Positions 1 through 40,708 of a DNA stretch of 40,708 bases are shown here, piece by piece. Below the pieces are notes generated by a model that saw only the letters and a list, made by a program, of their open reading frames with translations, made no database searches and was not told the origin of the DNA. A program made the translations under genes and the position numbers. The stretch spans positions 1 to 40,708 of the forward strand of contig CAJOCV010000049.1 in the NCBI GenBank assembly GCA_905233785.1. Reading direction: 5' to 3'. This stretch comes from an uncultured Oscillospiraceae bacterium. Lineage in GTDB: Bacteria; Bacillota; Clostridia; Oscillospirales; Oscillospiraceae. Numbering within the stretch: position 1 is the stretch's first letter; every line of letters starts with the position of its first letter.

Positions 1-202
1 GACAGTCCGTAAGTACTGTAACCTCGCGCTGGGCGTCCATGAAGTCCTCGAAGAGTTTCTTTTCATTCTCGCTGAGCGAGGCCGTCAGTTCATCGCCGAG
101 CTTGACGACCCCGTCAAGAGCTTTGGCATACTGGCTGTCACGCTTGAAAGTACGTTCGTTAGGATGAATATCCCCGACATATAGATCCTCTAAAATGTGC
201 AT
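1..202 (-). CDS. small hypothetical protein, DUF6809-like (3' end runs off the window)
   Basis: ATG at 202-200 on the minus strand, open to position 1. Translation MHILEDLYVGDIHPNERTFKRDSQYAKAL...EKKLFEDFMDAQREV resembles the ILEDLYxGNIxPxE N-terminus I recall for DUF6809 proteins of clostridial mobile elements. Absent from the ORF track because it is open-ended. Confidence 0.45.
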   Translation of the reverse strand, partial: MHILEDLYVGDIHPNERTFKRDSQYAKALDGVVKLGDELTASLSENEKKLFEDFMDAQREVTVLTDC

Positions 203-214
203 CGCAGTCGCCTA

Positions 215-697
215 TTATTGTACACTCAGAGACCGGTATTCTTCTTTCAACGTTTCGATAATCCGCTGTTTTTCTTTTTGGGATAGTGACACCAGAAATT
301 GCACGATCATCAAATCCGATTTGAACATTTCACTCTGATCCTGGGATAAGGAGATCAACCGTATTGTTCGATCGACACGAGGATCATGAGATCCTATGCA
401 ATAAATGTCTGTTTTTAAGGAAGAGACCATTTGCTCAAGCTCGCCCAGCGCTTTAATCTCTTTCCCTGCCCAACTTTCATAAGTATAGGCATAAATATCC
501 GAGGGAAAAACGTGCTTTCCATCGAAGCAATTGGCATAAGGGTTGACAACCGCGAGTTCTTGATGCCAGAATTTTGTTGACTTTGCAAATCCATAGCACA
601 GTTTGATTCTCTGTTTTTCGTCTTGCATCTCTTCCAAATCAATCTTCCACATTTCAAGCAAAACAATCCCTCCTTTTATCTCGGCTTGTTTCATCAT
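215..697 (-). CDS. hypothetical protein (160 aa), element cargo
   Basis: ORF-track ORF in an AT-rich region. Same strand as, and 12 nt upstream of, the DUF6809-like gene, so probably one operon. No motif I can name. Confidence 0.6.
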   Translation of the reverse strand: MMKQAEIKGGIVLLEMWKIDLEEMQDEKQRIKLCYGFAKSTKFWHQELAVVNPYANCFDGKHVFPSDIYAYTYESWAGKEIKALGELEQMVSSLKTDIYCIGSHDPRVDRTIRLISLSQDQSEMFKSDLMIVQFLVSLSQKEKQRIIETLKEEYRSLSVQ

Positions 698-734
698 ACC
701 GCAGAGTTCTCTATCTCGCTATGAACCTATAGTT

Positions 735-772
735 CAAAAGCAGCCCACAGATTTGAAGTCTATGGGCTGCTT
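735..772 (-). terminator. rho-independent terminator after the 357-aa gene
   Basis: Minus strand reads AAGCAGCCCATAGA-loop-TCTGTGGGCTGCTT followed by TTTTGAAC. 13-14 bp stem with one mismatch, 13 nt past the stop at 785. Confidence 0.6.
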
Positions 773-784
773 ATGAGTGTTTTT

Positions 785-1858
785 TTATTCTTTGCTTTGC
801 TGTTTATTTCGTTTGCGGTTGAAGTATTGTATCTGGCTTGGTGTATGCGCCGAGCAGTATATTTTCGTATGATAACGTGGATCCACCTCGAAGATCGATC
901 CACACATAGGGCATACACGATACTTTTTATTTTTTATGAGGTCTGTATACAAGCAGAGGTATTCAGCCGTTTCTAATGTTTTTGCCATCCATTTTACTGT
1001 TCCGTTTTTTGTGCATATAGCTGGTTTTGAACCTTCCAGTGAATACTGAAGGTGTTCATCAAGCGAATCCAAGATGAGGTCTTTCAACGCTCTAACATTT
1101 CGCTTTTGAAGTATTTGTTTTATCTCACTATCAGGAAGCTTTCGACAATAGTCCCAGAATAACTCCTTGAGTTCTGAAGAAAAATCCTTATTATTCCAAA
1201 AACGCACGCAGCTTTGGCGGTATTTTTCAGTATGGTGTTGGCGAAAAACGTATTCAAATTGTTTCGTTTTTTCGGCGTTTAAATCTACAAAACCATGGTA
1301 TATCAAGCCAATATCCTCAAACACTTTTAATTTGTGTAGAGAATTATTAATACTTTGATCTCGTTTTTTTGCGATCTCCGGTATTGCTATCAGCTTTTGT
1401 GATCGTGCGAATGACCACAACGATTCAATATTAGACTTGGCAGAGCCATAGTACCGTGCTGCCTGGTACAATAGCTGAAAGACAGTTTCAATGTCCGAAG
1501 AATCAGCTGGCTCCGTATCTAAGCATGTATAATAGAGAGCTCGCATAGCGGTAATCTTTGCTGAAACACAGCGGTAGTGCTGTAGTTCGGTCTCACAATC
1601 AAGTAAATATAAAAGTCTTTCCATTGCTTGCTCACCAGTAGCTCTTCTGATTTTTGTTGAAAAGTACCGTGAGGACAAGATGCTGTTCAGCCTTTTTGAT
1701 AAACCCTGATAGCGACCCTTTGGTAGTCTTTCAGATAAAGCAGAAATAAATTCCTTTTCGCTCGAGACGAGAAAGAGCGGATCAGTATACGGTTTCCCAT
1801 TAAACAGAATTTCAGCCGTGAACGACACGCCGGACGCATCCTGATTATTTCTGGCCAT
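785..1858 (-). CDS. hypothetical protein (357 aa) with C-terminal zinc-ribbon-like CPMCG...YCSAH motif; possibly DUF6076-like
   Basis: ORF-track ORF. GGAGG (1866-1870) lies 7 nt before the ATG at 1858. C-terminus is VCPMCGSIFEVDPRYHTKIYCSAH. The family name is a recollection only. Confidence 0.65.
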   Translation of the reverse strand: MARNNQDASGVSFTAEILFNGKPYTDPLFLVSSEKEFISALSERLPKGRYQGLSKRLNSILSSRYFSTKIRRATGEQAMERLLYLLDCETELQHYRCVSAKITAMRALYYTCLDTEPADSSDIETVFQLLYQAARYYGSAKSNIESLWSFARSQKLIAIPEIAKKRDQSINNSLHKLKVFEDIGLIYHGFVDLNAEKTKQFEYVFRQHHTEKYRQSCVRFWNNKDFSSELKELFWDYCRKLPDSEIKQILQKRNVRALKDLILDSLDEHLQYSLEGSKPAICTKNGTVKWMAKTLETAEYLCLYTDLIKNKKYRVCPMCGSIFEVDPRYHTKIYCSAHTPSQIQYFNRKRNKQQSKE

Positions 1859-1875
1859 AATAGAACCTCCGTGAT

Positions 1876-1907
1876 AAAGGCAATAGCTAAAACCGCTATT
1901 GCCTTTT
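1876..1907. promoter_or_regulatory. perfect 12-bp hairpin in the divergent control region
   Basis: AAAGGCAATAGC-taaaacc-GCTATTGCCTTT, immediately 5' of the RBS of the 357-aa gene on the minus strand. Confidence 0.4.
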
Positions 1908-1948
1908 CTGATTTTAGAAGGACTTACCGCGAAACATGTGCATGAAAA

Positions 1949-2048
1949 TTAATAGGTCTTGTCCATACCGTAAGCTTATTCAATTGGTTTTTAATAGGTC
2001 TTGTCCGAATTTAATTATTAATTTAACACGCTATAATAGGTTTCGTCA
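1949..2048 (+). repeat. three phased direct repeats (TTAATAGGTCTTGTCC), candidate operator or arm-type sites
   Basis: Identical 16-mers at 1949-1964 and 1991-2006, plus a degenerate third copy ATAATAGGTTTCGTCA at 2033-2048. The 42-bp spacing is constant. The third copy overlaps a TATAAT box at 2032-2037. Confidence 0.55.
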
Positions 2049-2115
2049 ATACACAGTTTGTGTTTATATACAGTCTCTGTTGTTAATCCAAGTTTAATCA
2101 ACGAATGTTTGGAGG

Positions 2116-2352
2116 ATGTGCAACGTGATTTCATTTTTGCGTAATTATGATGGCTATCCCGATGCTTTGGAGGTGTGGCAGGCTGCACTGATTTTGCGTG
2201 TCGCGCAAGACACGGTGCGGCGTCACATAAGAACAAGGAAGATCTTGGCGTATCGAATAGGTCGAGGATACATCATACCAAAATCAGAGCTACGATCATA
2301 TATTTTGGCACACGCTTCAAAAAAGGAGGGTACTGCTGATGAGAACCGTTAG
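2116..2352 (+). CDS. excisionase-family (MerR-like HTH_17) DNA-binding protein
   Basis: LEVWQAALILRVAQDTVRRHIRTRKILAYRIGRGYIIPKSEL is a typical excisionase-type HTH. GGAGG at 2111-2115 abuts ATG 2116, so the in-frame GTG at 2125 may be the true start. Confidence 0.7.
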   Translation: MCNVISFLRNYDGYPDALEVWQAALILRVAQDTVRRHIRTRKILAYRIGRGYIIPKSELRSYILAHASKKEGTADENR

Positions 2353-2602
2353 TACATTATCTATAAACATCAAAGCAACTGGTAGAAAAATCGCAACTGT
2401 TAGGGAAAGCGCAGGCTTATCTGTTGCAGATTTACAACAGATTCTGGGCTTTGAGGCTCCGCAGGCCATATACAAGTGGCAACGCGGCGAATCATTACCT
2501 AAATTGGATCATCTTGTGATTGTGGCTGAGGTTTGCCAAGTTCCTTTGGATGATCTAATTGTGCTATCGATAAATTCTAAAACAAAAGGAACCGAGGAAT
2601 AA
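2339..2602 (+). CDS. XRE-family helix-turn-helix transcriptional regulator
   Basis: IATVRESAGLSVADLQQILGFEAPQAIYKWQRGESLPKLDHLVIVAEVCQVPLDDLI is a classic HTH_3 pattern. GGAGGG lies upstream. Overlaps the preceding gene by 14 nt. Confidence 0.8.
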   Translation: MRTVSTLSINIKATGRKIATVRESAGLSVADLQQILGFEAPQAIYKWQRGESLPKLDHLVIVAEVCQVPLDDLIVLSINSKTKGTEE

Positions 2603-2854
2603 TGCAAGGAGAACCGCTTTTACCCGACCTATATCGTCAATTCGTAATTGCCGGCCTGGCCTACGAATCGCCGTACTGGGATTACATTTCCTGTACCGGG
2701 GAAATTGATGCGCTGGACGAAGAAATCGTTCTTCTATGGCACAAGCATATTGCAAGTAGTATCAGAACCAATTAGTGAGCTACCCAAAGCTAAAGCACTT
2801 GAGGAGGGCATTTTAGGCTGCTCCGCATGGTTGAGAGACAAAAGAGAAAACAAG

Positions 2855-4105
2855 ATGAATGATAATGTTATTGATTCCTTAAACAACGCCCTGTATACAG
2901 ATGAGAGTGCTATCCTTGATTTTCAAACACCACAAAGCATCAATCCATATACCGTAGAACGTGCACTGATCGAACGAAAGGGCGAACTCACCCCCTGCTA
3001 TCTTGTCCTGCGTGATGGAATTCCCGCCACCGCAATCAACAAACACTTGCTGGTGAAGCAGGCAAAATACGCCCACCCGTGTTCGACCCCGGCATATGTG
3101 ATCGAAGATTTTTTAAATACCATGGACTCATACGGGCTCAGCATCGAAGAGATTACGCGTGGAAACATTTACGATTATCTCAGCGAGGCATATGTAGAAG
3201 ATGGCAAAGCATACAAAACCATTCTTTCCTACATCACGCATATCGGAGATCTGTTTGACGATCTGCAGATTCACGGTTTTCAGCTCCACCCTTCACTTCT
3301 CACGACAGACAAGCACGCGTTCTACGTGATTAGGAACAAAAAAGCAAAGCGGCATATTACAACGATCCCGCTGATGCGCGCCGAGTTCATTCCGAACAAA
3401 AACGCCGCCTTAAGCAGCGGCATGATCAGCTATACCAAATGGTACACGAAAGAACAGATCCTGGCCATTCAGGCAGAACTGTCTCCCGTCTATCGCTGCA
3501 TTTTCTTGGACACCGTTACGACGGGACATCGCGTAGATTCGGCACTTTCCATCACACTTCAGTCGATTAACATGAGGGAACATTGGATTATGCCTACCCG
3601 TACTAAGACCGGCCGAAACCACAGGGCCTTCTTGCCCGAATTCTTGTCCGAGCAAATATATACCTATCAAATTGAAGACCGCGCTGCCATCGTTCGAAAA
3701 ACCGGCACCGACAGCCAGTTTCTGTTTCTTGGGAGAAACGGAAAGCCTGTGACATATGCCGCCTACCGTGCTGCCCTGCAAACAGCCGCAAAAAAAGTCA
3801 GGACAATTCACCCGGAACTTGGCCTCACAGAAGTTCACACTCATGCCGGTCGTTCGACGTATGCTGCTGCCCTGCGCAGCTATCAGAAATCCCAACAGGC
3901 AAAAGGGATCCCTACTTTTACCGATGACGATTTCTGCAAATTGATGGACTGGGCAAGCATGCAGTGTCTGGATAACTACGATATCCTCACCCGCACTCAA
4001 GACCTTTCTCCGCTCGTAGAGAAGTTTCAAGATGGGTTTTTCTCATTTTTAGATAGAAGCAGTTTGACACCATTGGAGGGATCCACTTGCACAAAATCGA
4101 AGTAG
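2855..4105 (+). CDS. tyrosine recombinase/integrase 1 of 3
   Basis: Motifs TGHRVDSALS (Arg), HTHAGRSTYAAAL (H-x-x-R) and C-terminal LDNYDIL (candidate Tyr). Start placed at ATG 2855 (MNDNV...). The ORF-track extension back to 2648 has no convincing RBS. Confidence 0.8.
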   Translation: MNDNVIDSLNNALYTDESAILDFQTPQSINPYTVERALIERKGELTPCYLVLRDGIPATAINKHLLVKQAKYAHPCSTPAYVIEDFLNTMDSYGLSIEEITRGNIYDYLSEAYVEDGKAYKTILSYITHIGDLFDDLQIHGFQLHPSLLTTDKHAFYVIRNKKAKRHITTIPLMRAEFIPNKNAALSSGMISYTKWYTKEQILAIQAELSPVYRCIFLDTVTTGHRVDSALSITLQSINMREHWIMPTRTKTGRNHRAFLPEFLSEQIYTYQIEDRAAIVRKTGTDSQFLFLGRNGKPVTYAAYRAALQTAAKKVRTIHPELGLTEVHTHAGRSTYAAALRSYQKSQQAKGIPTFTDDDFCKLMDWASMQCLDNYDILTRTQDLSPLVEKFQDGFFSFLDRSSLTPLEGSTCTKSK

Positions 4106-6330
4106 TCCATGAAGAACGTCTCACTATAACACTAAAAATTGACGGCAAATATGTTTGTTTCACCCGCAAAGGGAATCCGGACGTGGTTTACTCTGCCACT
4201 ATGATTTCGGACGATCTTAGCCATTTGCTCGAAGCCACTGCATCCAGCCAACCTCTTTGTGAAATATCCTTCCATCTCGCTGGAACGAACATCATTCGAT
4301 TGATTGATGTATTCTGCATCGATGCTGCGCTGCAATCATGGCGGAAATACGCTGAAGCTACAATAGACGCTTACGCCAACGTAAGGGAGATATTCTATCA
4401 ATTCCTTGGCTTCAAGGTCAGCCATCATTTGAAAGGTAGTACCTTCTGTGCTGAGGCAAAGAAGATTGGGGAAGTCTGCAAAAGGGAGAAGATCTTACAA
4501 GTCTATCACGATGACCGTTACTTCAACAGTGATAGCAACAGAATCTTCAATTCAGAAAAGGGGCGGTCTGCAAGAAATATTCAGCGGCAGGAGCCTTTTG
4601 ATGCGAACGGCATTCGTGTTGAGTTTCGGCGCCAGGATGCCATACATTTCGTTTTTCTCATTAACGGAATCGAGGTTCCGTTGTCCTTGTCGAGAACAAC
4701 TCGTTCTCTGACGCCCAAAAAACTATATGACATAATCATCAAAACCAGAGACAATCTTTTGAAGTTTGATTTCTATAGCCTTGAGAAACTCGCTCAAGAA
4801 GCAGGTGGAAGAACTGTTCTTTGCATCATGCTCGCATTGTACAAAAGTGAGTCAATTCTATTCTTAACTGAATCGTTTAGGTGGATATATAAAAACTATC
4901 GCCGCGTCCCGTTCCCTCGCAAGATGCTGAAAACCACGTTCCACTGTTCTCTGAACAACATCGATGGCGTGGGCGAATTTCTTGGTACACTTGAACAGCT
5001 CATCCCAGAAGCAGAACAATATCTGCTCGATACAACCAATGCTGAAATTGGAACTGATAAGCCCACTTGGGTGCTGTTTGAATCGAAGCCGGGAGGTATA
5101 AAAACAATCACTATTAAATTCAACTTTGGGTCGCCTTTGGATCAGGAGCTTCGAGACTATCTCCGCGATGCAGCAGAACCTGGGATCAAATCAAGGGTTC
5201 CTGTTGCTCTGTTTTTGCTGAACAAATGGACAAATATTCGCAGATCTCTTGAGGCTCTTGAGAAGTTGGGTATACATATCAGTTCAATCGCGGATCTGAA
5301 GCCCGCAGATTGTTTAAGCCTTCAAAGTTTCTTTGCGCAGACTTCAAATCTGGATAATAAAACGCAGAGAACAAGCTTGTTGGAAACCAAAGCCTTTTAT
5401 CAGTTTACTGCCGATCAATATGGTCTCGCTGAGAAGAGTCCGTTTGATTATATTCATCTCCCAAGAAAAGGCGAAGGAAAACACACTCTGCCAATTACGG
5501 ACGAGGCGCTGAGAACCATAGAGGATAAAATCGCTCCGTTGCCGATGTGTTTTCGACTGGCTTTTTGTGTTGCCGTACTTACAGGCGCACGAGCCTTATC
5601 TATCTGTTCTCTGACCAAAAATGCGCTTGTAAAAGAAGACGGTGTCTATTATCTGATCATCTTCCACAACAAAACTGCTATCACCCATACAAATCAAAAC
5701 AGACCAAATTTTACAAAACACCAAGTTGATCAAGACTTTGCTGTTTCGCTCCTCGAATTTATCAGCGATACCGAGGATCTTCGTAGGCAGTTAGATACTC
5801 CTTACATTTTTGTCTATCAGGCTCTGGGACTTCGTGAAGGTTCTCGGCGGAAACCCAAAGTGCTCACGCATTCCGCCTTTGCCGACAAGATTGAGCAGTT
5901 GCTCGATGGGGTTCCACTTTTCCACACAGACGGAACGCCAGTTCGCTGCAACTTCAAGAGCATCCGCGCAGCGGTTGGACATGCCTTGTTTTTAAAAGGC
6001 AATACAGCCGAAGATGTTGCTCGGATGCTCGGAAATACACCACAGGTTGCTGCTACGCATTACAACACCATGGGTGCACGCGAAGAAGCAGAACTCTATA
6101 ATCAACACTATAATGCCACATTTGCCGGATCACGCGCACAGATTGAGCAGCGCCATAAGGCTTCTACAGATCTGGTCCACTTTCCGAGCAACAGCCCGTC
6201 GCAACCCGTTATGTACGGTAACTGTGAAAGCGATAATAACGAACACTGCAACAAAAACGACTGCAATAACTGTCAGCAGCGAATCGTATGCCGAGAAAAA
6301 GGCCAGAGCAAAAAGGAGGCTTGTATTTGA
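4087..6330 (+). CDS. large tyrosine recombinase 2 of 3 (747 aa) with Cys-rich C-terminal tail
   Basis: LTGARALSI (Arg), FHNKTAI (Lys), SIRAAVGH and AATHYNTM (His-Tyr). TTG start 6 nt after GGAGGG (4075-4080). Overlaps recombinase 1 by 19 nt. Tail is CESDNNEHCNKNDCNNCQQRIVC. Confidence 0.8.
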   Translation: MHKIEVVHEERLTITLKIDGKYVCFTRKGNPDVVYSATMISDDLSHLLEATASSQPLCEISFHLAGTNIIRLIDVFCIDAALQSWRKYAEATIDAYANVREIFYQFLGFKVSHHLKGSTFCAEAKKIGEVCKREKILQVYHDDRYFNSDSNRIFNSEKGRSARNIQRQEPFDANGIRVEFRRQDAIHFVFLINGIEVPLSLSRTTRSLTPKKLYDIIIKTRDNLLKFDFYSLEKLAQEAGGRTVLCIMLALYKSESILFLTESFRWIYKNYRRVPFPRKMLKTTFHCSLNNIDGVGEFLGTLEQLIPEAEQYLLDTTNAEIGTDKPTWVLFESKPGGIKTITIKFNFGSPLDQELRDYLRDAAEPGIKSRVPVALFLLNKWTNIRRSLEALEKLGIHISSIADLKPADCLSLQSFFAQTSNLDNKTQRTSLLETKAFYQFTADQYGLAEKSPFDYIHLPRKGEGKHTLPITDEALRTIEDKIAPLPMCFRLAFCVAVLTGARALSICSLTKNALVKEDGVYYLIIFHNKTAITHTNQNRPNFTKHQVDQDFAVSLLEFISDTEDLRRQLDTPYIFVYQALGLREGSRRKPKVLTHSAFADKIEQLLDGVPLFHTDGTPVRCNFKSIRAAVGHALFLKGNTAEDVARMLGNTPQVAATHYNTMGAREEAELYNQHYNATFAGSRAQIEQRHKASTDLVHFPSNSPSQPVMYGNCESDNNEHCNKNDCNNCQQRIVCREKGQSKKEACI

Positions 6331-7877
6331 ATACACTCAAAAAAACTGCATCTGAAGAAGCCATCCCCCATCTGATAATTGTAGATGGCGGAGGTGAACA
6401 GCCTGCTTTCGCCGAACGAGATATTAACCACATGCAAACCATTCTCTCCCAGTTCTCCGAAAATAAGCTCATGGATGACAAGTGGCAGATTCGAATTTCA
6501 TCATCGATACGTCAGACAAGTGTACTCTTCCCGGCATTGCCTCGTATGATTGATATTCTTTTGATTCGTGCCCTTGTTTTGCAGATGCTTTCTTATGCAT
6601 CCTCTTCCATTGGCCGTGCTGTCAAAGACGCTGAATGGATCCTTGGCTTCTTTAGTGATCATCATATTTACATCGAGAACTGTCGAACGGCAGTGGTTGA
6701 CCTCATTATCAAAGAATTGGATCGTACTGCTGATTTCTCTGTGATGCAAAAGAACTCGATTATGACAACACTTGGCACCATGATCGAGCTTTGTGAGGGA
6801 TTCGGTTTGGTCGCGGGGACAGGCATTGTAGATTGCAGCTACCGGTGGAAGGATACCCGGTTTCCAAAGCGGGCTACGGATGCCTGTGTAATCGAGCAGC
6901 TCGACTCCTATTTCTTCGATCCCATAATCGACATTCCACTGCAGTATCGCACGGTATATATGCTGTTGCGCCTTATCAGCAATCGGATCAGTGAAGTGCT
7001 GTTCATGCCTATCGACTGCCTCATTTATCCGGATATTGATACATATTCCATCAGCATTCCGACGCAGAAGGCTACACCCTATCATGTTCCAAAGTATAAG
7101 CAGTATCCTAAGAAGCTGTCCGGAATTGAAGAAGGTCTCTTGCACCGCTGTCTCTGCGAACTCCAACAATATGCTGAAAGTCAGCAGAACCACCTTCCCT
7201 GTCAGCACCAGAACCTTCTGTTCGTTTCTCCAACCGGAAACACCATCGTCACAACATCTGATGTCAACGACTATTTCAAGGACATCTGTGTGAAGTACCT
7301 CATCAAGGACTCTTCTGGAAACCAGGCTATCATTACTACGCATGATCTGCGTCATACCGCTGTTGTGGAACGTTTTAAATACGGGGTCATCTCTCCATAC
7401 CAAACTATGCGTGAGAGCAATCACAGCAGCCTCTCGCAGACGTTAGGCTACAGTTACGCCTCTGTACATGATGAAACGGAAAAGTTCACGGAGATCTCTG
7501 AGGAGGTTCTAAGCAATTTCCTACTCTTGCCTGCATCTGGTGAAGTCAAGCCGCGCGAGCTCGCGACAAAGAAGTTCCTTGCTCTGAAAGAAGATCCAAA
7601 CACACGGCTTCTGTTAGACGGCTCCATCTGTCTAAATCGATCGTGTGTGCCAAGCTTTGAGGCCTGCTCCGACTGCGAAGACTTCCATGTTGATCCTATG
7701 TACCAGGAAGCCTTGGAAAGCTACATTGCCCTTCTCTCCGATAGATCTCAGATGCTCAGAAGCAAGGGTGGTAATCCAGATACGATTGCTTTTATCGAGC
7801 ACCAAGTTGAAGTCTATACGAAAATGCTGAACAAAATCAAACGTTGCGCAGAGAGCGCGGAAAGAAAGGTTAGCTAA
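6327..7877 (+). CDS. tyrosine recombinase 3 of 3
   Basis: SNRISEVL (Arg), IPTQKAT (Lys), THDLRHTAV (H-x-x-R) and LGYSY (Tyr). Start proposed at TTG 6327, 7 nt after GGAGG (6315-6319) and overlapping the upstream stop as TTGA. The ORF track's ATG 6288 is an in-frame alternative without an RBS. Confidence 0.78.
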   Translation: MNTLKKTASEEAIPHLIIVDGGGEQPAFAERDINHMQTILSQFSENKLMDDKWQIRISSSIRQTSVLFPALPRMIDILLIRALVLQMLSYASSSIGRAVKDAEWILGFFSDHHIYIENCRTAVVDLIIKELDRTADFSVMQKNSIMTTLGTMIELCEGFGLVAGTGIVDCSYRWKDTRFPKRATDACVIEQLDSYFFDPIIDIPLQYRTVYMLLRLISNRISEVLFMPIDCLIYPDIDTYSISIPTQKATPYHVPKYKQYPKKLSGIEEGLLHRCLCELQQYAESQQNHLPCQHQNLLFVSPTGNTIVTTSDVNDYFKDICVKYLIKDSSGNQAIITTHDLRHTAVVERFKYGVISPYQTMRESNHSSLSQTLGYSYASVHDETEKFTEISEEVLSNFLLLPASGEVKPRELATKKFLALKEDPNTRLLLDGSICLNRSCVPSFEACSDCEDFHVDPMYQEALESYIALLSDRSQMLRSKGGNPDTIAFIEHQVEVYTKMLNKIKRCAESAERKVS

Positions 7878-8306
7878 ATGGAAACAGAGAGTAAAAATAC
7901 CTTTACAAACCTTAGTAACCATCAGAAGGAAATGCGCGCAGAAATGACACAAAGAGTTCTCAACGCTCTGGAATACTTTGATGAGTGCGGGATAAAAGCG
8001 ACAATGAAAGCGCTTGCTGAACACATAGGATGTCATGTGAACACTCTCAAGCAGCCATATATACGCGAACTTCTGAACGAGCGCAAATGTGCACCCAAGA
8101 AGCCGGATCTTGAGACTGAAAACCGTCTTTTGAAAGAGCGCAACAGTAAACTCGAAGAGAGACTGGCTCATTCTCTCAATCACAATGCGAGACTGCAACA
8201 AGAGAAGGAAACTGCGAAGAAGCGAGCAGATGAATATGAATACAAGTACAGATGTCTTCTTGGTAAATACCAAATTGAGGTTGGGAAGAAAAATCCTCAC
8301 ATTTAA
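7878..8306 (+). CDS. TnpC-like (DUF6262-like) coiled-coil protein
   Basis: 142-aa ORF starting directly after the recombinase 3 stop (TAAATG). N-terminal HTH-like segment (IKATMKALAEHIGCHVNTLKQ) followed by a charged coiled coil. Its position matches tnpC of Tn554-type modules. Confidence 0.55.
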   Translation: METESKNTFTNLSNHQKEMRAEMTQRVLNALEYFDECGIKATMKALAEHIGCHVNTLKQPYIRELLNERKCAPKKPDLETENRLLKERNSKLEERLAHSLNHNARLQQEKETAKKRADEYEYKYRCLLGKYQIEVGKKNPHI

Positions 8307-8314
8307 CGCCAAAA

Positions 8315-8353
8315 GTAATAGCCGTCACATGTTTAGCATGTAACGGCCATTAC
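8315..8353. terminator. bidirectional terminator-like hairpin at the end of the recombinase operon
   Basis: GTAATAGCCGTCACATG-tttag-CATGTAACGGCCATTAC, 17-bp stem with 2 mismatches. Followed by TTTCTG on the plus strand and by CTTTTGG on the minus strand. Confidence 0.5.
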
Positions 8354-8530
8354 TTTCTGTCACGTACAGAACGCCGGCTTTCCGCCAATTCTTAGCAGAT
8401 GTTCTTTACAAAGACAACAAAGGAAAGGACAATAATGATTCCAAAGACATATAACAATCAAACCATTGAAATTACTTGGTTATCTCTTTATTGTCCATTT
8501 TTTGATGCCTTTGTTTCTTCACATCTTAAT

Positions 8531-8590
8531 GGTCGAACTCCCGGCTTCCACATCCCAAATGTGGCGCCCTACCAACTGGGCTACACCCGG
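8531..8590 (-). pseudogene. tRNA-Pro(UGG), 5' ~60 nt only, truncated after the T-loop
   Basis: Minus strand reads CCGGGTG-TA-GCCC-AGTTGGTA-GGGC-G-CCACA-TTTGGGA-TGTGG-AAGCC-GGGAG-TTCGACC. That gives the acceptor 5' half, a paired D stem, a paired anticodon stem with anticodon TGG and G37, and the 5' T-stem plus T-loop. The next bases (ATTAAGATG) cannot form the 3' T-stem or acceptor strand. Confidence 0.65.
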
Positions 8591-8667
8591 CTATTGTCAA
8601 AAGGAACACGCTCCGAGCTCCTTCGCTCGCGCAACGAATGACAAGAGAGGAAAATCTCGGCTCGCAT

Positions 8668-8696
8668 ATTATATACCAAGTTTTCGCTCAGTGCAA
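8668..8696 (-). promoter_or_regulatory. sigma-A-type promoter for the tRNA-Pro gene, now pointing into the element
   Basis: Minus strand reads TTGCAC (8696-8691), a 17-nt spacer and TATAAT (8673-8668), about 75 nt upstream of the tRNA 5' end. Confidence 0.55.
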
Positions 8697-8777
8697 GAGA
8701 TTTCTGGCTGTCGCTGCAAGCCCTATGCGCGCGCTGTAATTTTTCGGGCATACATACTTTTTTTATTCACAAAGCTG

Positions 8778-8786
8778 TGCTATACT
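8778..8786 (+). promoter_or_regulatory. possible extended -10 (TGcTATACT) for secA
   Basis: TGCTATACT lies 33 nt upstream of the secA ATG. There is no good -35, so this is weak. Confidence 0.3.
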
Positions 8787-8818
8787 CTAATCTGCATCAC
8801 TGTAAAAAGGAGTATACC

Positions 8819-11590
<2,772 letters not shown>

Positions 11591-11596
11591 TAAAAA

Positions 11597-12298
11597 ATGG
11601 AGTCGCTGAAACAGTACATTTATCTCGATGAAGGCGGAATAGACAGCTTATATGCACAGATTGCAGAAGAAATAGTAGTCGAACGGGAATTTGAAGTTGA
11701 AAAACATTCTGCTGGCGAGGCAAAAGGAACTTTTTCTGCAAAACTGAATGAGCTGTTAGATACAGGCATCAGTCTATCGGGGGAGGGGGGGACAGCAAAT
11801 ACTACTCGCGTAAAAACCACATTTCCCATGGAAAAAAAGCTGATGCTTATTCAACTCTATGTCAAGGAAAATGAAAACCTGATTGAGCATTACGGAGACA
11901 TTTCGAGGAAATACAAATCAAACAGCCAGAATTTCGTTCTATTAACAGATAAATTTGATACCAGTCTTGATTGCCGGGATTGGTCGAATGCCATGCGACA
12001 GATTGCTCAATTCGAGTATATTCCATTCTATAAAGCTCCTTCTGAGAAGGCAGACAGCTATGAATATGATGATTCGTATTATAAAACCATGTCAATGTAT
12101 CACACAAAAGTGACCATGAATCTTGGTGTGCAGAAGATGCGGGATGGTTATTTTCACAGTTTTGGAATGACATCGCACATGGCAGTATTGTTTCGTATAT
12201 GCCGCGGGGAGAATATTCCGTTAGGAGTTTTTGGCCATCTTTATAAATTAACGGAAGATATATTCCAGATTAAACCTTATGCTGTATGGCGGGTATGA
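11597..12298 (+). CDS. orphan hypothetical protein (233 aa), AT-rich
   Basis: ORF-track ORF starting 6 nt after the secA TGATAA double stop. Its composition contrasts strongly with both neighbours. No motif recognised. Confidence 0.65.
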   Translation: MESLKQYIYLDEGGIDSLYAQIAEEIVVEREFEVEKHSAGEAKGTFSAKLNELLDTGISLSGEGGTANTTRVKTTFPMEKKLMLIQLYVKENENLIEHYGDISRKYKSNSQNFVLLTDKFDTSLDCRDWSNAMRQIAQFEYIPFYKAPSEKADSYEYDDSYYKTMSMYHTKVTMNLGVQKMRDGYFHSFGMTSHMAVLFRICRGENIPLGVFGHLYKLTEDIFQIKPYAVWRV

Positions 12299-12336
12299 CG
12301 AGTACAGAAATTTGAGATCAAAGCAAGAAATAGAAT

Positions 12337-13128
12337 ATGGCATTTATTGAACACAACGAAAACGGCCTGATCTATACGGCCTCCGACATCCTCCCCTTCC
12401 GGCACGCCTTCACGACGCGCTTCGGCGGCGTGAGCACGGGGCATCTCGCCTCGCTCAATCTTTTGAGCGACAAGGGGGACGCGCCCGAAAACGTGCGGGA
12501 AAACTACCGCCGCGTCGCCGCGCTCTTCGGCGTGGGGGAGGACGACTGCGCCGTGACCAGGCAGGTGCACGGGAATACCGTGCGCATCGTCACGAAGGCG
12601 GACAGACACGCCTGCTTAACAAAGGTTCCCTATGAGGCCGACGGCATCGTGACGGCGGAGCGCGGCCTGCCCATCTTCTGCTTCACCGCCGACTGCGTGC
12701 CGGTGCTGCTCTGCGACGCGGAAAACCGCGTTGTCGGCGCGGTGCACTGCGGCTGGCGCAGCTCGGTGGGGGACATCCTCGGCAACGCCCTTCGGCAGAT
12801 GGCCTCTCTCGGCGCAAAGCCGGAGAGCATCCGCGCCGCCATCGGCCCGGCCATCGGCAAATGCTGCTTTGAGACGGACGACGACGTGCCGGAGGCCGTG
12901 AGCGCGTGGCTTCACGGCGACACGGCGGGGCTGTTTCAAAAGCGCAGCGACGGCAAGACGCTTGTCGATCTGCGCGGCGCCAACGCGAGAAGGCTCACGC
13001 AGCTCGGCGTCGGCGCGGAGCGGATCGACATCTCCGAGGAGTGCACCTTTTGCAGCCATGACAAATACTGGTCGCACCGCTACACCAGGGGCAAACGCGG
13101 CGGCCAGGCGGCGGTGATCTGCCTGTAG
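12337..13128 (+). CDS. pgeF: peptidoglycan editing factor PgeF / YfiH (DUF152, laccase-domain) family
   Basis: HGNTVRIV, ADGIVT, FTADCVPVLL and AVHCGWRS motifs are typical of the YfiH/Cu-oxidase_4 family. Confidence 0.85.
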   Translation: MAFIEHNENGLIYTASDILPFRHAFTTRFGGVSTGHLASLNLLSDKGDAPENVRENYRRVAALFGVGEDDCAVTRQVHGNTVRIVTKADRHACLTKVPYEADGIVTAERGLPIFCFTADCVPVLLCDAENRVVGAVHCGWRSSVGDILGNALRQMASLGAKPESIRAAIGPAIGKCCFETDDDVPEAVSAWLHGDTAGLFQKRSDGKTLVDLRGANARRLTQLGVGAERIDISEECTFCSHDKYWSHRYTRGKRGGQAAVICL

Positions 13129-13194
13129 GGACGAGCATCGCTCGTCCGCTTTCGGCGCGTCGGCAATCTGCGGACGAGCAATGCTCGTCCCTAC
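13125..13194. repeat. nested palindrome (two 25-nt inverted arms, each itself a hairpin)
   Basis: GTAGGGACGAGCATCGCTCGTCCGC at 13125-13149 and GCGGACGAGCAATGCTCGTCCCTAC at 13170-13194. Each arm contains GGACGAGC-n3/4-GCTCGTCC. Overlaps the pgeF stop codon. Confidence 0.7.
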
Positions 13195-13198
13195 GGAT

Positions 13199-13224
13199 AG
13201 GATGCGGCGCCGTCCATCCTTTTA
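13199..13224 (+). terminator. terminator-like hairpin after pgeF
   Basis: AGGATGCGG-cg-CCG(tc)CATCCT followed by TTTT. Confidence 0.45.
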
Positions 13225-13241
13225 ACAAGAGAGAGTTATCT

Positions 13242-14888
13242 ATGAGAAAGAACGTACGCAGAATCCTCGCGCTGCTGCTGTGCGCGGCGCTGCTGAGTCT
13301 GAGCGCCTGCGGGAGGCGAGAGGACGACGGCGGGGATGTCCCCGACTCCACCGGCGGCACCGAGATCGTCAAGGGCTCCGCGGCGGACAACAAGTTTACG
13401 ATGAACGTGAACCTGCGCTACAGCCGCAACCCCCTCGTTGCGACCAACCGCTCCAACCAACTGATCTGTGACCTCGTGTATGAGAACATGATCGAGCTGA
13501 ACGACAGCTTTGAGCCCATCGAGGGCGCGGGGATCATTACCGAGTGGGAGTGCAGCGACGACGGCAAAAGCTGGACGCTCACCGTCGGGGAGGGACACTA
13601 TTTCCACGACGGCAGTGAGGTGACGCCCCGGGACGTCAGCTATTCCCTCGGCCTCGCCATCAATGCCGACCGCTTTGCGGGACGCTTTTCGAGCTTTCAG
13701 GGCGCGTCCCCCGGCGAGGGCGTGGTGCTGGTCGCCCTCGGCATCGGGGACAGCTCCTTCATCCGTCTTCTGAACATCCCCGTTATCAAGTCCGGCACCT
13801 ACGGCGAGAAGCGCGATTATGGAAACACCCCCATCGGCAGCGGCCCCTATACCTACAATGAGGACGGTACGAAGCTCGTCGCGGCCGAGACTTACCCCGG
13901 CTACGAAGACCTGCCTGTCAAGGAGATCTCCCTGACCGAGTATCAGACCGCCGATGAGATCATCTCCGCCTTTGAAAGCGGGCTCATTGACGTGGTGACG
14001 AACGACCCCTCGAGCTACACAAACCTCGGCTATGCCAGCACGAACGAAATCCACACCTATGCCACCACCAATATGCATTACGTCATGTTCAATGAGGAGA
14101 GCATGCTGGGGCGCTACAGCTATTTCCGTCTCGCGATGCAGCACGCCTTCGACCGGGAGTATCTGGTGGAGCTGCTGCACGGCAACGCCGTCGCGACGCC
14201 CATTCCCATGTACCCGAGCTGCCGGGACTACCCGAGCGGCCTCGCCTCGGGGCTCGACTACAATCTGGAGAGCTGCCGCCGCATCCTCGAGGTCGCCGGT
14301 GTGCGCGATTACGACGAGGACGGGGTGCTGGAGTTTATGAACGGCTCCCCGCAGGAGATCCAGCTCAACATTGCCGTCTGCGCCGACAGCAGCGCCAAGG
14401 CCGGCGTCGTGCGCAAGTTTCAGGAGGATATGGCGAGCCTCGGCCTCACCGTCGCCGTACACGAGATGACCTGGGACAATTACATGAAGGCGCTGGAGGA
14501 GGGCGAGATCGCCATTTCCAACACCGGCACACAGACCGTGCCGCTGGATATGTACTACGGCGAGGTCAAGCTCAGGCCGAACTTCGACCTGACCGAGCTT
14601 CTCCAACCGCGCAGGGAGGAAAACGAGCGTACCAACATCAACTACAGCCGCTCCACCGACCAGGGCATCGTCGGACAGATCGAAAACTATCTCGCGGCCA
14701 ATCCCGCCACCCGATCCGGCGCTTACTATCAGTTCTGCCAGTATCTCACCGGGCAGACCGCCTCACTGATCACCATCGGCTTTGAAAAGCAGCAGATCAT
14801 CACCCGCCGCGGCGTCTGCAAGGGTGTGGAGCCAAACGCGGGCAATCCGCTCTATAACTTTGAAAACTGGACAATCGACCTTGCGTGA
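13242..14888 (+). CDS. ABC transporter substrate-binding lipoprotein, family 5 (peptide/nickel type)
   Basis: Signal peptide with lipobox LSLSAC. ITEWECSDDGKSWTLTVGEGHYFHDGSEVTPRDVSYSL matches the SBP_bac_5 signature region. Confidence 0.85.
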   Translation: MRKNVRRILALLLCAALLSLSACGRREDDGGDVPDSTGGTEIVKGSAADNKFTMNVNLRYSRNPLVATNRSNQLICDLVYENMIELNDSFEPIEGAGIITEWECSDDGKSWTLTVGEGHYFHDGSEVTPRDVSYSLGLAINADRFAGRFSSFQGASPGEGVVLVALGIGDSSFIRLLNIPVIKSGTYGEKRDYGNTPIGSGPYTYNEDGTKLVAAETYPGYEDLPVKEISLTEYQTADEIISAFESGLIDVVTNDPSSYTNLGYASTNEIHTYATTNMHYVMFNEESMLGRYSYFRLAMQHAFDREYLVELLHGNAVATPIPMYPSCRDYPSGLASGLDYNLESCRRILEVAGVRDYDEDGVLEFMNGSPQEIQLNIAVCADSSAKAGVVRKFQEDMASLGLTVAVHEMTWDNYMKALEEGEIAISNTGTQTVPLDMYYGEVKLRPNFDLTELLQPRREENERTNINYSRSTDQGIVGQIENYLAANPATRSGAYYQFCQYLTGQTASLITIGFEKQQIITRRGVCKGVEPNAGNPLYNFENWTIDLA

Positions 14889-15096
14889 TTCCTCAGTCCC
14901 TTTGAAGGGACTGAGGAATCAGAAGGGCACTTGCGCTCATCGCACGAGGCGCTCGGGGGATGCGCCTCGTTTGGTCGGCGCAAGGCCTCGCACAGCTCGG
15001 CTCAGGGTGTTTTTGAGGCGGCAAAGCTGCCTCAAAAACGGATTATCCTTTGTTTTTCGCCATCCGAGGCGAAAAATCAGAGGGGGTTCCCTCTGA
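14887..15096. repeat. composite multi-hairpin intergenic repeat (modules A, C, B)
   Basis: Module A is hairpin GATTCCTCAGTCCC/GGGACTGAGGAATC (14887-14920). Module C (14934-15043) recurs inverted at 31007-31116. Module B (15049-15096) recurs at 29947-29996. Confidence 0.75.
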
Positions 15097-15148
15097 ACTC
15101 CCCCGATTAAAGATGACTTGGAATCAATCTGTGAGAGGAGATAGAATC

Positions 15149-15529
15149 ATGACCGATCGACAGCTCATGTCCATGGCCAAGGAGGCCTCGCTCAACGCCT
15201 ATGTGCCCTATTCCCACTTCCCTGTTGGCGCCGCCCTCGAGTGTGACGACGGTACGGTTTTCACCGGCTGCAACGTGGAAAACGCCGCCCTCGGCAGCAC
15301 CATCTGCGCCGAGCGCACCGCCTGCTGCAAGGCCGTCAGCGAGGGGCAGCGGAAATTCCGCCGCATCGCCATCTACGCCGACAGCGAAAACTGGTGTACC
15401 CCCTGCGGCGCCTGCCGCCAGTTCCTCTCGGAGTTTTCGCCGGAGATGGAGGTGCTCTGCGCCAAGGCGGGCAACCGCTATGTGAGCTATAAGCTCTCCG
15501 AGCTGATGCCGCACACCTTCAATTTCTGA
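15149..15529 (+). CDS. cdd: cytidine deaminase
   Basis: MTDRQLMSMAKEA..., with CAER and PCGACRQ zinc-ligand motifs. GAGAGGAG RBS. The ORF-track start at 15050 lies inside the repeat and is rejected. Confidence 0.9.
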   Translation: MTDRQLMSMAKEASLNAYVPYSHFPVGAALECDDGTVFTGCNVENAALGSTICAERTACCKAVSEGQRKFRRIAIYADSENWCTPCGACRQFLSEFSPEMEVLCAKAGNRYVSYKLSELMPHTFNF

Positions 15530-15789
15530 TGGAGCTGGAGCAGCTTCGCATCTTCGCCGCCGTCGCCCGGGAGCGAAGCTTTACCCGAGGCGGGCGGAAG
15601 CTCTATCTCAGCCATTCCACTGCGAGCCGCGCCGTCTCCGCACTGGAGGAGGAGCTGGGCGTCACGCTCTTAAAGCGCTCCAACCGCGTTCTTGACCTGA
15701 CTCCGGAGGGGGAAAGGCTGCTTCGCGAGGCGGAGGAGATCTTAAACCGCGTGGAGGCGCTGCGGGAAATAGTGGTCAGCGGTCAGTAG
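15529..15789 (+). pseudogene. LysR-family regulator reduced to its N-terminal wHTH domain (86 aa)
   Basis: MELEQLRIFAAVARERSFTRGGRKLYLSHSTASRAVSALEEELGVTLLKRSNR is a LysR HTH. The frame ends (VVSGQ*) inside a heptad repeat, and no effector-binding domain follows. Confidence 0.7.
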
Positions 15790-15922
15790 CCAGTGGTCAG
15801 CAAGAGAAAAACGGATTGCCGCGCCAGCGTACATTCTGGCGTTGCAATCCGTTTCCTATTACTAATCACTATTCACTGACCACTGATCACTGACCACTGA
15901 CCACTGACCACTGTTCACTCCG
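15772..15922. repeat. inverted heptad-repeat structure around a central hairpin
   Basis: Four heptads GTGGTCA/GCGGTCA/GTAGCCA/GTGGTCA at 15772-15799. Central hairpin AAACGGATTGC...GCAATCCGTTT at 15809-15854. Eight heptads with consensus CACTGAC at 15867-15922, which are the reverse complement of the left set. Confidence 0.75.
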
Positions 15923-17195
15923 GATAATACCCCGTGACCTTTTCCAGCCCGTAGTAGTCCGCGACGCTGTAGTTCGGCCAGTCCTCCGCATCGAGGGAGA
16001 GCGTGAAGGCCACGCTGCAGCCCGAGCGGGGAATGTAGCTTTCAAGCCGCACTTCGCGCTCCCCCGCGGCAAGGGCGCTTTGGATCAGCGCCTCGCGCGC
16101 AAGGGACTTTTTATAGATCACCGCGACATCCAACATCCCAAAGGCAAAGCGCGCGAGAAACAGCGCTGCCAGCAGCGCGCAGACCGTCCGCCGCCAGCCC
16201 TTCCCGAAGCAGGGCAGCGCCTGCTCCAGCAGGAGCAGCACGGAGAGCGCCGTGAAAAACACCGTGGTGCAGAAGTGCCGCCCGGTGAAGTAGAGCGCGA
16301 AGGCGTAGGCCGCGAGCGCACCGAGACCCGCCAGCAGCAAAATCACCGCAAGCGTGATGCGTTTTTTATCCCCCTTCGCCCGGATCGCGAGCCAGAGGCA
16401 CAGCCCCCACAGCAGGTACAAGAGCCCCAGCTTTCGCAGCGTCTGCTCTGCGATGGCGCCGAAATTGGCAAAGGCCGCGGCGAGATCCGCGCTGCCGGCG
16501 CGGCCGTTCGTAGCCGGAGCCGTCATGAGGAAGACATAGCCGGCCAGCGCAAGCAGAATGCCCAGAATGCCCTGCCAATCGAGCCTGCGGGTGAGAAGGC
16601 TGAGACAGACGGCGGTAAACAGCATCGCGAGCACGCCGCTCTCCGACCAGGTGCCGGCCACGAAGGCGAGGGCGAAAAACAGCAGGCTCTTCCACCAGGC
16701 GCGTTTTTGCGCAATGCCGAGATAGGCCGCCGTATAGGGCCACAGAAACAGCAGAAACAGGCTCACGCCCCAGGAATAGTTCACCGCGCCCGTGAGCCAG
16801 AGGGAGACCTCCCCGAACGCGGGCTGAAACGTGAAGAGCAGGGACGCGCTCACGATCAGAACCGCAAGCTGCCGCCGATCCTTGAGGTGCCGCGCAAAAA
16901 GCCACAGCAGCAGCACGGCGTTGGCGGCGTTTAAGAGATTAAAAAGCCCCTTCGGGCGGATCAGCAGCGCCTGCACCAGTCCGTGCACCAGCACGCGCCC
17001 ATTGGTGAGCTCGCGGTGCACGCGCATGGAGGGAAAAATTTGCGCAAGGCTCGTGACGCGCGCGTTTGAGCCCCAGGCAAAACAATAGGAAAAATCGTCC
17101 GCCACCATGGGCGAGAGCGCCGTGATCGTCAGCATCCAGCAGAACACCAGCGCGAAAAAGACGGATTCGGCTTTGCGGTCGGACAGGCGGTTCAT
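15915..17195 (-). CDS. polytopic membrane protein, GT-C-like / DUF6056-like (paralog B)
   Basis: Start set at ATG 17195 (MNRLSDRK...), preceded by AAAGGAG. Many TM segments. The first-loop motif SPMVADDFSY and NGRVLVHGLVQ are shared with the upstream paralog. Confidence 0.75.
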   Translation of the reverse strand: MNRLSDRKAESVFFALVFCWMLTITALSPMVADDFSYCFAWGSNARVTSLAQIFPSMRVHRELTNGRVLVHGLVQALLIRPKGLFNLLNAANAVLLLWLFARHLKDRRQLAVLIVSASLLFTFQPAFGEVSLWLTGAVNYSWGVSLFLLFLWPYTAAYLGIAQKRAWWKSLLFFALAFVAGTWSESGVLAMLFTAVCLSLLTRRLDWQGILGILLALAGYVFLMTAPATNGRAGSADLAAAFANFGAIAEQTLRKLGLLYLLWGLCLWLAIRAKGDKKRITLAVILLLAGLGALAAYAFALYFTGRHFCTTVFFTALSVLLLLEQALPCFGKGWRRTVCALLAALFLARFAFGMLDVAVIYKKSLAREALIQSALAAGEREVRLESYIPRSGCSVAFTLSLDAEDWPNYSVADYYGLEKVTGYYPE

Positions 17196-17205
17196 GGCGC
17201 TCCTT

Positions 17206-18687
17206 TCAGTCATTGACATATTCCGTGACCCGGTAGTCGCCGAGCCCGTAGTAGCGGGCGATGTCGCCGGTAAAATAGCTCTCATCCCCCGGCCAGGTGG
17301 CGGGGTATTTGCTGCGCGTGACGACAGGCTCCACAATCACATCCGCGCCGCTTCCCGCGAGGGAGCGGAGATAGGATTCCCGCTGAACGCTCTGATGATG
17401 AACGGCGGCAATATCCGCTGCCGCAAGCGGCGTCAGCAGGAGTGCCAGCGCCGCGAATACGGCGGCAAAGCGCTTGAGATCGGCCTTTTCGCCCTGATCC
17501 CAGAGCCCCGCGAGCAGCAGCGCGTCGGCAAGGCTCGTATAGCAGACAAAGGGGCAGGCCGAGCGGGCGGGGAAGTAGACCGCCACCAGAAAGATGAGCA
17601 CCGAGGCAAGCCCCGCAAGTCCCAGCAGCAGCGCCGCGAGCAGCACGCGCTTGTCCAGCCCCTTCTCCAGCCCCCGCAGCATCAGCAGCGCCCAGAGACA
17701 GAAGGCCGTGAGCAGCAGCAGCGGCGTATCGGACACAAAAGCGCCGACAGAGCCGTCGCGCCGGGCAAACAGGACAAGCGCGATCGCAAGCCCCAGTCCA
17801 AGCGCCGACGATCCGAGACGGCAGCCGAGCGTCCTCTTTCGCAGCAGCAGCCGCACAAAAAGCGCCAGCGTCAGCAGCGCAAGCGCGCCAAGCGCCGTGA
17901 GCGCGGCAGGGGAGAAGCGTTCGGCCAGCCGGACGGCGGCCTTCGTCAGCGTGCTGTCGGACACCTCGCCGCGCCGCCCGCTCCATTCCGAGGGAGCGGA
18001 CATCAGAAACAGAAAGCCGAGACAGGACACGAGAAAGCTTCCCGCCAGAAAGCGGGGGAGCTTCTTTTCCCGAAGCCAGCTCAGCCCCAGAAAGCCGGAG
18101 GCGGCGCAGAGCATCGCGAGCGAGCCGTTTTCCGACCACGCGCCAGCCGCAAAGCCAAGCGGCAGGTACAGGGCGCGCGTCACAGCGTCCATTCTGACTT
18201 CGCGCCCCATGTAGTGGGCAAAGAAGGGGTAGAGAAAGCCGAAGGTGACAAGAATCGTCCAGGAATAGTTGCAGGCTCCCGTGAGCCAGAGAAACACCTG
18301 CCCGAAAGCGGGCAGCAGCACGAAAATCAGCGAAAACAGCAGCACGGCCAGCAGCAGATCCCGCCCGGCCTCGCCCCGGCGCACATACCTGTACAATATA
18401 AAAAAAAGCAGCGTGCCCAGCCCGGCGTTGAGGACGTTGAAGACCGGCCGCGGCCAGAACAGAAAGAGCTGGACAAAAAAATGCGCCAGCACCCGCCCGT
18501 TGGTGTTCTGCCGCAGAGCGATCATGGAGGGGATGATTTCGTCCGGCGCGGTGACGCGCCCCCAGTGCGAGCGGCTGAAGGTAAAGAGAAAATCATCCGC
18601 CGTCATGGGCGTGAGAAAGTTAAAAACCAGCAGCAGCACGAAAATCAAAGCGAAGACGGCGCAGATCCCGACCCGAGCCTTTTTCAT
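17206..18687 (-). CDS. polytopic membrane protein, GT-C-like / DUF6056-like (paralog A)
   Basis: Start set at ATG 18687 (MKKARVG...), preceded by GGAGGTGAGGAA. Motifs TPMTADDFLF and NGRVLAHFFVQ. Its stop lies 10 nt before the start of paralog B. Confidence 0.75.
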   Translation of the reverse strand: MKKARVGICAVFALIFVLLLVFNFLTPMTADDFLFTFSRSHWGRVTAPDEIIPSMIALRQNTNGRVLAHFFVQLFLFWPRPVFNVLNAGLGTLLFFILYRYVRRGEAGRDLLLAVLLFSLIFVLLPAFGQVFLWLTGACNYSWTILVTFGFLYPFFAHYMGREVRMDAVTRALYLPLGFAAGAWSENGSLAMLCAASGFLGLSWLREKKLPRFLAGSFLVSCLGFLFLMSAPSEWSGRRGEVSDSTLTKAAVRLAERFSPAALTALGALALLTLALFVRLLLRKRTLGCRLGSSALGLGLAIALVLFARRDGSVGAFVSDTPLLLLTAFCLWALLMLRGLEKGLDKRVLLAALLLGLAGLASVLIFLVAVYFPARSACPFVCYTSLADALLLAGLWDQGEKADLKRFAAVFAALALLLTPLAAADIAAVHHQSVQRESYLRSLAGSGADVIVEPVVTRSKYPATWPGDESYFTGDIARYYGLGDYRVTEYVND

Positions 18688-18858
18688 TTCCTCACCTCCA
18701 TAGATAAAGGAATAAAAAAATTTTAGCACAAGAGCGCCGAAAAAGCTATAGCTTTCTCTCCAAAACCACCGGAACGACGGAGAGAAACGAAGGCGCTCGC
18801 GCTGTCAGATTGCCTCCGGCATTTGCAGAAAAAAATTACAAAAACAGTGAAATTCCTC

Positions 18859-18887
18859 TTGACATCCTGTTACCGCTCTGTTATATT
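18859..18887 (+). promoter_or_regulatory. near-consensus sigma-A promoter of the S10 operon
   Basis: TTGACA (18859-18864), a 17-nt spacer and TATATT (18882-18887). Confidence 0.7.
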
Positions 18888-19054
18888 ATCAGAGCGCGTG
18901 TGCGAGAGCACGGGCGTATTATGCGAGGAAGCGGGAGATTGCTCGCGGTAGCGAGGTAACTTCCGTGGAGTATGTCCGGTGTCGGCTCCGTGCCGGCACG
19001 CAATCGGGCGGCTGAAACCGATCCTGTATTCGCGTATATCGCGTGTGCGGAGGA

Positions 19055-19083
19055 AAGCCGGTCACCTTGGCCGGTTTGTTTTT
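19055..19083 (+). terminator. terminator-like attenuator hairpin inside the rpsJ leader
   Basis: AAGCCGGTC-accTT-GGCCGGTTT, about 9 bp including G-U pairs, followed by TTTGTTTTT. It lies about 115 nt upstream of the rpsJ ATG within a ~300-nt leader. Confidence 0.45.
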
Positions 19084-19196
19084 CGGACGCGGCCTGATAC
19101 GCACGGTTGCGTGTACAGGAATTTCCCGGTTTCATCCGTACGCATAAGAGCGGTCCCAATGCCGCGAAGAAAACGTACGAAAAGGAGAAAACCCAA

Positions 19197-19494
19197 ATGG
19201 CAAGCACCAAGAAGAACATGATCCGCATCCGCCTCAAGGCTTACGATCACCAGCTCATCGACAAGGCCGCCGAAACCATCGTTGAGGCCGCCAAGCGCAC
19301 CGACGCCAAGGTCTCCGGCCCCATCCCCCTGCCCACCAAGACCGAGATCGTCACCATCCTGCGCGCCGTCCACAAGTACAAGGACAGCCGTGAGCAGTTT
19401 CCTGATCGACATCGTCGCCCCCACCCCGAAGACCGTTGAGGCTCTGATGAACCTCGAGGTTCCCGCCGGCGTCGAGATCGACATCAAGATCTGA
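19197..19494 (+). pseudogene. rpsJ: 30S ribosomal protein S10 with a disrupted frame (apparent 20-nt deletion at 19400/19401)
   Basis: Frame 1 gives [18 protein letters not shown]...[10 protein letters not shown] and then nonsense up to the stop at 19439. The +1 frame from 19402 gives [30 protein letters not shown]. The canonical EMRTHKR segment between them is missing. Confidence 0.8.
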
Positions 19495-19661
19495 TCCAAC
19501 GCGCTGAGACAAGCCCCGGGCTGACCCAACAGCCCCAGACAATCCAAGTCAATGACCCATAGTTTACAGCTTGCGTCTGTAAACGGGTTAAGTTGCCAGC
19601 CTCTGGACGGGATGACCCCCGGGCTAAGCGAGGCAACCAATAACCGTTAGGAGGAAATAGA

Positions 19662-20390
19662 ATGAAGAAAGCCATCATTGGCAAGAAGGTCGGCATGACG
19701 CAGATCTTCGACGAGGCCGGCAAGGTCATTCCGGTCACTGTCATTGAAGCCGGCCCCTGCGTGGTCGTGCAGAAGATGACCAAGGAAAAGGAAGGCTATG
19801 AAGCCGTCCAGTTCGGTTACGAGGAAGTGACCGAGAAGAAGCTCTCCAAGCCCGAAGCAGGTCACCTGAAGAAGGCGGGAGTGGCAAACCTCAAGCACCT
19901 CAAGGAGTTCCGTCTCGAGGACATGAGCAAGCTGGAGGTTGGTGATGTGGTCAAGGCCGACGTTTTCGCGGAAGGCGAAAAGGTCGATGTGACCGGCACC
20001 AGCAAGGGCAAGGGCTACGCCGGCGTCATCAAGCGCTTCGGCCAGGGCCGTACCCCCACCAGCCACGGCGGCGGCCCTGTTCACCGTCACGCCGGTTCCA
20101 TGGGCTCCAGCACCGATCCTTCCCGCATTTTCCCGGGCAAGAAGCAGGCTGGTCACATGGGCGTCGATCAGGTCACCGTTCAGAACCTCGATATTGTTAA
20201 GGTCGATTCCGAGCTCAACATGATCGCCATCCGCGGCGCCGTTCCCGGCCCGAAGGGCAGCATCGTGTATATCAAGAGCACCGCCAAGACTCAGCCCGTC
20301 AAGAAGGGCGAGGGCGCCGGTATCAGCCTCAACCCGCAGAAGGCTTCCGCCCGTGTCAACCCGCAGAAGGCTTCCGCCCGTACCAAGTAA
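19662..20390 (+). CDS. rplC: 50S ribosomal protein L3 (with C-terminal extension)
   Basis: [33 protein letters not shown]... AGGAGG RBS. Canonical gene order. Confidence 0.95.
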
Positions 20391-20409
20391 AGAAAGGAGA
20401 GCAGCATAA

Positions 20410-21033
20410 ATGCCTAAAGCGAATGTTTTCAATATGGCAGGCGAGAAGATCGGCGAGATCGAGCTCTCCGAGGCCATCTTCGGCATCGAGCCGAACAAGA
20501 GCGTTCTGCATGATTCCGTCAAGAATCACCTGGCCAACTGCCGTCAGGGCACCCAGAGCGCGCTCACCAAGGGTGAGGTTTCCTACACCACCAAGAAGCC
20601 CTGGCGCCAGAAGGGCACCGGCCGCGCCCGCGCCGGCTATGCCGGCTCCCCCGTGTGGTACCACGGCGGCGTCGCCTTCGCTCCCAAGCCCCGGGATTAC
20701 AGCTACACCCTCAACAAGAAGGTCAAGAGACTGGCTCTCAAGTCCGCCCTCTCCGCCAAGGCCGCCGAGAACGAGATCGTTGTCGTTGACGGCCTGAAGG
20801 TCGAGGAGATCAAGACCAAGGCCTTCGCGAGCTTCCTGAGCAAGATCGGCGTTGAGAACAAGGCGCTGGTCGTCACCGAGAATGTGGACGAGAAGGTCGT
20901 CAAGTCCGCCCGCAACATCGCCGGCGTCTCCACCACCATCGCCACCATCCTCAGCCCCTATATGATTCTCACCAACGGCAAGCTGGTTGTCGATAAGGCC
21001 GCCCTTGCCAAGATCGAGGAGGTGTTCGCCTGA
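20410..21033 (+). CDS. rplD: 50S ribosomal protein L4
   Basis: KKPWRQKGTGRARAG motif and gene order. Confidence 0.95.
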   Translation: MPKANVFNMAGEKIGEIELSEAIFGIEPNKSVLHDSVKNHLANCRQGTQSALTKGEVSYTTKKPWRQKGTGRARAGYAGSPVWYHGGVAFAPKPRDYSYTLNKKVKRLALKSALSAKAAENEIVVVDGLKVEEIKTKAFASFLSKIGVENKALVVTENVDEKVVKSARNIAGVSTTIATILSPYMILTNGKLVVDKAALAKIEEVFA

Positions 21034-21329
21034 TGAAGACCGCATACGACGTTATCATCCGCCCCATCATCACCGAGCAGTCCATGGAAGATCTGGACAT
21101 CAAGAAGTACGCGTTTGAAGTCGCCAAGGACGCCAACAAGATCGAGATCAAGAAGGCGATCGAGGAGATCTTCGGCGTGACCGTCATCAAGGTCACCACC
21201 GAGCACGTCCGCGGCAAGGCCAAGCGTCAGGGCGCTTACCCCATGGGTAAGACCGCCTCCTGGAAAAAGGCCGTCGTGAAGCTCAGTGCCGACTCCAAGA
21301 ACATTGAGCTCTTTGAAGGCATGGTTTAA
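21033..21329 (+). CDS. rplW: 50S ribosomal protein L23
   Basis: TGATG overlap with rpl[13 protein letters not shown]... matches L23. Confidence 0.93.
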
Positions 21330-21343
21330 GGGAGGAAGAAAGA

Positions 21344-22180
21344 ATGGCTATCAAGACTTACAGACCCACTACCCCTTCCCGGCGTCACATGACCGTCTCC
21401 GGCTTTGACGGTGTTGACAAGCACGCCAAGCCCGAGAAGTCCCTCGTCGAGGTTCTCAAGAAGAACGCCGGCCGCAACAGCTACGGCCGCATCACCGTCC
21501 GCCACCAGGGCGGCGGCAATCGCCAGAAGTACCGTGTCATCGACTTCAAGCGTGACAAGCGCGACGTCGAGGGCAAGGTTCTCCGCCTGGAGTACGACCC
21601 GAACCGCAGCGCGTTCATCGCTCTCGTTGAGTACGCTGACGGCGAGCGCCGCTACATCCTGGCTCCTGTCGGCCTGAGCGTCGGCGACACCGTGCTCGCC
21701 TCCGCCGCCGCCGACATCAAGCCCGGCAACGCTCTGCCCCTGCAGAACATCCCCGTCGGCACCGTGATCCACAACATCGAGCTCTACCCCGGCAAGGGCG
21801 CCCAGCTCGTCCGCAGCGCCGGCGTCGCCGCGCAGCTGATGGCCAAGGAGAACGGTATGGCGACCGTGCGTCTCCCCTCCGGCGAGATGCGCAAGATCCG
21901 CCTCGACTGCTTTGCCACCATCGGCCAGGTCGGCAACATCGACCACGCCAATGTCCACATCGGCAAGGCCGGCCGCAAACGCCACATGGGCATCCGTCCC
22001 ACCGTGCGCGGCTCCGTCATGAACCCCGTTGACCACCCCCACGGCGGCGGCGAGGGCAAGTCCCCTGTCGGCCGTCCCGGCCCTGTCACTCCTTGGGGCA
22101 AGCCCGCGCTTGGTTACAAGACCCGCAAGACGAAGAACGCGACTGACAAGTTCATCGTCAAGCGCCGCAATGCGAAGTAA
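21344..22180 (+). CDS. rplB: 50S ribosomal protein L2
   Basis: [14 protein letters not shown]... and [13 protein letters not shown]. Confidence 0.96.
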
Positions 22181-22194
22181 GGAGGGAATCGTAA

Positions 22195-22467
22195 ATGAGC
22201 AGAAGCATTAAGAAAGGCCCCTTCGCCGCTCCCGAGCTGCTGAAGAGAGTCGATGAAATGAACAAGAGCGGCAACAAGCAGGTCGTCAAGACCTGGAGCC
22301 GTTCCTCCACGATCTTCCCGTCCTTCGTCGGACACACCATCGCCGTTCACGACGGCCGCCGTCACGTTCCCGTGTATGTCACCGAGGATATGGTCGGTCA
22401 CAAGCTGGGCGAGTTCGCCCCGACCCGTACCTTCCGCGGCCATGCCGGCAGCAAGACCGGCAAGTAA
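22195..22467 (+). CDS. rpsS: 30S ribosomal protein S19
   Basis: [10 protein letters not shown]... and [23 protein letters not shown]. Confidence 0.96.
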
Positions 22468-22479
22468 GGAGGAGAGAAA

Positions 22480-22827
22480 ATGGACGAGAAGAAAATTGCC
22501 CGTGCGGAGCACAAATACGCCCGTATTTCTCCCCGCAAGGTTGAGATCATCTGCAACATGATCCGCGGCAAGGACGCCAAGGTCGCCATGGCTCTGATGG
22601 AGAACACCCCGAAGGCCGGCTGCGAGCTGATGATCAAGGTGCTCAAGAGCGCCATGGCCAATGCCGAGAACAACTTTGAAATGGACCCCGAGAAGCTCTA
22701 CGTCTGCCAGACCTACGCCGGCGCCGGCCCCATCCTCAAGAGGGGCATGCCGAGAGCTCAGGGCCGTATGTACCGCATCAACAAGCGCACCAGCCACATC
22801 ATGATCGCTGTGGCTGAGAGAGACTAA
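22480..22827 (+). CDS. rplV: 50S ribosomal protein L22
   Basis: [18 protein letters not shown]... and gene order. Confidence 0.94.
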
Positions 22828-22846
22828 GGGAAGGAGGCAGAATTAT

Positions 22847-23731
22847 ATGGGACAGAAAGTTAATCCCCACGGCCTGCGCGTTGGCGTTATCAAGGATTGG
22901 GATTCCCGCTGGTATGCGCGCGAGGACAAGGTCGGCGATCTGATCGTCGAGGATCACAAGATCCGTGAGTATCTGAAGAAGGCTCTTTATTCCGCCGGCG
23001 TTCCCACCATCGAGATCGAGCGCGACTCCGCCAAGGTTCGCATCTATATCCACTGCGCCCGTCCCGGCGTCGTCATCGGCAAGGGCGGCGAGCAGATCGA
23101 GAAGCTGCGCCTCGAGGTCGAGAAGCTCATCGGCAAGCCCGTTGCGCTCTCCATCGTCGAAGTTCGCACTCCCGATACGAATGCTCAGCTTGTGGCCGAG
23201 AACATCGCCCAGCAGCTCGAGAAGCGCATCGGCTTCCGCCGCGCCATGAAGAACGCCATGGGTCGCGCCATGAGAATGGGCGCCCGCGGCATCAAGGTCA
23301 AGTGCGGCGGCCGTCTGGGCGGCGCTGAGATCGCCCGCAGCGAGTGCTACCACGAGGGTACCATCCCCCTGCAGACCATCCGTGCCGACATCGACTACGG
23401 CTTTGCCGAGGCGAACACCACCTACGGCCGCATCGGCGTCAAGGTTTGGATCTACAAAGGCGAGGTCCTCTCCCAGACCCTGCGCACCACTCCGCGCACG
23501 ATGGATCTCTCCAAGCCCGCCGGCGAGCGCCGTCGCAGAGACGACCGCCGCCAGGGCGGTGACCGCCGTCAGGGCGGCTACAACCGCGACAACAATCGCC
23601 AGGGCGGCTACAATCGCGACAATCGCGACGGCAACCGTCAGGGCGGCTATGGCAGCAGACCCCAGGGTCAGGGCGGCTACAACCGCGGACCCCGTCCCGC
23701 CGCTCCCGCTAAGGAAGGAGGCAACAACTAA
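22847..23731 (+). CDS. rpsC: 30S ribosomal protein S3 with a ~80-aa low-complexity R/Q/G/N/Y tail
   Basis: [24 protein letters not shown]... is the core. Tail is [57 protein letters not shown]. Confidence 0.95.
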
Positions 23732-24162
23732 TGTTAATGCCTAAGAGAGTTAAATACCGCAGAGTTCAGCGCGGCCGCATGAAGGGCAAAGCCACCCGCG
23801 GCAACGTCGTCTCCTACGGTGAATTCGGTCTTGCTGCGCAGGAGCCCGGCTGGATCACCTCCAACCAGATCGAGGCCGCCCGTATCGCCATGACCCGCTA
23901 CACCAAGCGCGGCGGTCAGGTGTGGATCAAGATCTTCCCCGACAAGCCCGTGACCGCGAAGCCCGCCGAGACCCGTATGGGCTCCGGTAAAGGCTCCCCC
24001 GAGTACTGGGTCGCAGTCGTCAAGCCCGGCCGCGTGATGTTTGAGATCGCCGGTGTCCCCGAGGAGACCGCGCGCGAGGCTCTGCGTCTGGCCAGCCACA
24101 AGCTGCCCATCAAGACCAAGATCGTCGCGAAGGGCACCGAGTCTGAGAACGGTGGTGAATAA
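23731..24162 (+). CDS. rplP: 50S ribosomal protein L16
   Basis: [19 protein letters not shown]... TAATG overlap with rpsC. Confidence 0.95.
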
Positions 24163-24163
24163 G

Positions 24164-24352
24164 ATGAAGGCAAACGAAATTCGCTCCATGTCCGTCAGCG
24201 AGCTGGAAGCCAAGCTCGCCGAGCTCAAGAAGGATCTGTTCATGCTCCGCATGCAGCATGCCACCAATCATCTTGACAACCCCACCAAGATCTCTGCCAC
24301 CCGCCGCGACATCGCTCGCGTCAAGACCGTGCTTCGCCAGAAGCAGAACTGA
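24164..24352 (+). CDS. rpmC: 50S ribosomal protein L29
   Basis: [33 protein letters not shown]... Start is at ATG 24164. The ORF-track extension to 24041 overlaps rplP and is rejected. Confidence 0.92.
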
Positions 24353-24366
24353 GGAGGTAAGGAAGA

Positions 24367-24630
24367 ATGAATACTGAGAGAACTACTTCCCGTAAGGTCC
24401 GCGTGGGCAAGGTCGTTTCTGACAAGATGGACAAGACCGTGGTCGTCATCGTTGAGGACCGCGTCGCTCACAAGACCTACAAGAAGATCATCGGCCGGAC
24501 CTACCGTCTGAAGGCGCACGACGAGAACAACGCGTGCGGCGTCGGCGACATCGTCCGCGTGATGGAGACCCGCCCCCTGTCCAAGGACAAGAGATGGCGC
24601 GTGGTCGAAATCGTTGAGAAGGCTAAGTAA
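24367..24630 (+). CDS. rpsQ: 30S ribosomal protein S17
   Basis: [19 protein letters not shown]... matches S17. Confidence 0.95.
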
Positions 24631-24642
24631 GGAGGCGACAGC

Positions 24643-25014
24643 ATGATTCAGCAGGAAACTTATCTGAAGGTCGCCGACAATACCGGCGCCAAGGAACTCA
24701 AGTGCATCCGCGTGCTGGGCGGCTCCAAGCGCAAGTACGCCAGCATCGGTGACGTGATCGTCTGCTCCGTCCGCAAGGCGGCTCCCGGCGGCTCCGTCAA
24801 GAAGGGCGATGTGGTCAAGGCCGTCGTGGTCCGTACCGTCAAGCCCGTCCGCCGTGCCGACGGCACCTACGTTCGTTTCGACGAGAACGCTGCGGTTCTC
24901 ATCAACACCGGTGATAAGAACCCCCGCGGCACCCGTATCTTTGGGCCCGTCGCCCGTGAGCTGCGTGACAAGGAGTACATGAAGATCCTGTCCCTGGCTC
25001 CCGAAGTGATTTGA
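24643..25014 (+). CDS. rplN: 50S ribosomal protein L14
   Basis: [27 protein letters not shown]... Confidence 0.96.
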
Positions 25015-25030
25015 TGGAGGGCAAGAGAGA

Positions 25031-25336
25031 ATGAACATTAAGAAAGACGATAAAGTCGTTGTTCTGTCCGGTAAGGACAAGGGCAAGCAGGGCAAGGTCC
25101 TGATCGCCGATCCCAAGGCCGGCAAGGTCGTTGTCGAAGGCGTCAATGTTGCCACCAAGCACCAGAAGCCCCGTCAGCAGGGTCAGGAAGGCGGCATCAT
25201 CAAGGTCGAAACCCCGATCTACGTCAGCAAGGTTCAGCTTGTCTGCCCCAAGTGCGGCAAGAACACCCGCGTTGGCCACAAGATCGAGAACGGCAAGAAG
25301 TCCCGCGTCTGCAAGAAGTGCGGCGCTGAAATCTGA
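25031..25336 (+). CDS. rplX: 50S ribosomal protein L24 (with CxxC...CxxC C-terminus)
   Basis: [21 protein letters not shown] is the KOW motif. C-terminus is CPKCG...CKKCG. Confidence 0.94.
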
Positions 25337-25357
25337 GAGAAAGGAGATAACTGACTT

Positions 25358-25897
25358 ATGACCAGAATGAAGGAAAAGTATGTTAAGGAAGTTGCTCCTG
25401 CTCTGATGGAGAAGTTCCAGTACAAGTCCGTGATGCAGATCCCCAAGATCGACAAGATCGTTGTCTCTGTCGGCTGCGGCGACTGCAAGGACAACGCCAA
25501 GGCGCTTGACGGCGTCATCAAGGAGATCTCCGCGATCACCGGTCAGCACGCTGTCGCCACCGTGGCGCGCAAGTCCGTCGCCAACTTCAAGCTCCGTGAG
25601 GGCATGAAGGTCGGCGTCAAGGTGACGCTGCGCCAGGATCGCATGTGGGAGTTCCTGGATCGTCTGTTCAACGTGGCGCTGCCCCGTGTCCGCGACTTCC
25701 GCGGCATCAGCGCTGACGCCTTCGACGGCCGCGGCAACTACAGCCTTGGCCTCAAGGAGCAGATCATCTTCCCCGAAATCGAGTACGACAAGATCGAGAA
25801 GCTGCGTGGTATGAACATCGCGATCACCACCACTGCCAAGACCGACGAAGAGGCTCGCGAGCTCTTAAAGCTCATGGGCGCTCCCTTCGTGAGCTAA
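25358..25897 (+). CDS. rplE: 50S ribosomal protein L5
   Basis: [33 protein letters not shown]... Confidence 0.95.
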
Positions 25898-25911
25898 GGA
25901 GGAGAAGAAGA

Positions 25912-26097
25912 ATGGCTAAGAAATCTATGATCCTCAAGCAGCAGGCGCCTGCGAAGTTCTCCACCCGCAAGTACAACCGCTGCAAGATCTGCGGTCGTCC
26001 TCACGCCTATCTGCGCAATTACGGCATCTGCCGTATCTGCTTCCGTGAGCTGGCCTACAAGGGTCAGATCCCCGGCGTGCGCAAGGCGAGCTTCTGA
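25912..26097 (+). CDS. rpsN: 30S ribosomal protein S14, type Z (zinc-binding, 61 aa)
   Basis: [11 protein letters not shown]... [23 protein letters not shown]. Confidence 0.95.
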
Positions 26098-26113
26098 TCT
26101 CAGACTACAAAAC

Positions 26114-26152
26114 AAAAAGCTTTGAAGAATTTTCTTTCTTCAAAGCTTTTTT
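26114..26152. terminator. strong bidirectional rho-independent terminator directly after rpsN
   Basis: AAAGCTTTGAAGAA-ttttct-TTCTTCAAAGCTTT is a perfect 14-bp stem, flanked by AAAAA on the 5' side and TTTTT on the 3' side. This position is normally read through into rpsH. Confidence 0.8.
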
Positions 26153-26196
26153 AATAAGGGTAACAATTCAATCAGTACAACAAACAAACTGAATTG

Positions 26197-26847
26197 TTAC
26201 TCTGCCGTACTGCTTGCGACGGTATGGTTTTTGTAAGTGCTCCAGGTTGGCTCATAGCCGGGATCGGCCTGATTACCCCACATATCCCATCCTTCGCGAT
26301 CTCCTCGCGCAAATAACTCGATGCGATTTGGCTGACTGCAGGACTCAATGATCGGTATGATCTCGTCCGGTTTTCTACTGTGTTCACGCTTTTGCGCTCT
26401 GATAAGGTTGACTTGAGATCGTGCGGGTGCTAAGGTTCGGTTGGGCGCACTGTTCTTTTTTATGCCAAAGAGCAGCAGTTCGGTAACATTACGAAAATAA
26501 AATCCGACGCCGCGCCCGTCAGGCAAGCCGTCCTTGCGTACTTTTTCCCAAACGACATTTCCCTTGTATTCAAAGCCCCAGGAATCCATCACTGCCAAGC
26601 CGTCCGGAAGCAAGGCGTTGGGAATCCATAGGTATAAATGAGCTTTCTGGTCTGCAATATTGGCAACGGGAAGTGCCTTGATGTCCTCCAGGGTCATTGT
26701 TTCATATCTTGAAAGCCTTTTGTGCTCAGGGGAAACTTTACCTGTGCGGTTTTGAAATTGCCATGGGGGATCAGCGTATATTGTGTTATATTTTTTACCA
26801 TTTGTGAATGTTAAAAGGTTATTCGAGGTCTCCTCAAGATTACTCAT
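26197..26847 (-). CDS. MT-A70-family DNA methyltransferase (DPPW motif)
   Basis: YADPPWQF is catalytic motif IV. AT-rich. Its ATG overlaps the stop of the upstream endonuclease gene (ATGAGTAA). Confidence 0.8.
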   Translation of the reverse strand: MSNLEETSNNLLTFTNGKKYNTIYADPPWQFQNRTGKVSPEHKRLSRYETMTLEDIKALPVANIADQKAHLYLWIPNALLPDGLAVMDSWGFEYKGNVVWEKVRKDGLPDGRGVGFYFRNVTELLLFGIKKNSAPNRTLAPARSQVNLIRAQKREHSRKPDEIIPIIESCSQPNRIELFARGDREGWDMWGNQADPGYEPTWSTYKNHTVASSTAE

Positions 26848-27499
26848 ATCCTTTCACACATCCCTTCTTGATGCCGATAGCCAGGATTGGGCATCCGCCG
26901 TTCCGTCTACTATCAAGCCGGTATAGCAGTTTACCAATCCAGGTGGTCGAGGCGCCATATTTTGTCAATAAACCAAGTTCCCTGAAAATGTCATTCAGAT
27001 CCTCTGATCGGGTGACAATTACACCGACGTCGATTAATCCGCAATCAAAATATGTTCGCATGGCAAGCAAATCGCGATCAAAGGTTTGGTCTTTGCTGTT
27101 CCATTCAAGGTCAAAGGCGACTTTGTTTTTCAGAAAATCAATATTGTGGCCATCAATATAACCGCGTATGGTCTCAATTTCAAACGGCTCAGACGCAAAT
27201 CGGCCTCTGCGCTGGGCAACCTGACGAGGATACTTTTTTACAATCAGATCTCCGGATATACGAATTTCACGCCATCCGAGAGGGTAGAGGACATCATCAA
27301 ATTTTTTCGGAATCGGAGATTCATTACCGCCCGCTTTCCTTATATCCATCAATGACAACTCAAGCTGTCGAAGAGATTGCTGTATCTCATTCCATTCCTC
27401 CGGAAAGCTTTCATGCAAAATCTCCAAAGCGTGTCCGTAGTCGTAAAACTCAAATTTTGGCTGAATAGCCGGATCTATATAAATACCGTTTGCGATCAC
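26840..27499 (-). CDS. type II restriction endonuclease, BglII/BamHI-fold candidate
   Basis: YDYGHALEILHESFPEEWNEI and IDFLKNKVAFDLEWNSKD resemble, from memory, BglII YNHADEIL...WKEI and IDFGKRDTLVEVQFS. Start set at GTG 27499, 7 nt after GGAGG (27511-27507). The ORF-track start at 27556 is a TTG only ~9 nt from the predicted TSS. Confidence 0.6.
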   Translation of the reverse strand: MIANGIYIDPAIQPKFEFYDYGHALEILHESFPEEWNEIQQSLRQLELSLMDIRKAGGNESPIPKKFDDVLYPLGWREIRISGDLIVKKYPRQVAQRRGRFASEPFEIETIRGYIDGHNIDFLKNKVAFDLEWNSKDQTFDRDLLAMRTYFDCGLIDVGVIVTRSEDLNDIFRELGLLTKYGASTTWIGKLLYRLDSRRNGGCPILAIGIKKGCVKGYE

Positions 27500-27571
27500 G
27501 CAGCTACCTCCTCGCGCAACATAACTCAACGTATAAGAAAACATCCAAAAGGACAAAAAACCATAATAAAT

Positions 27572-27600
27572 AGTATATCATTACGGAAGCAACATTTCAA
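27572..27600 (-). promoter_or_regulatory. sigma-A promoter for the R-M operon
   Basis: Minus strand reads TTGAAA (27600-27595), a 17-nt spacer and TATACT (27577-27572). Confidence 0.6.
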
Positions 27601-27635
27601 TCTCTTAAGAAGGCCTAAATCACGGAAATTACAGA

Positions 27636-27664
27636 TTGCTTTTCTATACTATTAATGATAAAAT
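27636..27664 (+). promoter_or_regulatory. candidate sigma-A promoter for the HD-GYP gene
   Basis: TTGCTT (27636-27641), a 17-nt spacer and TAAAAT (27659-27664). Confidence 0.45.
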
Positions 27665-27716
27665 GCGGCAAACGGAAATGCGGCCTGTCTGTATTCGTCC
27701 ACCGAGGAGGTAAAGC

Positions 27717-29858
27717 ATGGAGAATCACGCTGACAAATGGAAGCGACTGCGCCTGAAGAGTCTGCGCAACGCCTCGCTGTTGACACTCATCTGTCTGGGC
27801 GTCAACATCCTTTTCTCGCGTTTTGCGCTGTGGCTTGGGCTGCCGATTTATCTCGACAGCATTGGCACTGTGCTGGCCGCGGCGCTGGGCGGTTACCTGC
27901 CCGGTATTGCCGTGGGCATCCTCACAAACCTGTTCGGAAGCCTGTCCGACCCGATCACCGCCTACTATGCGAGCATCAATGTGCTGCTCGCGGTCACGGT
28001 GGCGCGCTTTGCGGATAAGAAGGGCTTTGAGAGCAAAAAGCTCGGCGAGTTTTTCCTGCTGACCGGGCTGCTCACGCTGGTCGGCGGCGGTCTCGGTTCG
28101 ATCCTGACCTGGCTGCTGTATGACTTCGGCTTTGGCGAGGGGATATCCGGCCCCCTGGCGCAGAAGCTCTTCTCCGCCGGGCTTCCCTCCTTCTGGGCGC
28201 AGTTGAGTGCGGATCTCGTTCTGGATTTTCCTGACAAATTGATCACGGTGGGCGTCGTCGATGGGGTGATCCGGCTGCTTCCGGAGTGGATGCAAACCGA
28301 GCTTAGACCCGTAGGCTGGCGGCAGGCGCCGCTGAATCACAATGCCCGCTGGGAGTCCTTGCACCGCAAGACCCGTTCCGGGAGCCTTCGCCGCGCCACC
28401 ATGGCGCTGGTAGTGCTGGCCTCGCTCATGGTGGCGGTCGTGACGATCACGGTGAGCGTCCTGCAGTTTCGCCGCACACTGATCAACCAGCATGCCGAGC
28501 TGGGGCAAACCGTGACCAGGCTGGCCTCCAAGGTCTTTGATCATGACCGTGTGGATGACTTCCTTGAGCAGGGGGAAGCCGCCGAGGGGTATCGGGAGGC
28601 GGAGCAGCGGCTGTATACCATTCGTGACAGCTCGCCTGAGATCGAGTATATCTACGTCTACCGCATTCTGCCCGACGGCTGCCATGTGGTCTTCGATCTG
28701 GACACGGACGACGTGCCCGGCGGCGAACCCGGCGAGGTGATCCCGTTCGATCGTTCTTTCACGCCCTACTTGTCCACGCTGCTGGAGGGCGGCCGGATCG
28801 AGCCGCTCATCACCAACGACACTTACGGCTGGCTTTTAACGGTGTATGAGCCGATTTACGACAGCGACGGCAGATGCACTTGCTACGCCGCCGCGGACAT
28901 TTCCATGGGCGAGCTGAGCCGTATCGCGCTCAATTACCTTGTGCGCGCGGTGGCGCTGTCCCTGGGGATGCTGCTGCTGATCTTCTTCCTCGGTCTGTGG
29001 CTGGCAGAATTTCATGTTGTGCTGCCCATTAACTCCATGGCCTGGGCGGCGGGCAGCTTTGCCTACGATAACGAGCAGTCACGCAGCGGGAGCCTGGAGC
29101 TGATTCACAATCTGGGAATCAGCACCGGGGATGAAATCGAAAACCTCTATAAAGCGCTCGCGCTCACTACCGAGGAGACTGCCCGCTACATCGCGGATGT
29201 GCAGAAAAAGAACGCCACCATCTCCCGGATGCAGAACGGCCTGATCCTCGTGCTGGCTGACATGGTGGAGAGCCGCGACCAGTGTACCGGCGACCATGTG
29301 CGCAAAACAGCCGCCTACACCCGCATCATCCTCGAGCAGATGCGAAAAGAGGGCATTTACGCCGAGCAGCTCACGGACGAATATATCGAGGACGTGGTCA
29401 ACTCCGCGCCGCTGCACGATGTGGGCAAGATCCAGGTGTCCGATACGATCCTGAATAAGCCCGGCAAGCTCACCGACGAGGAGTTTGCCATCATGAAGAG
29501 CCATACCACCGCCGGCGGCGAGGTCATCGCTCACGCCATCGCGCTGGTGTCCGAGCCGGGCTATCTCGCCGAGGCGAAAAACCTTGCCACCTACCATCAC
29601 GAGCGCTGGGACGGCCGGGGATACCCCGCCGGCCTCAAGGGGGAGGACATTCCGCTCTCAGCCCGCGTCATGGCGGTGGCGGACGTGTTCGACGCGCTGG
29701 TTTCCCGACGCAGCTATAAGGCGCCGTTCCCCTTTGAGAAGGCGATGGACATCATCCGAGAGGAGGCCGGGACGCACTTCGATCCCCAGGTCGCCAAAGC
29801 CTTCCTCGACGCCGAGACTGAGGTTCGCCGCGTCGCCGAGGAGTTTAAGGAAGAGTAG
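27717..29858 (+). CDS. membrane-anchored HD-GYP domain protein (putative c-di-GMP phosphodiesterase) with a multi-TM N-terminus and an extracytoplasmic Cache-like segment
   Basis: AGGAGG RBS. N-terminal TM bundle (LPIYLDSIGTVLAAALGGYLPGIAVGIL). The sensor-like segment YIYVYRILPDGCHVVFDLD...TYGWLLTVYEPIYDSDG is followed by another TM. HD-GYP motifs are HDVGKIQV and YHHERWDGRGYPAGL. Confidence 0.85.
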   Translation: MENHADKWKRLRLKSLRNASLLTLICLGVNILFSRFALWLGLPIYLDSIGTVLAAALGGYLPGIAVGILTNLFGSLSDPITAYYASINVLLAVTVARFADKKGFESKKLGEFFLLTGLLTLVGGGLGSILTWLLYDFGFGEGISGPLAQKLFSAGLPSFWAQLSADLVLDFPDKLITVGVVDGVIRLLPEWMQTELRPVGWRQAPLNHNARWESLHRKTRSGSLRRATMALVVLASLMVAVVTITVSVLQFRRTLINQHAELGQTVTRLASKVFDHDRVDDFLEQGEAAEGYREAEQRLYTIRDSSPEIEYIYVYRILPDGCHVVFDLDTDDVPGGEPGEVIPFDRSFTPYLSTLLEGGRIEPLITNDTYGWLLTVYEPIYDSDGRCTCYAAADISMGELSRIALNYLVRAVALSLGMLLLIFFLGLWLAEFHVVLPINSMAWAAGSFAYDNEQSRSGSLELIHNLGISTGDEIENLYKALALTTEETARYIADVQKKNATISRMQNGLILVLADMVESRDQCTGDHVRKTAAYTRIILEQMRKEGIYAEQLTDEYIEDVVNSAPLHDVGKIQVSDTILNKPGKLTDEEFAIMKSHTTAGGEVIAHAIALVSEPGYLAEAKNLATYHHERWDGRGYPAGLKGEDIPLSARVMAVADVFDALVSRRSYKAPFPFEKAMDIIREEAGTHFDPQVAKAFLDAETEVRRVAEEFKEE

Positions 29859-29861
29859 TCG

Positions 29862-29996
29862 TAACGATTCAGTCCCGTTCCGGGACTAAATCGTTAGAGG
29901 GGATGCACCCCGCTGCGCGCACTCGCGGCGGGGGAACGCTCGCAATTTTGTTTGCCGCCTTCCGAGGCGGCAAATCAGAGGGGAGTGCCCCTCTGA
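29862..29996. repeat. second copy of hairpin-repeat modules A and B
   Basis: Module A is TAACGATTCAGTCCCG-ttc-CGGGACTAAATCGTTA (29862-29896). Module B (29947-29996) is TTTGCCGCC-ttccga-GGCGGCAAA followed by TCAGAGGGG-agtg-CCCCTCTGA. It parallels 15049-15096, with paired changes in the first of its two stems. Confidence 0.7.
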
Positions 29997-30044
29997 TACT
30001 AAGTCTCAATAAGATGGTTTAGAAAGATTCCGAGGCAGATTTAA

Positions 30045-30908
30045 GCTGCTTTCCAAACCGCGGCGGACGCCGGTGTCGCGGACGCATGGTACTATCTGGG
30101 GCGGGTCGCCTATCAGCGCAGCGACTTCGATGCTGCCATCGCCTACTTTGAAAAGGGCGCAGAACAGGGCAGCGAGCTCGCGCGTTTCAATCTTGGGATC
30201 CTGTATGTGAACAACGAAGGTTTGGACTTGAATCTGGACGCAGATTATGCCAAAGCGCAGGCGCTCTTTGAGCAGGCCGTGGAAAACGGCTGCGTTGAGG
30301 CAAACTGCGGGCTCGGGGATTTATACCAGAGCGGCTACGGCGTTGAAGCAGACGGGGCTTCCGCGCTGGCGTACTTCCTCCTCGCCGCGGAGTCGGACGA
30401 CCCTGAGTGGGCTCCGTATGCCTGGCTCAGCATTTACGAGGTATATACTGCAGCGCCGGACCTTGATATGGACAGCGAAGAGGCCAAGGCCTGGGGCGAG
30501 AAGGGGCTTGAAGGCAAAATGCTGCTTGCCGATGCCGGGCATCCCAAAGCCGAGTTCAGTCTGGGCTACCTCTACTATGCCGGCCTTGACGTCGAACAGG
30601 ATTATGGCGCGGCGATGTCGTGGTTTCTGAAAGCGGCCGAGATCGGGGATGCGAGATCTATGCGTTTTATCGCTTATATGTACGACAAGGGTCTTGGCGT
30701 AGAGGAAGATCAGGAAAAAAGCACGGAGTGGTATCTGAAGGCCGCGGAAGCCGGATACACCTCTGCCATGAGTACGGTCGGCAAGCGCTATGAGCTCGGC
30801 AAAGGCGTAGAGCAGAATATCGAAGCGGCAATCGAGTGGTACCGGAAAGCAGCCGAAGCCGGGAACGAAAAAGCTGCGGAACGTCTGGCGGAGTTGACCG
30901 GAAAATAA
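30045..30908 (+). pseudogene. Sel1/TPR-repeat protein, 5'-truncated
   Basis: Sel1-like repeats (A..W..KAAE.G...A...LG..Y) continue in frame upstream of the ORF-track GTG at 30207, back to a TAA at 30042-30044. That 162-nt stretch has no ATG, GTG or TTG, and there is no RBS or signal peptide. Confidence 0.6.
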
Positions 30909-31006
30909 GTCAGCGGCGCAGCACCGAGCATTGCGACGCGAAGACAGTCCTTTAGAACTCGTCCGAGTGGTCAGTTTTCAAGAAAACGACCACAGCTTCC
31001 ATTCCA

Positions 31007-31116
31007 ATCCGTTTTTGCCGGGGCTTTGCCCCGGCAAAAACACGTTCAGCCGAGCTGGGCGAGGCCTCCCGCCGACCAAACACAGCGCATCCTCCGCGCA
31101 CTGTGTGCGATCAGCG
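31007..31116. repeat. inverted copy of hairpin-repeat module C
   Basis: Aligns over 110 nt to the reverse complement of 14934-15043. Shared blocks are ATCCGTTTTTG, CAAAAACAC, AGCCGAGCTG, GCGAGGCCT, GCCGACCAAAC and GTGCGAT. The hairpin stems differ but stay paired. Confidence 0.75.
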
Positions 31117-31187
31117 TGAACTTATCCATCGCGAAACAAAATTTCGCGATGGAAGCAAAAAAGTTATCAAAAATCCGTAAAAAAAGC

Positions 31188-31216
31188 TTGCAAAGCGTTA
31201 CAGGCTTTGATATACT
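31188..31216 (+). promoter_or_regulatory. sigma-A promoter dedicated to the rpsH-distal half of the spc operon
   Basis: TTGCAA (31188-31193), a 17-nt spacer and TATACT (31211-31216), followed by a ~200-nt leader up to the rpsH ATG. Confidence 0.65.
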
Positions 31217-31424
31217 ATCAAATTGCGAGGCGACGCGTCCAACTGTCTTAAAAGAGATAAGGGACGTGTCCGATTGTGCTGTTTACACCAGGTCTGATCA
31301 GCCTGCTGTAATAAATTCAAAGGACGGCGAAAGGCCGTGGCCAATCAGGTATTGGCATGGAACCTCGCCGCCTGAACTGTGGACTGACCCATCCGCAGTA
31401 ACTCTAAATCAGGAGGAACGATTT

Positions 31425-31823
31425 ATGCAGATCACCGACCCCATCGCAGATATGCTGACCCGCATCCGCAATGCCGGAAGCGCGAAGCATGAAACCGTCG
31501 ATGTCCCCGCGTCCAAGATGAAGAAGTCCATCGCTGAGATTCTGCTGAGCGAGGGCTACATCAAGAACTACCAGGTCATTGACGACGGCACCCAGGGTGT
31601 CATCCGCATCACCCTCAAGTATCTCCCCGGCAAGGAGAAGGCCATTCAGGGTCTTCGCCGTGTCAGCAAGCCCGGCCTGCGCGTGTATGCCGGCGCTGAC
31701 GAGCTGCCCCGCGTTCTGCGCGGTCTGGGCATTGCCATCATCTCCACCTCCAAGGGCGTTATGACCGACAAGCAGGCTCGCAAAGAGCATGTCGGCGGCG
31801 AAGTCCTTGCGTTCGTATGGTAA
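31425..31823 (+). CDS. rpsH: 30S ribosomal protein S8
   Basis: [17 protein letters not shown]... AGGAGG lies 8 nt upstream. The ORF-track start at 31026 runs through the repeat and promoter and is rejected. Confidence 0.95.
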
Positions 31824-31835
31824 GGAGGTTGCAGA

Positions 31836-32378
31836 ATGTCTAGAATCGGTAGAGCTCCCATCACCGTTCCCGCCGGCGTTGAAGTCAGCGTCAGCGAGCA
31901 CAACCACATCACCGTCAAGGGTCCCAAGGGCACTCTCGAGCGTGATCTCGTGCCTCAGATGAAGGTCAATATCGAGGCAGGCGTCATCCACATCAGCCGC
32001 CCCAGTGACAGCAAAGAGAACCGTTCTCTGCACGGTCTGACCAGAACCCTGGTTGACAACATGGTCATCGGCGTGACCAAGGGCTTTGAGAAGAAGCTCG
32101 AGATCAACGGCGTTGGCTACCGTGCCAGCAAGGAGGGCAAGAATCTGGTCATGAACCTGGGCTATTCTCACCAGGTCATCGTCCCCGAGACCGAGGACAT
32201 CCAGATCGACGTTCCCGATGCCAACCACATTGTCATTAAGGGTATCGACAAGCAGAAGGTCGGCCAGTTTGCAGCAGAAGTTCGTGGCAAGCGTCCTCCC
32301 GAACCCTACAAGGGCAAGGGCATCAAGTACGACTACGAAGTCATCCGCCGCAAAGAAGGCAAGACCGGCGCCAAGTAA
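31836..32378 (+). CDS. rplF: 50S ribosomal protein L6
   Basis: MSRIGRAPITVPAGVEV... Confidence 0.95.
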   Translation: MSRIGRAPITVPAGVEVSVSEHNHITVKGPKGTLERDLVPQMKVNIEAGVIHISRPSDSKENRSLHGLTRTLVDNMVIGVTKGFEKKLEINGVGYRASKEGKNLVMNLGYSHQVIVPETEDIQIDVPDANHIVIKGIDKQKVGQFAAEVRGKRPPEPYKGKGIKYDYEVIRRKEGKTGAK

Positions 32379-32394
32379 ACGGAGGTGTGCCTGA

Positions 32395-32754
32395 ATGATT
32401 AAGAGACCTGATACCAGAGGACAGCGCATCAAGCGCCACAATCGCGTGCGCGGTAAGATCTCCGGCACCGCCGAGAGACCCCGTCTGTGCGTGTTCCGCA
32501 GCGAAAACAACATTTACGCCCAGGTCATCGACGACGTGGCCGGCAACACCCTCGTGTCTGCCTCCACCGTGGAGAAGGCCTTTGAGGGCAACGGCAGCAA
32601 CTGCGACGCTGCCAAGAAGATCGGCGCTCTCGTCGCCGAGCGCGCTCTGAAGAAGGGCATTGAAGAAGTCGTGTTCGACCGTGGCGGTTATATCTATCAC
32701 GGCCGTGTCAAGGCTCTGGCCGAAGGCGCCCGCGAGGGCGGCCTGAAGTTCTAA
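32395..32754 (+). CDS. rplR: 50S ribosomal protein L18
   Basis: [23 protein letters not shown]... and [26 protein letters not shown]. Confidence 0.95.
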
Positions 32755-32773
32755 GGAAGGGGGATAAGTTATC

Positions 32774-33301
32774 ATGGCTTACAATAATGACAGACGTGAC
32801 CGCCGCAATAAGGAAGAGGCTCCCTCCGAATTCATTGAGAAGGTCGTATCCCTCAACCGCGTCAGCAAGACCGTCAAGGGCGGCCGCGTGGCGAAGTTCT
32901 CCGCACTGTGCGTCGTCGGCGACGGCAAGGGCCGCGTCGGCTTCGGCATGGGCAAGGCCAACGAGGTGTCCGAGGCCATCCGCAAGGGGCTCGAGGACGC
33001 CAAGAAGAATATCGTTTCCGTCACGCTGAGCGGGACCACGATCCCCCACGAGGTGATCGGCTGCTTCGGCGCCGGCCGCGTGCTGCTCAAGCCCGCCCCG
33101 GAAGGCACCGGCGTGATCGCCGGCGGCGCTGTCCGCGCGGTCGTCGAGGCTGCCGGCATCGGCGATATCCGTACCAAGTGCCTCAACACCAACAACCCCG
33201 CGAACGTTGTCGCGGCCACGATGGAAGGCCTCAAGTCCCTGCGCGACGCCGCTCAGGTCGCCGCTGTGCGCGGCAAGACTCCTGAAGAAGTTCAGGGTTA
33301 A
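32774..33301 (+). CDS. rpsE: 30S ribosomal protein S5
   Basis: [42 protein letters not shown]... Confidence 0.95.
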
Positions 33302-33313
33302 GGAGGGCGAAAC

Positions 33314-33493
33314 ATGGCTAATCTTAGAATCAAGCTCGTCAAGAGCCTCAACGGCAGACTGGACAGCCACATCGCGACCGCCCAGTCTCTCGGCCTGCAC
33401 AAGATCGGCAACGAGACCGTACAGCCCGACAATCCCCAGACCCGCGGCAAGATTGCCAAGATCGGCTATCTGCTGAAGGTGACAGAAGAATAA
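33314..33493 (+). CDS. rpmD: 50S ribosomal protein L30
   Basis: 59-aa ORF missing from the track because it is under 60 aa: MANLRIKLVKSLNGRLDSHIATAQSLGLHKIGNETVQPDNPQTRGKIAKIGYLLKVTEE. AAGGAGGG RBS. Canonical position. Confidence 0.9.
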   Translation: MANLRIKLVKSLNGRLDSHIATAQSLGLHKIGNETVQPDNPQTRGKIAKIGYLLKVTEE

Positions 33494-33508
33494 GGAGGGC
33501 AAGCAAGA

Positions 33509-33949
33509 ATGTATATTCATGAACTGTCTCCCGTAGCCGGCTCCACCCACGTTGACAAGCGCAAGGGCAGAGGCCACGCTACCGGCAACGGAAAGACCGC
33601 AGGCCGCGGCCACAAGGGTCAGAAGGCCCGCAGCGGCGGCGGCGTCCGCATCGGTTTTGAGGGCGGCCAGATGCCTCTGGCTCGCCGCATCCCCAAGAGA
33701 GGCTTCAACAACATCTTCGCAAAGCCCCTGACGACGGTGAATGTTGACGCTCTCGATCGTTTTGAAGACGGCGCTGTGGTTGACGCCCAGGCTCTTCTGG
33801 CTGCCGGCGTGATCTCCAAGTGCAAATATGGCGTGAAATTCCTTGGGAACGGTGAGGTTTCCAAGAAGCTGACTGTCAAGGCTGCTGCTTTCTCCGAGTC
33901 CGCAAAAGAGAAAATCGAAGCGGCTGGCGGAAAGGCAGAGGTGGTCTGA
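33509..33949 (+). CDS. rplO: 50S ribosomal protein L15
   Basis: [43 protein letters not shown]... Confidence 0.95.
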
Positions 33950-35236
33950 GTGCTTGAGACACTGAAAAACGCATGGAAGATCGAGGAGCTGCGCAAAAAG
34001 ATCCTCTTCACCCTGCTGATCGTGCTTCTGTACCGCATCGGTAACGCCATCCCTGTGCCTTTCGTTAACGTCACCGCGCTCAAGTTCTACTTTACGCAGC
34101 TTGAAAACACCATGCTGGGCTTCATGAACGTGCTGTCCGGCGGCGCTTTCTCCAGCGCGACGATCTTTGCCCTGTCCATCCAGCCCTACATTAACGCGTC
34201 CATCATCATCCAGCTCCTCTGCATCGCGATTCCCGCGCTGGAGCGCCTGAGCAAGGACGAGGGCGAGGAGGGACGCAAGAAGATCGCCTCCATCACCCGC
34301 TACGCCACCGTGGGCATCGGCCTTCTCATGGGCTTTGCCTACTATATGCTGATGCGCAACAACGGCCTTCTGGCCACCGGTTATGAGAAGAACTTCCTCG
34401 CGGCCGTGGTCGTGATCCTGACCTTCACCTCCGGCTCCGCGCTCATCATGTGGCTCGGCGAGCAGATCACCGAGTTCGGCATCGGAAACGGCATCTCCGT
34501 CATCCTTTTCGCGAGCATCGTTTCCCGCCTGCCGGTGAGCATCGTCAACACCATCCGCAATGTGATCGCGGGCGCTCTGCCCTGGTGGGTCGCGGTGCTG
34601 ATGTACGTTGGCGCGCTGTGCATCATCGTTCTGATCGTGTATGTCAGCGACGCGGAGCGCCGTCTCCCGGTTCAGTACGCCAAGCGCGTCGTCGGCCGCA
34701 AGATGTACGGCGGCCAGAGCACGCACCTGCCGATGAAGGTGAACATGTCCGGCGTGATGCCCATCATCTTCGCCCAGTCCATCTCCTCTCTGCCCGGCAC
34801 CATCGCGGCGCTGGCCGGCAAGTCCGGCGGTTGGACCGAGACCTGGTTTGGACCCACCTCCATCCTGTATGCCATCATCTACTTCCTGCTGATCATCTTC
34901 TTTGCCTACTTCTACTCCACCATCCAGTTTAACCCCGTGGAGGTTGCCAACAACCTGAAGAAGAACGGCGGCTATATCCCGGGCTTCCGCCCCGGCAAGC
35001 CGACCAGCGAGTTTATCCAGAAGGTTCTGAACAAGATCACCCTGTTCGGCGCCATTTACCTTGGTATCATCGCTGTCGTCCCCATTCTGATCTCCCATTT
35101 CAGCTCCACCGCTTCTCTGACGGGCCTGTCCATCGGCGGCACGTCGATCATGATCGCTGTCGGTGTTGCGCTTGAGACCGTCCGTGCCCTCGAGGCGCAG
35201 ATGATCATGCGCAACTACAAGGGTTTCCTGTCCTGA
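33950..35236 (+). CDS. secY: preprotein translocase subunit SecY
   Basis: GTG start directly after the rplO TGA. Ten-TM-type sequence with GGAFSSATIFALSIQPYINASIIIQLL. Confidence 0.95.
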   Translation: MLETLKNAWKIEELRKKILFTLLIVLLYRIGNAIPVPFVNVTALKFYFTQLENTMLGFMNVLSGGAFSSATIFALSIQPYINASIIIQLLCIAIPALERLSKDEGEEGRKKIASITRYATVGIGLLMGFAYYMLMRNNGLLATGYEKNFLAAVVVILTFTSGSALIMWLGEQITEFGIGNGISVILFASIVSRLPVSIVNTIRNVIAGALPWWVAVLMYVGALCIIVLIVYVSDAERRLPVQYAKRVVGRKMYGGQSTHLPMKVNMSGVMPIIFAQSISSLPGTIAALAGKSGGWTETWFGPTSILYAIIYFLLIIFFAYFYSTIQFNPVEVANNLKKNGGYIPGFRPGKPTSEFIQKVLNKITLFGAIYLGIIAVVPILISHFSSTASLTGLSIGGTSIMIAVGVALETVRALEAQMIMRNYKGFLS

Positions 35237-35252
35237 TCGAAAGGAGAAAACA

Positions 35253-35885
35253 ATGAGGCTTATCCTTTTGGGCGCCCCCGGTGCCGGCAAAGGCACCCAG
35301 GCTGAGGTGCTCTGCAAGCTGCTCGACATCCCCACCATTTCCACCGGCAACATCCTGCGCGCCGCCATGAAGGCGGGTACCCCCGTGGGTCTGCAGGCAA
35401 AGGCCTATGTGGAGGCTGGCCAGCTTGTCCCCGATGAGGTGATCATCAACATCATCAAGGATCGTCTGGCGGAGCCCGACTGTGCCAAGGGGTATATTCT
35501 GGACGGCGTGCCCCGCACCATTCCTCAGGCGGAGGCTATGGAAAAGATGGGCATCGCGATCGACTGTGCCCTCTCCATCGAGGTGGAGGATCAGGTCATT
35601 GTGGATCGTCTCGGCGGCCGCCGTGTCTGCAAGGACTGCGGCGCAACCTATCACATGCTGTCCCACCCCCCGAAGCAGGCAGGCGTTTGCGACAAATGCG
35701 GCGGCGAGGTGATCTGCCGCAAGGATGACGCGCCTGAGACCGTAAAGGCTCGCCTCGCCACCTATCACCGGGAGACAGAGCCTCTCAAGGAATTTTATGC
35801 CGAGCGCGGTCTGCTCAAGACGGTTGAGAACCAGCCCAGCGCGGCGGAGACCACTGTGGTCATCCGGAATGTCCTGGGAATCTGA
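35253..35885 (+). CDS. adk: adenylate kinase (zinc-lid type)
   Basis: MRLILLGAPGAGKGTQA... Lid motif is CKDCG...CDKCGG. Confidence 0.95.
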   Translation: MRLILLGAPGAGKGTQAEVLCKLLDIPTISTGNILRAAMKAGTPVGLQAKAYVEAGQLVPDEVIINIIKDRLAEPDCAKGYILDGVPRTIPQAEAMEKMGIAIDCALSIEVEDQVIVDRLGGRRVCKDCGATYHMLSHPPKQAGVCDKCGGEVICRKDDAPETVKARLATYHRETEPLKEFYAERGLLKTVENQPSAAETTVVIRNVLGI

Positions 35886-35888
35886 GAA

Positions 35889-36665
35889 ATGTCTGAGAGC
35901 ATTACCATCAAATCCCCCCATGAGATCGAGATCATGCGTCAGGCCGCGAAAATTGCGGCCGGCGCACGGTCCATGGGACGCCAGGCCGTGAAGGACGGCA
36001 TGACGACTCGACAGATCGACCGTGCGGTGCACGAATACATCGTCAAGTCCGGCGCCAAACCGAGCTGTCTGGGCTATGAAGGCTTTCCGGCGGCGACCTG
36101 CGTTTCGGTCAACGATGAGGTCATTCATGGGATCCCCGGCAAAAAGACCGTCCACAACGGCGACATCGTGTCCATTGACCTCTGCGCGACCTATCAGGGC
36201 TTCGTGGGGGACTGCGCGGGCACCTATGCCGTGGGCGAAGTCAGCGAAGAAGCAAAGAAGCTGATCGAGGTTACCCGTCAGGCTTTCTTTGAAGGGATCA
36301 AGTTTGCAAAAGTGGGTTACCGCGTGCTCGACATCGGCGAGGCGGTCCAGGACTATGTGGAGAGCCACGGCTTTTCCGTCGTGCGCGACTTCGTGGGTCA
36401 TGGGATCGGCCGCGGGATGCACGAGGCGCCCGAAGTCCCGAACTACCGTCCCGCGCGCAGCGCAGGGCGGGTCAATCCCCGGCTGGTAAAGGGCATGACC
36501 ATCTGCGTCGAGCCGATGGTCTGTGCGGGCGACTGGGCTGTGCGCATCCTCCGTGACGGCTGGACGGTCGTAACGGTCGACCACTCCCTTGCCGCGCACT
36601 ATGAAAACACCATCCTCATTACCGACGGAGAACCCGAGATCCTTACAATGGCAGACGATATTTGA
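35889..36665 (+). CDS. map: type I methionine aminopeptidase
   Basis: VNDEVIHGIPG, DIVSIDL, FVGHGIG and EPMV metal-ligand context. Confidence 0.93.
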   Translation: MSESITIKSPHEIEIMRQAAKIAAGARSMGRQAVKDGMTTRQIDRAVHEYIVKSGAKPSCLGYEGFPAATCVSVNDEVIHGIPGKKTVHNGDIVSIDLCATYQGFVGDCAGTYAVGEVSEEAKKLIEVTRQAFFEGIKFAKVGYRVLDIGEAVQDYVESHGFSVVRDFVGHGIGRGMHEAPEVPNYRPARSAGRVNPRLVKGMTICVEPMVCAGDWAVRILRDGWTVVTVDHSLAAHYENTILITDGEPEILTMADDI

Positions 36666-36691
36666 CGAGACGACTTGGGAGGATATAATCT

Positions 36692-36910
36692 TTGGCAAAA
36701 GACGATGTAATTGAACTCGAGGGCACGGTCGTTGAATCCCTGCCCAACACGATGTTCCAGGTGGATATTGGCAACGGCCACGTCATTCTGGCGCATATTT
36801 CCGGCAAGCTCCGGATGAATTTTATCAGGATCCTTCCCGGCGACAAGGTAACGGTGCAGATGTCTCCGTACGATCTGACCCGCGGCCGCATCACCTGGAG
36901 AAGCAAGTAG
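36692..36910 (+). CDS. infA: translation initiation factor IF-1
   Basis: TTG start. [23 protein letters not shown]...GRITWR. Confidence 0.94.
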
Positions 36911-36922
36911 GAGGTATAACAA

Positions 36923-37036
36923 ATGAAAGTCAGACCTTCCGTGAAGCCCATGTGCGAAAAGTGCAAGATCATCAAGCGCAAGGGTAAAGTCATGGTCATC
37001 TGCGAAAACCCCAAGCACAAGCAGCGCCAGGGTTAA
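36923..37036 (+). CDS. rpmJ: 50S ribosomal protein L36
   Basis: 37-aa ORF not in the track: [45 protein letters not shown]. Confidence 0.9.
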
Positions 37037-37174
37037 GCGGAACTTTAATCCAAGCGGCACGGCTTAACAGCCTGTCTCAATAAATCCATCCCGCATGGGG
37101 CAAAGGCTCCCCTCCGGCGGGAATAAGCCTTTGTACCGCGAACATGCGGAAATAATGTAAAAGGAGAAATTTTT

Positions 37175-37543
37175 ATGGCACGTATCGCCGGCGTTGACCT
37201 GCCCAAAGACAAGAGAATCGAAATCGGTCTCACCTACGTCTATGGTATTGGCAGAACCAGCGCAAACAAGATCCTGGAGATGACCGGGATCAACCCCGAC
37301 ACCAGAGTCAAGGATCTGACCGACGAGGAAGAGTCCAAACTGCGCGAGTGCATCGACCACAACTACATCGTTGAGGGCGACCTGCGCCGTCAGACGGCTC
37401 TCGATATCAAGCGCCTGACTGAGATCGGCTGCTACCGCGGTCTCCGTCACCGCCGCGGCCTGCCCGTGCGCGGCCAGCGCAGCAAGACCAATGCCCGTAC
37501 CCGCAAGGGTCCGAAACGCACCATCGCGAACAAGAAGAAGTAA
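37175..37543 (+). CDS. rpsM: 30S ribosomal protein S13
   Basis: [26 protein letters not shown]... Confidence 0.95.
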
Positions 37544-37559
37544 GGGAGGGATATGAAAC

Positions 37560-37958
37560 ATGGCAGCGAACGCTAAGAAGAAAGTCAGAACACGCAGAAG
37601 AGAGCGCAAGAACATTGAAAAGGGCCAGGTTCATATCAGCTCTTCCTTCAACAACACCATGGTGACCTGCACCGACACCCAGGGCAACGCCCTTTCCTGG
37701 GCTTCCGCTGGTGGCCTGGGCTTCCGTGGAAGCAAAAAGTCTACCCCCTTCGCCGCGCAGACCGCCGCTGAGACTGCCGCCAAGGCAGCCATGGAGCACG
37801 GCCTGAAGAGCGTCGAGGTGTTTGTCAAGGGACCCGGCTCCGGCCGTGAAGCCGCGATCCGCGCTCTGCAGACCGCCGGTCTCGAAGTCACGATGATCAA
37901 GGACGTGACCCCCATTCCTCACAATGGCTGCCGTCCTCCGAAACGTCGTCGCGTATAA
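37560..37958 (+). CDS. rpsK: 30S ribosomal protein S11
   Basis: [43 protein letters not shown]... Confidence 0.95.
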
Positions 37959-37978
37959 TAGAAGGAGGATAGACACGT

Positions 37979-38578
37979 ATGGCTAAGAACAGACAGCCCA
38001 TCGCAAAGCACGCGAAGGCACTGGGCATCAGCCCCGCCGCCATGGGCTATTATAAGAAGGAAACCACCCGCAACAGCAACAACCAGACCCGCAAGAAAAA
38101 GTCCGAGTACGCCACCCAGCTGCAGGAGAAGCAGAAGGTCAAGTTCGTGTACGGCGTGCTGGAGAAGCAGTTCCGCGGCTACTATGAGAAGGCCGTGCGT
38201 ATGCCCGGCAAGGCAGGCGACAACCTCCTGATCCAGCTTGAGAACCGTCTGGACAACGTCGTGTTCCGTCTGGGCTATGCCGCTACCCGCCGTGAGGCTC
38301 GCCAGATGGTCAACCACGGCCACTTCACCGTCAACGGCCGCAAGGTCAATATCCCCAGCTACCAGGTCAAGCCCGGCATGGTCATCGGTCTGAAGGATTC
38401 CAGCCGCAGCATTGAGCGCTTCAAGATGAACCTGGAGGCCAATGCCTATCACGTCATCCCCAAGTGGCTTGAGTTTGACGCCAATAACATGGTTGGTAAG
38501 GTTGTTGCCGCCCCCACGAGAGAGGATATCGACTTCCCCGTGGAAGAGCGCCTGATCGTCGAGTTGTACTCCAAGTAA
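37979..38578 (+). CDS. rpsD: 30S ribosomal protein S4
   Basis: [47 protein letters not shown] is the S4 domain. Confidence 0.95.
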
Positions 38579-38664
38579 TACAGAGACCCTCACACAAATT
38601 GGTAAGCTGAAAACCGCAGCGCTTACACACAGCGCAAGATTTTTAAGGAGGGTACTATAATTAT

Positions 38665-39615
38665 ATGATCGAAATTAAGAAGCCGCGCATTGAGTGCATC
38701 GAAACACCCACTGACAGCTCCTATGGCAAGTATGTCGTGGAACCGTTGGAACGCGGCTACGGCACAACACTTGGTAACTCTCTTCGCAGGGTACTCCTGT
38801 CTTCTCTCCCCGGAACCGCCTGCACCAGCATCAAGATTGCCGGCGTGCAGCATGAGTTTTCCACCATTCCCGGCGTCAAGGAGGACGTGACGGAGATCGT
38901 TCTGAATGTCAAGAGCATCATCGCCCGTCTGCACAGCGACGGTCCCAAGACCGTCTACATCGAGGCCTCCGGCGAAGGCGTTGTCACCGCCGGAGACATC
39001 AAGCCCGACGCTGAGGTTGAAATCCTCAATCCCGAGCAGCCCATTGCAACTCTGGGTCCTGACGGCGCGCTGAATATGGAGCTCGTCCTGGATCATGGCA
39101 GAGGCTATGTTTCCGCCGAGAAGAACAAGAATCCCCAGATGGCCATCGGTACCATCCCAGTGGACTCCATCTACACCCCCGTGCTCAAGGTCAATTACAC
39201 GGTTGAGAACACCCGTGTGGGCAATCAGACGGACTTTGACAAGCTGACGGTCGAGGTGTGGACGGATAAGACCATGACCGCCCGCGACGCTCTGTCTCTC
39301 GGGGCAAAGATACTCTGCGATCACTTCACGCTCTTTACGGATCTGTCCGACACCATCAGCGCCAACTCCACGGTTGTGGAGAAGGTGGAGAAGGAGCCTG
39401 ACACCGTGCTCAAGATGACGATTGAAGAGCTGGATCTGTCCGTAAGAAGCTTCAACTGCCTCAAGCGCGCCAACATCAACACGGTCGAAGATCTGGTCAA
39501 CAAGACCCAGGACGAGATGATCAAGGTCCGCAACCTTGGCCGCAAGTCCCTCGAAGAGGTCGAGCACAAGCTCACGATGATGGGCCTGTCCCTGGCCAGC
39601 GACGACAATCAATAA
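38665..39615 (+). CDS. rpoA: DNA-directed RNA polymerase subunit alpha
   Basis: [20 protein letters not shown]... C-terminal domain is [23 protein letters not shown]. Confidence 0.96.
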
Positions 39616-39664
39616 ATCCCGAAGCGCCTGCTTTAAGTGGAATAATACAGGAGGAATTGCAATT

Positions 39665-40006
39665 ATGCCCGGTACGAGAAAACTCGGCAAGACCACCGCG
39701 CAGCGGATGGCCATGCTCCGCCAGCAGACCACTGACCTGCTGGACAAGGGCCGTATGGAGACCACCGTTACCCGCGCCAAGGAGATCGCTCCCATGGCCG
39801 AGAAGATGATCACCCTCGGCAAGGCCGCCGACCTGGCTTCCTACCGCGAGATGCTCAGCTTCATCACCCGCGAGGACGTGGCCAAGAAGGTCAAGGATGA
39901 GCTGGCTTCCAAGTACGCCGATCGCAAGGGCGGCTACACCCGCATCACCCGCATCGGCACCCGCCGCGGCGACGCCGCGGAGGTCGCGGTCATCGAACTG
40001 GTCTGA
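39665..40006 (+). CDS. rplQ: 50S ribosomal protein L17
   Basis: RKLGKTTAQRMAMLRQQTTDLL...GGYTRITRIGTRRGD. Confidence 0.95.
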   Translation: MPGTRKLGKTTAQRMAMLRQQTTDLLDKGRMETTVTRAKEIAPMAEKMITLGKAADLASYREMLSFITREDVAKKVKDELASKYADRKGGYTRITRIGTRRGDAAEVAVIELV

Positions 40007-40021
40007 TCCCATAAAAAACCG

Positions 40022-40049
40022 ATCCCTCCCGGAAACGGGAGGGATTTTT
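40022..40049 (+). terminator. rho-independent terminator of the alpha operon
   Basis: ATCCCTCCCG-gaaa-CGGGAGGGAT is a perfect 10-bp stem followed by TTTTT, with an A-run upstream. Confidence 0.85.
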
Positions 40050-40071
40050 CAATGAACGAGGAAATTTTGAC

Positions 40072-40521
40072 ATGAGGATTTACGAGGCGGAAGCGAATGA
40101 TGCGCTGTACGCGCGGCTGATCTCCCTCTCCGCGGACTGGGAGGCGGAGGACAGCTGCCGCGGCTATCGGACAAATACCGAGGAGGATCTGCGCGGACGG
40201 CGTATCTTTGTTGCGGAGGAGGATGGCGAAATCGTGGGCTATCTCTTCGGACTCACGGAAACGGCGAAGCAGCGCAGCAGCGTCTTAGAGAAGGGGGAGG
40301 GGTACTTTGAGATCGAGGAGCTGTATGTGATCCCTTTCCGGCGCTCACAGGGCGTTGGACGGCAGCTGTTCGCGTTTGCCGAGACATCGGCACGGGAAGC
40401 GGGACTGCGGCAGCTCATGCTCAGCACGGCAACGAAAGACTGGAAGCGCGTGCTCCATTTCTACCTCGACGAGCTTGGTATGGAGTTCTGGAATGCACGG
40501 CTGTTTAAAGGACTGACATGA
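40072..40521 (+). CDS. GNAT-family N-acetyltransferase
   Basis: EDGEIVGYLFG...IEELYVIPFRRSQGVGRQLFAFAE is the acetyl-CoA-binding motif A (R/Q-x-x-G-x-G/A). Confidence 0.8.
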   Translation: MRIYEAEANDALYARLISLSADWEAEDSCRGYRTNTEEDLRGRRIFVAEEDGEIVGYLFGLTETAKQRSSVLEKGEGYFEIEELYVIPFRRSQGVGRQLFAFAETSAREAGLRQLMLSTATKDWKRVLHFYLDELGMEFWNARLFKGLT

Positions 40522-40708
40522 AAATTGTGATCCGCGGGTACAGCGGCAGCGGAAAATCGACGCTGGCGCGAAAATTAGGGGAAAAATACGGCGTTCCCGT
40601 GCTGCATCTTGACCGGGTACAGTGGCTCCCCAACTGGACAGAGCGCGATGACGCCGAAAAGCGGCAAATCGTCAAAGCCTTTTTGGACGAAAACGAGAGC
40701 TGGATCAT
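40518..40708 (+). CDS. P-loop NTPase, topology-modulation/adenylate-kinase-like (3' end off the window)
   Basis: ATGA overlap with the GNAT stop. MKIVIRGYSGSGKSTLARKLGEKYGVPVLHLD carries a Walker A motif. Confidence 0.65.
   Translation, partial: MKIVIRGYSGSGKSTLARKLGEKYGVPVLHLDRVQWLPNWTERDDAEKRQIVKAFLDENESWI

Follow-up and report, generated by a model that had tools for sequence, protein, structure and literature searches.

An island of low GC content adjoins a tRNA-Pro(UGG) gene beside secA in the 40,708-nt stretch of DNA analysed here (the window). The account that we favour, with a probability of about 80% as judged from sequence comparison, is that the island entered directly after the encoded CCA of this gene, leaving the tRNA whole, and that a secondary deletion of 15 nt now disrupts the tRNA. 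The host tRNA-Pro(UGG) gene would be the attachment site of a site-specific island, mobilised by a four-gene module of A, B, C and the small TnpC-like D. Insertion, presumably by recombination at or next to ACCA, would have replaced the terminator of the tRNA gene alone. The 15-nt deletion, with its 2-nt microhomology, would have arisen after integration, and transcription from the tRNA promoter would run as far as a hairpin at 8312-8356. The window shares its tRNA-flank allele with a related contig in which the tRNA is intact, which favours one integration followed by deletion. A tRNA-destroying integration, as first proposed for this site, would have been unusual and surprising; that reading is unsupported, and the lesion appears instead as a private 15-nt deletion beside a tRNA-sparing insertion.

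The tRNA-Pro(UGG) remnant and its 15-nt deletion

The minus strand at 8533-8590 carries positions 1-58 of a tRNA-Pro(UGG) and is 100% identical over this length to the complete tRNA of two sister contigs, L001 and L003. Read from 8590 to 8533 it runs CCGGGTG TA GCCC AGTTGGTA GGGC G CCACA TTTGGGA TGTGG AAGCC GGGAG TTCGA. This comprises the 5' strand of the acceptor (CCGGGTG), the D arm, the anticodon arm with anticodon UGG and G37, the variable loop, the 5' strand of the T stem (GGGAG) and nucleotides 1-5 of the T loop (TTCGA). The preliminary description, made from the letters of the window, had recognized a well-formed 5' part of a tRNA-Pro(UGG) on this strand, and the sequence bears this out. 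It had also stated that the region holds no complete tRNA. ARAGORN indeed found no tRNA gene in the 40.7-kb window, and the Rfam tRNA model (RF00005) scored the stub at 27.5 bits (E 0.0012), just short of its gathering threshold of 29; neither the acceptor nor the T arm is paired in the alignment. No copy of the missing 3' segment occurs within the window. As written, this tRNA copy is unable to fold into a tRNA and is inactivated in the sequence given.

On its 3' side the stub continues with CCA and then, directly, with TTAAGATGTG. The CCA (8530-8532, minus strand) is the retained 3' end encoded by the tRNA gene and, from the comparison with empty sites, the last host bases before the island; together with A8533 it forms ACCA. 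Identity had been thought to end at the T loop on account of the island, with ACC as the end of the loop, but these bases and the A next to them are the tRNA's own ACCA. A8533 can be read as a T-loop base or equally as the discriminator A73.

Sister contigs were picked by their identical 357-aa island protein (785-1858 in the window), and two of them, L001 (ERZ27234810) and L003 (ERZ1667813), span the junction. At this point ARAGORN found a complete 76-nt tRNA-Pro(UGG) in both, so that they pass, with a complete cloverleaf, the tRNA test that the window copy fails. Four independent metagenome assemblies (L001, L003 and the Logan runs X1 and X2) share the junction of secA, tRNA and island with an intact tRNA, which ends ...CTCGGACCA and is directly followed by the island end. 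The sister contigs read GGGAGTTC GAGTCTCCCCACTCG GACCATTAAGATG and the window reads GGGAGTTC GACCATTAAGATG, the alignment showing no difference on either side of one 15-column gap. The deletion point, defined by alignment with L001 and L003 and by the Logan contigs of X1 and X2, which insert TCCGAGTGGGGAGAC behind 8532 at full depth, lies between 8532 and 8533 (minus strand). Its placement is ambiguous by 2 nt, owing to a GA microhomology. The lost span corresponds to tRNA positions of about 59-73, that is, to T-loop nucleotides 59-60, the 3' strand of the T stem and the 3' strand of the acceptor, and TTCG is now joined to ACCA. The tRNA is thus inactivated in the window, as had been put forward as one of two alternatives, with this separate internal deletion as the cause. 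The accompanying proposal, that the island cut the tRNA after the T loop without restoring it, fails on the same comparison, since the same island adjoins a complete tRNA in all four assemblies.

Outside the lesion the window and L001 are very similar. The 15-nt gap is the sole indel between 217 and 11843, and from 217 to 8794 there are zero differences besides it; a second indel, of 2 nt at 202-203, falls in a region where contigs vary anyway. The island part at 217-8529 has 0 SNPs against L001, as compared with 42 SNPs (1.5%) in secA. Against L003, there are 4 SNPs in the 8.3 kb of the island and another 4 in the 140 nt of the tRNA flank (8594-8733), a density at least as high as the 1.5% of secA. 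This contrast suggests that the tRNA flank evolves with the host and that the island spread recently. The presence of an identical island in strains with diverged flanks implies that it moved, or was moved, recently, and its identity across host strains 1.5% apart points to probable activity in the rumen or gut. An empty site for this exact locus was not found; the tRNA leader block occurs in public runs solely in X1 and X2, both of which are occupied. In X3, X5 and X9, which are closely related strains, different sequence lies to the left of 8750 and is joined to the secA promoter.

An error of assembly or consensus is a possible but somewhat unlikely source of the lesion; the organism would then have an intact tRNA-Pro, and the 15 nt would have been lost in assembly, polishing or binning. 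Every other assembly or run with this junction keeps the 15 nt, as would be expected of such an error. The deleted junction, TTCGACCATTAAG, is absent from the indexed public runs by a search with a 60-nt query consisting solely of junction-spanning words; one junction word is present in X1 and is accounted for by the 2-nt ambiguity of placement. Loss of a tRNA-Pro(UGG) might, moreover, be costly to the cell. Set against this, scarcely any other indel distinguishes the window from L001 over 11.8 kb, which shows that the assembly is not indel-prone, and the ends of the deletion share just the 2-nt GA, whereas collapse by a graph assembler would call for a repeat. Both points favour a real variant. 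The deletion, if real, bears on the dispensability of this tRNA-Pro copy.

That the island's own enzymes removed the 15 nt, by aberrant cleavage or strand exchange at a pseudo-site in the T loop during integration or abortive excision, seems to us improbable. Had it happened at integration, the missing piece would be expected at the far end. The T-loop GTTCGA does resemble the CTCGGA that precedes CCA, and a distance of 0-2 nt separates the right edge of the deletion from the ACCA abutting the island. Excision of GInt elements has been reported with att-site variants and with unexplained deletions of 2 and 6 nt (PMC5385486), and strand-biased circularizing integrative elements (SE) use secondary nicking sites (PMC10214605). 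The island is also active, to judge from its identical copies in strains whose flanks have diverged. The flank allele shared with the intact L001 argues in the opposite direction, however, and a loss of 15 nt at a 2-nt microhomology can arise without a recombinase. If this improbable course were the true one, islands of this little-known family, which target tRNA genes exactly at their CCA end and carry a conserved, transcribed terminal hairpin of about 130 nt, could occasionally inactivate their target tRNA. The family, with its outward ABCD operon, catalytically complete third recombinase, tRNA-CCA targeting and cargo of defence and bacteriocin genes in ruminant-gut Oscillospiraceae, would then represent an undescribed branch of the GInt/Tn554 elements.

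Junctions after the CCA end in five lineages

The tRNA-sparing insertion that we favour for the window has counterparts in related islands. In five lineages the junction follows the rule ACCA-N5-ATGT, the island lying immediately 3' of the CCA of a complete tRNA for Pro, Leu or Lys; ATGT is found in four of the lineages and AGGT in that of L113. The island shared by the window, L001 and L003 lies at tRNA-Pro(UGG) with the junction ACCA TTAAG ATGT. In L098, where protein B is 66% identical, the target is a tRNA-Pro(UGG) just after metK (ACCA GACAG ATGT), and in L088, L089 and L091, where B is 45% identical, it is again tRNA-Pro(UGG) (ACCA AAATT ATGT). More distant islands are found at a tRNA-Leu(UAA) that is cut by the contig end (L111; CACCA TTTGT ATGT) and at a tRNA-Lys(UUU) that is the last gene of a Gly-Arg-His-Gln-Lys operon (L113-L115; CACCA GCATT AGGT). 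The complete tRNA-Pro of L088, L089, L091 and L098 is convergent with the recombinase operon and lies about 200 nt past gene D. An intact tRNA is present at the junction in L001, L003, X1, X2, L088, L091, L098 and L113, and a damaged one at none of the recovered junctions except that of the window, with its 15-nt deletion. Integration without restoration, as had been suggested, is thus at odds not only with the sister assemblies but also with relatives in four other lineages, which adjoin a complete tRNA-Pro, tRNA-Leu or tRNA-Lys after CCA.

The three tRNA-Pro bodies found next to islands differ from one another, with compensated T stems, and the acceptor CCGGGTG/CACTCGG is common to all. The same acceptor is found in island-free tRNA-Pro genes of the same clade (L033, L064 and L101). 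A G4-U69 wobble was at one point taken as a sign of a hybrid tRNA; this was dropped, as the island-free genes have the same acceptor stem. Empty sites (L101 and L064) and occupied sites diverge directly after ACCA. The contig L101 was the single one returned by a metagenome scan and represents the island-free tRNA-Pro of another organism.

It is very improbable that the tRNA-Pro and its promoter are part of the island, with a boundary near 8750 that would lie upstream of the secA promoter. In favour of this idea, no tRNA precedes secA in species whose SecA is 82-86% identical, and their homology to the window sets in at about 8755; in X3, X5 and X9 the secA promoter continues at 8750 into other sequence; and public data show the tRNA block solely together with the island. 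We rejected it because the SNP density of the flank against L003 is host-like and about 60 times that of the island, GC switches at the tRNA, the tRNA of L098 follows metK and that of L113 closes a host operon of five tRNA genes, both plainly chromosomal settings, and L101 has, with no island, a tRNA that differs at one base and is preceded by a promoter of this type.

The crossover point and any att repeats are inferred from the near end of the island. Its far end was present in no recovered contig of any lineage, and look-ups with window proteins ended at contigs that break near a DUF6809 gene. Had the island integrated into the T loop in this genome, the far junction would carry GTCTCCCCACTCGGACCA, followed by the native terminator. 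A look-up of SecA and the 233-aa neighbour gave no matching record, and the LanM fragment from the sister contig L002 had no homologue in a search. A concatenated query of BrxC and the ABC protein detected BrxC on other elements and none on the L088 contig. The scan of genome contigs for SecA reached 86% identity at best, with no tRNA upstream of secA and no empty site, and no circular-junction contig was seen among the run contigs examined. A motif search of all loci found no inverted copy of the island terminus.

The recombinase operon and probable transcription at the island end

Within the window the island occupies 1-8529 and runs off the left edge. It has a GC content of about 44%, as compared with about 60% in the host; more precisely, GC is about 44% over 1-8306, 36.6% over 8307-8530 and 64% in secA (8819-11590). 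Two small genes with HTH matches (HTH_17 and HTH_3; 2125-2602, plus strand) head the recombinase operon, in which the reading frames of A, B, C and D overlap or abut, all on the plus strand. Gene A (2648-4105) encodes an ordinary-sized tyrosine recombinase, for which gene calls in the sister contigs give 416-465 aa, with a Pfam Phage_integrase match at 1.1e-10. Gene B (4087-6330) encodes a large tyrosine recombinase of 747 aa with a weak integrase match. Gene C (6327-7877; open frame from 6288) encodes a third tyrosine recombinase of 516 aa, or 516-529 aa, with a PHROG integrase match at 1.6e-9. Alignment of three lineages gave the catalytic signatures R..HAGR..W..Y for A, R..KSIR..N..Y for B and R..HDLRH..H..Y for C, and C-terminal Cys clusters are conserved in B and C.

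Gene D (7878-8306) encodes a protein of 142 aa with an HTH-like N-terminus and a coiled coil, a probable counterpart of TnpC/GinD (DUF6262). The window protein itself has no DUF6262 match; its ortholog in L098 matches over the full length of the profile below the threshold (E 0.0017; 19 bits, as compared with a cut-off of 29). The gene ends 224 nt from the junction; the operon reads outward, and cargo and backbone lie upstream of A. The conserved backbone comprises a 160-aa gene at 215-697 and the 357-aa gene at 785-1858 (minus strand), the latter with weak D5_N and zinc-ribbon, primase-like matches; both have homologues in L088, L098 and L113. In the sister contig L002 the island continues with a PIN/Phd toxin-antitoxin pair and then a lanthipeptide cluster. 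The cargo includes BREX, type I restriction-modification, a toxin-antitoxin pair and a lanthipeptide cluster.

Protein B is rare: a word-indexed search of 5.8 billion sequences found four 90% clusters, and when 1.84 billion representatives were searched exhaustively with a profile, 129 clusters reached E<=1e-3, 54 of them E<=1e-30. Neither B nor D had a BLAST match in 72,556 plasmids, and A and C had no sequence match in the PDB. Searches of IMG/VR with protein B, with the junction pattern and with a profile of C detected no relative.

The tRNA gene is preceded by a putative promoter, TTGCAC-17-TATAAT (8668-8696, minus strand). The motif is present in the sequence as described previously. A scan with a simple consensus passes over it, since TTGCAC agrees with TTGACA at just 3 of the 6 positions. 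Its conservation makes it look functional: CTTGCR-17-TATAAT also precedes the tRNA-Pro genes of L088 and of the island-free L101. Between the -10 box and the tRNA lies a 5' leader of about 77 nt (8591-8667, minus strand), which is identical in L001 and has 2 SNPs in L003.

Transcription from this promoter had been proposed to run antisense into the recombinase operon unless stopped by a hairpin. The hairpin exists, just past the stop of gene D, as a stem-loop at 8312-8356 with a 5-nt loop and arms of 20 nt (8312-8331 and 8337-8356) that are 90% complementary. It was not listed by a terminator scan because it has no run of 5 T. Its position suggests that it is probably a two-way terminator between the recombinase operon and the convergent tRNA transcript. 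In the empty sites L101 and L064, an intrinsic terminator follows the tRNA-Pro at once. The insertion exchanged the tRNA's own terminator for island DNA, and read-through to the 8312-8356 hairpin is therefore expected. Consistent with this, a 161-nt RNA contig from a sheep-gut metatranscriptome (X14) is 100% identical to 8356-8516. The RNA may come from either strand, and X14 contained no RNA from the rest of the island and none reaching the recombinase genes. The contig agrees with read-through that starts at the tRNA promoter and ends at the hairpin; an independent small RNA is equally possible.

The AT-rich end of the island, covered in large part by this RNA, forms a long imperfect palindrome or hairpin (8397-8526; fold z -3.6) whose outer arms are the (A)GATGT junction motif and an inverted copy of it. 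The terminus itself, TTAAG-ATGTG (8520-8529, minus strand), consists, by comparison of lineages, of a variable 5-nt spacer and the conserved ATGT. Single folds revealed the same terminal architecture with other sequence in L088 (z -4.2) and L098 (z -4.0); the terminal regions of the three lineages were not alignable, and a joint consensus fold failed. The palindrome may act as DNA, in the form of paired recombinase sites, or as RNA.

Relation to GInt, Tn554 and other tyrosine-recombinase elements

GInt, SE, Tn554 and RIT have been reviewed together as a group of tyrosine-recombinase elements (PMC10214605), and the preliminary description had assigned a Tn554-like module to the island. The assignment is reasonable in so far as recombinases are followed by a probably TnpC-like small protein; it does not hold as to membership, given the extra recombinase C and the features set out below.

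GInt elements carry the operon ginABCD, and GinD has been reported to resemble TnpC (PMC5385486). The island has the same order, with an ordinary and a large tyrosine recombinase, a third protein of recombinase fold and a small TnpC-like protein; as in a ginABCD operon, three recombinase-like genes are followed by a small one. Further points of likeness are site-specific insertion beside a conserved gene, which is spared, a variable adaptive or defence cargo and a short AT-rich end. This likeness, as we read it, lies in architecture and in the published link between GinD and TnpC. GInt elements are also flanked by imperfect direct repeats of 10-17 nt and excise as circles. There are differences as well. 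In GInt, ginA abuts attL and the cargo follows ginD, whereas here the operon stands at the island end and reads outward, with cargo upstream of A. GinC is without part of RHRHY, whereas protein C of the island keeps it in full. The named GInt target sites are protein-coding (an ABC transporter, ssb and RNR), whereas the island is found at the CCA end of a tRNA gene. The hosts here are gut Oscillospiraceae.

Elements of the Tn554 family (tnpA, tnpB and tnpC; Tn558, Tn6188 and Tn6674) resemble the island in their Firmicute hosts and strict target specificity, and the TnpC of Tn6188, a transposon of Tn554 type, belongs to DUF6262. The Tn554 target, att554, lies in radC. The island differs in that a tRNA is the target, in its much larger size with a primase-like backbone and in its outward operon. 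It also differs in gene content: the three-gene arrangement tnpA-tnpB-tnpC is interrupted here by the 516-aa recombinase C, which lies between B and the small protein. The core GATGTA has been quoted for Tn554 and Tn558 (PMC7843796), and the GATGT at the island junction resembles it, a similarity that we regard as a lead only. The defining features of GInt and of Tn554 were each examined and are not all found here, so the island is not a member of either.

Classical tRNA islands and prophages, which have a P4- or lambda-type integrase and carry a tRNA 3' segment in attP, likewise integrate at the 3' end of a tRNA that stays intact, with the island downstream and the recombinase genes proximal to the tRNA. 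They use Int and Xis, in contrast to the four recombination proteins found here; instead of a single integrase with or without an excisionase, the island has three tyrosine recombinases and a small protein. In addition, the junction comes directly after CCA, similarity among lineages begins behind the 5-nt spacer, a long replacement segment is not evident and the recovered contigs show no far-end repeat.

An RIT element (recombinase in trio) consists of three recombinases as the whole element, with long inverted repeats and no fourth gene or cargo (as also described in PMC10214605); the island has gene D, a large backbone and cargo. In SE the order is intA, tfp (without RHRY), intB (large) and srap (PMC10214605). 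Here, the large recombinase comes second and the third protein keeps RHRHY.

A similar arrangement in another context is an operon on a Bacillus mycoides plasmid (NZ_CP150649.1; L107), which encodes an HTH protein, an integrase, a 757-aa integrase, a 552-aa integrase and a DUF6262 protein, in the same order and of the same sizes. Protein C is 28% identical to its counterpart (E 3e-12) and B 23% identical (E 1e-15); the comparison of D with the DUF6262 protein is weak (E 0.12 in hhalign). The Bacillus operon differs in lying on a conjugative plasmid beside a type I restriction-modification system, and its D passes the DUF6262 cut-off, whereas the D of the window does not.

From these comparisons of sequence and gene order, the most fitting description of the island is that of a GInt/Tn554-like element in a variant layout, with an outward ABCD operon, a catalytically complete third recombinase and targeting of the CCA end of tRNA genes. 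Its interest lies in this differently arranged module, aimed at a tRNA CCA end and associated with defence, toxin-antitoxin and lanthipeptide cargo. The chemistry by which GInt, SE and Tn554 elements transpose has yet to be settled, and a family with the simple, conserved junction ACCA-N5-ATGT and a conserved terminal hairpin could provide a convenient model for it.

Island and host flank compared between strains

The island carried by a metagenome contig that shares it with the window (L001) was compared with the window copy. There were 0 SNPs across window 217-8529, while the adjoining secA region (window 8795-11527) differed at 42 sites (1.5%). The comparison indicates that the island has recently spread, or recombined, among strains.

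Cargo was not the same from one island copy to another. In L002, a second contig with the same island, positions 2886-11385 hold a PIN/Phd toxin-antitoxin pair and a lanthipeptide cluster (C39 ABC exporters, LanM-like). Two related island lineages carry a BREX system (BrxA, BrxB, BrxC; L088, 1-4275) and a type I restriction-modification system (L113, 1-2895). The BREX cassette of L088 itself was also found within a different integrase element (L105), with the first 934 amino acids of BrxC 100% identical.

Contigs assembled from three public sequencing runs (X3, X5 and X9) carry secA and its promoter at 95-99% identity to the window. To the left of window ~8750 they read CCAACGCCGCTGCCCGCTAAAAAATCGCGG in place of the tRNA block, that is, tRNA-Pro with its leader and promoter. 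This arrangement is a structural variant in close relatives.

The island terminus

A long, imperfect palindrome lies at the island end in the window (8397-8526) and in two related lineages (L088, 14322-14445; L098, 6987-7102), beginning in each no more than 5 nt from the tRNA CCA. Across these three lineages its architecture is kept but its sequence is not. A 161-nt RNA contig from a sheep-gut metatranscriptome (X14) was 100% identical to window 8356-8516, the sole part of the island with RNA in that dataset.

Other islets and a ribosomal leader in the window

A low-GC islet on the minus strand (window 26197-27556) codes for a methyltransferase (MT-A70, 3.7e-29) along with a restriction endonuclease of the BglII type (2.4e-43). 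The islet is directly preceded by the ribosomal protein L5 gene (25358-25897), and is apparently an insertion inside the ribosomal-protein gene region. Another low-GC islet (window 11597-12298, plus strand) separates secA from a laccase-domain gene. It codes for a 233-aa protein that matches DUF6414 weakly, and the gene is also present in L001. An S10-Clostridia ribosomal protein leader (window 18918-18999, plus strand; 39.9 bits, exceeding the gathering score) fits a Clostridia (Oscillospiraceae) host.

tRNA sites in other contigs

A goat-gut contig (X6) matches window 8533-8595, covering the tRNA with one mismatch, and has different flanks. The sequence after its tRNA is ACCA TATGTGGACGTG, and the site is either that of another host or another ATGT-containing element end. 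More distant islands with the ABCD recombinase operon are preceded by tRNA-Leu(UAA) (L111, 14417-14486) and tRNA-Lys(UUU) (L113, 14457-14532). Their junctions have the spacing ACCA-N5-(A/T)GGT/ATGT, matching the island family of the window.

Follow-up and report, generated by a model that had tools for sequence, protein, structure and literature searches.

The window analyzed here, a 40,708-nucleotide stretch of DNA from an uncultured Oscillospiraceae bacterium, carries a spc ribosomal protein operon that is broken between rpsN and rpsH, which raises the question of how accessory genes came to lie at this position and how rpsH, the gene for S8, may be transcribed and controlled behind them. 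The rpsN gene (25912-26097, plus strand; Pfam Ribosomal_S14, E 1e-25) encodes the short zinc-binding form of S14 (61 aa), to which relatives widely carry an identical protein, and closes the upstream half of the spc operon. Between its end at 26097 and the start of rpsH at 31425 (31425-31823, plus strand; Pfam Ribosomal_S8, E 4e-54) lies a gap of 5327 nt, and the genes downstream of rpsH follow with short intercistronic gaps. The gap holds a restriction-modification (R-M) module (43.8% GC), an HD-GYP gene (61.1%) and a Sel1-repeat gene (57.7%), next to adjoining ribosomal protein genes of 58-60% GC. Both the gene map and the recurrence of the same junctions in independent contigs bear out the original prediction of a mosaic of ~5.3 kb that splits rpsN from rpsH and places accessory genes within the spc cluster. 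A 265-aa open reading frame (31026-31823) was considered as a long rpsH isoform and rejected, its upstream part showing RNA-type compensatory change and no protein-family match.

Sister contigs were found by look-up of the S8 and S14 proteins of the window. The rpsN/R-M junction is repeated in contigs from other samples encoding an identical S8 (L081, L085-87), the full order R-M/HD-GYP/Sel1/rpsH is repeated in L081 at 99.5-99.8% nucleotide identity, and the Sel1/rpsH junction is repeated in L082, L083 and L088. A chimeric contig, in which repeats had linked the two operon flanks (rpsN and rpsH) with unrelated DNA, could be suspected, given that the source is probably a metagenome-type assembly with hairpin repeats at module borders, that the HD-GYP/hairpin/truncated-Sel1 junction (29869-30042) was present only in the window among all contigs compared, and that exact-protein look-ups of the window HD-GYP protein and endonuclease found no record. 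Nevertheless, the left junction, the right junction and the full gene order all occur in independent assemblies from several samples at 92-100% identity, making an artefact extremely improbable, and the misassembly that had been named as grounds for abandoning the prediction is contradicted by metagenome contigs that share both the S8 protein and the junctions.

The module adjoining rpsN consists of genes for an MT-A70-family DNA methyltransferase with a DPPW motif (26197-26847, minus strand; Pfam PF05063, E 4e-29) and a BglII-family type II restriction endonuclease (26840-27556, minus strand; Pfam PF09195, E 2e-43), the start codon of the latter being uncertain, with gene calls of 219-234 aa in L081 and L085-87. 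As adjoining endonuclease and methyltransferase genes with recognizable catalytic domains, the two constitute a type II R-M system. They had been described as a convergent pair, which is wrong: they are arranged in tandem with an 8-nt overlap and converge only with rpsN. A promoter-like site for the R-M operon that matches the consensus (TTGAAA-17-TATACT, with TG) is located at 27572-27600 on the minus strand. Neither R-M protein matched an NCBIfam family, no PDB sequence was meaningfully similar to the endonuclease, and counts of AGATCT, GGATCC, TGATCA and CGATCG revealed no clear avoidance relative to Markov expectation, so that the specificity of the system could not be guessed. The terminator predicted after rpsN is recognizable as a bidirectional intrinsic-terminator-like hairpin (26114-26151) whose perfect 16-bp stem is preceded by an A-run and followed by a T-run. 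Contigs with R-M (L081, L085-87) keep positions 26098-26200 at 99-100%, and L084, which has the HD-GYP gene only, lacks them; judged by this distribution, the putative terminator is part of the R-M module.

The HD-GYP gene (27717-29858, plus strand; Pfam PF13487 (HD_5), E 4e-33, plus HD) encodes a membrane-anchored protein of 713 aa of the c-di-GMP phosphodiesterase type, and the signatures HDVGK and HHERWDGRGYP in its translation predict an HD-GYP phosphodiesterase. A putative promoter of its own, TTGCTT-17-TAAAAT with an extended -10 TG, can be read at 27636-27665 (plus strand), and a promoter scan picked out its homologous counterpart in L084 (TTGATT-17-TAAAAT). Alleles of the gene lie upstream of rpsH in L081, L084, L101-105 and L109 with identities of 78-100% (amino acid) and 77-100% (nucleotide), and homologs at 64-66% amino acid identity are found at unrelated loci. 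The HD-GYP gene is probably the oldest module of the islet.

The Sel1-repeat gene is present in the window as a 5'-truncated remnant (30043-30908, plus strand; four Pfam Sel1 matches), with an open reading frame at 30207-30908 (plus strand) whose frame remains open back to ~30045 without a start codon. Comparison with the intact 340-aa allele of L081, which has a signal peptide, shows that the window copy corresponds to residues 54-340 with 286 of 287 residues identical and lacks the first 53 codons, the ribosome binding site and the promoter, in agreement with the earlier description of the gene as decapitated. With repeats present and the N-terminal part and start absent, the copy does not qualify as a secreted Sel1-like repeat protein and is probably a pseudogene. 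In place of the missing 5' region is a hairpin-rich segment of 174 nt (29869-30042); in L081 this position is taken by 190 nt belonging to the intact 5' region of Sel1, and a related segment occurs inverted upstream of intact Sel1 in L082 and L083. Part of it (29947-29992) is 80% identical to 15049-15094, and a second, 111-nt hairpin repeat (31006-31116) is an inverted copy of 14934-15044 (79% complementary), so that the hairpin repeats noted earlier do form a dispersed family.

Five architectures were distinguished at the junction: HD-GYP only (L084, L089, L105, L109), R-M only (L085-87), R-M plus HD-GYP (L101, L102), all three modules with intact Sel1 (L081), and the window. On the right, all end at a common boundary (31157; seen in L084-87, L089, L090 and L101-105), and the R-M-only form retains the HD-GYP promoter side and an HD-GYP-type right flank, which suggests a secondary deletion of HD-GYP. 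Nucleotide identity is 77-83% for HD-GYP and 79.5% for R-M in contigs whose rpsH region is 95-97% identical; this divergence of the accessory genes above that of the flanks could in part reflect recombination instead of age. In 72 related GTDB species representatives the gap never exceeds 1 kb and contains no gene (<60 nt in 42, 120-704 nt in 27), and 10 further relatives have gaps of 225-539 nt with no ORF called; in the synteny comparison that had been proposed, the split is lineage-specific. We conclude from these sequence comparisons that the islet is old, modular, polymorphic and strain-variable.

The single insertion of ~5.3 kb originally envisaged did not hold up, as the modules occur separately in sister contigs, and HD-GYP and R-M alleles occupy the same site in several lineages with divergence down to 77-83% nucleotide identity. 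One recent insertion of a single mobile element (transposon, integrative islet or phage remnant) bringing all the genes would accord with the AT-rich R-M module that begins directly after the rpsN stop codon, and tyrosine recombinases are encoded elsewhere in the window (2648-6330). Such an event is nonetheless very unlikely in view of the different module combinations, the divergence of HD-GYP and R-M alleles to 77-80% at one site and the host-like GC content of HD-GYP and Sel1. Pfam detected no recombinase or transposase domain among the islet ORFs, and a search for direct or inverted repeats flanking the islet, including target site duplications and terminal repeats, gave chance-level short matches only. 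With modules that vary independently, the islet does not present as a discrete mobile element of the IS, transposon or integrative island kind.

Between the islet and the rpsH leader proper lies a lineage-specific region (31157-31318, plus strand; fold z-score -3.6), common to all islet variants, that comprises a promoter-like sequence and two 5' leader hairpins. The promoter-like sequence, TTGCAA-17-TATACT with TG before the -10 element (31188-31216, plus strand), matches the consensus and was found exclusively in islet-bearing genomes (L084, L101, L105, L109), in every islet variant and down to 83% nucleotide identity, with hexamers that stay the same in L105 and L109 despite a variable spacer. 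A metagenome scan with a 29-nt leader string retrieved a single contig, which is another HD-GYP/promoter/leader/rpsH variant, and no instance of the promoter without the islet. The spacers of the islet-free near relatives L001, L002, L091 and L092 contained no promoter- or terminator-like sites; one promoter-like site in the spacer of islet-free L003 indicates that internal promoters may predate the islet. Thus the original prediction of a fresh promoter with a 200-nt leader stands as far as a sigma-70-like promoter and a leader of ~200 nt are concerned, but the promoter is not fresh here, being common to every islet variant. As read from the sequence, it is probably compensatory and would restore transcription of rpsH.

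The 3' half of this leader is an ancient, family-wide structured RNA of ~105 nt (31319-31424, plus strand; alignments A2-A5, model R1) and a candidate S8 operator. The fold comprises helix P1 (31321-31330 paired with 31365-31373), an invariant internal loop (AAGG at 31331-31334, AACC at 31361-31364), helix P2 (31335-31360), hairpin P3 (31376-31399) and an anti-Shine-Dalgarno (SD) pairing of CUCU (31402-31405) with the SD sequence AGGAGG (31411-31416). In a cmsearch of 82 sources, model R1 matched 22 (21 loci plus the window; E 5e-23 to 6e-3), in every case directly upstream of rpsH and ending at its start codon. Twenty of 28 base pairs change on both sides, the observed values were reached in none of 500 shuffles, and 93% of alignment cells are paired, versus ~40% in slid controls. 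None of the loop nucleotides (A,G,G / A,C,C) varies, and the pair next to them is either C-G or U-A.

Flanked by two covarying helices, the loop (5' A-GG / 3' N-A-CC) is similar to the S8 site in helix 21 of 16S rRNA, where the recognition set consists of A595, the 596-644 pair, G597-C643, N641 and A642 (PMC4176348). A strict descriptor written by hand from this published site picks out nothing but helix 21 in E. coli 16S rRNA, and among rpsN-rpsH spacers it gives eight matches (8 of 39 spacers) versus 0.5 expected, all 52-70 nt before the rpsH ATG; many spacers are missed because of small irregularities or single mismatches in the flanking helices, and a looser form gives 20 matches versus 0.8 expected, for an enrichment of 15-25-fold across both forms. 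Matches include the window leader (31334/31363) and occur in two different leader architectures; neighboring families have a second, differently folded rpsH leader with the same loop, and S8 mimics may thus have arisen more than once. Helix 21 of E. coli 16S rRNA is not recognized by model R1, so that the likeness does not extend beyond the internal loop, and relative to helix 21 the leader loop has a G-C in place of A596-U644 and one extra unpaired A. It further lies ~50 nt upstream of the SD sequence, and a simple blocking of the start site, the E. coli mode, is therefore not applicable.

From a transcript that encodes S8, a structure upheld by compensatory changes and a loop close but not identical to helix 21, we infer that the leader is an S8 autoregulatory operator. 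The fuller reading, in which it would be the first spc feedback element outside Gammaproteobacteria, with the cluster organized as two units whose rpsN/rpsH boundary admits accessory genes and with S8 mimicry invented repeatedly, we hold with evenly divided confidence. The leader might instead be structured for another role, binding L6, L18 or S5, setting the two transcript halves apart as an RNase processing or stability element, or sensing a ligand; the loop is not the same as helix 21 in every detail and lies at some distance from the SD, and the E. coli S8 site is at rplE and not at rpsH. This alternative appears rather unlikely, since the conserved set that S8 recognizes (PMC4176348) is matched by the invariant nucleotides of the loop, the rRNA-derived descriptor is enriched in two unrelated leader architectures, and the element always stands directly before the S8 gene. 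It had also been argued that the split uncouples the spc operon despite S8 feedback. The split is real, but the E. coli operator at rplE is not transferable and an S8-site-like element is placed directly upstream of rpsH; with this element at rpsH and islet-free spacers already 120-704 nt long, the feedback loop was probably not broken by the insertion.

Taken together, it is probable that the rpsN-rpsH junction is a long-standing permissive site at which accessory genes have accumulated stepwise upstream of a candidate S8 leader, with a promoter supplying rpsH. Unlike the tight coupling of the textbook operon, the family-wide junction is a spacer of 120-704 nt ending in the ~105-nt leader, to which S8 may bind and thereby repress translation of rpsH and the tightly spaced genes downstream. 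The operon would thus already have consisted of two regulatory units, rplN-rplX-rplE-rpsN and the leader with rpsH and the genes onward, separated by a pre-existing boundary that could admit accessory genes. The HD-GYP signalling gene, with its own promoter, may have entered upstream of the leader, followed by the AT-rich type II R-M operon in antisense orientation directly after rpsN, bringing the putative bidirectional terminator, and most recently by the secreted Sel1-repeat gene; HD-GYP would later have been deleted in the R-M-only form and Sel1 beheaded in the window genome. Because putative terminators now follow rpsN, the sigma-70-type promoter at 31188-31216 would supply rpsH and the genes after it.

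In Clostridia that abound in gut and rumen, a compact, covariation-backed RNA with an S8-like recognition loop stands directly before rpsH. It looks like the site, long sought, by which S8 would control its own synthesis outside the relatives of E. coli, a question that becomes testable with one protein and an RNA of ~60 nt. The islet also offers a natural experiment, in that strains of one lineage differ by 0.3-5 kb of foreign, terminator-bearing DNA between the halves of an essential, highly expressed operon, and it could reveal both the transcriptional and translational coupling that such operons need and how R-M and signalling genes find safe harbor beside core genes.

Several parallels with known systems can be drawn. 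BglII itself is paired with a different class of methylase; the islet endonuclease resembles BglII-type systems in matching Pfam Endonuc-BglII over the full domain and in sharing an operon with a methyltransferase gene, and differs in that this partner is of the MT-A70 family. As a covariation-backed cis-element upstream of a ribosomal protein gene in Clostridia, the leader is comparable to S10-Clostridia (RF03136; Eckert & Weinberg 2020, PMC7247131), which is present in the same window at 18918-18999. An S8/rpsH leader is absent from the Eckert & Weinberg set and from Rfam 15, which gave no leader family at the gathering threshold and none in 31217-31424 even at E<=10; a candidate upstream of rpsH that is listed without interpretation, 'HMP2_4246' (Fremin & Bhatt 2021, Table S4), may be the same motif. 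With the E. coli spc operator, located at the rplE start (Cerretti et al. 1988; Merianos et al. 2004; reviewed in PMC3616713 and PMC10931766), the leader shares an mRNA helix interrupted by a helix-21-like loop, an S8-encoding transcript and closely spaced downstream genes. In contrast to that element, which is confined to Gammaproteobacteria (PMC3616713), the candidate leader belongs to Oscillospiraceae; it stands directly upstream of rpsH instead of overlapping the rplE start, folds as P1-loop-P2 with hairpin P3 and a short anti-SD helix, keeps its loop well clear of the SD and has a G-C at 596-644. Lastly, insertions of a few accessory genes into this most conserved gene cluster of bacteria have been described before. 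The cases examined in detail in the literature consulted (tusDCB, bfd-bfr, nrdHEF, ilv-leu) sit at the edges of operons or close to them and are regarded as events at the level of clades, whereas the islet described here interrupts spc itself, parting rpsN from rpsH, varies among strains and carries an R-M system.

The S10-spc-alpha ribosomal cluster of the window, whose host genome is that of a member of the Clostridia with ~60% GC, comprises the S10-Clostridia leader (18918-18999) and ribosomal protein genes spanning roughly 19.1-40 kb, and is interrupted by a gap of 5327 nt between rpsN, which encodes a 61-aa zinc-type S14 and ends at 26097, and rpsH, which starts at 31425. Within the gap, a perfect 16-bp hairpin (26114-26151), with an A-run on its 5' side and a T-run on its 3' side, is followed on the minus strand by genes for an MT-A70 methyltransferase (26197-26847) and a BglII-family endonuclease (26840-27556), which overlap by 8 nt and have a promoter-like site at 27600-27572. 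Next come a gene for a 713-aa membrane HD-GYP protein (27717-29858; motifs HDVGK and HHERWDGRGYP), a hairpin-rich segment of 174 nt (29869-30042), and a Sel1-repeat reading frame that is open from ~30045 to 30908 and has its first start, a GTG, at 30207. Further hairpin repeats lie between this frame and a TTGCAA-17-TATACT site at 31188-31216. The GC content is 43.8% in the restriction-modification (R-M) module, 61.1% in HD-GYP and 57.7% in Sel1, and 58-60% in the flanking ribosomal protein genes. The original prediction described these contents accurately apart from the orientation of the R-M pair, which it called convergent; the two genes are in tandem and converge with rpsN only.

An exact look-up of the S8 protein returned eleven contigs, all from other samples. 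The contig L081 carries genes for S14, methylase, endonuclease, HD-GYP, Sel1 and S8 in the order of the window at 99.5-99.8% nucleotide identity, the junction of rpsN with the R-M genes, including the terminator, recurs in contigs L085-87, and the Sel1-rpsH side recurs in L082, L083 and L088. The same junctions and gene order in contigs from other samples rule out an assembly artefact, and the split of the operon is real; the 174-nt segment in place of the Sel1 5' end, and nothing else, is unique to the window. The L5, L6 and methylase genes of L081 are called as split or shortened, and this contig differs from the window by indels totalling 8 nt; both look like assembly errors of the frameshift type, not biological differences.

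Synteny was compared in the 80 GTDB species representatives closest to the window (query, L5), 72 of which have rpsN and rpsH on one contig. None of the 72 has a gap above 1 kb or any of the four accessory genes at the locus. The gap is shorter than 60 nt in 42 representatives, mostly labelled Acutalibacteraceae, Ruminococcus or unclassified Clostridia MAGs, and spans 120-704 nt in 27; in ten further relatives with an identical S14 it measures 225-539 nt with no gene called inside. Since neither the representatives nor these relatives have genes in the gap, the gene insertion is lineage-specific. Among the closer relatives of the window (S8 identity of at least 80%), the family norm is a long spacer free of genes.

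The original prediction treated the inserted genes as one insertion. They form instead a modular, polymorphic islet, whose modules occur in differing combinations in sister contigs: HD-GYP only (L084 and L089, as well as L105 and L109, which are more distant), R-M only (L085-87), R-M with HD-GYP (L101, L102), and all three in L081, where Sel1 is intact (340 aa, with a signal peptide). BLAST places the module boundaries of the window at 26099-27648 (R-M), about 27630-29868 (HD-GYP) and 29869-31156 (Sel1), with a right boundary at 31157 common to all variants. The HD-GYP genes are 77-83% and the R-M genes 79.5% identical at the nucleotide level in contigs that share 95-97% identity in the rpsH region; the accessory genes are thus far more diverged than their flanks, which argues that HD-GYP and R-M have long resided at the site. 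In the R-M-only form the HD-GYP promoter region persists in its upstream half and the right flank is of the HD-GYP type, and because of these remnants the form looks like a secondary deletion. The HD-GYP-only contig L084 lacks any trace of R-M, and a distinct terminator-like hairpin lies 3' of its rpsN. Sel1 was seen in the nearest kin of the window only; in the window itself the Sel1 promoter, RBS and first 53 codons have been replaced, and the remnant matches residues 54-340 at 286 of 287 positions. HD-GYP homologs with 64-66% amino acid identity are found at unrelated loci (uvrB/helicase, sufC/gyrB, and beside a MatE gene). A discrete mobile element was considered and rejected, as the islet ORFs contain no recombinase domain and a repeat search of the islet revealed neither terminal repeats nor a target duplication. 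The islet is real, polymorphic and old in part, and in its reality and modularity we have high confidence.

In L082 (1-140) and L083 (1-130), a segment of the 29869-30042 type lies in reverse orientation 5' of an intact Sel1, and the contigs stop about 50 nt beyond it; the 5' junction of Sel1 is possibly a hot spot of inversion or rearrangement. The module borders carry hairpin repeats of a dispersed REP-like family, which has another cluster at 14885-15100 between an SBP_bac_5 gene and a cytidine deaminase gene, in which 46 nt are 80% identical to 29947-29992 and 111 nt are 79% identical, inverted, to 31006-31116.

Several other features of the window were observed. Positions 1-8900, upstream of secA (8777-11590), form an AT-rich block (38-47% GC). 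The block has the look of an integrated element adjoining secA and contains, besides two tandem tyrosine-recombinase-family ORFs (2648-4105 and 4087-6330), a further large ORF (6288-7877) and several that match no family. A single 233-aa ORF at 11597-12298 (~45% GC, weak DUF6414 match) that separates secA from a laccase-domain gene (both ~62-68% GC) is another small foreign insertion. Between the cytidine deaminase gene and the S10 leader lie two tandem DUF6056 membrane-protein paralogs (15915-18729, minus strand), a position occupied by an HTH_1 regulator in the relatives L092, L097 and L100, and just 3' of the first is a short tandem array of 7-nt units, CACTGAC/CACTGAT (15858-15913). The S3 protein (22847-23731) has 294 aa, with a C-terminal low-complexity tail of ~70 residues in R/G/Q/N/D repeats; S3 of relatives has 284-289 aa, so the extension is common to the clade.

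The most interesting item is a conserved S8-like leader beside the islet. Alignment of the sequences upstream of rpsH in the window and its relatives revealed a conserved element of ~105 nt at the end of the spacer (31319-31424), consisting of two helices, P1 and the variable-length P2, separated by an internal loop, then hairpin P3 and the motif GUAACUCU, whose CUCU (31402-31405) is able to pair with the Shine-Dalgarno sequence AGGAGG (31411-31416). A covariance model built from ten sequences and searched against 1.39 Mb in 82 sources matched 22 of them with E values from 5e-23 to 6e-3, all directly upstream of rpsH; two more matches are marginal (E >0.2), one of them inside another rpsN-rpsH spacer. 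Of the alignment cells, 93% are paired (about 40% in controls with slid partners), and both sides have changed in 20 of 28 pairs, values matched by none of 500 shuffles. Against Rfam 15 the leader yields no hit, even with the threshold relaxed to E<=10. The leader is very probably a genuine structured RNA.

Its helices covary freely while the loop is fixed, its 5' strand being an unpaired A and then GG and its 3' strand N-A and then CC; the pair next to the loop alternates between C-G and U-A. The S8 core of 16S helix 21 combines A595 and the 596-644 pair with G597-C643, N641 and the invariant A642; as the 595-(596-644) triple, E. coli has A-(A-U) and Thermus has G-(C-G) (PMC4176348). The sequence AAGGUCAC...GUGAUACCU, present in several leaders, differs from the E. 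coli site (UAAGUC...GAUACU) mainly by a G-C at 596-644 and one extra unpaired A, and two leaders (L053, L057) read GAAGUC...GGAUACC. A hand-written descriptor of the rRNA site had, in its strict form, a single match in E. coli 16S rRNA, namely helix 21. In 11.4 kb of rpsN-rpsH spacers, which are related to one another, the strict form had 8 matches against 0.5 expected from 2.65 Mb of surrounding sequence, and the looser form 20 matches in 19 of 39 spacers against 0.8. All strict matches lie 52-70 nt before the rpsH ATG, with two of the 20 looser ones farther upstream; on the plus strand of the window the looser form finds the leader (31334/31363) and one site within the HD-GYP gene. The full leader model has no match to helix 21, and the S8-like loop is too far from the Shine-Dalgarno sequence for simple occlusion. 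The loop and descriptor evidence is consistent with S8 binding, toward which, judging from sequence, we lean slightly.

A second conserved motif with a different fold, …GCAAGA-N6-10-CUUGCA…AGGAGG, is found ~120 nt before rpsH in other members of the Oscillospirales (L007, L024, L025, L026, L029, L030). In L007, L024 and L025, where it is among the descriptor matches, this leader architecture combines a downstream motif of its own (GCAAGA...CUUGCA) with the A-GG/NA-CC internal loop of the window's leader. The L072 spacer (1246-1558) has two matches, 300/247 and 114/53 nt before rpsH, and its S8-site-like element may be duplicated.

These observations bear on the argument of the original prediction that the split uncouples the upstream genes from rpsH, whose product S8 is the feedback regulator of the operon. 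The split stands, but the E. coli S8 operator, which overlaps the rplE start, is confined to Gammaproteobacteria (PMC3616713), outside of which spc regulation is unknown according to a 2024 review (PMC10931766), and in the window's family a candidate S8 operator likely lies directly before rpsH. Such an operator, together with the rpsH Shine-Dalgarno sequence after a long spacer, suggests that rpsN|rpsH was a regulatory boundary prior to any insertion. Insertion upstream of the leader would then leave the presumed S8 feedback loop intact but would break transcription. Consistent with such a break, a different terminator-like hairpin follows rpsN in each of three variants, and every islet-bearing contig has a promoter-like site whose hexamers (TTGCAA or TTGCAT, then TATACT) are kept even in contigs with an altered 17-nt spacer, whereas the islet-free spacers of L001, L002, L091 and L092 have neither promoter-like nor plus-strand terminator-like sites. 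One promoter-like site in the L003 spacer makes the association with the islet suggestive, not absolute. The interpretation originally offered is thus partly supported, and the observation behind it confirmed.

Ribosomal protein leaders that resemble rRNA sites are already known as a kind. Neither Rfam nor the Eckert & Weinberg set includes an S8 element located before rpsH in Clostridia. A bulk catalogue of gut-microbiome RNA candidates (Fremin & Bhatt 2021) does contain HMP2_4246, an uninterpreted candidate of 58-62 nt from upstream of rpsH, which, going by its catalogue entry and not its sequence, is possibly an earlier listing of part of the leader motif. Insertions into the conserved transcription-translation cluster have likewise been catalogued, and the cases analysed in detail in the portion of that work available to us lie at or near operon boundaries (PMC8046335). 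The islet of the window differs from these in lying inside spc, in varying between strains and in carrying an R-M system and, relative to that portion of the catalogue, is a new form of the cluster-insertion theme.
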